A DNA stretch of 31,135 bases. It comes from a virus. A program made the position numbers and the translations under genes. Position 1 is the stretch's first letter, and each line of letters opens with the position of its first letter. The DNA lies in the IMG/VR virus record IMGVR_UViG_3300025809_000005, positions 1-31,135 of that record; one strand, 5' to 3'. The notes under the pieces are model-generated. The model saw nothing but the letters and a program-made list of their open reading frames with translations. It was not told where the DNA came from and did no database searches. Shown one piece after another: positions 1-31,135 of the stretch.

Positions 1-127
1 TTTCTTTTGGTGTAGCCATATCTTAAATTCTATAAACTTAAATACTATTTTATCAATTAGCTTTCTCATTTATTTTCTCGTTTAGTCGTTTAATATCTTT
101 TCTTACTCTTTCCCTTTCAAGTTTTAT
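1..127. repeat. Terminal overlap: exact copy of 31009..31135 (circular contig closure)
   Basis: The 127 nt at the two window ends are identical character by character. ORFs read seamlessly across the join. Confidence 0.95.
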
Positions 128-346
128 TTCTAATATCTCGCTTTCTAAAACTCTAATGTCAGGGAATACATAAGTATTTTGATTGAATCTTAGTGCCTTT
201 GCCTCACTCTCTGTGTCTGTTATTCTACCCTCTAAATGTGAATACAATAATACAGCACTACCAACTAATATAACTATCTGTATTAGCCATTTAATGTTTA
301 TGGATATTCCTGCATCGTCATTTAGCTTAGGTAGATTTTCTCCCAT
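53..346 (-). CDS. Membrane-anchored coiled-coil protein (spanin-like / lysis accessory)
   Basis: 97 aa. One N-proximal TM (WLIQIVILVGSAVLLYSHL), then a charged heptad-like C-terminus (EILEIKLERERVRKDIKRLNEKINEK). Overlaps the 2-TM gene upstream and is contiguous with the endolysin cassette across the circular join. Confidence 0.45.
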   Translation of the reverse strand: MGENLPKLNDDAGISINIKWLIQIVILVGSAVLLYSHLEGRITDTESEAKALRFNQNTYVFPDIRVLESEILEIKLERERVRKDIKRLNEKINEKAN

Positions 347-512
347 TAATTTTGCCTTTCAAGTAATAGAATAATTCTTTTCCTAATAGACCAAAGAAAC
401 CACCGACAAGACCAACTATTGCGGCTTGTGCTACTCCCATAATTGTCACAGTTGATAGGGCAGTAAATACAAAGCCACTAATGAATGATATTTTATTGTC
501 CAAGACGTTCAT
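327..512 (-). CDS. Small two-TM membrane protein, holin-like
   Basis: 61 aa. Two hydrophobic helices (ISFISGFVFTALSTVTIMGV; AAIVGLVGGFFGLLG) and a basic tail (KGKINGRK). First gene of the lysis block. Confidence 0.45.
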   Translation of the reverse strand: MNVLDNKISFISGFVFTALSTVTIMGVAQAAIVGLVGGFFGLLGKELFYYLKGKINGRKST

Positions 513-540
513 CTTTTGTGTGGGTTTCCCCTTTATTTAG

Positions 541-1239
541 TTAGCCACAAGAAGCATCAGATGTATATAATGTTCCTACTTCTCCTGCGGATAGTGCTTT
601 GTTAAAGATTCTTACTTGGTCTATTGAACCATTCCAATAGTTTACATTATTTAAACCTGCTTTTCCTAAAACCAAACTTTGATTTCCTACCGTTCCAAAG
701 GCAATCGTTGAAGTAAATGATTGAAACAAAGAGCCGTCTATATAAAGTTTAACGTCAGTACCATTATAGGTAGCTGTAAGATTGTGAAAGTTTCCGTTAA
801 TATAGGACGATATTGAGGTGCTTGTGCCTACCCAATATCCCGAGTTATTTCCTATAATAACCTCAAATGTACTCGTTGGGGTTATGTAAATTTGCATTCT
901 TGTATTAACGGCAGCTCCATTTGAAGGAGCATCAGAGAATAAGGTTCTATAATTACCAGTTGAAGAAGTGTTAAACCAAATACTTATTGAAGCCGTAGAA
1001 GAAGCTGGGACAATATAGGTTGTAGATATATAACTACTGCTCCCATTAAAAACCCCTGCTTGACCAAATACACCTGTCCCATAAGTAACATTGCTTGCGG
1101 TACCGTCATAATTACCACTAACATCAGTAGCATCGCCATTTAATCTATACAAAGCTAATCCACTTGAATCCCCAAATGGGTCTACACAAGCATCAACACC
1201 TTCATCATTACTCCTAATTATTCTTTTATTTATAGCCAT
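541..1239 (-). CDS. LamG / concanavalin-A-like lectin domain protein (likely receptor-binding tail fibre tip)
   Basis: 232 aa with a Laminin_G_3-type pattern: LYRLNGDATDVSGNYDGT, GVFNGSSSYI, SISIWF, KLYIDGSL, IDQVRIFNKALSAGEV. Last structural gene before lysis. Confidence 0.65.
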   Translation of the reverse strand: MAINKRIIRSNDEGVDACVDPFGDSSGLALYRLNGDATDVSGNYDGTASNVTYGTGVFGQAGVFNGSSSYISTTYIVPASSTASISIWFNTSSTGNYRTLFSDAPSNGAAVNTRMQIYITPTSTFEVIIGNNSGYWVGTSTSISSYINGNFHNLTATYNGTDVKLYIDGSLFQSFTSTIAFGTVGNQSLVLGKAGLNNVNYWNGSIDQVRIFNKALSAGEVGTLYTSDASCG

Positions 1240-1241
1240 AA

Positions 1242-1703
1242 TTATATCATAAAGTTAGGCAAATCGTATGTAAGTACTGCTTTCTTAGTTGTTAAAGCGT
1301 TTATCTCTGCTTCTACTATATCGCTTTGGTCTCTTAAATCAGCTCTTGCTTCCTTAATATCAGCAGGTATTTCTGTTCCTACATCTGCGTATCTTACAAC
1401 GTACCAATCTGTTTTAGATAATTCACTACCAATACTATGCTTTAAGTTAGAAATCTTTTGAGACTTTAACTCTGCTAATGTTTGGGGTATTGTTTTATCT
1501 ATTACATCGTATGTATAAACATCTCCGTCAAGGTGTAAGTTGTCTAACTCTTGAATCCTTGAATCGTATGTTGGTTGTACTACATCTTTAAAACCTAAAG
1601 AAGCACCATCTCCAATATTTAAGTGCGTACCATTTTCATCAGTCCAAGTCTTAGGAACTCTGCTAAATGTTTTTATTTCTCCGTTTACTAATATCGCTAC
1701 CAT
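1242..1703 (-). CDS. Tail-fibre-associated protein (assembly-chaperone-like)
   Basis: 153 aa between the fibre and LamG genes. The LSKTDWYVVRYAD segment resembles the TDW motif of tail fibre assembly proteins. Weak. Confidence 0.3.
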   Translation of the reverse strand: MVAILVNGEIKTFSRVPKTWTDENGTHLNIGDGASLGFKDVVQPTYDSRIQELDNLHLDGDVYTYDVIDKTIPQTLAELKSQKISNLKHSIGSELSKTDWYVVRYADVGTEIPADIKEARADLRDQSDIVEAEINALTTKKAVLTYDLPNFMI

Positions 1704-1712
1704 ATCTATTTT

Positions 1713-2267
1713 TTATTGAGGTTGTGAAATTGAGTACCAGTAAGTACTTGCTCCTGTTACTACTATTTGAATAAGGTTAGAAACTGTGCCGTCATAAGTA
1801 CCTGCTACTGTTGAACCTGCAGGAAGCGTTAAGGTAAAGTCTCCTGTAATTACTAAGTCTTTAACCATACCTATTGCAGTATTTGAGAAAGTAAGGGTGG
1901 TGTTTCCACTTAGTGTTTTAGTAAATACTTGTGCAGTTGCAAAATCTACGTTTGTTGATAATGCAGCACTTGTAGTAAATTCAGCAGCCAATTTAGCATA
2001 GCTAATAACGTCATTCGCAATAGTTAATGCAGTTGCTCCTGTAACTTCCCCTGTATGGGTTGCGTTAGGGGCAGAGTTTGTTACCGTTACCGCTCCTGTG
2101 GTTTGGTCTACTGAAATACCTGTACCTGCTGATACCGAATTTACATCTCCTGCATCGTCTGCATAGAGTTCTGTAAAGTTGTCGTTTACTTTGTCAAAAG
2201 CAGTTCTTAATGGGTCTCCTGTACCATCATTAGCTACGCTTCCAATATTAATTACTTGTTTTGCCAT
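1713..2267 (-). CDS. Tail fibre protein
   Basis: 184 aa. The N-terminus INIGSVANDGTGDPLRTAFDKVNDNFTELY matches the widespread phage tail-fibre N-terminal signature. The rest is T/S/A/G-rich and beta-like. Confidence 0.6.
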   Translation of the reverse strand: MAKQVINIGSVANDGTGDPLRTAFDKVNDNFTELYADDAGDVNSVSAGTGISVDQTTGAVTVTNSAPNATHTGEVTGATALTIANDVISYAKLAAEFTTSAALSTNVDFATAQVFTKTLSGNTTLTFSNTAIGMVKDLVITGDFTLTLPAGSTVAGTYDGTVSNLIQIVVTGASTYWYSISQPQ

Positions 2268-2279
2268 TTTTTTATTTTG

Positions 2280-2483
2280 TTAAATTTGTGTTTGGTCTGC
2301 GGTTATTAAATTACTATCTGCCGTATATATAGTCGTATCTGCCGTTAAAGGTAAAAATCCTGTTCCCCAACAAGTAGGTGCAGATATATCATTAATTGCA
2401 TTTGCACTCCAAGCATAATCGCCAAAAGCGTCTTTAGTTATTATGTCACAATATACTTTTCCCCAATTTATGCTGTTTGCCAT
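2280..2483 (-). CDS. Small hypothetical virion-module protein
   Basis: 67 aa ORF preceded by a 72-nt gap. Carries a TAD-type repeat (LTADTTIYTADSNLITADQTQ) that echoes KADTTVLKADMT in ORF 13389..14474. Confidence 0.45.
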   Translation of the reverse strand: MANSINWGKVYCDIITKDAFGDYAWSANAINDISAPTCWGTGFLPLTADTTIYTADSNLITADQTQI

Positions 2484-2555
2484 CTTTTTCTTTTTCTAAA
2501 TATTTTTTTAGTTTTTTAAGGTTTACTTCCTTCGGTTTGTATGTCGATTTTATTT

Positions 2556-3056
2556 CTACAGTACCCATCCTTGAAATGTTGCATCGTGATCCGGATGTAT
2601 ATCGTCATTAGTGTTACTTGTGTACTCCGGATAATTCGACTGATTGAATGACATAAAGTCGATAAATCTTCTAGTATAATATTCAGCAATATCACGTTCT
2701 TTGTTTACTAAATAGTCTACTTCTTCTTTACTAACTGAATCTGAGTTTTCGCTATTGTGTTTATATATACCTCCATTTTTTACAGAGTAAGCAGCAAACG
2801 GTAAATAGTCTACCATAGCAAAATGAATAAGCATTGGCTGAATATAGCTGTTTACTAACGTTAAATAATTCCCACTTAATGTACCGGCAATTATATCTGC
2901 TGAAATTTTATTGTATAAATCAGTACCTAAATAATTTTTTATATGTATCTCCTGTGCAATCTTAATAAACTGTATAAATTTATCAGTATCGACATTACCA
3001 TCTAATATGCTATTTCGTACTAAGTCTGTTCGTGTTATAAATAATGCTGTAGCCAT
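2556..3056 (-). CDS. Head-tail connector / adaptor candidate
   Basis: 166 aa. Its start codon directly abuts the portal stop. Size and position are typical of head-completion proteins. No diagnostic motif. Confidence 0.3.
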   Translation of the reverse strand: MATALFITRTDLVRNSILDGNVDTDKFIQFIKIAQEIHIKNYLGTDLYNKISADIIAGTLSGNYLTLVNSYIQPMLIHFAMVDYLPFAAYSVKNGGIYKHNSENSDSVSKEEVDYLVNKERDIAEYYTRRFIDFMSFNQSNYPEYTSNTNDDIHPDHDATFQGWVL

Positions 3057-4847
3057 TTATCCTCTAGGTTTTATAAATCCTCTATTCTTCATATCCTTCG
3101 GTTTCTGAGATACTTTAGAGGGTTCTTCTGACTTACTAGGTTCTTTAATACCTTTCTGCTCTATTGTTTTTTTATATATAGGTTTTGTCTTAGGACTATT
3201 AACATCCGGTTTAACTCCCCCTTTTGCCATATACGTTTTTCTTAGCCAATAGTGGTGGCAATCTCCCCCACCTTTATACAGCCAAATATCGTAAGTATCA
3301 GCTCCACCTTTTCCCCAACCTGCATTAACAGCTTTGGTTCTCATTTGTTTTATATCTTCTTTACGATATATTTTACCTGCTGCTACCATTTTACGGCAAA
3401 ATTCTCTACTGTTATTTCCTACTATTCTAGGTGCATATTGGTATCTTACTATGAATTTTTGCCCTTCTTTGTTTTCTCCATCAAGATCACTCTTTGCGTT
3501 TGGTCTTGCAGATCCGGTACTAGCCAATCCGATCATTTTATCTAACGCTTCTTCTTGCTCGTAATCTACTTTACGTTCGTCTACTAATTCCCACTCGTCT
3601 AGGTTTTCTTCTTCTCCTAGATCAATTAACATATCTGCTGCTTCGTCTTTTAATTCTTCAGATTTGTCGCTTGACATTTTTACTCCTGTTTCTTCTTCTC
3701 TAGTCTCAGCGTCAGTAACATTAGTTAAATCTGTAAATTCTAACGGTTGTAACGTTTTAAAGTACAATTTAAGAGCTATTTTGTTATACGCTAGTATTTG
3801 TTCAAAGGCATTGATCAAAAGTGTCTGAAATGGTCTAATAACAGTATTGTCCATTAATGTAGACGCTGTTTCAATTTCATCAGCATTGTTTCCTAAGCCG
3901 GATCCATCTTTTATACCCAATAACATCGGACTAACAACTCTATGTGCTACCATTAATTTTCGAGAGCTTTCGTCTGACAAAAATTGATATTGATTGTGAG
4001 CGTCGCTTAATTGTACTGTCTGAAGATCTGCTGCACTTTCTGCATTGTCATTAAATGATAAAATAAATCTACCGGCATTTGAGCTACCTGTATATTTTTG
4101 GATTATTTTATTCTCTATTAATTGACGTTCTTCTTCAGGTGGTACTCCATTGTTAAAATTAATTAACATACTAGGAGCAAAACCGTTTTGAATATTGTTC
4201 AAATGATAGTTAGATATGTTTTCTTCTAACTCTGCGTATTGTAATCCACCCTGATAATCTACAGGACTATAATAATAAAATCCTGCTCTGTATGGTTTTA
4301 CAAAATATATTTCAATAGCTTCTTTAGAAAATCCAAAAGCCGGTATTCTTTTTGGTGTATCGGACGGTTTTATTTTTGTCCAATCTTTAAAATAGTAATA
4401 TGCTTCTACGTCTCCATCTTCATTGCATTTCTCTGCTCTTAATGTCTCTACAGGGAAGTGTTCTACTTGAGCTATCTTAGATCTGTCCTTTGAATATATT
4501 ACTTGAATCGCACAACCTCCCATTAATTTAAGATCATACGCTAGTTTCCTAACACAATCTTTATTAAATAATGACATCATTTGTGCATATTGATCCGGTT
4601 TTCTATTCGAATCTGTAGCATCTAAGCCTTTACCAAAGATCATTTCTGAAATACCGTTAATAATGGCGTTGTTTGTAGGACTTCCATTATACCTATCCAA
4701 TAAATACTGATAATAATTATTGTCAGCTCCGTAAGCTATGTAATCCTTACCGGTAACTTCACTTACTTTTGGCGTTGTATAACTACCCAATTCTACAAAA
4801 CGTACGTCTCCGGCAGTTCTTTTTTTAATATTTTTCTTATTTGTCAT
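3057..4847 (-). CDS. Portal protein with C-terminal MuF/SPP1-gp7-like segment and Lys-rich tail
   Basis: 596 aa, the largest head-module ORF. It has an acidic linker (DLGEEENLDEWELVDE). The segment NSREFCRKM...YDIWLYKGGGDCHHYW resembles the Cys/His end of head-morphogenesis (Mu gpF-like) proteins. The tail is K/P-rich. Confidence 0.6.
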   Translation of the reverse strand: MTNKKNIKKRTAGDVRFVELGSYTTPKVSEVTGKDYIAYGADNNYYQYLLDRYNGSPTNNAIINGISEMIFGKGLDATDSNRKPDQYAQMMSLFNKDCVRKLAYDLKLMGGCAIQVIYSKDRSKIAQVEHFPVETLRAEKCNEDGDVEAYYYFKDWTKIKPSDTPKRIPAFGFSKEAIEIYFVKPYRAGFYYYSPVDYQGGLQYAELEENISNYHLNNIQNGFAPSMLINFNNGVPPEEERQLIENKIIQKYTGSSNAGRFILSFNDNAESAADLQTVQLSDAHNQYQFLSDESSRKLMVAHRVVSPMLLGIKDGSGLGNNADEIETASTLMDNTVIRPFQTLLINAFEQILAYNKIALKLYFKTLQPLEFTDLTNVTDAETREEETGVKMSSDKSEELKDEAADMLIDLGEEENLDEWELVDERKVDYEQEEALDKMIGLASTGSARPNAKSDLDGENKEGQKFIVRYQYAPRIVGNNSREFCRKMVAAGKIYRKEDIKQMRTKAVNAGWGKGGADTYDIWLYKGGGDCHHYWLRKTYMAKGGVKPDVNSPKTKPIYKKTIEQKGIKEPSKSEEPSKVSQKPKDMKNRGFIKPRG

Positions 4848-5191
4848 ATTACTATATAATCATTATCGAAACTATCTTCAGAAATATAAACGTTTTTGTT
4901 TACTGAGTAGTAATCGTTCGTATCTTGATCTACATCTTGATCTGTACAGAATATTCTATCTCTATATATCACTTCTCCTGCATCTTCTAGTTTTAGATCA
5001 TAGAATCGTCCTTCTACTAAAGAAAATGCGTGAGAGAGGCTTAAATACTCTCCTGACGTCGTAAAAGACACTTCTTCTGATGTCTCTACGTTTGTACTGT
5101 CGTCTCTTAATACTAAAGTACCTGTCAAAGGATATGCTCTAGGAATAACTAAAATAGTCTGAGCGTCCGTACTTGTAGTTAAATGTTTCAT
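4844..5191 (-). CDS. Hypothetical protein, first gene of a late transcription unit
   Basis: 115 aa. ATGA overlap with the portal gene. The late promoter motif abuts its ATG. Confidence 0.55.
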   Translation of the reverse strand: MKHLTTSTDAQTILVIPRAYPLTGTLVLRDDSTNVETSEEVSFTTSGEYLSLSHAFSLVEGRFYDLKLEDAGEVIYRDRIFCTDQDVDQDTNDYYSVNKNVYISEDSFDNDYIVI

Positions 5192-5227
5192 ATATATATA
5201 ACGAAATAAAATCTACATTTTGTATTA
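5192..5227 (-). promoter_or_regulatory. Late-class promoter A (ATACAAAAT-N13-CGTTATATATAT-ATG)
   Basis: Minus strand reads TAATACAAAATGTAGATTTTATTTCGTTATATATAT followed directly by ATG (5191). Same architecture at 7468, 9331 and 17279. Confidence 0.55.
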
Positions 5228-5233
5228 AATGAC

Positions 5234-5261
5234 AAAAAAAACCCCTCCGGTTAGGGAAGGG
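5234..5261 (-). terminator. Intrinsic terminator after the tube-like gene
   Basis: Minus strand: CCCTTCC-CTAACC-GGAGGGG stem-loop (7 bp, one G.U) followed by T8. Confidence 0.75.
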
Positions 5262-5288
5262 TTAATTGTAACTAAGTTTGTAACTAAC

Positions 5289-5810
5289 TTATACAGTAGG
5301 GTTAATTTGCGTAGCAGATACTTCAGGTTCAGCAGCACAAAAGAATGGTGGTGCAGTTTCCTGAGCAGTCATTGTTAAAGTAAATCCGCTCAAGTCTCCC
5401 ATAGCAGCTCCGGTAACAATAGTTCCACCTGTTACTTCAGAACCGTGATCTTTACCTATTAAGAAAAATTTTCCGTTGTTATCTTCTACTACTATTTGTG
5501 GTCTACCCGCTGCTAACAATTTAATTTCTTCTTGCGTTGCGTTGTCTAAGAAAGTAAAAGTAGCGTTTAATGTAGTTTCGTAAAATGTAGTTCCGTTTTC
5601 TCTAGACGACGTAATAGCAGTCTCTAAGCTAGAGTTTCCTTTTATTTCGAATTTAAAAAATTCCTCAGATCCACCAAAAGTAATAATACCGTCCGTTGGT
5701 GTCAAACCTGAAATATTGGTAGCGTCATAGTTTGAGAAATAGATGTTTTTTAATCCACCTACAGCACTCTTACAAGGTAATACTCTACCGGATGCGATTG
5801 AACAAGCCAT
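5289..5810 (-). CDS. Abundant virion protein, likely major tail (tube) protein
   Basis: 173 aa, beta-rich, monocistronic between two strong intrinsic terminators immediately downstream of the MCP. No motif-level proof. Confidence 0.4.
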   Translation of the reverse strand: MACSIASGRVLPCKSAVGGLKNIYFSNYDATNISGLTPTDGIITFGGSEEFFKFEIKGNSSLETAITSSRENGTTFYETTLNATFTFLDNATQEEIKLLAAGRPQIVVEDNNGKFFLIGKDHGSEVTGGTIVTGAAMGDLSGFTLTMTAQETAPPFFCAAEPEVSATQINPTV

Positions 5811-5835
5811 ATGTTTATAATTTTATTGATTAATG

Positions 5836-5873
5836 AAAAAAGGGTAGGCAGGCTTCTATGGCTTACCTACCCC
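5836..5873 (-). terminator. Intrinsic terminator after the major capsid gene
   Basis: Minus strand: GGGTAGGTAAGC-CATAGAA-GCCTGCCTACCC (12-position stem with one mismatch and one wobble) followed by T6. Confidence 0.8.
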
Positions 5874-5895
5874 TCTTATTTATTTACTTATTTGA

Positions 5896-6831
5896 TTATG
5901 CAGGAGTATAAAGTACGATGTCGCTTCCGATTCCGTATTCTACACCACTTGTAAAGCGCATTATCACACGAACATTCTGACTTCCGTCCAAATCTCCCAT
6001 ATCAAGTACTTTAACCTCGTTGTGGTCAGATAACAATCCTGTACCAAAGAATAAGTTAGATTTTTCAGCAGCTACGATGTAATTGTCAGCTAATCCGTTA
6101 GCAACAAAGATTTTTACACCGTCAAAAGATAATGCTCCATTGTTCCACCATTGAGTACCTTCAGCGTTTACACCGTTAGCTCCTAGTCCGGCAGCAGCAA
6201 ATCCACCTAATGCTCTTACGTAAGCTCTAGCTACGTTTTGAGAAACATATAAGTAAAGATCTTCTTTTCCGTATAATGCAGAAGGAATCGCATCTACTAC
6301 TTTTCCTAACTCATCGATCACATTAGCAGCAGTTACAGTTGTTCCTACTACGTCAATTACGTCAGCGTCAGCAGTCATTTTTGTTACTAATCCGTCAAAC
6401 TCTCCTGCATTAGCAGTAGCACCTCTCCAAATATTGTTCTCAGTTTTTTCAGCAACTAATCCGGCAACGTGTGCCACTAAGAAATCTGAAAATGCTGGTG
6501 GTAAAGAATCGAATGCAGATACTCCCATTTGCATAGCTTCCCAATCTGAACGGAAATCTTTTTTACATAACTCAAGGTTTACTTGGAATTCTTCAGGTTG
6601 TAAGATTCTTTCAGTTAAAGTTACTGTAGCAGTATCTGTGAAATCACAAGATCCGTCTTTAATTACGTTAGAGTCAGTAGCCATCTTTTTGATAACTTCT
6701 TTGTACTTAACGTTTGGTTTAACTGTAATACCACCATTGTTTAAGGTAGCACCTGATAATAACGCAGCAGCAATATATTCCTTCGAAAATTCGCCTGCGT
6801 ATGTTGTAGTAATGTCGGTTGTTGTAGCCAT
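5896..6831 (-). CDS. Major capsid protein (HK97-fold presumed)
   Basis: 311 aa directly downstream of a scaffold-like gene and followed by a strong terminator. Size and composition are typical of an MCP. The antisense track ORF 6434..6841 is a shadow. Confidence 0.6.
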   Translation of the reverse strand: MATTTDITTTYAGEFSKEYIAAALLSGATLNNGGITVKPNVKYKEVIKKMATDSNVIKDGSCDFTDTATVTLTERILQPEEFQVNLELCKKDFRSDWEAMQMGVSAFDSLPPAFSDFLVAHVAGLVAEKTENNIWRGATANAGEFDGLVTKMTADADVIDVVGTTVTAANVIDELGKVVDAIPSALYGKEDLYLYVSQNVARAYVRALGGFAAAGLGANGVNAEGTQWWNNGALSFDGVKIFVANGLADNYIVAAEKSNLFFGTGLLSDHNEVKVLDMGDLDGSQNVRVIMRFTSGVEYGIGSDIVLYTPA

Positions 6832-6846
6832 TTTTATTTAGTTTAT

Positions 6847-7467
6847 TTATTTTTTAATGTTTGCAATTCTTGCGAATACTGTGTCTCTAGTAGACTGTGG
6901 TCTGTTTTGACCGAAAGTTAATTTTTTAGATTTTGTTTCTCCTTCAGGACTATGTCTTAATGGAGTAGCAGCCGGTGTAGAAGATAATTCTTCTTTTACC
7001 TTTGCCTCAACTTCAGCTTGAGTACTTAACTGTGTTCTTAATTCAGCAATTTCAGATTGTAGTCTTTCAATTTCACTAAAGAATGTTTCCTTAGATACTG
7101 ATTCAACAATCTTCTTAGGTGTACTTGCTTCAGCCTCAGCTTCTACTTCTACTTCAGCTTCTTCAGTAGCTTCTTCTTCAGGAGCTTCTTCTGCTGATTT
7201 CATTTCTTTTATGATACCTTCATTTTCTACTACTAGGATCATTCCATCTTCTAAAGAATATTCGCCAACAGGTAAAGCAATTCGATCTTCTTCTGTTACG
7301 ATAAATACTTCAGCTTCCGGTTCGAATACCTCTGCTTCAATGATAGTACCATTCTCTAGGGTCATTTGAGCTAGTTTGATTTCCTGTACGGTTTCCTGTA
7401 CATCCTCTGATAACTCAATCCCTAGTACGCTTTTAATTTCTTTTAGCATTTCTAATGGATTTTTCAT
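6847..7467 (-). CDS. Scaffolding protein
   Basis: 206 aa, immediately upstream of the MCP. Acidic E/A-rich low-complexity core (EEAPEEEATEEAEVEVEAEAEAS) and a coiled-coil segment (ERLQSEIAELRTQL). Confidence 0.55.
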   Translation of the reverse strand: MKNPLEMLKEIKSVLGIELSEDVQETVQEIKLAQMTLENGTIIEAEVFEPEAEVFIVTEEDRIALPVGEYSLEDGMILVVENEGIIKEMKSAEEAPEEEATEEAEVEVEAEAEASTPKKIVESVSKETFFSEIERLQSEIAELRTQLSTQAEVEAKVKEELSSTPAATPLRHSPEGETKSKKLTFGQNRPQSTRDTVFARIANIKK

Positions 7468-7505
7468 ATGTATATATAACGGTTAATAAATATTATTTTG
7501 TATTT
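7468..7505 (-). promoter_or_regulatory. Late-class promoter B
   Basis: Minus strand: AAATACAAAATAATATTTATTAACCGTTATATATACAT then ATG (7467). The N13 spacing is conserved. Confidence 0.55.
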
Positions 7506-7518
7506 TCAAATAGACTTT

Positions 7519-7947
7519 TTACATTGCCCACTTGAAACTATTTACTTCTGCCATTTGTTTTTCTAATTGGTCGTATTTTTTTTCAGCATCTTTATAACCT
7601 TTGATTTTAGCAGGTTCTATTTCTAAGTCTCTAGCTGATTTGTCTGCTGCTTCTAAAGCATTTCCAATATTCATTTGCGCTCTTGCAGCTTGCTTTCTGA
7701 TATTATCGGCTTCTGCTTCTAATTTATCTGCTGTTTTTTCCCAAACTTTAATAGAGTCGTTATGCTCTTTCATTCTTCTAAGCATATTTTCTAACCCTTG
7801 TGATTCAGCACTTGCTTCGTCAATAGATTGTCTAATATCGCTTACTACACTAAGTTCTATCTTTTCAGCGGATAGTTCTTGCTTTCCTTCAGCCTGTTTA
7901 GTATATAATTTAGCAAGCCTTTCATTTACGTTTTTTTGTGTGTTCAT
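7519..7947 (-). CDS. Coiled-coil protein, head module
   Basis: 142 aa, strongly helical and charged (K/E/A-rich). Antisense ORF 7601..8002 is a shadow. Confidence 0.5.
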   Translation of the reverse strand: MNTQKNVNERLAKLYTKQAEGKQELSAEKIELSVVSDIRQSIDEASAESQGLENMLRRMKEHNDSIKVWEKTADKLEAEADNIRKQAARAQMNIGNALEAADKSARDLEIEPAKIKGYKDAEKKYDQLEKQMAEVNSFKWAM

Positions 7948-7960
7948 TGGATTGTATTTA

Positions 7961-8107
7961 TTAAGATTTACGGTATATGTTTCCTATTCCTTGCGCCCAT
8001 AGTGATCCGTCGCAGCATTTTCTTGAGTAAGTGTTTTCGTCTTTACATAAACAGGCTCTAGAGCTTCCCTTTGGACTTGAATAACTAGGTGTTTTATCGT
8101 TAAGCAT
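7961..8107 (-). CDS. Small Cys-rich ORF (48 aa), not in the ORF track
   Basis: Hand translation: MLNDKTPSYSSPKGSSRACLCKDENTYSRKCCDGSLWAQGIGNIYRKS. It fills an otherwise empty 152-nt gap. The ATG overlaps the end of the upstream gene. Confidence 0.3.
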   Translation of the reverse strand: MLNDKTPSYSSPKGSSRACLCKDENTYSRKCCDGSLWAQGIGNIYRKS

Positions 8108-8729
8108 AGCTTTGTGTTTTTTGTATAAAGTATATTATATCCCATATCTTAGCAGTACCTCCTATAGGTGTAACTTTTACAAAAGATCCATTGTCTACAA
8201 AGTTTTGGTCTGCATAGTATTGAAATACTTGATGGAACTCGTGAGCAACGTCATTACCTTTAGGGAACGATATATCAACCCCTACTCTTTCGTAAGGTGT
8301 TCCGTTCTCTGCATCTAACTGTAATCTCATATAAGTCTGATTAGCATTTGCACTTGAACACTTAAAAGCAATAGTCAATACATAAACATCATTCAAATTA
8401 TCAGCTAACACTCTTTTGGTTATGCCATTGTAGTAATCAATACCTGAGTAGCTTCTGTAAATATTAGCAGCATTGTTAGGTAAAGTAATTTCTACGCCAT
8501 CTGCTAAATTTAATTTACTAGCTGAGGTATATTGATCGTCATCGTATCTAGTCCACCCTATTCCTGTTCCTACGCCTGCTTGAGGGTATAATTTAACCCA
8601 TTGTCCTTTATAAACAGTCCATACTCCGGATTCAGTAGTAACATACGCCCCTTCTTCAATATTATATTGATTCCTTACTGCGTCTGTATCTACGTCTACT
8701 TGTACTTTGTATGAAGTGTTTTTAGTCAT
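8100..8729 (-). CDS. Hypothetical virion protein (beta-rich)
   Basis: 209 aa between the protease and scaffold genes. No recognisable motif. Confidence 0.5.
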   Translation of the reverse strand: MTKNTSYKVQVDVDTDAVRNQYNIEEGAYVTTESGVWTVYKGQWVKLYPQAGVGTGIGWTRYDDDQYTSASKLNLADGVEITLPNNAANIYRSYSGIDYYNGITKRVLADNLNDVYVLTIAFKCSSANANQTYMRLQLDAENGTPYERVGVDISFPKGNDVAHEFHQVFQYYADQNFVDNGSFVKVTPIGGTAKIWDIIYFIQKTQSYA

Positions 8730-9330
8730 TAAATAATGATTTTAGCTTTTCAATAGTTTTAGTAGCCTCTTGCTCCTCTTTTGACATCCCTACTGATTCG
8801 TTAGGTCGCTCCATTTTATCTGCAAAGTACCCTTCGATCGAAAATCCTTTTACTTTACCGGTCTTAACGTAATCATTCCAAACTTCATCGTTATTTACTT
8901 TAACAGCTCCCATCCACGTTCCAATCGGTACATTCATTCCGTATTTACGTGATTTATCGTGTACTTCATCTTCTACTATCCACGATTCTACTAAAGACAA
9001 TCCTTTTAATTCGTATTGATGCTCCATCGTCGAATTATTTTGATTGCCTGCCATTAAATACATTTGAGAGGCTTTTAAGACAGTATCTTTTGAAAAATAT
9101 ATATAGTATTCATCTTCAGCGTTTCGTCTATATATCGGCTTGTTAGGTACTAATAAAGCACCCATTAATAATCTTTTTTCTTTTGATATTTCCGCTAGCT
9201 TGATTTCTTCAGCACTTAATGCAACAAAATCTTCTTCAATAGCTGGGTTCTCAACAACAGATATAGCCTCTATTCCGGTCATATCTTGTTCTTCATCGAT
9301 TACTAATTCTATTATCTTAAAATTACTCAT
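8722..9330 (-). CDS. XkdF-like putative prohead serine protease (S78_2-like)
   Basis: 202 aa. The pattern GIEAISVVENPAIEEDFVAL ... LLVPNKPIYR ... VESWIV ... GTWMGAVKV ... GFSIEGYF resembles PBSX XkdF-family proteins. Head-module position. Confidence 0.5.
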   Translation of the reverse strand: MSNFKIIELVIDEEQDMTGIEAISVVENPAIEEDFVALSAEEIKLAEISKEKRLLMGALLVPNKPIYRRNAEDEYYIYFSKDTVLKASQMYLMAGNQNNSTMEHQYELKGLSLVESWIVEDEVHDKSRKYGMNVPIGTWMGAVKVNNDEVWNDYVKTGKVKGFSIEGYFADKMERPNESVGMSKEEQEATKTIEKLKSLFND

Positions 9331-9366
9331 ATCTATATAACGAATTAAATTTTAAATTTTGTATTT
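9331..9366 (-). promoter_or_regulatory. Late-class promoter C
   Basis: Minus strand: AAATACAAAATTTAAAATTTAATTCGTTATATAGAT then ATG (9330). It begins at the stop codon of the upstream gene. Confidence 0.55.
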
Positions 9367-11192
9367 TATATGGATGCACTTGATACAATATTCCTTTCAA
9401 GACTTTGAGCAGTTGTAACATCGGATGCTACTACATAGGCTTTCATTGGTTGTTTAGTTTGTCCCGCTATAGTTTCAGCTAATTGATTTGATCCTGACGT
9501 TCCTACTACATTAAAACTTGGAGCTTGTGGGGCGGGTACTGATACGCCTCCGCCACCTCTAGATCCTTTAGCAAAACTAGGTGCTTTAGGTTCAGGTGTT
9601 GCTGTTATTTTTTTAACATTTGCTATACCTCCTGCTATAACTGCTGCGGCACTAATAAAGTTAAATGGTGGGGGTGCTGATGCTAGAGCAACGTTCGCAC
9701 CGGCATAGGTATCTCTAATCGCTTGTACTAATGCTATACCTTTTCCAAACTTAGAGTTTTCCCCTACTATGCTTGCTAAGTTTCCTAATGCGTCTGTCAC
9801 TAATTGTTGTTTAGCTTTCTGTACGTCTTTTTCTAAAGTAATTTTCTTTTGATCACTTTCCTGCTGAAATGCTAACAATTCATTCTCTGCATCTATAAAC
9901 GCCTGAGTACCTTGCTGATATTGAGACATTTTATTCAACAAACGTTCTTCTTCAATCTTAGCTTCTTCTTCTGCTACTAATTTTAACGCTTGTAATCTTA
10001 GGTAATCTCCTTCTATTTGCTCTGCTACAAATTGCTGCGATAATATATTCCTTTCAGCATCTGCATCTGTAATCGATTGTGTAAGATCTAACTGCTCTTT
10101 TTGTAGTGCAATAGAGTTTGATATTTGTTCTGACTGAAAGCCTGTTATTTGAGCTTCTATTGCTTTCTTTTCGTTTAATGCTTCCTGTAGGGCAACTTGG
10201 TTTTCAATACTATTGTTTTTCTGTAAGTCAAGCTGTGCTAATTGGATAGCTATATCGGCATTGGCTAACATCTCAGTCTTTTGTTTTTCTAAAACATCTG
10301 CTAGATCATTATTAGCTTTGATCCTTTCAGCTAAGTTTTTAGTGTCGTCGTCTCTTATTTGTCTTAACTGTTCTGCCTGTCGATCGTATTCTTCAATCAA
10401 TCCCTGATTGGCTACTTTTGCTAATTCAGCGTCCTTACGTAATTGTACAAGTGTTTTAGAATTTTCTAACGCTGCTGTTACGCTTACTTTACTAAGATTT
10501 TCTGCGGCTATCGTTCCAATGTTAGATATTTCTCCGACTGCTTCACTAAAATTATCGTATATAGCTTTACCGGATTCTACTACTCCATCTGCTACACTAT
10601 ATATATCATTTTTAGTTTCAATTATATCGGCTCTCAGTTGTTTAATTTTCTCCTGATCCTTCCCACCGAAAAAAGAATCTTCCCAAGCTAATTGTGCTTG
10701 CTGTAGTCCTAATTTAATTCCAAAGAAGGCAAACTTAATTGGTGCTAGTCCAATATTAAGTACATTCTTCAATACAGTAAGTAATGCGTCAAAGTTTTCT
10801 GTAGATGCGGCTACTGCTTTGTAGGTGTCTACTAACGCTGTCGATACTTGGTTTAATATCTGAGATAAAAACTCAAATGCTATAGACATTGCATCCGCTA
10901 CAGGTTGGTTAGTCTTTAACACATCGAATAATGCACTTGCAGCTTTTACAATTAATCCGAATCCTGCTGCTTTTAGCGCAAGTCCTACTCCCTTAATTCC
11001 CTTACCTATAGATTTTATAGATTTGAATATTCCTTTGCTCTGTTTCTCTACATTATCTAAGCTCTCAGATGTTTGCTCTGACGTTTTAGTAACTTCTTTA
11101 TTAAGAGACTTAATAGCATCTACGACATCCTGTAAATTAGCTTCAGACTTTCCGGTCTTTACTTCTAACTCTATTGTCTTTTGCTGTGCCAT
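9366..11192 (-). CDS. Tape-measure-like / internal virion protein
   Basis: 608 aa. Long coiled coils, hydrophobic glycine-zipper-like segments (GVGLALKAAGFGLIVKAASALF; APPPFNFISAAAVIAGGIANV) and a Gly-rich tract (SRGGGGVSVPAP). Confidence 0.5.
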   Translation of the reverse strand: MAQQKTIELEVKTGKSEANLQDVVDAIKSLNKEVTKTSEQTSESLDNVEKQSKGIFKSIKSIGKGIKGVGLALKAAGFGLIVKAASALFDVLKTNQPVADAMSIAFEFLSQILNQVSTALVDTYKAVAASTENFDALLTVLKNVLNIGLAPIKFAFFGIKLGLQQAQLAWEDSFFGGKDQEKIKQLRADIIETKNDIYSVADGVVESGKAIYDNFSEAVGEISNIGTIAAENLSKVSVTAALENSKTLVQLRKDAELAKVANQGLIEEYDRQAEQLRQIRDDDTKNLAERIKANNDLADVLEKQKTEMLANADIAIQLAQLDLQKNNSIENQVALQEALNEKKAIEAQITGFQSEQISNSIALQKEQLDLTQSITDADAERNILSQQFVAEQIEGDYLRLQALKLVAEEEAKIEEERLLNKMSQYQQGTQAFIDAENELLAFQQESDQKKITLEKDVQKAKQQLVTDALGNLASIVGENSKFGKGIALVQAIRDTYAGANVALASAPPPFNFISAAAVIAGGIANVKKITATPEPKAPSFAKGSRGGGGVSVPAPQAPSFNVVGTSGSNQLAETIAGQTKQPMKAYVVASDVTTAQSLERNIVSSASI

Positions 11193-11323
11193 TTGATTTC
11201 TGTTTTAATTTTATTATATGTTTCTTTAAAGCTACTAGGTAGGTAATATTTGCCTTGTGCTATTCTTATATTTTCTGTTTCTCCTTTAACGACTGTTAGT
11301 ATATCGAATATGCTCTTTAACAT
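11168..11323 (-). CDS. Small ORF (51 aa), not in the ORF track
   Basis: Hand translation: MLKSIFDILTVVKGETENIRIAQGKYYLPSSFKETYNKIKTEIKWHSKRQ. TAATG overlap with the upstream gene and a 25-nt overlap with the next gene. It fills a 130-nt gap. Confidence 0.35.
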
Positions 11324-13389
11324 TAAAATAATTTATTGATTAATTCTAACTTGGTGTCTCCGGTTATAAGATTGACGTTTATATTGTTTATTATGTAATC
11401 CTGATCGAATACAGTAAACGTGTCATTTAGATTGTATTTTAATAATATCTTACTAGGTAATTTAGCTGTGTATTTATAGATCCTTGCTCTACGATCGAAT
11501 ACTTGCTCTATATACGTCTTATAAAAATTATTAAATAACGAATTGTTGTTTACAATAGCACTACTTCCTGATCTGTTATACTCGTCTATCTCAGCTCCAA
11601 AGTTTAACGATTGTGATTGATCTGCATTTATATTAGAAGGTCTGTTAAATGTAGTAATTTGACTATGAGTCCCACTTTTCCAACTGATTGGTGTCGCTGT
11701 AGTATCTTCACTTACATTAAAAAATAATAGAGGCTTCTCTACAATCGAGCTTACTTTATCAATATCTTCTATGCTAGAACCTTTGTAATCAACAAACCAT
11801 CCCCATCCAATATCTGTTAGCGAATCATTTGCTACATTAGTAATTCGTTCGTAAACTACTTTTTCAAAATCCACTTTTACTGTGTAATCTCCACCGTCAA
11901 ATTTTTCTCCACCGTCATACGTTAAGTTTCCGTACCCGGTACCTCCATTTATTTCGTTTGTCTTTTGAGCAAAGAAGGTTTTAGGTTCAGGAAAATCTAA
12001 ACTTATTTTTCTATACGGTATTGCTCGATCAATATCGTTGTTATTACGGTCTACGTATTTAGTTATATCGTATGTTATTCCGTCTGCATAAAATTCGTCT
12101 AACTTCTCTACGTATATTTTTCCATCCGGTAGTACGTATGCTGTTAGATTAAACAACTTGAATAAATTGGACATAAAGTCCATCACTTTCATATTAGGAA
12201 TATTGTCTGTAATAATTACTTGACTAACTATTGATTGATCTTCAGATCTATATACTCCTGCTTGGCTTAGAAATCCACTTTGATATGGATCATTATTCAC
12301 TATAAATTCTTCTACGCTCCATTGTGCATCGTAATCCGTAATACCCCCGCTTGTTTCTATTGTAACGTGAATATCATAAATTCCATTGCCGTCAAAATTA
12401 TACTGTTTGCTAAATGATCCGGTTTGACCTGAAACTGTATCTAATAAGTAACTTCTGTTATAAACTTTGACTGTATATTCTCCGCTTCCAATAGGTACTA
12501 TGCTTAATGTAGCTTGATAGTCTTTTGACTCATATCCAAAATCATAGGTTTGAAGTATCATTCTACTATTATTGTCTATAAATTCTACAAAATCATTTCC
12601 ACTATCAAATAAAAATCCTTCTACATTAGATACTTGAGTAGTCCCTGCTGCTGCTGTTATTTGTCCTTTGCTTCTATGCAACCACATAAATAATTCATTA
12701 AACATAGCACTATCAAAGAAATCACTTTGAAAGGTTAGTCCGTACTCAGTTCCAATAGCATCGATAATAGATTTTACTTTGAGTGCTGGTTTAAGATCTC
12801 TATAATCTAGTCCCCTGTCGCTTTTAGCTGCGTCGTAATAAAGGTTTCCATCTTCTGTAGTGGTTCCTGTACTATCGTAATATAATCGCTTTGTATGCGA
12901 GATTAATGGATATACAATATTTCCACTTTCTAAGCTAGATTGGAATCCTACTTTTACTTGAGCAGCGTCGTATAAGTGATCATATTCACTTAAAGTACTT
13001 ACATCTGATAGTTTATCTTCTCCAAACAATTCAGGTAACGTCACTGTGCTACCAAAAAAAGTAATTTTATATACTTCCGGTAAATTGTCTTTCATTTTTA
13101 CTCCATCTACTCGGATCTTACCATTCTTAAATGTAGCGTGGTTTATTTCGATCAATCCGTCTAGTTTTTTTCTAGCGTCTATTGAATTACCTTCAGCTAT
13201 AGTCGTATTGTAGTAATGCTTTAATACTTTGTTGTTATTTTTAGAAGCGGGTATCGTAAAGGATTGACTAAAGTCTGTAAATATTTTACCTATATCCCTA
13301 GAATTTTGAATAGACGAGGTAACATTGATCGTTTCGTCTGAGAACAGATCCATCCTTTCGCCTTGTATATACAACTGAATTATATTCAT
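11323..13389 (-). CDS. Large tail/baseplate structural protein
   Basis: 688 aa. Start overlaps the stop of the upstream structural ORF. Beta-rich. No catalytic motif recognised. Confidence 0.45.
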   Translation of the reverse strand: MNIIQLYIQGERMDLFSDETINVTSSIQNSRDIGKIFTDFSQSFTIPASKNNNKVLKHYYNTTIAEGNSIDARKKLDGLIEINHATFKNGKIRVDGVKMKDNLPEVYKITFFGSTVTLPELFGEDKLSDVSTLSEYDHLYDAAQVKVGFQSSLESGNIVYPLISHTKRLYYDSTGTTTEDGNLYYDAAKSDRGLDYRDLKPALKVKSIIDAIGTEYGLTFQSDFFDSAMFNELFMWLHRSKGQITAAAGTTQVSNVEGFLFDSGNDFVEFIDNNSRMILQTYDFGYESKDYQATLSIVPIGSGEYTVKVYNRSYLLDTVSGQTGSFSKQYNFDGNGIYDIHVTIETSGGITDYDAQWSVEEFIVNNDPYQSGFLSQAGVYRSEDQSIVSQVIITDNIPNMKVMDFMSNLFKLFNLTAYVLPDGKIYVEKLDEFYADGITYDITKYVDRNNNDIDRAIPYRKISLDFPEPKTFFAQKTNEINGGTGYGNLTYDGGEKFDGGDYTVKVDFEKVVYERITNVANDSLTDIGWGWFVDYKGSSIEDIDKVSSIVEKPLLFFNVSEDTTATPISWKSGTHSQITTFNRPSNINADQSQSLNFGAEIDEYNRSGSSAIVNNNSLFNNFYKTYIEQVFDRRARIYKYTAKLPSKILLKYNLNDTFTVFDQDYIINNINVNLITGDTKLELINKLF

Positions 13390-14474
13390 TACCTAATTAA
13401 GTTTACTTCGTTAAATGCGTAATCAAAATCTACTGTGAAATTAATTAACTTGTCGTTTAGGCTAGTTTTATATTCCAACGTCGATGTTTTAGGCACTATA
13501 GGTGTTACTTCTCCGCCTTCGTGAATCCACGCGTGTTCCGTTAATAATAACTGCTGTATTACTTCGTTAAATTGCTCGTCTACGAATCCGGTGTTTAGTG
13601 TTAATGACTTTTGAGTTTTAAAGTTATATGGGATCTTAGTAGCTTCATTAAGCGAATAGTTTACTACGCTAGTTGTTTGTAACGTATTCTCTTTGTATTC
13701 TTCTTTACTGATCGAAACATTGTCAGTACGTTTTTTGAAGAAATAAAGGTCTTGTACTACTCCGAATTTATTTACAAATGCTACTTTGTAAGGCGTGTAC
13801 TTAGGTTCGCATATACAATATACATCCAATTCAATTACTTTTCCTGTACCGGTTGTTAGTATTACTTTGTTATAAGGAGACGATGGAGATATTGGAGAAA
13901 CTACTACATTACTGCTAGTGTTTTTTAAGAAAGTCATATCTGCTTTTAATACTGTAGTGTCAGCTTTATAGTCTACAGTATCTACAGTTATTGGTGTAAC
14001 ATTATTACCGAAAGTAGATTCAGATACTAATGTTGCTCCATTGTAATATTGAACTTTGAATACACCGCTGTCTCCGGTCAATATAGGTATGTTTAATTGC
14101 TCATCGCAGTTATGATATATCTTAGTATTACTTTGCAATAGATCTTTGCTTAATTCAGGGTTAATTGCATCTTGAAAATATCCATAACCTGTGAAAGCTA
14201 TTCCTTCCCCAACAAGATCATTGTCTGTACTATCGTCATCGTATGTTCTTACTACTTCCCATCGTACCCAAGCATTTTGCTGTATATTATAATAATCGCC
14301 TGTATAAATTATTTCTACATAATCTTTTACTAGCTCTCCAATCTCAAATACTATAATATCTTGACTTGCTACTTTTTCTTTGTACAAAGTATAAGTTGGG
14401 TTTGTCGGTTCGTTGGTTCCGTATTCCCCTGTATATACCCAAAGTCTTAAAGTTGCACTTACTAAATTTGCCAT
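13389..14474 (-). CDS. Tail structural protein
   Basis: 361 aa in the tail block, coupled by overlap to the 688-aa gene. Confidence 0.4.
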   Translation of the reverse strand: MANLVSATLRLWVYTGEYGTNEPTNPTYTLYKEKVASQDIIVFEIGELVKDYVEIIYTGDYYNIQQNAWVRWEVVRTYDDDSTDNDLVGEGIAFTGYGYFQDAINPELSKDLLQSNTKIYHNCDEQLNIPILTGDSGVFKVQYYNGATLVSESTFGNNVTPITVDTVDYKADTTVLKADMTFLKNTSSNVVVSPISPSSPYNKVILTTGTGKVIELDVYCICEPKYTPYKVAFVNKFGVVQDLYFFKKRTDNVSISKEEYKENTLQTTSVVNYSLNEATKIPYNFKTQKSLTLNTGFVDEQFNEVIQQLLLTEHAWIHEGGEVTPIVPKTSTLEYKTSLNDKLINFTVDFDYAFNEVNLIR

Positions 14475-14484
14475 ATTCTATTTT

Positions 14485-15564
14485 TTAAGGACAAGTTAAA
14501 CTAAATCCTAAGTCGTTAATTGCTTGTATTATTAAATCTCTATAGTAGTCAGGTTCACTAGAGTATGATACTCCTGCTCTAACATCGTACACAAATTTAT
14601 ACTGTCCTGTTAAATCTGCTAAATAAGTTGAGCCTCCATATACTCCTGTTCCACTTTCTATAGTTTCTAGCATCTGTTTAAAAGCAGGGAATCCTACTAC
14701 ATCAAATACAACAGGTGTTACATAGTCAGAAGCATTTGTAGTTAATACATTTCTTAAATTAACTAAGTCGGTGCTTAATGCTATGTTTATACTGCCCGGA
14801 TTAAAAGAGCTTGTATTTGAGAAATATATAGATTGTGCCTCATCTTGAAAAATAAAGTTTATACAGTTAGTCGCACCTACTACATCAGGTTCAGATGCTG
14901 CTACTACAAAAGTCCTTTCATCAGACCAAGACCTTACTTTAACGTATTTGTCATATTCTGCTCCATCGTCATTGTAAAATTGTACTAAGCAAGATTTTAA
15001 ATTATTTGCTACCATTGATTGTAAAGGTGCCAATGTGGTATTCATAGATCCTGAACTATCAAACCAAATATTTATTTGTGTAGTTTGGTTAATTACAATA
15101 GGTGGTGCTGCGGGACAAGTAAAGTCTACTGTGTACTCGTCATTTATTAATGGAGCATCTACTACTAATTCTACTAATTCCGGTTGTGCTGTAGTCTTTT
15201 GAATCTCAACAAAATTACTTGCTTTTGTACTAGGATCTCCTGTAGCTATTTCTCCTATTGGTACTCCTGCATCTAATAAATCCTGATCGTACAAATCTAA
15301 CCCTATATAGTCAGTAGTGCTTTCGTTTCCATCCCACTTTAAAGTAAACTTAGCCGGTACTTCGCTACCGCTTATATCTACTCTAAAAGTTCCAACTTCA
15401 GGTGTTTCTACTTGATACGTTACAACTCCTACATCTGTAGCTACATTGTGAGTATCTCCACAAGCTAATGGAATAGTCTGAGGGGCAATAGGTGGTACAG
15501 GTGGTGTTGGGGTTCCTGCTTCTACTTCTAAATAGTAGGGACTTCTTACGTTTATCTTTTTCAT
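14485..15564 (-). CDS. Virion-module protein with C-terminal vWA-like domain (MIDAS DxSxS)
   Basis: 359 aa. Pro-rich linker (PTPPVPPIAPQ). From about residue 160: INIWFDSSGSMNTTL (DxSxS), later ERTF and NFIFQDEAQ, at the spacing expected for the vWA Thr and Asp. Confidence 0.45.
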   Translation of the reverse strand: MKKINVRSPYYLEVEAGTPTPPVPPIAPQTIPLACGDTHNVATDVGVVTYQVETPEVGTFRVDISGSEVPAKFTLKWDGNESTTDYIGLDLYDQDLLDAGVPIGEIATGDPSTKASNFVEIQKTTAQPELVELVVDAPLINDEYTVDFTCPAAPPIVINQTTQINIWFDSSGSMNTTLAPLQSMVANNLKSCLVQFYNDDGAEYDKYVKVRSWSDERTFVVAASEPDVVGATNCINFIFQDEAQSIYFSNTSSFNPGSINIALSTDLVNLRNVLTTNASDYVTPVVFDVVGFPAFKQMLETIESGTGVYGGSTYLADLTGQYKFVYDVRAGVSYSSEPDYYRDLIIQAINDLGFSLTCP

Positions 15565-16094
15565 TATGTAGTAAATTCAAACAGATCGTCAATATCTAAG
15601 CCAAACTGTTGTATTAATTCATCCGGTAAATTGTCAAACGCTTTTTCAAATGGTTTTGTAAAAAAGAATGACGGTTTAATTCCTTTGTTGTATATGCTAT
15701 TTTGTAATATGAATCCTATTGTTCTATAATTGCCTTTTTTATATTTTCCTTTTTCGTCTCTTAATCTTATATTTCGTTTCTTTGCCCACTCCATTAAAGG
15801 CTTCATCGGTGGTTTCTTATTTGAGTATTTAAACGGAGAATTACGAGCTTCTATGTAACTACTTGTCTTACCTTGTACTCCCTGATCAACAAACTGTCCG
15901 TAATCCATCATATAAAATTCTAGTCCGAAACTGTTAGGGTTTACCTTCAATTCATATCCTAGACTTCCATAGAGATCACTTGAGACGTTTTTTTTCTTTT
16001 TAGTTAAGTTTGTCTTAGCTTGTTGTATTACGTACTTAGCAAACTTGTTTAATGCCTCCTTTGTATTTTTAAGATCAGCAGACATTAATATCAT
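15564..16094 (-). CDS. HK97-gp10-like neck / tail-completion protein
   Basis: 176 aa. The overall pattern (AKYVIQQAKTNL ... GSLGYEL ... DYGQFVDQGVQG) resembles gp10-family head-tail joining proteins. Tentative. Confidence 0.35.
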   Translation of the reverse strand: MILMSADLKNTKEALNKFAKYVIQQAKTNLTKKKKNVSSDLYGSLGYELKVNPNSFGLEFYMMDYGQFVDQGVQGKTSSYIEARNSPFKYSNKKPPMKPLMEWAKKRNIRLRDEKGKYKKGNYRTIGFILQNSIYNKGIKPSFFFTKPFEKAFDNLPDELIQQFGLDIDDLFEFTT

Positions 16095-16545
16095 TTTGAA
16101 TTATTACATCAAATGTTGCTGTCCACCCAGCCACTTGACTTTCGAATCGATCCATAAACGGTTCCAATGTTACTGCTCCTTCTACTTGATACAAGTCTCT
16201 AAATAACTGCCCGATCCTTAATTTTTGTACTAGCTTGTTTAATACTGCTAACTGAGTATTTAAAACATCCTGCTCATTATCATTTCCAACAAATATATCT
16301 GCTGTAGGTTCTTTTGATTGATCAACAATATCCATCGCTAGTATGCTAATGTTAAACGATAGTGTATTTTCTGAAGATGTTACGTTGTTTACAATCATAT
16401 GAGACAAAGGGAATATCGTCTGCTTATTTAGATCTACTTCTGTTATGTCTCCGGTTGTTACTGTATTTACATTGACGTCGTCTAATAACGTTTCCTTTAT
16501 TTTGTCAGTCAATACATAAAACCCTCTTATTCCTGTTTTGCTCAT
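16075..16545 (-). CDS. Neck / tail terminator candidate
   Basis: 156 aa, adjacent and overlapping the gp10-like gene. No diagnostic motif. Confidence 0.3.
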   Translation of the reverse strand: MSKTGIRGFYVLTDKIKETLLDDVNVNTVTTGDITEVDLNKQTIFPLSHMIVNNVTSSENTLSFNISILAMDIVDQSKEPTADIFVGNDNEQDVLNTQLAVLNKLVQKLRIGQLFRDLYQVEGAVTLEPFMDRFESQVAGWTATFDVIIQNDINVC

Positions 16546-16627
16546 TGCATTTTATTTTTTATTCGTCTGCTCTCCAATTCGTTTTTCTCTTTTTCAAAGG
16601 ATAACATTAAAAAGCACTTATGTACGC

Positions 16628-17278
16628 TTAGTTTAGTGATATCTTCAAATCGTCTAATATCTCCTTGAGCGAGTGCGTAAATTGATTGATACCAACCCCA
16701 TTTTGCTCCGAACTGAGATACTGCACTAAATTGCTCTCCTGCTCCTCCTTCAAATAATTCATCATAGCTTGAGACAAGTCGATCCCTAAATGATAAAAAA
16801 AAATAATAGAACTTATAACTGCATCTAAAGGCATCTCCCGCATTATCTCTGCATCGTCAGGAGTATAGTCCACTATAGAGTATTTGTCTCCGTATTCAGC
16901 CTCTATTGGTCTGTAGAGTACTGCCATAGCTCTGTGCATATTCTCCCAATCTCCTAAGAAGGCATCCAAGTCTACATACTCTCCTAACGATATATCGTCT
17001 AGCTTAGGTATAAATCCGTACTGCTTTCCGTTTAATCGAAACTTTCTTACTAGGTTTGGTTTCTGCTCTAATAGATCTACAATGATACTACAGATCGAAT
17101 CAACGTCTGCAAATTTCATTTTTAACGTGTCAGTCATTTTTATTCCACAGAATATTTCTAACATTTTAGACGCTAAGAACATATCGTCGGTATTGTTTTC
17201 CTGTATCTTTAAATACTTTTGATACTGCCCTAATGTTAGCTCAGATAAATTATCCGGTATAATAACTTCAACTTTCAT
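16628..17278 (-). CDS. Acidic hypothetical protein, first gene of the long late tail operon
   Basis: 216 aa. The late promoter abuts its ATG. Acidic and helical (chaperone-like composition). Confidence 0.5.
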   Translation of the reverse strand: MKVEVIIPDNLSELTLGQYQKYLKIQENNTDDMFLASKMLEIFCGIKMTDTLKMKFADVDSICSIIVDLLEQKPNLVRKFRLNGKQYGFIPKLDDISLGEYVDLDAFLGDWENMHRAMAVLYRPIEAEYGDKYSIVDYTPDDAEIMREMPLDAVISSIIFFYHLGIDLSQAMMNYLKEEQESNLVQYLSSEQNGVGINQFTHSLKEILDDLKISLN

Positions 17279-17314
17279 ATATATATAACGAATTTAATTA
17301 ACGATTTTAGAAAT
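17279..17314 (-). promoter_or_regulatory. Late-class promoter D
   Basis: Minus strand: ATTTCTAAAATCGTTAATTAAATTCGTTATATATAT then ATG (17278). Sits directly downstream of a terminator. Confidence 0.5.
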
Positions 17315-17322
17315 AAAGGTAC

Positions 17323-17349
17323 AAAAAAAAAGCACCCATTTCTGAGTGC
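17323..17349 (-). terminator. Intrinsic terminator closing the small-gene island
   Basis: Minus strand: GCACTC-AGAAAT-GGGTGC hairpin followed by T9. Confidence 0.7.
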
Positions 17350-17376
17350 CTCTTTGCTATAAACATAAACTAACTA

Positions 17377-17490
17377 TTAATTTAACATTCCTGTTATTGC
17401 ATTAAAGAATATTAAAGCTATTCCGAATATACAATAAAAACTAATTAAATAGTATATATTACTCGGATCTTTTTTAAGCCATTCTTTCAT
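17377..17490 (-). CDS. Very small membrane peptide ORF (37 aa), not in the track
   Basis: Hand translation: MKEWLKKDPSNIYYLISFYCIFGIALIFFNAITGMLN, with one TM helix. Starts inside the end of the upstream ORF and ends just before the terminator. Confidence 0.3.
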   Translation of the reverse strand: MKEWLKKDPSNIYYLISFYCIFGIALIFFNAITGMLN

Positions 17491-17695
17491 AATCGTAAAT
17501 TTTAGTTTCTATTTCGTTTATTACATATTGTGCTAATACGTCTGTTAAATCGACATCGCTATTCCCTTGTGTAATTTTTTCTATATATACTCTGTCTCCT
17601 TCAGGTGCTTCAAAGTAATCTCCTTCGAATCCTGCGTCGTACGTGTATTGAATATCGAATGCTACTTCTAATACTTCTGCTTCAAAATATTTCAT
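17474..17695 (-). CDS. Small strongly acidic protein
   Basis: 73 aa with 18 D/E versus 5 K/R. Part of the island between TerL and the tail operon. Confidence 0.5.
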   Translation of the reverse strand: MKYFEAEVLEVAFDIQYTYDAGFEGDYFEAPEGDRVYIEKITQGNSDVDLTDVLAQYVINEIETKIYDYERMA

Positions 17696-17696
17696 A

Positions 17697-17951
17697 CTAC
17701 AGTTTTAAGAATTTTTTAGCGTAAGCCTGTTTCATTTTCTTAATGTCATCTTCATCGATCCAACTGTAAAAGTGTCCGAAATCAAATTCTAGGTACATTG
17801 TCATTTGCTCTCCGGTTTCTTCATTATATCCTTCTACGCCCATCATAAAAATTCCCTGATCACCCGGTAACGTCATAGTATTAATTTCTGTAATCGATAC
17901 TAACATTTGTTTTGTGTCTTGCATTGTCTTAGTTTTAAAATGAGAAATCAA
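17697..17951 (-). CDS. Small hypothetical protein
   Basis: 84 aa, tightly packed with its neighbours. Confidence 0.5.
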   Translation of the reverse strand: MISHFKTKTMQDTKQMLVSITEINTMTLPGDQGIFMMGVEGYNEETGEQMTMYLEFDFGHFYSWIDEDDIKKMKQAYAKKFLKL

Positions 17952-18393
17952 AATGCTCGTCTCTTATTCCGAATATTATACGGATCTTACGATATTCTGT
18001 TTTTTGCGTCCATTGGTTTATATATTGTACATACCAATTATTGTAACGGTATTTTAAAGTTAGAATTTCGTCAGTATGTTTTGAGTAGTCATAACATTGA
18101 GCATCTGACATTCCTAAATTATCTGTACGCTTAGGATCGCATCTTTGTATCTTTGCAGTTTTTCTTTTTGGATCGAAATCGATAACAGTATAAGCGTGTC
18201 GATCAGTGTACATTAATTCAGTAGCTCCTTCCCCAATTACAGGTACGCTTGAATTATTAGCCATTAGCATATTAACAAAAGATCCTGAGCTTGCTCTGTA
18301 GCGTTGCTTGAAGTTTTTTGTAGGCTTAGTGATTATACGCCCTGTAGTGTTACATTTTGCGGTTGTTGTTCCGTCTTGCCAATTTAATTCCAT
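17935..18393 (-). CDS. Hypothetical protein behind early-class module E1
   Basis: 152 aa. AAGACAGACAA leader directly upstream of the ATG. Confidence 0.55.
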   Translation of the reverse strand: MELNWQDGTTTAKCNTTGRIITKPTKNFKQRYRASSGSFVNMLMANNSSVPVIGEGATELMYTDRHAYTVIDFDPKRKTAKIQRCDPKRTDNLGMSDAQCYDYSKHTDEILTLKYRYNNWYVQYINQWTQKTEYRKIRIIFGIRDEHFDFSF

Positions 18394-18460
18394 TTGTCTG
18401 TCTTTTTAAATGATACTGTAATATAATACAGATATTTTAATTATCAAAATTATTTAATAA
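18394..18460 (-). promoter_or_regulatory. Early/middle-class promoter-leader module E1
   Basis: Minus strand: TTATTAAATAATTTTGATAA-N-ATCTGTATTATATTACAG-N-AAAAAGACAGACAA-ATG. This reads as TTGATA-N16-TATATT. TAATTTTG also fits TAnnTTTG. The CTGTA-N6-TACAG palindrome (18416..18431) spans the -10-like box. Confidence 0.5.
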
Positions 18461-18676
18461 TTATTTTTGTCTCCCACATAGTGGTACGAGTTCTGTGGTA
18501 ACAGATATTCCTTTTCGGTACGTTTTCTTTTTGAAGGTCGTATCTTTGTCTAGCTCCTCTATTCTACGTCCGCAATATCCGATTGTTTCACGGTCTTTTT
18601 CTTCTAATACAACGTTCCCAATATATTTGCCGTTGTGATAATAATCTTTGCTGTATGCGAATATCTCAAATCCCAT
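18461..18676 (-). CDS. Small basic hypothetical protein
   Basis: 71 aa, 1 nt downstream of the acidic ORF. Confidence 0.5.
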   Translation of the reverse strand: MGFEIFAYSKDYYHNGKYIGNVVLEEKDRETIGYCGRRIEELDKDTTFKKKTYRKGISVTTELVPLCGRQK

Positions 18677-18677
18677 T

Positions 18678-18899
18678 TTATTCTTCTTTTAATGATTCTA
18701 AAATTTCGTGATAATTCACGTCGTTAATAAATGCTAGTGCATAGTCTTGAGCTAGTCCGTTGTCGGTTTGCTCGGTAATATGTTCTTCTAACATTTCCTT
18801 TAGTGTCTCCGGTGTGAAATATTCGTCTATTTCTAGTCCGTCGAAAAATTCTAAATTTACACGCCAAGTTTCATAATTAGTCCATCCGTTGTAAGCCAT
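18678..18899 (-). CDS. Small extremely acidic protein (DNA-mimic / anti-restriction candidate)
   Basis: 73 aa with 18 D/E versus 3 K/R. N-terminus MAYNGWTNYETWRVNLEFF. Has its own E2 promoter module. Confidence 0.5.
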   Translation of the reverse strand: MAYNGWTNYETWRVNLEFFDGLEIDEYFTPETLKEMLEEHITEQTDNGLAQDYALAFINDVNYHEILESLKEE

Positions 18900-18983
18900 T
18901 TTTTCTGTCTTTTAATAATTAATATGCTGTAATATAAAACAGATAAATGAGTTATCAAAATAATTTAATAAGTTTTTTTAAAA
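18900..18983 (-). promoter_or_regulatory. Early/middle-class promoter-leader module E2
   Basis: Minus strand: TTATTAAATTATTTTGATAA-N-ATCTGTTTTATATTACAG-N-AAAAGACAGAAAAA-ATG. Same geometry as E1 (TTGATA-N16-TATATT), with palindrome CTGT-N8-ACAG at 18927..18942. Confidence 0.5.
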
Positions 18984-20138
18984 TTATCTTACTGCATACG
19001 ATCCATAGTTAGGTCTTGACAGCTTGTTCACTATAGAGTATCTCAGGCTATCTAGTGCGTGATTATATGCGTCTATAGGTTTATTAGTTAATTGTCCGTT
19101 TTTATCTTCTATGTACTTGTAATTGCGTAATTCTTTAATTGTATTGATACTATCTTCTGTAACGTGTAGTCTGTAACGACGTACCATATCAATACCTGCA
19201 TTGATTGCTCCCTTCCACGTTGGTTTTACATTCCATCCCATCCGGTGTATTTCTTCAATACTCTTAGGTTCGGCACTATCTGCGAATATTTCGTCTCTAC
19301 GATCTAGTCCTAGCCTTTGAAATTCATTTGCTATATCCTGATTGGTCATACCTGTACGATAGATATGCTCCTTCACATACATATTGTCTCCTGCTATAAA
19401 CGTCTCTACTAAACTTGTTGGATCATTAGAGAAACCAAAGTCTAGTCCAAAAGCTATTCTCTTAGCCTCTAGTGGCACTTCTTTAATTACTTTGAAGTTG
19501 TATATCAAACTACGTGATTGTCCACGTTCTCCTAACCCATAAACTTTCCAATAATTTTCGTCTATATCCTTTAGCCTTTCGATTTCGTCCTTAATTATGT
19601 TACTAAGGAACGGATTGTCTTTATATGTAGTTTGGTAAAACTCTACGTCGTCTCTTGTTAGTACTTGGTCATATATCCAATGGAACTCGTCTGAGGGGTT
19701 GTAATCAATTATAATACGTTCGCTTGTTCTGAATATTAACTGCTGCCAATCTTCATAGTTTAATTCGTTTGCTTCGTTTATAAATAACAAATCCCTTTTA
19801 CGACCTCTAATCTTCTGCGGTTCGTCTAGGGATATAAATTCTACTCTATTGCCGTTTAGTAAATATTCATTGGAACTCTTGCTGTGATATATTTCATTGT
19901 AAAGATCATAGCCTTTTAATATATCAAAGAAGTCTCGCATTACTGTACCTCTAACAGCGGGGAATGTTTTTCTACAAATGGTTACTGTTTTGTCTTTATG
20001 CGTATTGCAGTATGACATTATAATCCATATCAGTATATTGTAAGTTTTACCGGATCTTGTTCCACCCTGTTCTACTACAATTTTTTTTTTAGATTTCTCT
20101 AGGTGTCGAAAGACTTTATTCGTCGCTACTTCCTTCAT
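18984..20138 (-). CDS. terL: Terminase large subunit (PBSX/XtmB-like)
   Basis: 384 aa. Walker A (GGTRSGKTYN), Walker B-like LLFINEANE, and a C-terminal nuclease-like region (GLDFGFSNDPT ... DSAEP ... HALDSLRY). Confidence 0.85.
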   Translation of the reverse strand: MKEVATNKVFRHLEKSKKKIVVEQGGTRSGKTYNILIWIIMSYCNTHKDKTVTICRKTFPAVRGTVMRDFFDILKGYDLYNEIYHSKSSNEYLLNGNRVEFISLDEPQKIRGRKRDLLFINEANELNYEDWQQLIFRTSERIIIDYNPSDEFHWIYDQVLTRDDVEFYQTTYKDNPFLSNIIKDEIERLKDIDENYWKVYGLGERGQSRSLIYNFKVIKEVPLEAKRIAFGLDFGFSNDPTSLVETFIAGDNMYVKEHIYRTGMTNQDIANEFQRLGLDRRDEIFADSAEPKSIEEIHRMGWNVKPTWKGAINAGIDMVRRYRLHVTEDSINTIKELRNYKYIEDKNGQLTNKPIDAYNHALDSLRYSIVNKLSRPNYGSYAVR

Positions 20139-20469
20139 CTATTATTTTTACTTGGAATAATCTCTCGCCTTCTGCTCCGGTAATTTCTTGCCTCTCAATA
20201 TAACCTCGTTTCTTACCCTTAGTCTTTAAATAGAAAATGGTAGCTGCTGTGCTACCTTCATTAATTTGTTTATGTATCTGACTTTCTACAAAGTCCAACG
20301 TGTAGTTTTCTACATCGTCTACTTCCTTTTTAAATTCAGGATCGTTTTGATAATATTTGTAAAATGTAGTACGACTGATCCCTACTTTGTTACAAGCAGT
20401 ACTAACTACCCCCAACGATTGTTCGAGGGCAGAAAGTATTTGCTTTTTTATGTGTTCACTTTTGTCCAT
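20116..20469 (-). CDS. terS: Terminase small subunit (HTH)
   Basis: 117 aa. HTH segment ACNKVGISRTTFYKYYQNDPEFKKEV. Overlaps terL by 23 nt. Confidence 0.65.
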   Translation of the reverse strand: MDKSEHIKKQILSALEQSLGVVSTACNKVGISRTTFYKYYQNDPEFKKEVDDVENYTLDFVESQIHKQINEGSTAATIFYLKTKGKKRGYIERQEITGAEGERLFQVKIIDEGSSDE

Positions 20470-20475
20470 TTATTT

Positions 20476-21048
20476 TTATAATTCTAACGGATAATTATCA
20501 AAGAGTGAAGGTTGTAAAGGGTACAACGCTCGGTGTTCTTCAATAAAAAAATCCTTTTTGGTTTTTCCTTTTCGTCTCCCTGTAGAAGTGTGAATATCAA
20601 AAGTATATTCCGGTAATTCTTCGAGGGTTTCGTTTTGATCTAAAGAGTTTAATTCGTTTTCGATTTCTTCATCTGTTATTCCAATCTTCTTATCATATAG
20701 CAAACATTGTAAATGATCCGGTTCTCTAGATTTGAGAGCAGTACATAATATAATAATCGCTTTTGATATAAATATTCTCCCTTTTATTTTATCGTCTCGT
20801 TTCTTATTCTTATTTATAAAGTCGAATGATTCTTTTAATGATTGTATCTCAGTCGTTATGATCCCGTGACAATCCTCAGCGGATATGGTTAGTAATCGTT
20901 TCCAAAGATAGTTATGGAATCCTGAAGCAACGAGTTCGTGTCCGAAATATCCCGCAAGTCGATAGTCTCCCCTTCTAATTGATTTTTGTACAACAGAGGC
21001 TACGTCTAATAAAGTATATCCCCTTTTAGTTAAAATTTGTGTTCTCAT
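20476..21048 (-). CDS. Stand-alone MgsA/RarA C-terminal-domain-like protein (no AAA+ module)
   Basis: 190 aa. SVVQKSIRRGDYRLAGYFGHELVASG..., KRLLTISAEDCHG, AIIILCTALKSRE and LPEYTFDIHTSTGRRKGK parallel the RarA C-terminal motifs (HKSIRGSD, RRLVRMASEDIG, ApKSN, vPlHLRn). Confidence 0.5.
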   Translation of the reverse strand: MRTQILTKRGYTLLDVASVVQKSIRRGDYRLAGYFGHELVASGFHNYLWKRLLTISAEDCHGIITTEIQSLKESFDFINKNKKRDDKIKGRIFISKAIIILCTALKSREPDHLQCLLYDKKIGITDEEIENELNSLDQNETLEELPEYTFDIHTSTGRRKGKTKKDFFIEEHRALYPLQPSLFDNYPLEL

Positions 21049-21113
21049 TTGTCTTGTCTTTAATTAATAATTTATACAATAAAGTTAATAAATATAAATC
21101 ATATAGAGAAATA
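21049..21113 (-). promoter_or_regulatory. Early/middle-class promoter-leader module E5 (degenerate)
   Basis: Minus strand: TTTATTAACTTTATTGTATAAATTATTAATTAAAGACAAGACAA-ATG. TGTATAAAT is extended -10-like, and the AAAGACAAGACAA leader is present. Confidence 0.35.
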
Positions 21114-21851
21114 TTATATTATTATTTTTTGTGTCCTGTCTATATTTAGTTTTAAGCTATACTTGTTTTCACGTTCAGTAATCTTTATATGCTTGCCCCA
21201 TTTGTCTTTTAGGAATTGTATTTCTTTGTTTACCGAGTCCTGATTTCTGTACAAGCTATTCCCCCCGACGTTATTGTCTCGTTTACATCCAAAAGAAAAT
21301 CTATTGTCTACCCATACAATCCGGTCTTTAAGTAAACATTGCAAGCTATAGTCTGCGTCTACTTTCGTTTTATTTATCTCAGTAAATTTGTATTTACGTC
21401 CAATGATACCTACAATCGTTCCTGTCCACGTCTTTAGATTAAACGGTTGTGTGTGATCATATTTTCTTATATCGCCTTGTACTTGGTTAAAACTAAACAT
21501 AGAGGCTCCTGCTTCTAAACAATTACTAGCACAATTATCGATAATCAAATCGATCATATCCACGTCTGTAATCTTAAACGCTTTTATATTTAACAAAGAG
21601 AAAAAACAATCGATGTCATCGTCAAACATTACGAGTATTTCGTCTTTATAATAGTCAAGTACCCAATTACGTACAGCTCCTAGACCTTTAATACTATCCG
21701 GTATCTCTACAATATCATTTGCATTGTGTACTACTGTCTTATATTTATCTACTTCGGATGTCGGTACTACTAGATCAAAATCCTTTAACACGTTATGAGT
21801 GCATATAGTGGACGATCTCCCCCTACTTAATATGATCTTCTTAATTTTCAT
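21114..21851 (-). CDS. GT-A-like glycosyltransferase candidate (DxD)
   Basis: 245 aa. IKGLGAVRNWVLDYYKDEILVMFDDDID resembles the GT-A G-x-ArN ... DxD core. Start overlaps the ParB gene by 11 nt. Confidence 0.4.
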   Translation of the reverse strand: MKIKKIILSRGRSSTICTHNVLKDFDLVVPTSEVDKYKTVVHNANDIVEIPDSIKGLGAVRNWVLDYYKDEILVMFDDDIDCFFSLLNIKAFKITDVDMIDLIIDNCASNCLEAGASMFSFNQVQGDIRKYDHTQPFNLKTWTGTIVGIIGRKYKFTEINKTKVDADYSLQCLLKDRIVWVDNRFSFGCKRDNNVGGNSLYRNQDSVNKEIQFLKDKWGKHIKITERENKYSLKLNIDRTQKIII

Positions 21852-22449
21852 TTTTAAGCAATTTAAGGAGTACGTCAGAGCTTATAACACGTCCTAGTCC
21901 TAGTTTCTTTGTTTTAGGACTGAGTGATACTCTTTGTTTTTCTAATCCTAATTGCGATATTGCCTGTACCCAATCGTTACTATTGTTGAATATGAATACT
22001 AAATAATCGTGGTGTTCATTAAATTTGAGATCCATATCCCTAACAATTTCCCCTTTTTCTTTTTCATCTACTTTATCAGATTCTTCAAAGTACAATACGT
22101 TTAGTCCATAGTCTGCTAACGTGTCTAGCTCATACTCCTGACTTAATACATCGTAATCCCAATTACCAAAGCTAACGTTGTCTTTAATAACAAATTCTTT
22201 TTTTTCTTCTTCAGTCCACCCTTCCATATCGTCTACCCATATCTCAGTATGACCTAAGTGCTTATGAGCTTTCAATCTCATATTCCCACCCTGTACTATC
22301 ATATTTTCGTCTACAATAATTGGTCTTACTTCCATCATTTTTGGAAACTCCTTAATACTGTTTACTAGCTTCTCAAATTGAAATCCTTTTATCGTTCTAG
22401 GATTGTCCGGATTCTCTTTTATTTGATCTATAGGTACTAAACGCTTCAT
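21841..22449 (-). CDS. ParB/Srx N-terminal-domain protein
   Basis: 202 aa. VPIDQIKENPDNPRTI ... LVNSIKEF ... PIIVDENMIVQGGNMRLKAHKHLG is a ParBc pattern. The following FVIKDNVSFGNWDYDVL resembles the linker seen in ParB-methylase fusions. Confidence 0.65.
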   Translation of the reverse strand: MKRLVPIDQIKENPDNPRTIKGFQFEKLVNSIKEFPKMMEVRPIIVDENMIVQGGNMRLKAHKHLGHTEIWVDDMEGWTEEEKKEFVIKDNVSFGNWDYDVLSQEYELDTLADYGLNVLYFEESDKVDEKEKGEIVRDMDLKFNEHHDYLVFIFNNSNDWVQAISQLGLEKQRVSLSPKTKKLGLGRVISSDVLLKLLKNEN

Positions 22450-22461
22450 ATATATAACGAT
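22450..22461 (-). promoter_or_regulatory. Late-type CGTTATATAT box abutting the ParB ATG (partial motif)
   Basis: Minus strand: TAAATCGTTATATAT-ATG. The upstream ATACAAAAT element is absent at N13. Confidence 0.25.
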
Positions 22462-22893
22462 TTAATCTTTTAACTTTATTTCTTCTTTTTCTTTTACGTC
22501 AATTTCATACATAAGATTGACAATTTTCTCTAGTCTTACAATATGGCGTTCACTTAGATTTTTAATATTTTGTTTTATTAAAGTCCTTTTATGTACTAAC
22601 GGATCCTGAGACGGTGCAACTTCATCAATCCAATAATTGATTTCTTTGTTATACATCCGGTATGTCTCAAAATTTTCAATAGCATACAAAGCTGTAGCGT
22701 GATCATACGGCTTCCCTTTCGATTTAAAATATCTAGCTATTCCATTAAACGTAAAATTCAAATTGTTTCTTAGCAAAAAAGCCAATGTGGCTCGAACATC
22801 GATATACTCTCTTTTTCTAGTATGACGAAATGGATTCAAGCCACTTAACTCTTGAAGCTGCTCACTAATTAGATCTGCTTCTTTTATTCTCAT
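22462..22893 (-). CDS. DnaA domain-IV-like DNA-binding protein
   Basis: 143 aa. RKREYIDVRATLAFLLRNNLNFTFNGIARYFKSKGKPYDHATALYAIENFE parallels the DnaA C-terminus (SRxxxiv.aRqiAMYL.r.lt..S...IG..FggrDHtTVlhA..ki). Confidence 0.55.
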   Translation of the reverse strand: MRIKEADLISEQLQELSGLNPFRHTRKREYIDVRATLAFLLRNNLNFTFNGIARYFKSKGKPYDHATALYAIENFETYRMYNKEINYWIDEVAPSQDPLVHKRTLIKQNIKNLSERHIVRLEKIVNLMYEIDVKEKEEIKLKD

Positions 22894-22899
22894 AGTCTA

Positions 22900-23646
22900 T
22901 TATAAATTTTTGTAAAATTCTACTACTGTGTTTTTAAACCAATAGGCAAAACTTTCGTCTCCATCCGGTAACGGATCTTTATTGACGCTTAAATGATTTG
23001 AAGATGCTAATTGAAATGCTTTTAACATTCCGTATCTATCTTCTTTGTAATTCATTATTAATTTTGCTGCGTGTCTTAATACTTGTGCAGGCATCCTTCT
23101 TTTTCCATATCTGCTAACTAAAGTCGAAATAGTTTCGCATAGATCGTCTGAAAATTCTTTATTGATAAATTTTAAATTTCCTGATTTTATAGACGGATGT
23201 CCCCTTTCAATTCCATCGTAACAAGTAGCTACAACGCCATTTGATAACGTCTTTTGGTAATTAATCATTTGATTACGTAAGTGCATATACTCCGGTATCT
23301 TTTTATCTGACCAAGATTTTACATAATCATACAGCGTCCATTGTTTGTTATGAGCGTTCAAATCGATAATAAAAGACTGTATATCTTCAAAGTCGCTATC
23401 GATCCAATCAATTACAGAACAAGGTACTTGAGCAATTTTATGCAATTTCAACGCCTGTACTCGGTGCTGTCCTTCTACTGCATAATATTTGTTTTTCTTT
23501 TTCACTACTTTAATAGTGTCTGCAAATCCGTTTTCGGATATTAGGTTGTACATCTTCTGTACGTGGCTTTCAGAAACTTCTCGGTTCCCTTCTACAAAGT
23601 TAATTGAAGTAATTGGTAGTACTTCGGTGTGTGATACATTGATCAT
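22900..23646 (-). CDS. ParB/Srx-fold protein with DGQHR-type motif (EGQHR)
   Basis: 248 aa. LPITSINFVEGNREVSESHVQKMYNLISENGF ... YYAVEGQHRVQALKL, followed by a helical C-terminal domain. Confidence 0.55.
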   Translation of the reverse strand: MINVSHTEVLPITSINFVEGNREVSESHVQKMYNLISENGFADTIKVVKKKNKYYAVEGQHRVQALKLHKIAQVPCSVIDWIDSDFEDIQSFIIDLNAHNKQWTLYDYVKSWSDKKIPEYMHLRNQMINYQKTLSNGVVATCYDGIERGHPSIKSGNLKFINKEFSDDLCETISTLVSRYGKRRMPAQVLRHAAKLIMNYKEDRYGMLKAFQLASSNHLSVNKDPLPDGDESFAYWFKNTVVEFYKNL

Positions 23647-23713
23647 AATATTTGAGGCTCTTAACCCCTTGTTTTGATACGCCTACTCTATTTGCTTTTC
23701 GGCTGCCGCAATT

Positions 23714-24487
23714 TTATAAAGTATCTTCGAGATAGTAGCTGTCTACGTCTAGCCCATCCACAAAAAATGCTTCGTATGTTTCTATAGCTTTCGCTACAGT
23801 TTCTTCTCCTGAGAAATAAAATTCTTCTGAGCAATGATATATTCCAATATCTAAACTGCTTTTGTCTAATGCAATAAAAGTAAAGTCTTTAGGATCTACA
23901 TTAAATAGATTACAGTATATATAACATTGAGCGTTATACAGATATTTTTTTGCACTATATCGAAATGCTCGGATGTCAGTTGTTGTTTTTAAATCGACAA
24001 TAGTAGTCCCGCATAATACATCTGCTTTCCCTCTGAATGGATAACCCATTATATTCCCTATGCTAGGTACTTCGAATTGACAATTAGTTATGTAACTTTT
24101 AGCAGTTTCGTTTTTATAAAAAGCGTCTGCTAATCTTTCTGCGTCTCTTTTTTCTTTTTTAGTGAATACTTTGCCGTGTTCTTCTTTTGCTAATTTATAC
24201 GCTTTAGAATTTTTAGATTCAACGTCTACAAATATTTGAGATGCAAATACATCCGGTTCTAGTATTGCTGTGTGAAATAGCCATCCGTCTCTTAATGCTT
24301 GACTTTCTGCTGATCCGTATTGAGTAACGTATTTATAAGTCTTAGGACTTGACGTTAATAATTTAATTGAGCTACTGCTTAATGCTGTCTTGCTTAGGTA
24401 ACCATAGTAAAATTCATCGGACATCATATTGTCTAATAATTCTTTTTTGTCCCATTCCTTGCTGTCTAATAATTTAATTGTCTCCAT
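23714..24487 (-). CDS. RecE-like PD-(D/E)XK exonuclease (DUF3799-like)
   Basis: 257 aa. GWLFHTAILEPDVF, GKADVLCGTTIVDLKTT and YNAQCYIY match the exodeoxyribonuclease VIII PDDEXK-like pattern. Confidence 0.6.
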   Translation of the reverse strand: METIKLLDSKEWDKKELLDNMMSDEFYYGYLSKTALSSSSIKLLTSSPKTYKYVTQYGSAESQALRDGWLFHTAILEPDVFASQIFVDVESKNSKAYKLAKEEHGKVFTKKEKRDAERLADAFYKNETAKSYITNCQFEVPSIGNIMGYPFRGKADVLCGTTIVDLKTTTDIRAFRYSAKKYLYNAQCYIYCNLFNVDPKDFTFIALDKSSLDIGIYHCSEEFYFSGEETVAKAIETYEAFFVDGLDVDSYYLEDTL

Positions 24488-24689
24488 ATAATTTGTATAA
24501 TAATTGCTTTAATATTTTTTTATTTGTTATTACGCCTCGATTATTATTCGGCAAGTCATACATAACATACCATTTACCATTCCTTGTCTTATCACTATCA
24601 CAAGATAGTATATCTCCTTTAGTATAGTTGTAATAGAAATCATAGTCGTTCTTAACGAATCCTAGTTCTATTAGTAGTTCTTCTGTCAT
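24474..24689 (-). CDS. Hypothetical protein
   Basis: 71 aa, overlapping the start of the exonuclease gene. Confidence 0.5.
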   Translation of the reverse strand: MTEELLIELGFVKNDYDFYYNYTKGDILSCDSDKTRNGKWYVMYDLPNNNRGVITNKKILKQLLYKLYGDN

Positions 24690-24694
24690 ATTGT

Positions 24695-24862
24695 TTACTC
24701 GTCAAAAAATTCATTAACTGCTTCTGTCCCCCAACTTGCCGCTAAGGTTATTTTCCTTAACAGGTCTACATACTCTGTAAAGTCTATGTCTGAATGGTCT
24801 ACTTCTACCGAATACTTATACTCATACTGTTCTATTGTTATTCTGTATGGTTGTTTTTTCAT
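24695..24862 (-). CDS. Small ORF (55 aa), not in the track
   Basis: Hand translation: MKKQPYRITIEQYEYKYSVEVDHSDIDFTEYVDLLRKITLAASWGTEAVNEFFDE. ATGA overlap with the upstream ORF. It fills a 169-nt gap. Confidence 0.45.
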   Translation of the reverse strand: MKKQPYRITIEQYEYKYSVEVDHSDIDFTEYVDLLRKITLAASWGTEAVNEFFDE

Positions 24863-25125
24863 TTCTTTTTTGTGTTAAAGGTTTGGTCAAAACACTGTTC
24901 GTTATCGTAATAGTTTACCCAAAAATCTCTGTTTTGACCTATTGATTGAAACTCACACATAACTTCTTTTTCTTTCTCAAGCATTGATTCTGCTATTTCT
25001 AAATAAAATTGAGACATTCTAATAGCTATCAAGCCACCGTTAGAAGGGTGTGTATTATAGTGCAAAGTATCTTCTTTGAGTTTTTCTTTCATAAACTCAA
25101 TCATTTCTTGCATTGGTGTTTTCAT
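24859..25125 (-). CDS. Hypothetical protein
   Basis: 88 aa in the early block. Confidence 0.5.
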   Translation of the reverse strand: MKTPMQEMIEFMKEKLKEDTLHYNTHPSNGGLIAIRMSQFYLEIAESMLEKEKEVMCEFQSIGQNRDFWVNYYDNEQCFDQTFNTKKK

Positions 25126-25137
25126 TTTTCTTTGGTG

Positions 25138-25449
25138 TTATAATCCTAAACTTTTTTTGGTTTCTAGTATCTTAATCTGTTTCTCTAGTTCCTCTATTCT
25201 CTCATCAGCTTTCCTTGCTCTTTCTACTGCTCTAATTTTGTCAGCTATTGACTCAGAGACAATCCTATCAAAAGAAAACCTTTCATCTTCTAGTGCTTGG
25301 ATATATCTTAATTGCCTAAATAAAGCGTCATTAAATACTTTTAATTCTTTGGAGTCAGATTTCTTTGTCCACTTTAAAATAAGTGATAAGAGCATCTCCA
25401 TATCTGCATTGTTCTGCAATTCCAATAAATTTCTGTCTACTTTATACAT
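25138..25449 (-). CDS. Coiled-coil hypothetical protein
   Basis: 103 aa. AAGACAGACA leader directly before the ATG. Antisense ORF 25076..25480 is a shadow. Confidence 0.55.
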   Translation of the reverse strand: MYKVDRNLLELQNNADMEMLLSLILKWTKKSDSKELKVFNDALFRQLRYIQALEDERFSFDRIVSESIADKIRAVERARKADERIEELEKQIKILETKKSLGL

Positions 25450-25513
25450 TGTCTGTCTTAATTACAAAGTAAAGATATAAAATTTATTTAATAATATTTA
25501 AACTTTATCAAAT
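25450..25513 (-). promoter_or_regulatory. Early/middle-class promoter-leader module E3
   Basis: Minus strand: TAAATTTGATAAAG...TTATTAAATAAATTTTATATCTTTACTTTGTAATTAAGACAGACA-ATG. TAAATTTG fits TAnnTTTG. Confidence 0.4.
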
Positions 25514-25756
25514 TTATTTAGTAATATTTTGTGTCCACCTTCTGTTTTCAGTTTCTATTTGTTCTTTTACGTAAGCTATTTCTCTTTCGATATAATCTTT
25601 TGCTTTATATAGATCCTGAAGTTCGTCATCTTTTTTACCGGCTCTCACTATGTATTTAACTACATTGCCTCTATTAAAATTTAACTTGTAATGATTACAA
25701 ACGTCTATAATATCATAATCGCCTGTAGCTTCGTAATGGATTGCGTTACCTCTCAT
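25514..25756 (-). CDS. DUF3310-like phage protein
   Basis: 80 aa. FNRGNVVKYIVRAGKKDDELQDLYKAKDYIEREI matches the NviKYl.Rag.K...eDL.KA..Yl pattern of that family. Confidence 0.45.
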   Translation of the reverse strand: MRGNAIHYEATGDYDIIDVCNHYKLNFNRGNVVKYIVRAGKKDDELQDLYKAKDYIEREIAYVKEQIETENRRWTQNITK

Positions 25757-26162
25757 TGTAATTAATTAATGCTGCTTGATCTTCTTTTAATAAATAAACT
25801 AACTTGTTTTTTCTGTTCTTTGTCCACAAAGTAGTGTCAGGACAATACATCTCAACAGGTTCCCCCATATCAATATCATTAAGCCAAAACATATAATTCG
25901 CTTTTGGATCATTTACAAAATATAGTTTTACCATATCTTCAGGCATTTCCATTAGCTTGTCATATTTCAGCTTTTCTAGCATCTTAGTATCGTAATGCTT
26001 TTTCCTGAATTTCATTTCAATTACGCAAGGATGTCCTTTCGGTGTTTCCCCTACTGCGTCATAGTGTTCAAATCCACCTCCGCACCAATCTAAATCCCAC
26101 CCATCTAAATTTAATATTGTTATAACGGCTTTTTCTAATTGGTGTACTTTATCTATATTCAT
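25746..26162 (-). CDS. PD-(D/E)XK nuclease-fold candidate
   Basis: 138 aa. HYDAVGETPKGHPCVIEMKFRK gives a D...(E)xK arrangement. Confidence 0.35.
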   Translation of the reverse strand: MNIDKVHQLEKAVITILNLDGWDLDWCGGGFEHYDAVGETPKGHPCVIEMKFRKKHYDTKMLEKLKYDKLMEMPEDMVKLYFVNDPKANYMFWLNDIDMGEPVEMYCPDTTLWTKNRKNKLVYLLKEDQAALINYNER

Positions 26163-26163
26163 T

Positions 26164-26361
26164 TTACTGTTTTAGGAATAATTCATTTAACTGACTTATC
26201 CATCTCTTAATTTCCTTCGGATTACAGGTACACGGTTTATAATAACGGTGTTTGAAATACTCTGCGTGTAATTTACATATCAATTCAAATTCTTCAGGAC
26301 TTAACGTGTTGCTAGACGTTTCTCTGAATTTTTCCCACATTAAATAATCTACTTTATTCAT
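26164..26361 (-). CDS. Hypothetical protein
   Basis: 65 aa, 1 nt from the next gene. Confidence 0.5.
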   Translation of the reverse strand: MNKVDYLMWEKFRETSSNTLSPEEFELICKLHAEYFKHRYYKPCTCNPKEIKRWISQLNELFLKQ

Positions 26362-26510
26362 TTTCTACTTATGGTTATTTTGTTTAATTTTTCTTTACGT
26401 TCTTCACAGCCACAAGATTTGTAACCTAGCAAATCGATTACTATCTTTTTAGTAAGCCATTTTATCCCCGTCCAAGTCGTAATTTTCTCTATAATATTTC
26501 CTAATTTCAT
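26358..26510 (-). CDS. Small ORF b (50 aa), not in the track
   Basis: Hand translation: MKLGNIIEKITTWTGIKWLTKKIVIDLLGYKSCGCEERKEKLNKITISRK. ATGA overlap with the downstream gene. Overlaps ORF a in another frame. Confidence 0.4.
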   Translation of the reverse strand: MKLGNIIEKITTWTGIKWLTKKIVIDLLGYKSCGCEERKEKLNKITISRK

Positions 26511-26604
26511 TTTCTCCTTTGTTTCGTTTTGAATACTTTTTTTCGTTTAGTTTCCATCCGGTAATTGGATGCACTCCTTTTTGTATTAATTCTTTTAGTG
26601 TCAT
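26449..26604 (-). CDS. Small ORF a (51 aa), not in the track
   Basis: Hand translation: MTLKELIQKGVHPITGWKLNEKKYSKRNKGENEIRKYYRENYDLDGDKMAY. ATGA overlap with the sigma-factor stop. Confidence 0.35.
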   Translation of the reverse strand: MTLKELIQKGVHPITGWKLNEKKYSKRNKGENEIRKYYRENYDLDGDKMAY

Positions 26605-27095
26605 TTAATAATACTCTTTAAATGTTTCTTTACTTTCCTGTACGTATTGTACAAAGAATAATAACTGATCGTTGTTTTATCGCTGAGGTTTTGAAAACTC
26701 TCCCCGCTATCTATTAATTCAAATACTTTCCTGTCATACCAATATAAACTTTCTAACTCTTTGTTAAACTTCTCATATAGTTTGTCATAATCGACAATTA
26801 TTTCGGATCTATAGTCTGCTTTTAATTTCTCAGACAAATCCCCCCAAGATACTACGTCGTACAGACTTTCCTTTTTTTTTAGATCTAAAAATAAATTTCT
26901 TAAAGCTCTATAAACATAATAATAATTTATTTCAGTCTCATTGTACATTACATTGGTTCCTGCTTTGACTTGTTTGTCTAGCTTAATGTACATTTCCATT
27001 ACAATATCTTCTGCTGTATCGGGATTTACTCCAAACGATTCAACAATATCGCACCAATCTTTATGCTTTTTATAAAGTAATTCTAATACTTCCAT
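26601..27095 (-). CDS. ECF-like sigma-70 family factor
   Basis: 164 aa. Region-2-like AEDIVMEMYIKL ... YVYRALRNLFLDLKKKE. Region-4 HTH-like SFQNLSDKTTISYYSLYNTYRKVKKHLK. Confidence 0.55.
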   Translation of the reverse strand: MEVLELLYKKHKDWCDIVESFGVNPDTAEDIVMEMYIKLDKQVKAGTNVMYNETEINYYYVYRALRNLFLDLKKKESLYDVVSWGDLSEKLKADYRSEIIVDYDKLYEKFNKELESLYWYDRKVFELIDSGESFQNLSDKTTISYYSLYNTYRKVKKHLKSIIK

Positions 27096-27274
27096 ATTGT
27101 TATATGTAATCCAAACAACAAAAGCATTAAAGTTATTTGCTGATAATAATCTTCAGGTTCTACAGATTCTACATCCGGTTCTAAATTTGGATCATAGTAC
27201 AATATTCCTGCTGATAATCCATAAATGGGTATCAACTGTATATTGACACCGGTATTTCCAAAATCTAAGTTCAT
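27083..27274 (-). CDS. Small hydrophobic protein
   Basis: 63 aa with two hydrophobic stretches (IPIYGLSAGILYY; ITLMLLLFGLHITIW). Wedged between the helicase and sigma genes. Confidence 0.45.
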   Translation of the reverse strand: MNLDFGNTGVNIQLIPIYGLSAGILYYDPNLEPDVESVEPEDYYQQITLMLLLFGLHITIWKY

Positions 27275-28189
27275 TTAAAAAGGTAATTTTACTTGCTCTT
27301 TTGAAGCATATTGTATTAAATTTTTATGGTTTACTTCAAATCCAACGTTATTAATAATACTTCTTAATCTTATTGGATCTTCTAAACTTGTTGGTCTACC
27401 TCCTGTATCTATGTCTTTTACTTTTCTTACGTGAATATGTGAATACATCCAATCAGTAGGATGCTGTATATATCTATGTATTACAATAAAATCGTCAGCA
27501 CGATTGACAAATTTACCCCCGCCTTCTACATCTGACGCCATTGGTGGTATTGGATGTCCGGCATAGTGTTCAGTATTGCCGTGTTTTTTCCTTAACGCTT
27601 CAGTCGCTGCGTGAGTATTAAGCCATATACTAATATTATTCTTTTTGCAAAATATTCTCATTTCACTTGTTGCTTGATAATCGTATTCGTGTCCGCTTAA
27701 TCCCCTTAATACATCTTTGTCCTTCATTAAACTATTATACGGATCGATCATAAGTCCATCGTAATCCCAAGCATCCTTAACGTATTGGGCAAGTTCTAAG
27801 ACACGTTTATATGTATAAAGGTCGTTTGGATCTACAAATTTAAAATGATCGTTTATATAGCTTATTTTTGCGTTAAAATCATCTTCTTCAATCTTATTAA
27901 TTGGTTTGCCTTCTATAAATTCGACAAGTTTTCTAATTAATGAGTAAGGTTCGTTTTCTGAGCTAAATACAAGCCATCTAGTTTTATGTTTAATTGTGTA
28001 CAATAACATTAAATATAATATTACTGTTGTTTTTCCTACGTTAGCGTGTCCTAGAATAACATTAAAGTTCCCGTGCTTAAATCTGAAATGTTCGTCTATT
28101 TCTTTTATTCCTAATTTTAATCCTTCTTTTATTTGTCCGGATCTTACTTTCTTTAATTTGTTTAATTGATCTTCAAAATTTATAAGCAT
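27275..28189 (-). CDS. DnaB_C / RecA-fold replicative helicase-like ATPase
   Basis: 304 aa. Walker A (ILGHANVGKTTVIL), Walker B-like YDGLMIDPYN, and later WLNTHA. C-terminus ...EQVKLPF. Confidence 0.6.
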   Translation of the reverse strand: MLINFEDQLNKLKKVRSGQIKEGLKLGIKEIDEHFRFKHGNFNVILGHANVGKTTVILYLMLLYTIKHKTRWLVFSSENEPYSLIRKLVEFIEGKPINKIEEDDFNAKISYINDHFKFVDPNDLYTYKRVLELAQYVKDAWDYDGLMIDPYNSLMKDKDVLRGLSGHEYDYQATSEMRIFCKKNNISIWLNTHAATEALRKKHGNTEHYAGHPIPPMASDVEGGGKFVNRADDFIVIHRYIQHPTDWMYSHIHVRKVKDIDTGGRPTSLEDPIRLRSIINNVGFEVNHKNLIQYASKEQVKLPF

Positions 28190-28215
28190 TGTCTGTCTGT
28201 TTTAGTCTAAGGTAT

Positions 28216-28244
28216 AAAAAAAGGGGATAAGTTTCCCTACCCCC
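28216..28244 (-). terminator. Intrinsic terminator after the SSB-like gene
   Basis: Minus strand: GGGGGTAGG-GAAA-CTTATCCCC (9 bp with two G.U pairs and a GNRA loop) followed by T7. Confidence 0.7.
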
Positions 28245-28251
28245 TATATTT

Positions 28252-28605
28252 TTAAAATGGTAAATCGCTATCACGGTCAGGAGAATGATCTTGACTTGTA
28301 ACGGTTTCTGCTTTTGGCAATTCGTCTATTTTCTTTACTTGCCACGCATCTAAATTTGTGTAATACTTTCCGTTGTATTCACTACATCTGATATTAAATT
28401 CTACAGTAACAAGATCGCCTTCATTATTGTAGTTTACAAATTTATCAATATATTCTACTTTATCTGCTTTCTTAAATATTCCAAAAGTATAAAGGTTGTT
28501 GTATTGTTCTCCGGTATCGATTAAAAAATCAATTGCTTTTGCTCCGTCTCTAAGATTCTTAACTTCGTTAATTGTCTTAATTTTTCCACTTATTGAATAT
28601 CCCAT
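28252..28605 (-). CDS. OB-fold ssDNA-binding-like protein (DUF3127-like) with SSB-type acidic tail
   Basis: 117 aa. ISGKIKTINEV ... YNNLYTFGIFKK ... GDLVTVEFNIRCSEYNGKYYTNLDAWQV resembles the DUF3127 layout. C-terminus DRDSDLPF (compare E. coli SSB DDDIPF). Confidence 0.5.
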   Translation of the reverse strand: MGYSISGKIKTINEVKNLRDGAKAIDFLIDTGEQYNNLYTFGIFKKADKVEYIDKFVNYNNEGDLVTVEFNIRCSEYNGKYYTNLDAWQVKKIDELPKAETVTSQDHSPDRDSDLPF

Positions 28606-28608
28606 AAT

Positions 28609-29007
28609 TTAACTATAAATATATTGTACTATTTTTTCTGCAAATGATAAAACTTCTTCTTCACTTGCTTTAGTGTCTTTATAAAAATTAACAGCACTAG
28701 CAACGCTAGATTGTCTAATAATAAATTTTTGTACGTCGTCCGGTTTCTTCTGAAAATTCCCTTGCGGTTTAGCGGGTTGGAAATTATTAGGTCTTACTAA
28801 TTTAGCAGTATTATAAATACGTCCATCGTATTCCTTTTGCTCTGACGTGAATTGACATTCGTCCCCTACTTGGTGCTTAAATTCTCCAATAGCGTTAAAT
28901 TGATAAACATTTCCGTCTGCCATTGATACATTGTAGCGATTGAATGTTTTAGATCCGTTGCTCCACGATCCGTTGGGAGTAATTCCGGTAATCTTACCTG
29001 TTTTCAT
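28609..29007 (-). CDS. OB-fold-like paralog with helical C-terminal extension
   Basis: 132 aa. KTGKITGITPNGSW ... YNVSMADGNVYQFNAIG ... VGDECQF ... DGRIYNTAKLV mirrors the neighbouring OB-like gene. Confidence 0.4.
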   Translation of the reverse strand: MKTGKITGITPNGSWSNGSKTFNRYNVSMADGNVYQFNAIGEFKHQVGDECQFTSEQKEYDGRIYNTAKLVRPNNFQPAKPQGNFQKKPDDVQKFIIRQSSVASAVNFYKDTKASEEEVLSFAEKIVQYIYS

Positions 29008-29125
29008 TTTCTAATTGATTTTGATTGTTTAATATTTCTATTTGTGCTTCTAAAAATTCCACTCGTCTCTCTAATGCGTCTATTCGCATTTCGTGTAATC
29101 TTTTTAAATCGTCTGAATATGTCAT
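28994..29125 (-). CDS. Small coiled-coil ORF (43 aa), not in the track
   Basis: Hand translation: MTYSDDLKRLHEMRIDALERRVEFLEAQIEILNNQNQLENENR. TAATG overlap upstream. Overlaps the next ATG. Confidence 0.4.
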   Translation of the reverse strand: MTYSDDLKRLHEMRIDALERRVEFLEAQIEILNNQNQLENENR

Positions 29126-29265
29126 TATTCCAAACTTTTTAATTCCTTCCTAAAAATCTCAATTTGAAATTCTGCCTCATTAAGTTTCTTTTGGTGGTAA
29201 TCTTCTGTCCACTCAAGGTCTTTAATCTTAGCTTTTAATAATTCGATTTGCAAATTTTTGTCCAT
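29125..29265 (-). CDS. Small coiled-coil ORF (46 aa), not in the track
   Basis: Hand translation: MDKNLQIELLKAKIKDLEWTEDYHQKKLNEAEFQIEIFRKELKSLE. Preceded by the E4 module and an AAAGACAATAAA leader. Confidence 0.4.
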   Translation of the reverse strand: MDKNLQIELLKAKIKDLEWTEDYHQKKLNEAEFQIEIFRKELKSLE

Positions 29266-29330
29266 TTTATTGTCTTTAAATGATTAATATACCCAAAGAT
29301 AATAAAAATATTTAATAAAAAACAAAATGT
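29266..29330 (-). promoter_or_regulatory. Early/middle-class promoter-leader module E4 (best Bacteroidota-type promoter)
   Basis: Minus strand: TTTG(29326..29323)-N21-TATCTTTG(29301..29294), overlapping GGGTATATTAAT, then CATTTAAAGACAATAAA-ATG. Directly downstream of a terminator. Confidence 0.5.
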
Positions 29331-29363
29331 AAAAAAAAAAGGAGCATCTATAAAAGACACTCC
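29331..29363 (-). terminator. Intrinsic terminator
   Basis: Minus strand: GGAGTGTC-TTTTATA-GATGCTCC (8 bp with two G.U pairs) followed by T10. Confidence 0.75.
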
Positions 29364-29402
29364 CTTTCGGTATTAAAGACAAATTATTAAGACAGACTTT
29401 GT
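29331..29402 (-). ncRNA. Candidate ~70-nt sRNA / 3'UTR-derived RNA antisense to the AAGACAGACAA leaders
   Basis: Noncoding tract between the NinG-like stop and the terminator. A -10-like ATTATATTTACA is followed by AGTCTGTCTTAAT and TTTGTCTTTAA, the reverse complements of the leader motif upstream of six ATGs. It ends at hairpin+T10. Confidence 0.3.
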
Positions 29403-29444
29403 AAATATAATAATTACTGGCTATACTTCCATAAAAATATTAAA

Positions 29445-29828
29445 TTATTTTTTTAATTGATCTATTTTGTTTTTATACATTTCGATCATTTCCTGCAATT
29501 CCCAATTTGAGAACTTTTTAGTTTCTCTACTAAGTGCTAGTAATTCATCTGATAATTCTTGCCCTAAATATTTTGAGAATTTATACTGTTCTCCATAACG
29601 ATAAACATTACAAGCTATACATTGTACTTCTACATTACGTTCGTCCCACCTAGTCGAATAATGCTTACGGCTCATAAAATGTCCTGCCTGTAGATTTTTC
29701 CAATGATCCTTCTTACTACAAGTTACGCACTCAGCTACTTCATTTTTAGCTTTACGTCTTCTAATGTATTCAGAAAAAATTTTGTCTAGCTTATTAACTA
29801 ACGTCTTACGAGATGGTGCTTTTGCCAT
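29445..29828 (-). CDS. NinG/Rap-like recombination endonuclease
   Basis: 127 aa. FSEYIRRR ... CVTCSKK ... LQAGHFMSRKHYSTRWDERNVEVQCIACN matches the lambda NinG family Cys/His pattern. Confidence 0.6.
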   Translation of the reverse strand: MAKAPSRKTLVNKLDKIFSEYIRRRKAKNEVAECVTCSKKDHWKNLQAGHFMSRKHYSTRWDERNVEVQCIACNVYRYGEQYKFSKYLGQELSDELLALSRETKKFSNWELQEMIEMYKNKIDQLKK

Positions 29829-30055
29829 TAATAACCGTCTTGGTGCTGTAAAAGTAATTTACCGGTTGCTATATCTAAGTCTTTTATTGCTTTGTATATA
29901 ATTCTAGAATTTTTTTTTACTTCTTGCTTCTCAGCTTTTGTACTATCAGATCCTAGATTCGTGTACATTGTTGCGTCAATTTCTAGTAGCTCGTTAATTC
30001 TTTGTACTACTGTTTTTTGATAATCTTCTGCAATTCTTAAAATTTCTTCACGCAT
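29828..30055 (-). CDS. Hypothetical protein, first gene after the A/T-only tract
   Basis: 75 aa, helical. Stop/start overlap with the NinG-like gene. Confidence 0.5.
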   Translation of the reverse strand: MREEILRIAEDYQKTVVQRINELLEIDATMYTNLGSDSTKAEKQEVKKNSRIIYKAIKDLDIATGKLLLQHQDGY

Positions 30056-30143
30056 ATATTATATATATTATTATTTATTATATATTATTATATTATATTA
30101 TATATATTATAAAATAAATCTTTTTTTTAAAATTACAAAAAAA
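30054..30143. other. Near-pure A/T tract (TA/TTA microrepeats): candidate DUE/origin and late-to-early boundary
   Basis: 30054..30119 contains no G or C (atatattatatatattattatttattatatatt...). Only 3 G/C in the next 24 nt. Lies between the last lysis gene and the first early gene. Confidence 0.4.
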
Positions 30144-30581
30144 TTATCGATTTTCTTTTTTTGCACTACCGAAATAATATCCAAAGATACTTAATGCTAC
30201 TCCTTCTACTATCCCCAACAAATGTATGAAAATTTCTTTATTACTCTCAGGTACTTGAGTAGTTACTACAGTATAAACTAAAAAAGCAAAGGCTAATAAT
30301 CCAACAATACCGGTCGCATTAAACATCCAATCGGTTCCGTACTTTCTTAAACGTACTTCTCTACGTCTTGCAGAATCTCGATCGCTTACTTCTATCCTAT
30401 ATGCTTCTAAGGCTTCGTTTAATGCCTGTTCTTTTTCTTCCGGTGTAAGTGTATCGTCTCCATCTAAAACATCCTTTAAAATGCCTAATATGCCTTTTTC
30501 AGGTAATATTCCTGTCAGCTTTCCGACAATCTTACCTAGTTTAGTTTCTTTAAAGGGTTTTTTTTCCATTAGTACGTCCAA
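30144..30581 (-). CDS. Membrane protein, holin-like (soluble N-domain plus 2 C-terminal TM)
   Basis: 145 aa. A charged helical N-half (EVSDRDSARRREVRLRK), then TM helices GIVGLLAFAFLVYTVV and LLGIVEGVALSIFGYYF. Overlaps the endolysin gene by 13 nt. Confidence 0.45.
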   Translation of the reverse strand: MDVLMEKKPFKETKLGKIVGKLTGILPEKGILGILKDVLDGDDTLTPEEKEQALNEALEAYRIEVSDRDSARRREVRLRKYGTDWMFNATGIVGLLAFAFLVYTVVTTQVPESNKEIFIHLLGIVEGVALSIFGYYFGSAKKENR

Positions 30582-30922
30582 ATTACATTAGGTGCTTTAT
30601 CCGGATCATTGTCTACGTGAATAAAACTATCTGCTATTCCTATTCGATTTAATCCTACTTTCAATAAAGCAGCAATTATTTTATATCGATATACGCTATT
30701 GCTACAAGCTATATCTGCTGCGTGTCCGGTAATATGACTTGAATTTTCTACTCCCCCGACTTTGATATTCCACGCCTTTGATCTTAGCCCTGACGTAATT
30801 TTAAAAGGTACACCGGCAATAGATCTTGCTTGATCAATACGTGTCAGAAACTCCGGATCCATAGCTTCACCACTTCCCACCATATCAGGACTATCAAACT
30901 CAGAAAGTTTAAAATATTTCAT
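30569..30922 (-). CDS. Endolysin, peptidase M15 (VanY / L-Ala-D-Glu peptidase-like)
   Basis: 117 aa. FKLSEF ... PFKITSGLRSKAWNIKVGGVENSSHITGHAADI ... FIHVD gives the H-D-H zinc-ligand pattern of Peptidase_M15_3. Confidence 0.8.
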   Translation of the reverse strand: MKYFKLSEFDSPDMVGSGEAMDPEFLTRIDQARSIAGVPFKITSGLRSKAWNIKVGGVENSSHITGHAADIACSNSVYRYKIIAALLKVGLNRIGIADSFIHVDNDPDKAPNVIWTY

Positions 30923-31077
30923 AGTATCTTACCAATTAACATACTTGTAAGAATCATAATAAGCATCCAAAATAAACCAAATTGAACCTTATCCCAAGTA
31001 CTACCCTCTTTCTTTTGGTGTAGCCATATCTTAAATTCTATAAACTTAAATACTATTTTATCAATTAGCTTTCTCAT
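30919..31077 (-). CDS. Small single-TM ORF (52 aa) spanning the circular join, not in the track
   Basis: Verified codon by codon: MRKLIDKIVFKFIEFKIWLHQKKEGSTWDKVQFGLFWMLIMILTSMLIGKIL. ATGA overlap with the endolysin start. The start overlaps the end of ORF 53..346 (as its copy in the terminal overlap). Confidence 0.45.
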   Translation of the reverse strand: MRKLIDKIVFKFIEFKIWLHQKKEGSTWDKVQFGLFWMLIMILTSMLIGKIL

Positions 31078-31135
31078 TTATTTTCTCGTTTAGTCGTTTA
31101 ATATCTTTTCTTACTCTTTCCCTTTCAAGTTTTAT
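31009..31135. repeat. Terminal overlap: exact copy of 1..127
   Basis: Identical to the first 127 nt of the window. Confidence 0.95.

Follow-up and report, generated by a model that had tools for sequence, protein, structure and literature searches.

A two-box motif held at a fixed distance from start codons in marine Bacteroidota phages: candidate late promoters for an ECF-like phage sigma and leaderless or nearly leaderless mRNAs

Why does a phage place the same pair of short boxes directly in front of the start codons of several operons, and what would such an element do there? The question arises from an uncultured viral DNA, of which the whole analyzed stretch (31,135 bp, 33.5% G+C; hereafter the window) carries all of its substantial ORFs on the minus strand. 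An earlier note on this DNA had taken four such sites for late promoters of ECF-like shape that give rise to leaderless or nearly leaderless mRNAs. The underlying observation is confirmed: a two-box motif is fixed before the start codons. From it and the evidence below we infer a promoter role, a phage sigma factor that reads the promoter and the position of +1, with late timing deduced from gene functions. The full chain, in which late promoters, a phage sigma and leaderless or nearly leaderless mRNAs follow from one another, is on balance the probable reading.

The window is a siphophage-like genome. Genes for the portal (3057-4847), tail-fibre-like proteins (1242-2267), a capsid-like virion structural protein (5896-6831), an XkdF-type protease (8722-9330) and the large and small terminase subunits (18984-20469) are all located on the minus strand, and the upstream half of the window encodes ParB-like proteins, an exonuclease and a DnaB-like helicase (27275-28189). 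A megablast comparison of 20 kb of the window with cultured phages returned no match. The portal protein identifies Nonlabens (Persicivirga) phage P12024S/L of the genus Inhavirus as the nearest cultured relative, with 39% identity between the portals, and the host is for this reason most likely a member of the marine Flavobacteriaceae. Uncultured relatives are far more abundant, with at least 600 recovered from IMG/VR by portal protein and at least 549 by the sigma protein described below.

All four sites lie on the minus strand and share the same organization. P1 (17279..17314, ATTTCTAAAAT-cgttaattaaatt-CGTTATATAtat-ATG) is composed of a -35-like TTCTAAAAT at 17304-17312, a spacer at 17291-17303 and a -10-like CGTTATATA at 17282-17290; it precedes ORF 16628-17278, whose ATG starts at 17278, 12 nt past the C of CGT. 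In P2 (9331..9366, AAATACAAAAT-ttaaaatttaatt-CGTTATATAgat-ATG) the boxes are ATACAAAAT at 9356-9364 and CGTTATATA at 9334-9342, separated by a spacer at 9343-9355, and the ATG of the protease gene starts at 9330, again 12 nt past the C. P3 (7468..7505, AAATACAAAAT-aatatttattaac-CGTTATATAtacat-ATG) carries ATACAAAAT at 7495-7503, a spacer at 7482-7494 and CGTTATATA at 7473-7481. The ATG behind it starts at 7467, 14 nt past the C, and belongs to ORF 6847-7467, a gene in the scaffold position that is followed by the capsid-like gene. Finally, P4 (5192..5227, TAATACAAAAT-gtagattttattt-CGTTATATAtat-ATG) combines ATACAAAAT at 5217-5225, a spacer at 5204-5216 and CGTTATATA at 5195-5203 with an ATG that starts at 5191, 12 nt past the C; this is the start of the pre-portal ORF 4844-5191, which overlaps the portal gene. 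A fifth, partial copy on the same strand (CGTTATATAt-ATG, 22450..22459) places CGTTATATA at 22451-22459, 10 nt before the ATG of a ParB-like gene (21841-22449), with a degenerate -35 region (AATAAAGTT). The -35 boxes are weak at both P1 and the ParB site, and both are without the C.

These sequences read exactly as the earlier note had written them, with a spacer of 13 nt at all four full sites. The interval between the C of CGT and the A of the start codon, put at 10-14 nt, measures 12, 14, 12, 12 and 10 nt for P4, P3, P2, P1 and the ParB copy. The separation of the two boxes requires correction: the upstream element had been placed at about 16 nt, and the C of TAC and that of CGT are in fact 18 nt apart.

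The window contains five copies of CGTTATATA, all of them on the gene (minus) strand and 10-14 nt ahead of the ATG with which an ORF begins. A gap of 1-5 nt separates the end of each copy from that ATG, and the ORFs behind the copies encode 115-216 aa. The expected mean is 0.79 copies, and none of 100 dinucleotide-preserving shuffles reached five. Exactly 13 nt separate four of the five copies from an upstream (A)TACAAAAT or TTCTAAAAT. When 8-mers were ranked without supervision by their enrichment in the 50-nt stretches preceding all 50 ORFs, CGTTATAT came first, with 5/5 gene-strand copies inside such stretches (p = 1.6e-6). With one mismatch allowed, 18 occurrences are found against 17.4 expected; it is therefore the exact matches, and where they lie, that carry the signal. 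Anchored on CAAA, a position weight matrix found only three of the window sites and missed P1; it was set aside because such anchoring makes the C obligatory.

The motif is retained among uncultured relatives. An exact scan of IMG/VR for TACAAAAT-N13-CGTTATATA yields at least 119 viral contigs, with 138 sites among the matches listed. An ATG follows the 9-mer by 3-7 nt in 124 of these 138 listed sites, and about 10 of the listed matches fall inside ORFs and look like chance. The downstream peptides belong to a few orthologous groups (MKIVELILD, MKSTEMLN and MKHLTTSTD/MIVFNT), which correspond to the genes behind P2, P3 and P4. Because the exact scan fixes both boxes, the loci were refetched via the portal protein, which gave a motif-independent set of 80 loci in which orthologs of three motif-bearing genes were located by tblastn. 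The 95 distinct upstream regions were aligned on the C of CAAA, a procedure that fixes those four bases and nothing downstream.

In this alignment, the downstream box emerges at positions +19 to +26 (C 0.68, G 0.66, T 0.63, T 0.98, A 0.99, T 0.99, A 0.99, T 0.93). The intervening spacer is AT-rich and unstructured and contains 0.1-0.4 bit of information per position; its sequence drifts and its spacing stays. The ATG is found at +31 from the C of CAAA in 81 of the 95 sites (85%), and the base immediately before it is a T in 96%. The family consensus can be written as A-T-[A/G]-C-A-A-A-A-T, N13, [C/T][G/T][T/A]TATAT[A/T], NN, T, ATG, and a sister clade has TT or CT in place of CG with the rest unchanged. 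The CGT by which the earlier note had characterized the -10 is not its most invariant part. That is TATAT (93-99%); CG is kept in 66-68% of regions and is replaced by TT in the sister clade.

Individual sites are conserved as well. The orthologous sites of P1 in 13 relatives keep nAAAAT-N13-CGTTATATA-N3-ATG, about 100 relatives keep the P2 motif in front of their protease ortholog, and the single ortholog found for the ParB copy (L018) also has CGTTATATA-N3-ATG. The arrangement is strand-specific: in 80 loci collected via the sigma protein, 54 instances of CGTTATA followed closely by an ATG lie on the gene strand and two on the other. In 596 Gb of prokaryotic genomes, the full motif with N3-ATG has three matches, all on short contigs from Bacteroidota MAGs, and none of the three lies before an ORF or near a homolog of any window protein. 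These matches are due to chance, and the motif is phage-restricted.

The cultured relative P12024S contains its own version. A CGTTA box stands exactly 12 nt before the ATG of six genes (starts 179, 3031, 5412, 23961, 25201 and 26802) and at 11 nt for a seventh (21280). Five of the six sites conform to AAAACAAA-N12/13-CGTTAATA-N4-ATG; the sixth, at the protease ortholog (179), reads CGTTACTATAGT-ATG and shows no clear -35 box. CGTTAAT-N5-ATG is found five times in this genome against 0.16 expected. The boxes are separated by 16-17 nt, and the -35 reads AAAAC-AAA. The four bases between box and ATG vary among the P12024S sites and with respect to the window phage, with the distance unchanged. 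Because the intervening bases differ and the distance is constant, it is the placement of the start codon with respect to the box that is conserved.

P1 directly follows an intrinsic terminator, as had been noticed previously (17323..17350, minus strand): the hairpin GGCACUC...GGGUGC and a U9 run, which end the upstream transcription unit, have a folding energy of -18 kcal/mol (z = -4.0), and none of 200 shuffles folds equally well. Another terminator (5232..5263, minus strand; -15.6 kcal/mol, z = -3.3) lies directly 5' of P4, and in 53 of 55 distinct orthologous regions preceding the pre-portal gene a T-run lies close to the motif on its 5' side. At P2 and P3, no terminator is found between the preceding ORF and the site. 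The gap from terminator to ATG is about 45 nt and is filled by the motif, which leaves no room for another promoter. For the same reason, a leader of more than a few nucleotides is hard to fit, whatever the register.

The proposal that the four sites head structural operons holds for the portal, protease, capsid-like and fibre genes. It does not extend securely to 9366-17278, since a weak tape-measure match is the sole basis for calling this region a 'tail block'. The terminase genes have no copy of the motif in front of them and belong to a different promoter class, and the early genes show another upstream pattern with a conserved AGACAGACA leader.

If these sites are promoters, what reads them? 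The candidate is ORF 26601-27095 (minus strand, 164 aa), which follows the helicase gene within the replication-gene unit. Taken alone, this ORF falls below threshold in Pfam and PHROGs, and its identity is therefore drawn from a family alignment, a profile comparison with PDB sequences and the predicted fold. A tblastn search against cultured phages gives no match, and the protein aligns to P12024S gp33, annotated as carrying Sigma-70 region 2, with E = 3e-5. It has 678 metagenome homologs, many of them named 'sigma24 family' by JGI. Among 30 aligned family members, 18 match Pfam Sigma70_r2 (best E = 5.8e-6) and seven match Sigma70_r4_2. The family profile finds region 2 of the ECF factors SigE and SigR first among PDB sequences, weakly (E = 0.02-0.04). 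The AlphaFold model (pLDDT 83) is confident except for the linker, and the best Foldseek matches are all ECF sigmas, led by Mtb sigma-H in an initiation complex (5zx2) and including sigma-L, E. coli sigma-E, AlgU and SigW. Sequence identity in these alignments is only 14-19%. For the C-terminal domain, the match is region 4 of sigma-E on -35 DNA (2h27), with a TM score of 0.79. As modeled, the protein is thus a two-domain group IV (ECF-like) sigma consisting of sigma2 and sigma4 domains only, in agreement with its earlier nomination as the ECF candidate.

The link between sigma and motif comes from their joint distribution. Both occur together on the window, on four related contigs (L135, L152, L171 and L177) and in P12024S. 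CGTTATATA accompanies sigmas that are 45-100% identical, TTATATATT or CTATATATA accompanies those with 41-44% identity, and CGTTAATA goes with the 21%-identical sigma of P12024S. This co-variation is qualitative, as a loose two-block regular expression applied to sigma-bearing loci is too noisy in this AT-rich DNA to carry a formal test. No copy of the motif is found upstream of the sigma gene itself (27095), which gives no sign of autoregulation, and no anti-sigma factor is recognized among the neighboring ORFs scanned; both features are typical of ECF sigmas, though not universal.

The geometry of the sites agrees with a sigma of this type. ECF promoters have 16-18 bp spacers and favor starts in which a purine (+1) follows a pyrimidine (-1) (PMC7776599). 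The window motif combines bipartite boxes and a rigid spacing, 13 nt between the boxes in four sites and 18 nt between the C of the -35 box and the C of CGT, with a CGTT core in all five copies; the -35 core differs, being TAC or TGC followed by AAAAT in the window clade versus the canonical AAC. Sigma-H promoters feature GGAAYA at -34 to -29 and G-11 T-10 T-9, with T-9 as the flipped 'master' base (PMC6411747). When the GTT of CGTTATATA is laid on this numbering, +1 coincides with the A of the ATG in the 12-nt class, which comprises 85% of sites. The near-invariant T (0.98) then occupies -9, and the C of the -35 box occupies -31 in the window clade and -30 in P12024S, the latter an exact match to sigma-H.

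Mtb sigma-H, the top structural match, shares the two-domain architecture, a CGTT/GTT -10, the invariant T at the 'master' position, AC in the -35 box and a rigid spacer, and the P12024S version (AAAAC at -30 ... CGTT) overlays the sigma-H promoter base for base. The window clade differs in its TAC/TGC and one extra spacer base, and the conserved ATATA after the GTT is not a sigma-H feature. In this register TATAT extends from -9 to -5, ending 4 nt before the ATG, which is further downstream than a typical ECF -10. The ECF-like shape proposed earlier, judged from the CGTT core, the rigid spacing and the modeled phage sigma, thus appears sound.

A promoter class is likewise the reading best suited to a motif whose boxes and spacing persist in hundreds of relatives as the spacer varies, that favors the gene strand, and that adjoins terminators. 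The gene order fits late promoters served by a phage sigma: the sigma is encoded in the helicase unit, and copies of the motif stand in front of the operons for the protease, the capsid-like protein and the portal. The sites are, moreover, not host-type. In the mechanism that we favor, the ECF-like sigma would be made from the early/replication unit and would load on host core RNA polymerase. Its region 4 may read the -35-like (A)T[A/G]CAAAAT and its region 2 the -10-like CGTTATAT across the rigid spacer. Transcription would start at the A of the start codon found 12 nt past the C of CGT, or 1-2 nt from it. The late operons served in this way would be the structural unit from 16628-17278 onward, the protease block, the scaffold-capsid operon and the pre-portal-portal-fibre operon. 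In each of them the message for the first gene would be leaderless or nearly so, and the genes further down would use ordinary A-rich, Shine-Dalgarno-free Bacteroidota initiation. With the promoter tied to the start codon in this way, each late operon is predicted to begin with a leaderless cistron.

Leaderless genes are recognized computationally by an accepted signature, a -10-like signal placed about 12 bp ahead of the start codon (PMC3160421), and in 85% of the sites here the box begins 12 nt from the ATG. The T that occupies -1 in 96% of sites fits the pyrimidine(-1)/purine(+1) rule, with the A of the start codon as the first transcribed base. In Actinobacteria, the ECF promoters predicted to produce leaderless mRNAs are enriched for adenine starts (PMC7776599). 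The leaderless reading in the earlier note is consistent with these data, with the sigma-H numbering as the guide to +1. The note added that such messages fit a host that does not rely on Shine-Dalgarno pairing. Leaderless transcripts make up just 5.5% of mRNAs in Flavobacterium psychrophilum (PMC9723704), and the host habit alone does not predict the arrangement.

The phage sigma could also act in another register, with +1 either further upstream, giving a leader of more than 5 nt, or downstream, in which case the true start codon would be a different one. We regard this as unlikely. It draws on the invariant TATAT, which reaches to 4 nt before the ATG, and on phages 7-11 and phiEco32, where transcription starts 6-9 bp beyond the sigma-specific element (PMC8948821); were the whole 9-mer to serve as the -10, with the start another 6-9 nt downstream, +1 would fall inside the ORF. 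The N-terminal peptides (MKIVELILD, MKSTEMLN, MKHLTTSTD) are nevertheless conserved from residue 1, with third-position variation in their codons, which argues against a different start codon. Upstream, the -35 box, the fixed spacer and CGTT leave no space for a +1. The 12-nt distance to the ATG persists in 85% of sites and in P12024S despite different bases in between, and T at -1 with A at +1 fits a start at the A of the ATG. Transcript-like contigs beginning at the predicted +1 were sought through contig ends and an exact-protein look-up for the scaffold-position gene, and the only contigs retrieved were DNA contigs with upstream sequence.

The sites could also be promoters read by a host sigma, either a host ECF factor or sigma-A assisted by a phage activator, with the sigma-like phage protein used otherwise. 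Flavobacteria do possess several ECF sigmas as well as a -10 class with a CGT box, SM6 (PMC9723704), and the phage sigma is tied to the motif by co-occurrence and shape only. The full motif is, however, essentially absent from the 596 Gb of prokaryotic genomes, Flavobacteriaceae included, and where the phage sigmas of two contigs diverge, their variants of the boxes differ as well. The Bacteroidota sigma-A consensus is TTG-N19-TAnnTTTG (PMC9723704), and both of its elements, TTG at -33 and the -7 box TAnnTTTG, are absent from the gene strand at the four sites. A scan with a sigma-70-type consensus likewise finds no site that could account for the four, and its total count is below the shuffle expectation. 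Recognition by a host sigma is accordingly improbable, and the phage sigma remains the preferred reader.

There is little probability that the motif acts at the RNA level, as a translational operator or enhancer or as a processing site where the ORF begins on a longer transcript. Translational-repressor sites abut start codons, as do the T4 RegA operators, and the 3' box here adjoins the ATG in a similar manner; P2 and P3, moreover, follow the preceding ORF without a terminator. Such a role accords poorly with a bipartite element of rigid spacing whose spacer is non-conserved, unstructured and AT-rich, and with strong terminators just before P1 and P4 and the T-run in 53/55 orthologous pre-portal regions. 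An Rfam scan detects no RNA family at the sites, and the ECF promoter geometry is matched to the nucleotide. A divergent plus-strand promoter is rejected, as there are no plus-strand genes and the reverse complement has no conserved TAnnTTTG, and so is a promoter for a phage RNA polymerase, as neither the window nor the complete P12024S genome contains an ORF of polymerase size.

Phage-encoded sigmas that drive late genes are already known. In Salmonella phage 7-11, late promoters recognized by the sigma gp47 read GTAAtg-N16-aCTA, and the middle/late promoters of phiEco32, recognized by gp36, read tAATGTAtA (PMC8948821). The window phage resembles both in that a small phage sigma would redirect host core RNA polymerase to a phage-specific consensus before late structural genes, and in that sigma and consensus diverge together between related phages. 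With 7-11 it further shares the bipartite promoter and fixed spacer, and gp47 likewise is without autoregulation of the sigma gene and an anti-sigma. There is no detectable sequence kinship of the sigmas or of the consensus, and the hosts of those phages are Enterobacteria. The messages differ as well: those of 7-11 and phiEco32 are leadered, with starts 6-9 bp beyond the element, whereas the element of the window phage is locked 12 nt before the start codon.

That placement recalls the leaderless genes of Actinobacteria and Deinococcus-Thermus (PMC3160421), among them ECF-driven ones in the Actinobacteria (PMC7776599), where the -10 also sits about 12 nt before the ATG, adenine initiates and no space is left for a ribosome-binding leader. 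Those are host genes in phyla where leaderless messages are common; here the genes would form a whole temporal class of a phage whose host family has only about 5.5% leaderless mRNAs (PMC9723704). Within that same host family, SM6 promoters of F. psychrophilum have a CGT box at -10 that is attributed to ECF sigmas (PMC9723704). They serve host regulon genes (type IX secretion and others) with leadered messages, and the phage consensus is absent from host genomes.

Another parallel is offered by phages themselves. Many middle and late transcripts of Thermus phage P23-45 are reportedly leaderless, and there, too, a phage temporal class has promoters placed in such a way that its messages are without leaders. 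The P23-45 promoters are used by host sigma-A holoenzyme modified by phage proteins, they have no -35 element, and leaderless messages are common in the host phylum. In the literature searched, we found nothing specific on this motif, on P12024S transcription or on leaderless phage messages in Bacteroidota, and no description of a late-promoter class fixed to the start codon at single-nucleotide precision.

It is rather doubtful that the whole temporal gene class is obligately leaderless across this large and globally distributed clade of marine Flavobacteriaceae siphophages. If true, with the phage sigma setting +1 at the A of the start codon, the passage from leadered early (AGACAGACA) to leaderless late mRNAs would be a translational switch as well, and 70S-type initiation could be favored late in infection, in a phylum that does without Shine-Dalgarno pairing and is rarely leaderless. 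On the main reading, too, the late genes would provide a candidate natural set of strongly expressed leaderless messages that bears on translation start without Shine-Dalgarno pairing.

The motif is shared by marine Bacteroidota phages, hundreds of them uncultured and one genus, Inhavirus, in culture, and the promoter and sigma pair could be used to annotate transcription units across much of the marine virome. The pair may also furnish a compact orthogonal sigma/promoter system for Flavobacteriia genetics. The model predicts exact transcription start sites, and the cultured pair of P12024S and Nonlabens sp. IMCC12024 allows these to be tested.

A second upstream class, distinguished by a conserved AAGACAGACA-type leader, lies 5′ of the early and replication genes and of the terminase unit in the window. 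The leader ends 0-3 nt from the ATG and is found on the minus strand 5′ of the ORFs starting at 18393, 18899, 21048, 25449, and 28189. At two of the sites it is preceded by TTGATA-N16-TATATT (18958-18931 and 18447-18420, minus strand). The gene-strand sequence AGACAGAC occurs three times in the window, each time 5′ of an ORF. Among loci retrieved through the phage's ECF-like sigma factor, AGACAGA followed by a nearby ATG is found 30 times on the gene strand, versus three times on the opposite strand.

The genes for the large and small terminase subunits (18984-20469, minus strand) are not behind CGTTATATA, the −10-like box of the proposed late promoters of the structural operons. The unit that holds them is headed instead by the AAGACAGACA-type leader, indicating that the packaging genes may follow a different expression schedule from the structural genes.

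In the region 28190-28251 (minus strand), the unit encoding the DnaB-like helicase and the sigma factor begins about 29 nt 3′ of a terminator-like hairpin and T-run (gggggtagggaaacttatccccttttttt). Given this distance, a conventional promoter cannot fit between the terminator and the ATG. Another terminator-like hairpin with a U-run (5836-5870, minus strand; −10.4 kcal/mol, z = −2.8) is located directly 3′ of the capsid-like gene (5896-6831). With this hairpin, P3, the proposed late promoter 5′ of the ORF in the scaffold position, would give a short, abundant scaffold-capsid transcript.

Two sequences resemble the −10 box of the late promoters. The spacer of P1, the proposed late promoter 5′ of ORF 16628-17278, opens with CGTTAAT (17295-17301, minus strand), which is the −10 box variant of the Nonlabens phage P12024S, the nearest cultured relative; it lies 13 nt 5′ of the functional-looking CGTTATATA. 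This match may be due to chance, or it may represent a vestigial or alternative box. The other, GATTATATAgtaat-ATG (4848-4861, minus strand), is found within the preceding ORF, 14 nt 5′ of the portal start codon. GATTATATAgtaat, which looks like the −10 box and lacks a −35 box, could function as a weak internal promoter or be a chance occurrence.

An Rfam scan of the window identifies a DUF805b RNA motif (RF02914) at 23680-23712 on the minus strand, with a score of 40.3 bits (E = 2.8e-8) that exceeds the Rfam gathering score. The match falls in the intergenic region that separates the exonuclease-like gene (23714-24487) from the ParB-like gene (22900-23646). Finally, a low-complexity tract composed only of A and T (ataatatatataatataatataataatatataataaataataatatatataatat; about 30056-30143, minus strand) is positioned 5′ of ORF 29828-30055.

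Follow-up and report, generated by a model that had tools for sequence, protein, structure and literature searches.

What does the short noncoding stretch behind a NinG-like gene do in the genome of a marine flavobacterial phage? The DNA analysed (referred to as the window, 31,135 nucleotides of virus DNA) corresponds to positions 1 to 31,135 of IMG/VR record IMGVR_UViG_3300025809_000005. An earlier reading made from the letters alone (the sequence-only reading) had proposed that the stretch yields a small RNA (sRNA), or an RNA derived from a 3' untranslated region (3'UTR), that pairs across the translation-initiation regions of the phage's own operons, and, apart from one neutral count (see below), this proposal agreed with all in silico tests performed. 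On balance, we consider it probable that the region specifies such a trans-acting RNA, directed against leaders and blocking translation initiation in a host without Shine-Dalgarno pairing.

The closest protein-level relatives of the phage, among the matches listed, were phages of Cellulophaga, Maribacter and Tenacibaculum. All of these were distant, so that no annotated or transcriptome-mapped relative was usable, and a megablast search of cultured phage genomes with positions 28000..31135 gave no match. Scanning of a genome collection produced a single match, a contig in a Flavobacteriales metagenome-assembled genome (MAG), and thus no sign of prophage copies. Annotation with PHROG and Pfam identified, among the genes scanned, NinG, a single-stranded DNA-binding protein (SSB), a primase/helicase, an exonuclease, two ParB-like proteins and terminase, while no integrase, repressor or antirepressor was detected among the window genes scanned; phages of this type are apparently lytic. 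No Shine-Dalgarno sequences were found before the genes of the window. Ribosomes of Bacteroidota work without Shine-Dalgarno pairing and require an unstructured, A-rich leader, and A-rich leaders are a general feature of the phylum. To our knowledge, this host phylum lacks both Shine-Dalgarno-dependent initiation and Hfq.

Anatomy of the region behind the NinG-like gene

The NinG/Rap-like gene occupies positions 29445..29828 on the minus strand (PHROG phrog_5034 NinG/Rap, E=4.3e-26). The roughly 80 nt of noncoding sequence said to separate it from a strong terminator measured 76 nt from stop codon to terminator stem. The intrinsic terminator itself (29331..29368, minus strand) consists of a 14-bp hairpin (29368..29336) followed by T10 (29340..29331), with a fold energy of -17 kcal/mol (z=-3.2 relative to shuffled sequences). 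The tract had been quoted exactly, and the third GTCTTT reported for the terminator stem is present (as AAGACA on the plus strand, at 29354). The element lies within, or directly 3' of, the NinG 3'UTR. A U/G-rich, unstructured tract precedes the terminator and carries two words, GUCUGUCUUAAU and UUGUCUUUAAU; they fall in seed 1 (GUCUGUCUUAAU, 29386..29397, minus strand) and seed 2 (AUUUGUCUUUAAU, 29372..29384, minus strand), respectively.

Upstream of seed 1 lies the box TATATTTA (29402..29409, minus strand), which the sequence-only reading had described as '-10-like' and nearly identical to a box elsewhere in the phage. The resemblance holds, as a ATTATATTACAG-like box stands before the ATGs at 18393 and 18899, but the element is better read as the -7 box of Bacteroidota sigma-A promoters (consensus TAnnTTTG), from which its last base deviates; the -33 region reads TTAT, not TTTG. 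In flavobacteria this box spans positions -12 to -5 (PMC9723704), and since TATATTTA was taken to occupy the same positions, transcription is predicted to start at G 29397. The resulting small RNA (29331..29397, minus strand) would be approximately 62-67 nt long, with its 3' end in the T10 run, and its 5' part is predicted to be largely unstructured (mean probability of being unpaired 0.82).

On the far side of the terminator follows promoter E4, with a -7 box TATCTTTG (29294..29301, minus strand) and TTTG 21 nt upstream of it, so that the downstream operon has a promoter of its own; the predicted 24-nt 5'UTR of this promoter holds one of the target sites described below. The arrangement invites comparison with phage lambda, in which ninG is located shortly before Q, the promoter PR', the short 6S transcript and the terminator tR'. 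The order seen here behind NinG, a promoter-like box and then a terminator, is a positional analogy to that unit, in which a Q-like antiterminator would read through to the genes behind. This reading was rejected because a consensus promoter (TTTG-21-TATCTTTG) follows the terminator. Moreover, the genes downstream are replication genes rather than late genes, no Q-like protein was detected by PHROG and Pfam among the genes scanned, the upstream promoter is absent altogether in many lineages, and the covariation between seeds and leaders (see below) would be left unexplained; we regard a lambda-type unit as exceedingly improbable.

No known RNA family was recognised at the candidate when the whole window was searched against Rfam, and in positions 29200..29500 nothing was recovered at E<=10 beyond a chance snoRNA match at E=10. 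The Rfam covariance models for c4 of phages P1/P7 and for P4 CI / IsrK-seqA were likewise unmatched by the candidate, and the genetic setting of temperate immunity (repressor, antirepressor, P4 alpha operon) was absent among the genes scanned with PHROG and Pfam.

Complementary leaders at operon starts in the window

Leader segments ending 0-5 nt before six operon-leading ATGs are perfectly complementary to the tract over 8-12 nt, all on the minus strand. Seed 1 matches four of them: ATTAAGACAGAC (25451..25462; 12 nt, 1 nt before ATG 25449 of a 103-aa protein), AAGACAGAC (18396..18404; 9 nt, 2 nt before ATG 18393), AGACAGAC (28191..28198; 8 nt, 1 nt before ATG 28189 of the primase/helicase) and AAGACAGA (18904..18911; 8 nt, 4 nt before ATG 18899). 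Seed 2 matches ATTAAAGACAA (21054..21064; 11 nt, 5 nt before ATG 21048 of an operon with terminase genes) and TTAAAGACAA (29270..29279; 10 nt, 4 nt before ATG 29265). The Watson-Crick match lengths given by the sequence-only reading were exact for 25449, 18393, 28189, 18899 and 29265, and had to be raised from 10 to 11 nt for 21048. Between the site at 28189 and the terminator upstream of it, no promoter is evident. Distances from site to ATG are 1-5 nt, and those from site to -7 box vary from 9 to 17 nt. The site at 25449 gives the strongest predicted duplex (-18.6 kcal/mol), and all six targets rank within the top 8 of 58 start regions by duplex strength. Late operons have another leader, TCGTTATATATAT, for which no antisense copy was found (CGTTATATA occurs five times on the gene strand and not at all on the plus strand).

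Statistics inside the window alone are moderate (P about 0.01), and the case rests on comparative evidence. In a comparison with shuffled seeds, 9 of 58 start regions contained a match of at least 8 nt, compared to 2.1 in shuffles (P=0.0075), and the 12-mer match has a probability of approximately 0.01 in the window. The octamer AGACAGAC occurs four times against 1.13 expected, which is not significant by itself, so its count was dropped as an argument and its position used instead: three copies are found on the gene strand, each 1-2 nt before an ATG, and it is this location, not the count, that is unusual. The motif had been thought to occur in antisense orientation at this one place; this applies to the 8-mer AGACAGAC, whose sole plus-strand copy is at 29390, but not to shorter words, with TAAAGACAA at 8992, TTAAGACAG at 9075 and seven plus-strand copies of AAGACA, three of which are inside the candidate. 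The complement of the seeds also matches many coding sites (for example, the 12-mer TATTAAAGACAA at 22189, inside a gene).

Conservation and covariation among relatives

More than 700 relatives of NinG are present in IMG/VR (one scan listed 442), and two sets of 76 loci, drawn from among the matches listed, were compared, with flanks of at most 10 kb and NinG identities of 58-100%. The layout of NinG stop codon, U/G-rich tract and terminator was found in all 152 IMG/VR loci with enough sequence (among the matches listed), with a hairpin and T-run after NinG in 76/76 loci of each set (the T-run being interrupted in 11 loci of the second), while the stem sequences differ among the 152 loci. In 21-22 of 33 non-redundant representatives of the first set a TAnnTTT[GA] box is located 43-59 nt before the stem, and in 19 promoter-type representatives TATATTTG occupies the -7 box position. 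In these promoter-type lineages, transcription is predicted to start at the first or second base of seed 1, giving RNAs of 67-79 nt. In the remaining lineages of the first set and in the whole second clade, the tract starts directly after the NinG stop codon, as part of the 3'UTR. Both forms named by the sequence-only reading, a primary sRNA and a 3'UTR, are thus represented by separate lineages. The 5' part of the RNA is predicted to be unpaired with a probability of 0.46-0.96 in the relatives.

Across loci, 46 of 225 sense-strand matches ended no more than 22 nt before an operon-leading ATG, compared to 4.5 expected, and mostly 0-6 nt away from it. Complementarity is weak or absent in L049, L050 and L042 and in roughly half of the second-clade loci, which may partly result from incomplete contigs and crude gene calls. 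Relatives that retain the leaders and have lost the antisense copy had been named as evidence against the proposal; the tract is present in all 152 relatives with enough sequence, with weak pairing in some lineages. The possibility that the best targets represent one orthologous gene was rejected, as the proteins behind the best sites are unrelated between clades.

Alternatively, the tract might act only in cis: as part of the NinG 3'UTR in read-through transcripts, it would fold back on the leader of the gene that follows, with no free sRNA reaching distant operons. In the window, the 10-bp inverted repeat formed by 29373..29382 and 29270..29279, which had been described correctly, brackets the terminator and E4, and only transcripts from its own promoter would allow the following gene to be translated. 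The leader directly downstream is indeed matched in most lineages, often as the best site (10 nt in the window and L024; 12 nt in L025, L029 and L072; 9-10 nt in L018, L019 and L079), and in many lineages the tract lacks its own promoter. However, the terminators are strong (T8-T10, stems of 11-16 bp), so read-through should be rare, and the best matches in the window (12 nt at 25449) and in the second clade (14-nt sites in L083, L125, L132 and L155) involve leaders at least 4 kb away. In addition, the consensus -7 box seen in two thirds of the first-set lineages would yield a separate RNA, and we consider action in cis only to be unlikely.

Seeds and leaders covary among relatives, as had been suggested for examination, and their differences include compensatory changes. 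The raw matrix of longest matches had poor contrast (own 8.1 versus foreign 7.0 nt) because the sequences are AT-rich and of low complexity; background-normalised duplex energies and information-weighted matches were used in its place. With the loci sorted into 10 seed groups, the seed of the own group gave the best duplex z-score in 8/10 columns (group-level permutation, p=5e-5). In 17/33 loci the own seed outperformed 95% or more of the foreign seeds, and in an independent clade it did so in 15/31 loci, with approximately 1.5 expected by chance in each case; these per-locus counts are not independent, since the loci are phylogenetically related, and kinship was corrected for by the group-level permutation only. 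Compensatory seed/leader pairs were TTGTCTTAA/TTAAGACAA (L004) versus TTGTCTAA/TTAGACAA (L005), GUCUGUCUU/AAGACAGAC (window) versus GUCUGUCUG/CAGACAGA (L007), and ATTGTTCTTTGTTT/AAACAAAGAACAAT (L083) versus ATTGTTCTTTATTT/AAATAAAGAACAAT (L155), with a further example in L079 (TTTTGTTTTGTTTT/AAAACAAAACAAAA). Perfect 14-nt matches occur in the second clade (L083, L125, L132 and L155), and one genome may hold two or three words, each mirrored in the tract, as TGTCATTAA and ATTTTGTCTTTA in L025.

These results bear on the possibility that the leader word is simply an unstructured, A/C-rich aid to translation and the U/G-rich tract a spacer, complementarity arising from opposite compositional bias. 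Both sides are of low complexity, A-rich leaders are common across the Bacteroidota, the count of AGACAGAC lacks significance, and in many loci the complementarity is no better than background. Foreign tracts of equal composition nevertheless fit worse than those of the own lineage, the perfect 12-14-nt matches include G/C positions, specific compensatory substitutions separate close relatives, and the tract is kept down to 58% NinG identity, where a neutral spacer would be randomised. Compositional bias is therefore a rather unlikely explanation in our judgement.

Covariation of identical words is also what a protein and its sites would predict, and the words might be operators or iterons in double-stranded DNA, bound by a phage protein, for example a ParB-like one, controlling early and middle operons, the copies after NinG being further sites in the other orientation. 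Both ParB-like genes of the window are candidates for such a protein, and the cluster adjoins the replication module. A count of G:U against A:C combinations, meant to separate RNA pairing from DNA similarity, did not favour RNA (32 G:U and 33 A:C in cells flanking the matches; 26 and 36 expected). Several features argue against such sites: the words are asymmetric, A/C-rich and without dyad symmetry, and the leader copies all have the same orientation and keep a constant spacing to the ATG (0-6 nt) but not to the -7 box (9-17 nt). A single genome such as that of L025 may contain several different words, each with its mirror image in the tract; antisense copies in 3'UTR-type lineages are situated between stop codon and terminator hairpin, away from any promoter they could control, and those of promoter-type lineages begin exactly at the predicted +1. 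Searches of neighbouring and small early proteins against PHROGs and Pfam detected no DNA-binding regulator except the two ParB-like proteins, and none of the small early proteins was recognised as a helix-turn-helix (HTH) protein, such negative results being weak evidence. Protein-binding DNA sites appear very unlikely on these grounds, and the joint change of tract and leaders across lineages speaks for a so far undescribed RNA regulator of phage genes.

Proposed action, known counterparts and meaning

For the RNA regulator we propose the following course of events. The host sigma-A RNA polymerase would initiate near G 29397, which lies 5 nt past the -7 box TATATTTA, and stop at the T10 terminator, producing an RNA of approximately 65 nt. 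This terminator would also end transcripts of the upstream NinG operon, whose 3'UTR would contain the tract. Roughly the first 30 nucleotides of the RNA would be single-stranded and present the seeds GUCUGUCUUAAU and UUUGUCUUUAAU, which could pair with an A/C-rich 5'UTR segment 0-15 nt upstream of the first-cistron AUG in six early/middle operons (29265, 28189, 25449, 21048, 18899 and 18393). Because Bacteroidota ribosomes depend on an unstructured A-rich leader in place of Shine-Dalgarno pairing, a duplex abutting the AUG would block loading of the 30S subunit and repress the first cistron, and with genes packed this tightly the repression may spread to the cistrons behind it. Late operons with leader TCGTTATATATAT would escape, and the outcome would be feedback or timing control of early/middle expression. 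The anatomy of the unit, its conservation, the complementarity, the covariation and the placement of the sites at start codons are observed, while accumulation of the RNA, pairing in vivo, a repressive effect and its physiological purpose are what we infer.

One phage factor acting on the start codons of many early mRNAs is known from T4, whose RegA protein represses translation through a loose element at the start codons; in the present case recognition would be by an RNA rather than a protein, which accounts for the antisense copy. Closer in kind is the c4 antisense RNA of the P1/P7 immI region, in which two seeds block expression of a phage gene (Citron & Schuster 1990, cited in PMC8198154). 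Like c4, the candidate is a short phage RNA with two seeds and with sites before the ribosome-binding region of phage genes, and in both cases compensatory changes distinguish the seed-target pairs of related phages, giving specificity by lineage. In contrast, c4 is processed from the transcript of its single target (icd-ant) and serves lysogenic immunity in temperate enterobacterial phages, whereas the candidate has up to six operon-start targets spread over 11 kb, in a genome with no integrase or repressor genes found and a host without Shine-Dalgarno pairing, and has no sequence or Rfam relationship to c4.

The CI RNA of phage P4, whose seqB pairs with seqA and seqC (PMC4825925), is similarly a small phage RNA that acts on more than one complementary site in leader transcripts of its own phage. 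It is, however, made by processing and brings about premature termination of transcription in the lysogenic state, while the targets of the candidate abut start codons, suggesting that translation initiation is the step controlled; there is no homology between the two RNAs. In Bacteroides thetaiotaomicron, GibS pairs through a single-stranded 5' seed at translation-initiation regions and represses without Hfq or ProQ (PMC7366714). An unstructured 5' seed, pairing across initiation regions, repression (inferred for the candidate), an intrinsic terminator and independence of Hfq and ProQ would be common to both. GibS is chromosomal and sugar-responsive and targets host metabolic mRNAs, whereas the candidate is phage-borne and complementary to the phage's own operon leaders, and there is no sequence similarity between them. 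The phage sRNAs VpdS of VP882, CisR on CTXphi and StxS/6S from PR' (reviewed in PMC12197685; PMC13250501) also end at operon terminators, act on phage and host mRNAs and include promoter-driven and 3'UTR forms, but are Hfq-dependent and proteobacterial, with mostly host targets or a single phage target, and none has been reported to carry the antisense of a leader common to several operons in its own genome. The candidate resembles P1/P7 c4, P4 CI and Bacteroides GibS in its action and belongs to none of these families.

Nearly all known phage regulatory RNAs come from enterobacterial and Vibrio phages, where they mostly target one phage gene or host genes; no small RNA described for Bacteroidota phages was found in the literature searched, and the charting of post-transcriptional control in Bacteroidota has only just begun. 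If the proposed action is correct, a sizeable group of abundant marine flavobacterial phages (>700 NinG relatives in IMG/VR) would control the start codons of several operons with one sRNA. This would constitute a readily testable system, with the natural compensatory variants as a ready mutant series, and offer a handle on how translation initiation is regulated without Shine-Dalgarno pairing. A further and much more tentative idea, to which we give only a small chance, is that the seed-leader pairs form a lineage-specific 'RNA code', an RNA made early, and also the NinG 3'UTR, silencing the early/middle operons of the phage itself and of co- or superinfecting relatives sharing the code. Competition between phages would then drive the seed and all leaders to diversify together in hundreds of marine flavobacterial phages, which would amount to RNA-based immunity or exclusion in apparently lytic phages of a phylum without Shine-Dalgarno-dependent initiation or Hfq, and would provide a natural set of orthogonal riboregulators.

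Genomic context and probable host

The AT-rich phage genome segment (~31 kb, 33.5% G+C) had all its plausible genes on the minus strand, the majority abutting or overlapping, and no Shine-Dalgarno sequence preceded any start codon in the window. Annotated genes encoded NinG/Rap, SSB, primase/helicase, exonuclease, two ParB-like proteins, terminase and structural proteins; no integrase or repressor was found among them. Megablast of positions 28000..31135 against cultured phage genomes returned no cultured relative, the primase/helicase protein was similar to counterparts in Maribacter, Cellulophaga and Tenacibaculum phages, and a scan of 185,579 species genomes gave a single match, a contig in a Flavobacteriales MAG. 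Because of these protein-level relatives and the sole genome match, the host is almost certainly a marine member of Flavobacteriia. The flavobacterial sigma-A promoter consists of -33 TTTG and -7 TAnnTTTG elements (the -7 box spanning -12 to -5), and translation in these bacteria is initiated without Shine-Dalgarno pairing (PMC9723704).

The two ParB-like paralogues (ParB nuclease / methyltransferase-associated) lie near each other in the middle region (21841..22449 and 22900..23646, minus strand), one of them behind a late-type CGTTATATAT leader. Rfam DUF805b RNA (RF02914), a cis-regulatory motif known from Bacteroidota, had a match in this phage genome at 23680..23712 (minus strand; 40.3 bits, gathering score 35.6; whole-window E=2.8e-8), in the intergenic gap immediately upstream of ATG 23646, the start of a ParB-like gene. 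The gap upstream of ATG 30055 (a 75-aa gene preceding NinG) is occupied by a tandem repeat made up of A and T alone (units ATATATT / TATAT, ~58 nt, 30054..30111), a possible origin or promoter-upstream element.

A conserved tract and terminator downstream of NinG

NinG (29445..29828, minus strand) was followed after 76 nt by a 14-bp terminator hairpin (29368..29336, minus strand; -17 kcal/mol, z=-3.2) with a T10 run (29340..29331, minus strand), and the U/G-rich tract between them reads ...TTATATTTACAAAGTCTGTCTTAATAATTTGTCTTTAATACCGA on the gene strand. A predicted -7 box, TATATTTA (29409..29402, minus strand; at box position in the related IMG/VR locus L049 as well), would place the +1 of the candidate RNA at G 29397. 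From 442 NinG relatives in IMG/VR, the best 80 loci (58-100% identity) were retrieved, and in all 76 whose downstream sequence was long enough, a G+C-rich hairpin and T-run came within 22-100 nt after the NinG stop, with a U/G-rich tract ahead of the hairpin. A second, independent scan begun from a distant NinG (L075) produced 77 new loci, with an identical layout in 76/76 testable loci (T-run interrupted in 11).

Of 33 non-redundant first-set loci, 21-22 had a TAnnTTTG box 43-59 nt ahead of the stem. With the box set at -12..-5, the predicted +1 was base 1 or 2 of the first complementary word, giving predicted RNAs of 67-79 nt with a 5' part predicted to be mostly unpaired. The box was absent from the other first-set lineages and from the entire second clade, in which the tract starts directly after the stop codon and is therefore NinG 3'UTR. 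The sequence-only reading had offered a primary sRNA or a 3'UTR-derived RNA; since the box is present in some lineages while the tract is NinG 3'UTR in others, both predicted forms exist in nature. An additional small hairpin separates the two seeds of the predicted RNA in one clade (L018:2837..2940 and L030:6381..6485, plus strand); UAAGGAGUAGUUUCCUUA in L018 and UUAGGAGUAGUUUCCUAA in L030 differ by a compensatory A-U to U-A change, which would fit RNA-level selection.

Complementarity and covariation between tract and leaders

The tract word GTCTGTCTTAAT was exactly complementary to ATTAAGACAGAC, 1 nt before ATG 25449, and TTGTCTTTAAT was complementary to ATTAAAGACAA before ATG 21048 (11 nt, where 10 had been claimed) and also to TTAAAGACAA before ATG 29265; matches to the leaders of 18393, 28189 and 18899 were 9, 8 and 8 nt, respectively. 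AGACAGAC had three gene-strand copies, all 1-2 nt ahead of operon-leading ATGs, and a single opposite-strand copy, within the candidate. The earlier statement that the motif is found nowhere else in opposite orientation thus held for AGACAGAC but not for shorter words (AAGACA, seven plus-strand copies in all; also 8992 and 9075); small corrections aside, a recheck of the window bore out the remaining sequence statements. The plus-strand leader-word copies TAAAGACAA and TTAAGACAG (8992..9000 and 9075..9083, 83 nt apart) both lie within the coding region of a minus-strand gene (8722..9330) and may be chance. A strong terminator follows the SSB gene (28222..28245, minus strand), with a leader word (28191..28198) and ATG 28189 (primase/helicase) within ~25 nt and no recognisable -7 box between terminator and ATG. 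Matches of at least 8 nt were found in 9 of 58 start regions of the window versus 2.1 with shuffled seeds (P=0.0075), the 12-mer match had P ~0.01 for the window alone, and the word count on its own was not significant; statistics from the window alone are moderate only.

Tract words varied by lineage and leader words varied along with them. Whereas the window pairs tract GTCTGTCTTAAT with leader ATTAAGACAGAC, the corresponding tract and leader words were TCTGTCTTAATT and AATTAAGACAGA, and further TTGTCTTAA and TTAAGACAA, in L004; TTGTCTAA and TTAGACAA in L005; TCTGTCTG and CAGACAGA(tg) in L007; ATTTTGTCTTTA and TAAAGACAAAAT, and further TGTCATTAA and TTAATGACA, in L025; CTTGTTTT and AAAACAAG in L031; TATCTGTTTTT and AAAAACAGATA in L036; TTTTGTTTTGTTTT and AAAACAAAACAAAA(tg) in L079; and, in the second clade, ATTGTTCTTTGTTT and AAACAAAGAACAAT (L083), ATTGTTCTTTATTT and AAATAAAGAACAAT (L155), ATTGTTTGTTTTAA and TTAAAACAAACAAT (L125), and ATAATTGTTTGTTT and AAACAAACAATTAT (L132). 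For each seed, 358 internal start regions served as the reference for normalising duplex energies. In 8/10 groups, the operon-leading start regions had their group's own seed as best or near-best partner (p=5e-5 when seed groups were permuted against leader groups), and the own seed exceeded at least 95% of other-group seeds in 17/33 loci and in 15/31 loci of the validation clade (~1.5 expected by chance). When each locus was compared with the complement of its own tract, 225 sense-strand matches reached 15 bits or more; 46 of them ended no more than 22 nt ahead of an operon-leading ATG (4.5 expected), most of these 0-6 nt away. In several lineages (L049, L050, L042 and roughly half the second clade) complementarity did not exceed background, which may partly be due to truncated contigs and simple gene calls. 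That the complementarity is a by-product of composition is unlikely, and action of the NinG 3'UTR tract in cis only is quite unlikely. In some relatives the leader word (CAGACAGAtg) precedes NinG's own start codon (L007:3878..3887 and L013:123..132, plus strand), so that the operon bearing the antisense tract in its 3'UTR would itself be among the targets, suggesting autoregulation.

Putative pairing with early and middle leaders

Covariation of identical words in opposite orientation would also be expected of double-stranded sites for a DNA-binding protein, and next to the matches 32 G:U-compatible positions stood against 33 A:C mismatches; as this comparison is neutral, the case for RNA is anatomical. 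Target words keep a fixed distance to the ATG (window: 1-5 nt) while that to the -7 box varies (9-17 nt), target 28189 comes after a terminator without an evident promoter, the words are asymmetric, and a genome may have two or three different leader words, each mirrored in its tract. Antisense words run from the predicted transcription start to before the terminator of an otherwise empty unit in promoter-type lineages, and lie between stop codon and terminator in 3'UTR-type lineages, where there would be nothing for an operator to regulate. Annotation of neighbouring and small early proteins detected no helix-turn-helix regulator nearby, and protein-binding sites are a very unlikely explanation. 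Since the tract lies upstream of an expressed operon's terminator, an RNA with the antisense words would be bound to be made. The anti-leader RNA proposed from the sequence was supported by conservation, promoter/terminator anatomy, target position and lineage-level covariation, and we regard it as reasonably probable.

The pairing mode would be that documented for GibS of Bacteroides thetaiotaomicron, in which a single-stranded 5' seed acts at translation-initiation regions and neither Hfq nor ProQ is needed (PMC7366714). The functionally closest systems are the P1/P7 c4 antisense RNA, which resembles the candidate in its two seeds, target at the ribosome-binding region and lineage-specific compensatory differences (PMC8198154), and the P4 CI RNA, to which several sites in the leaders of P4 itself are complementary (PMC4825925). 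The candidate differs from both in host phylum and in having multiple operon targets. It also lacks any Rfam match and an immunity-region context, and belongs to neither family. No comparable RNA appeared in a recent review of phage sRNAs, and no sRNAs of flavobacterial phages were found in the literature searched.

Five operon-leading genes, four of them in the structural/late region, have a leader of a second class, (T)CGTTATATATA(T), whose end lies 0-2 nt ahead of the ATG (5195..5203, 7473..7481, 9334..9342, 17282..17290 and 22451..22459, minus strand); its 5 gene-strand copies compare with 0.79 expected, no antisense copy was found on the plus strand of the window, and it may function as a late promoter or else signal a near-leaderless start. 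The late-operon module TCGTTATATATAT stands directly before ATG in 5 copies.

The RNA and the NinG mRNA 3' end would use their unstructured 5' words to pair with early and middle operon transcripts, in the 5'UTR of the first cistron (predicted seed-leader duplexes of -13 to -18.6 kcal/mol). Flavobacterial ribosomes do not rely on Shine-Dalgarno pairing but on a leader that is A-rich and unstructured, so a duplex directly adjoining the AUG should block 30S loading. Late operons would escape, since their leader module is different and has no antisense copy, and the likely outcome would be a feedback or temporal limit on early and middle expression.
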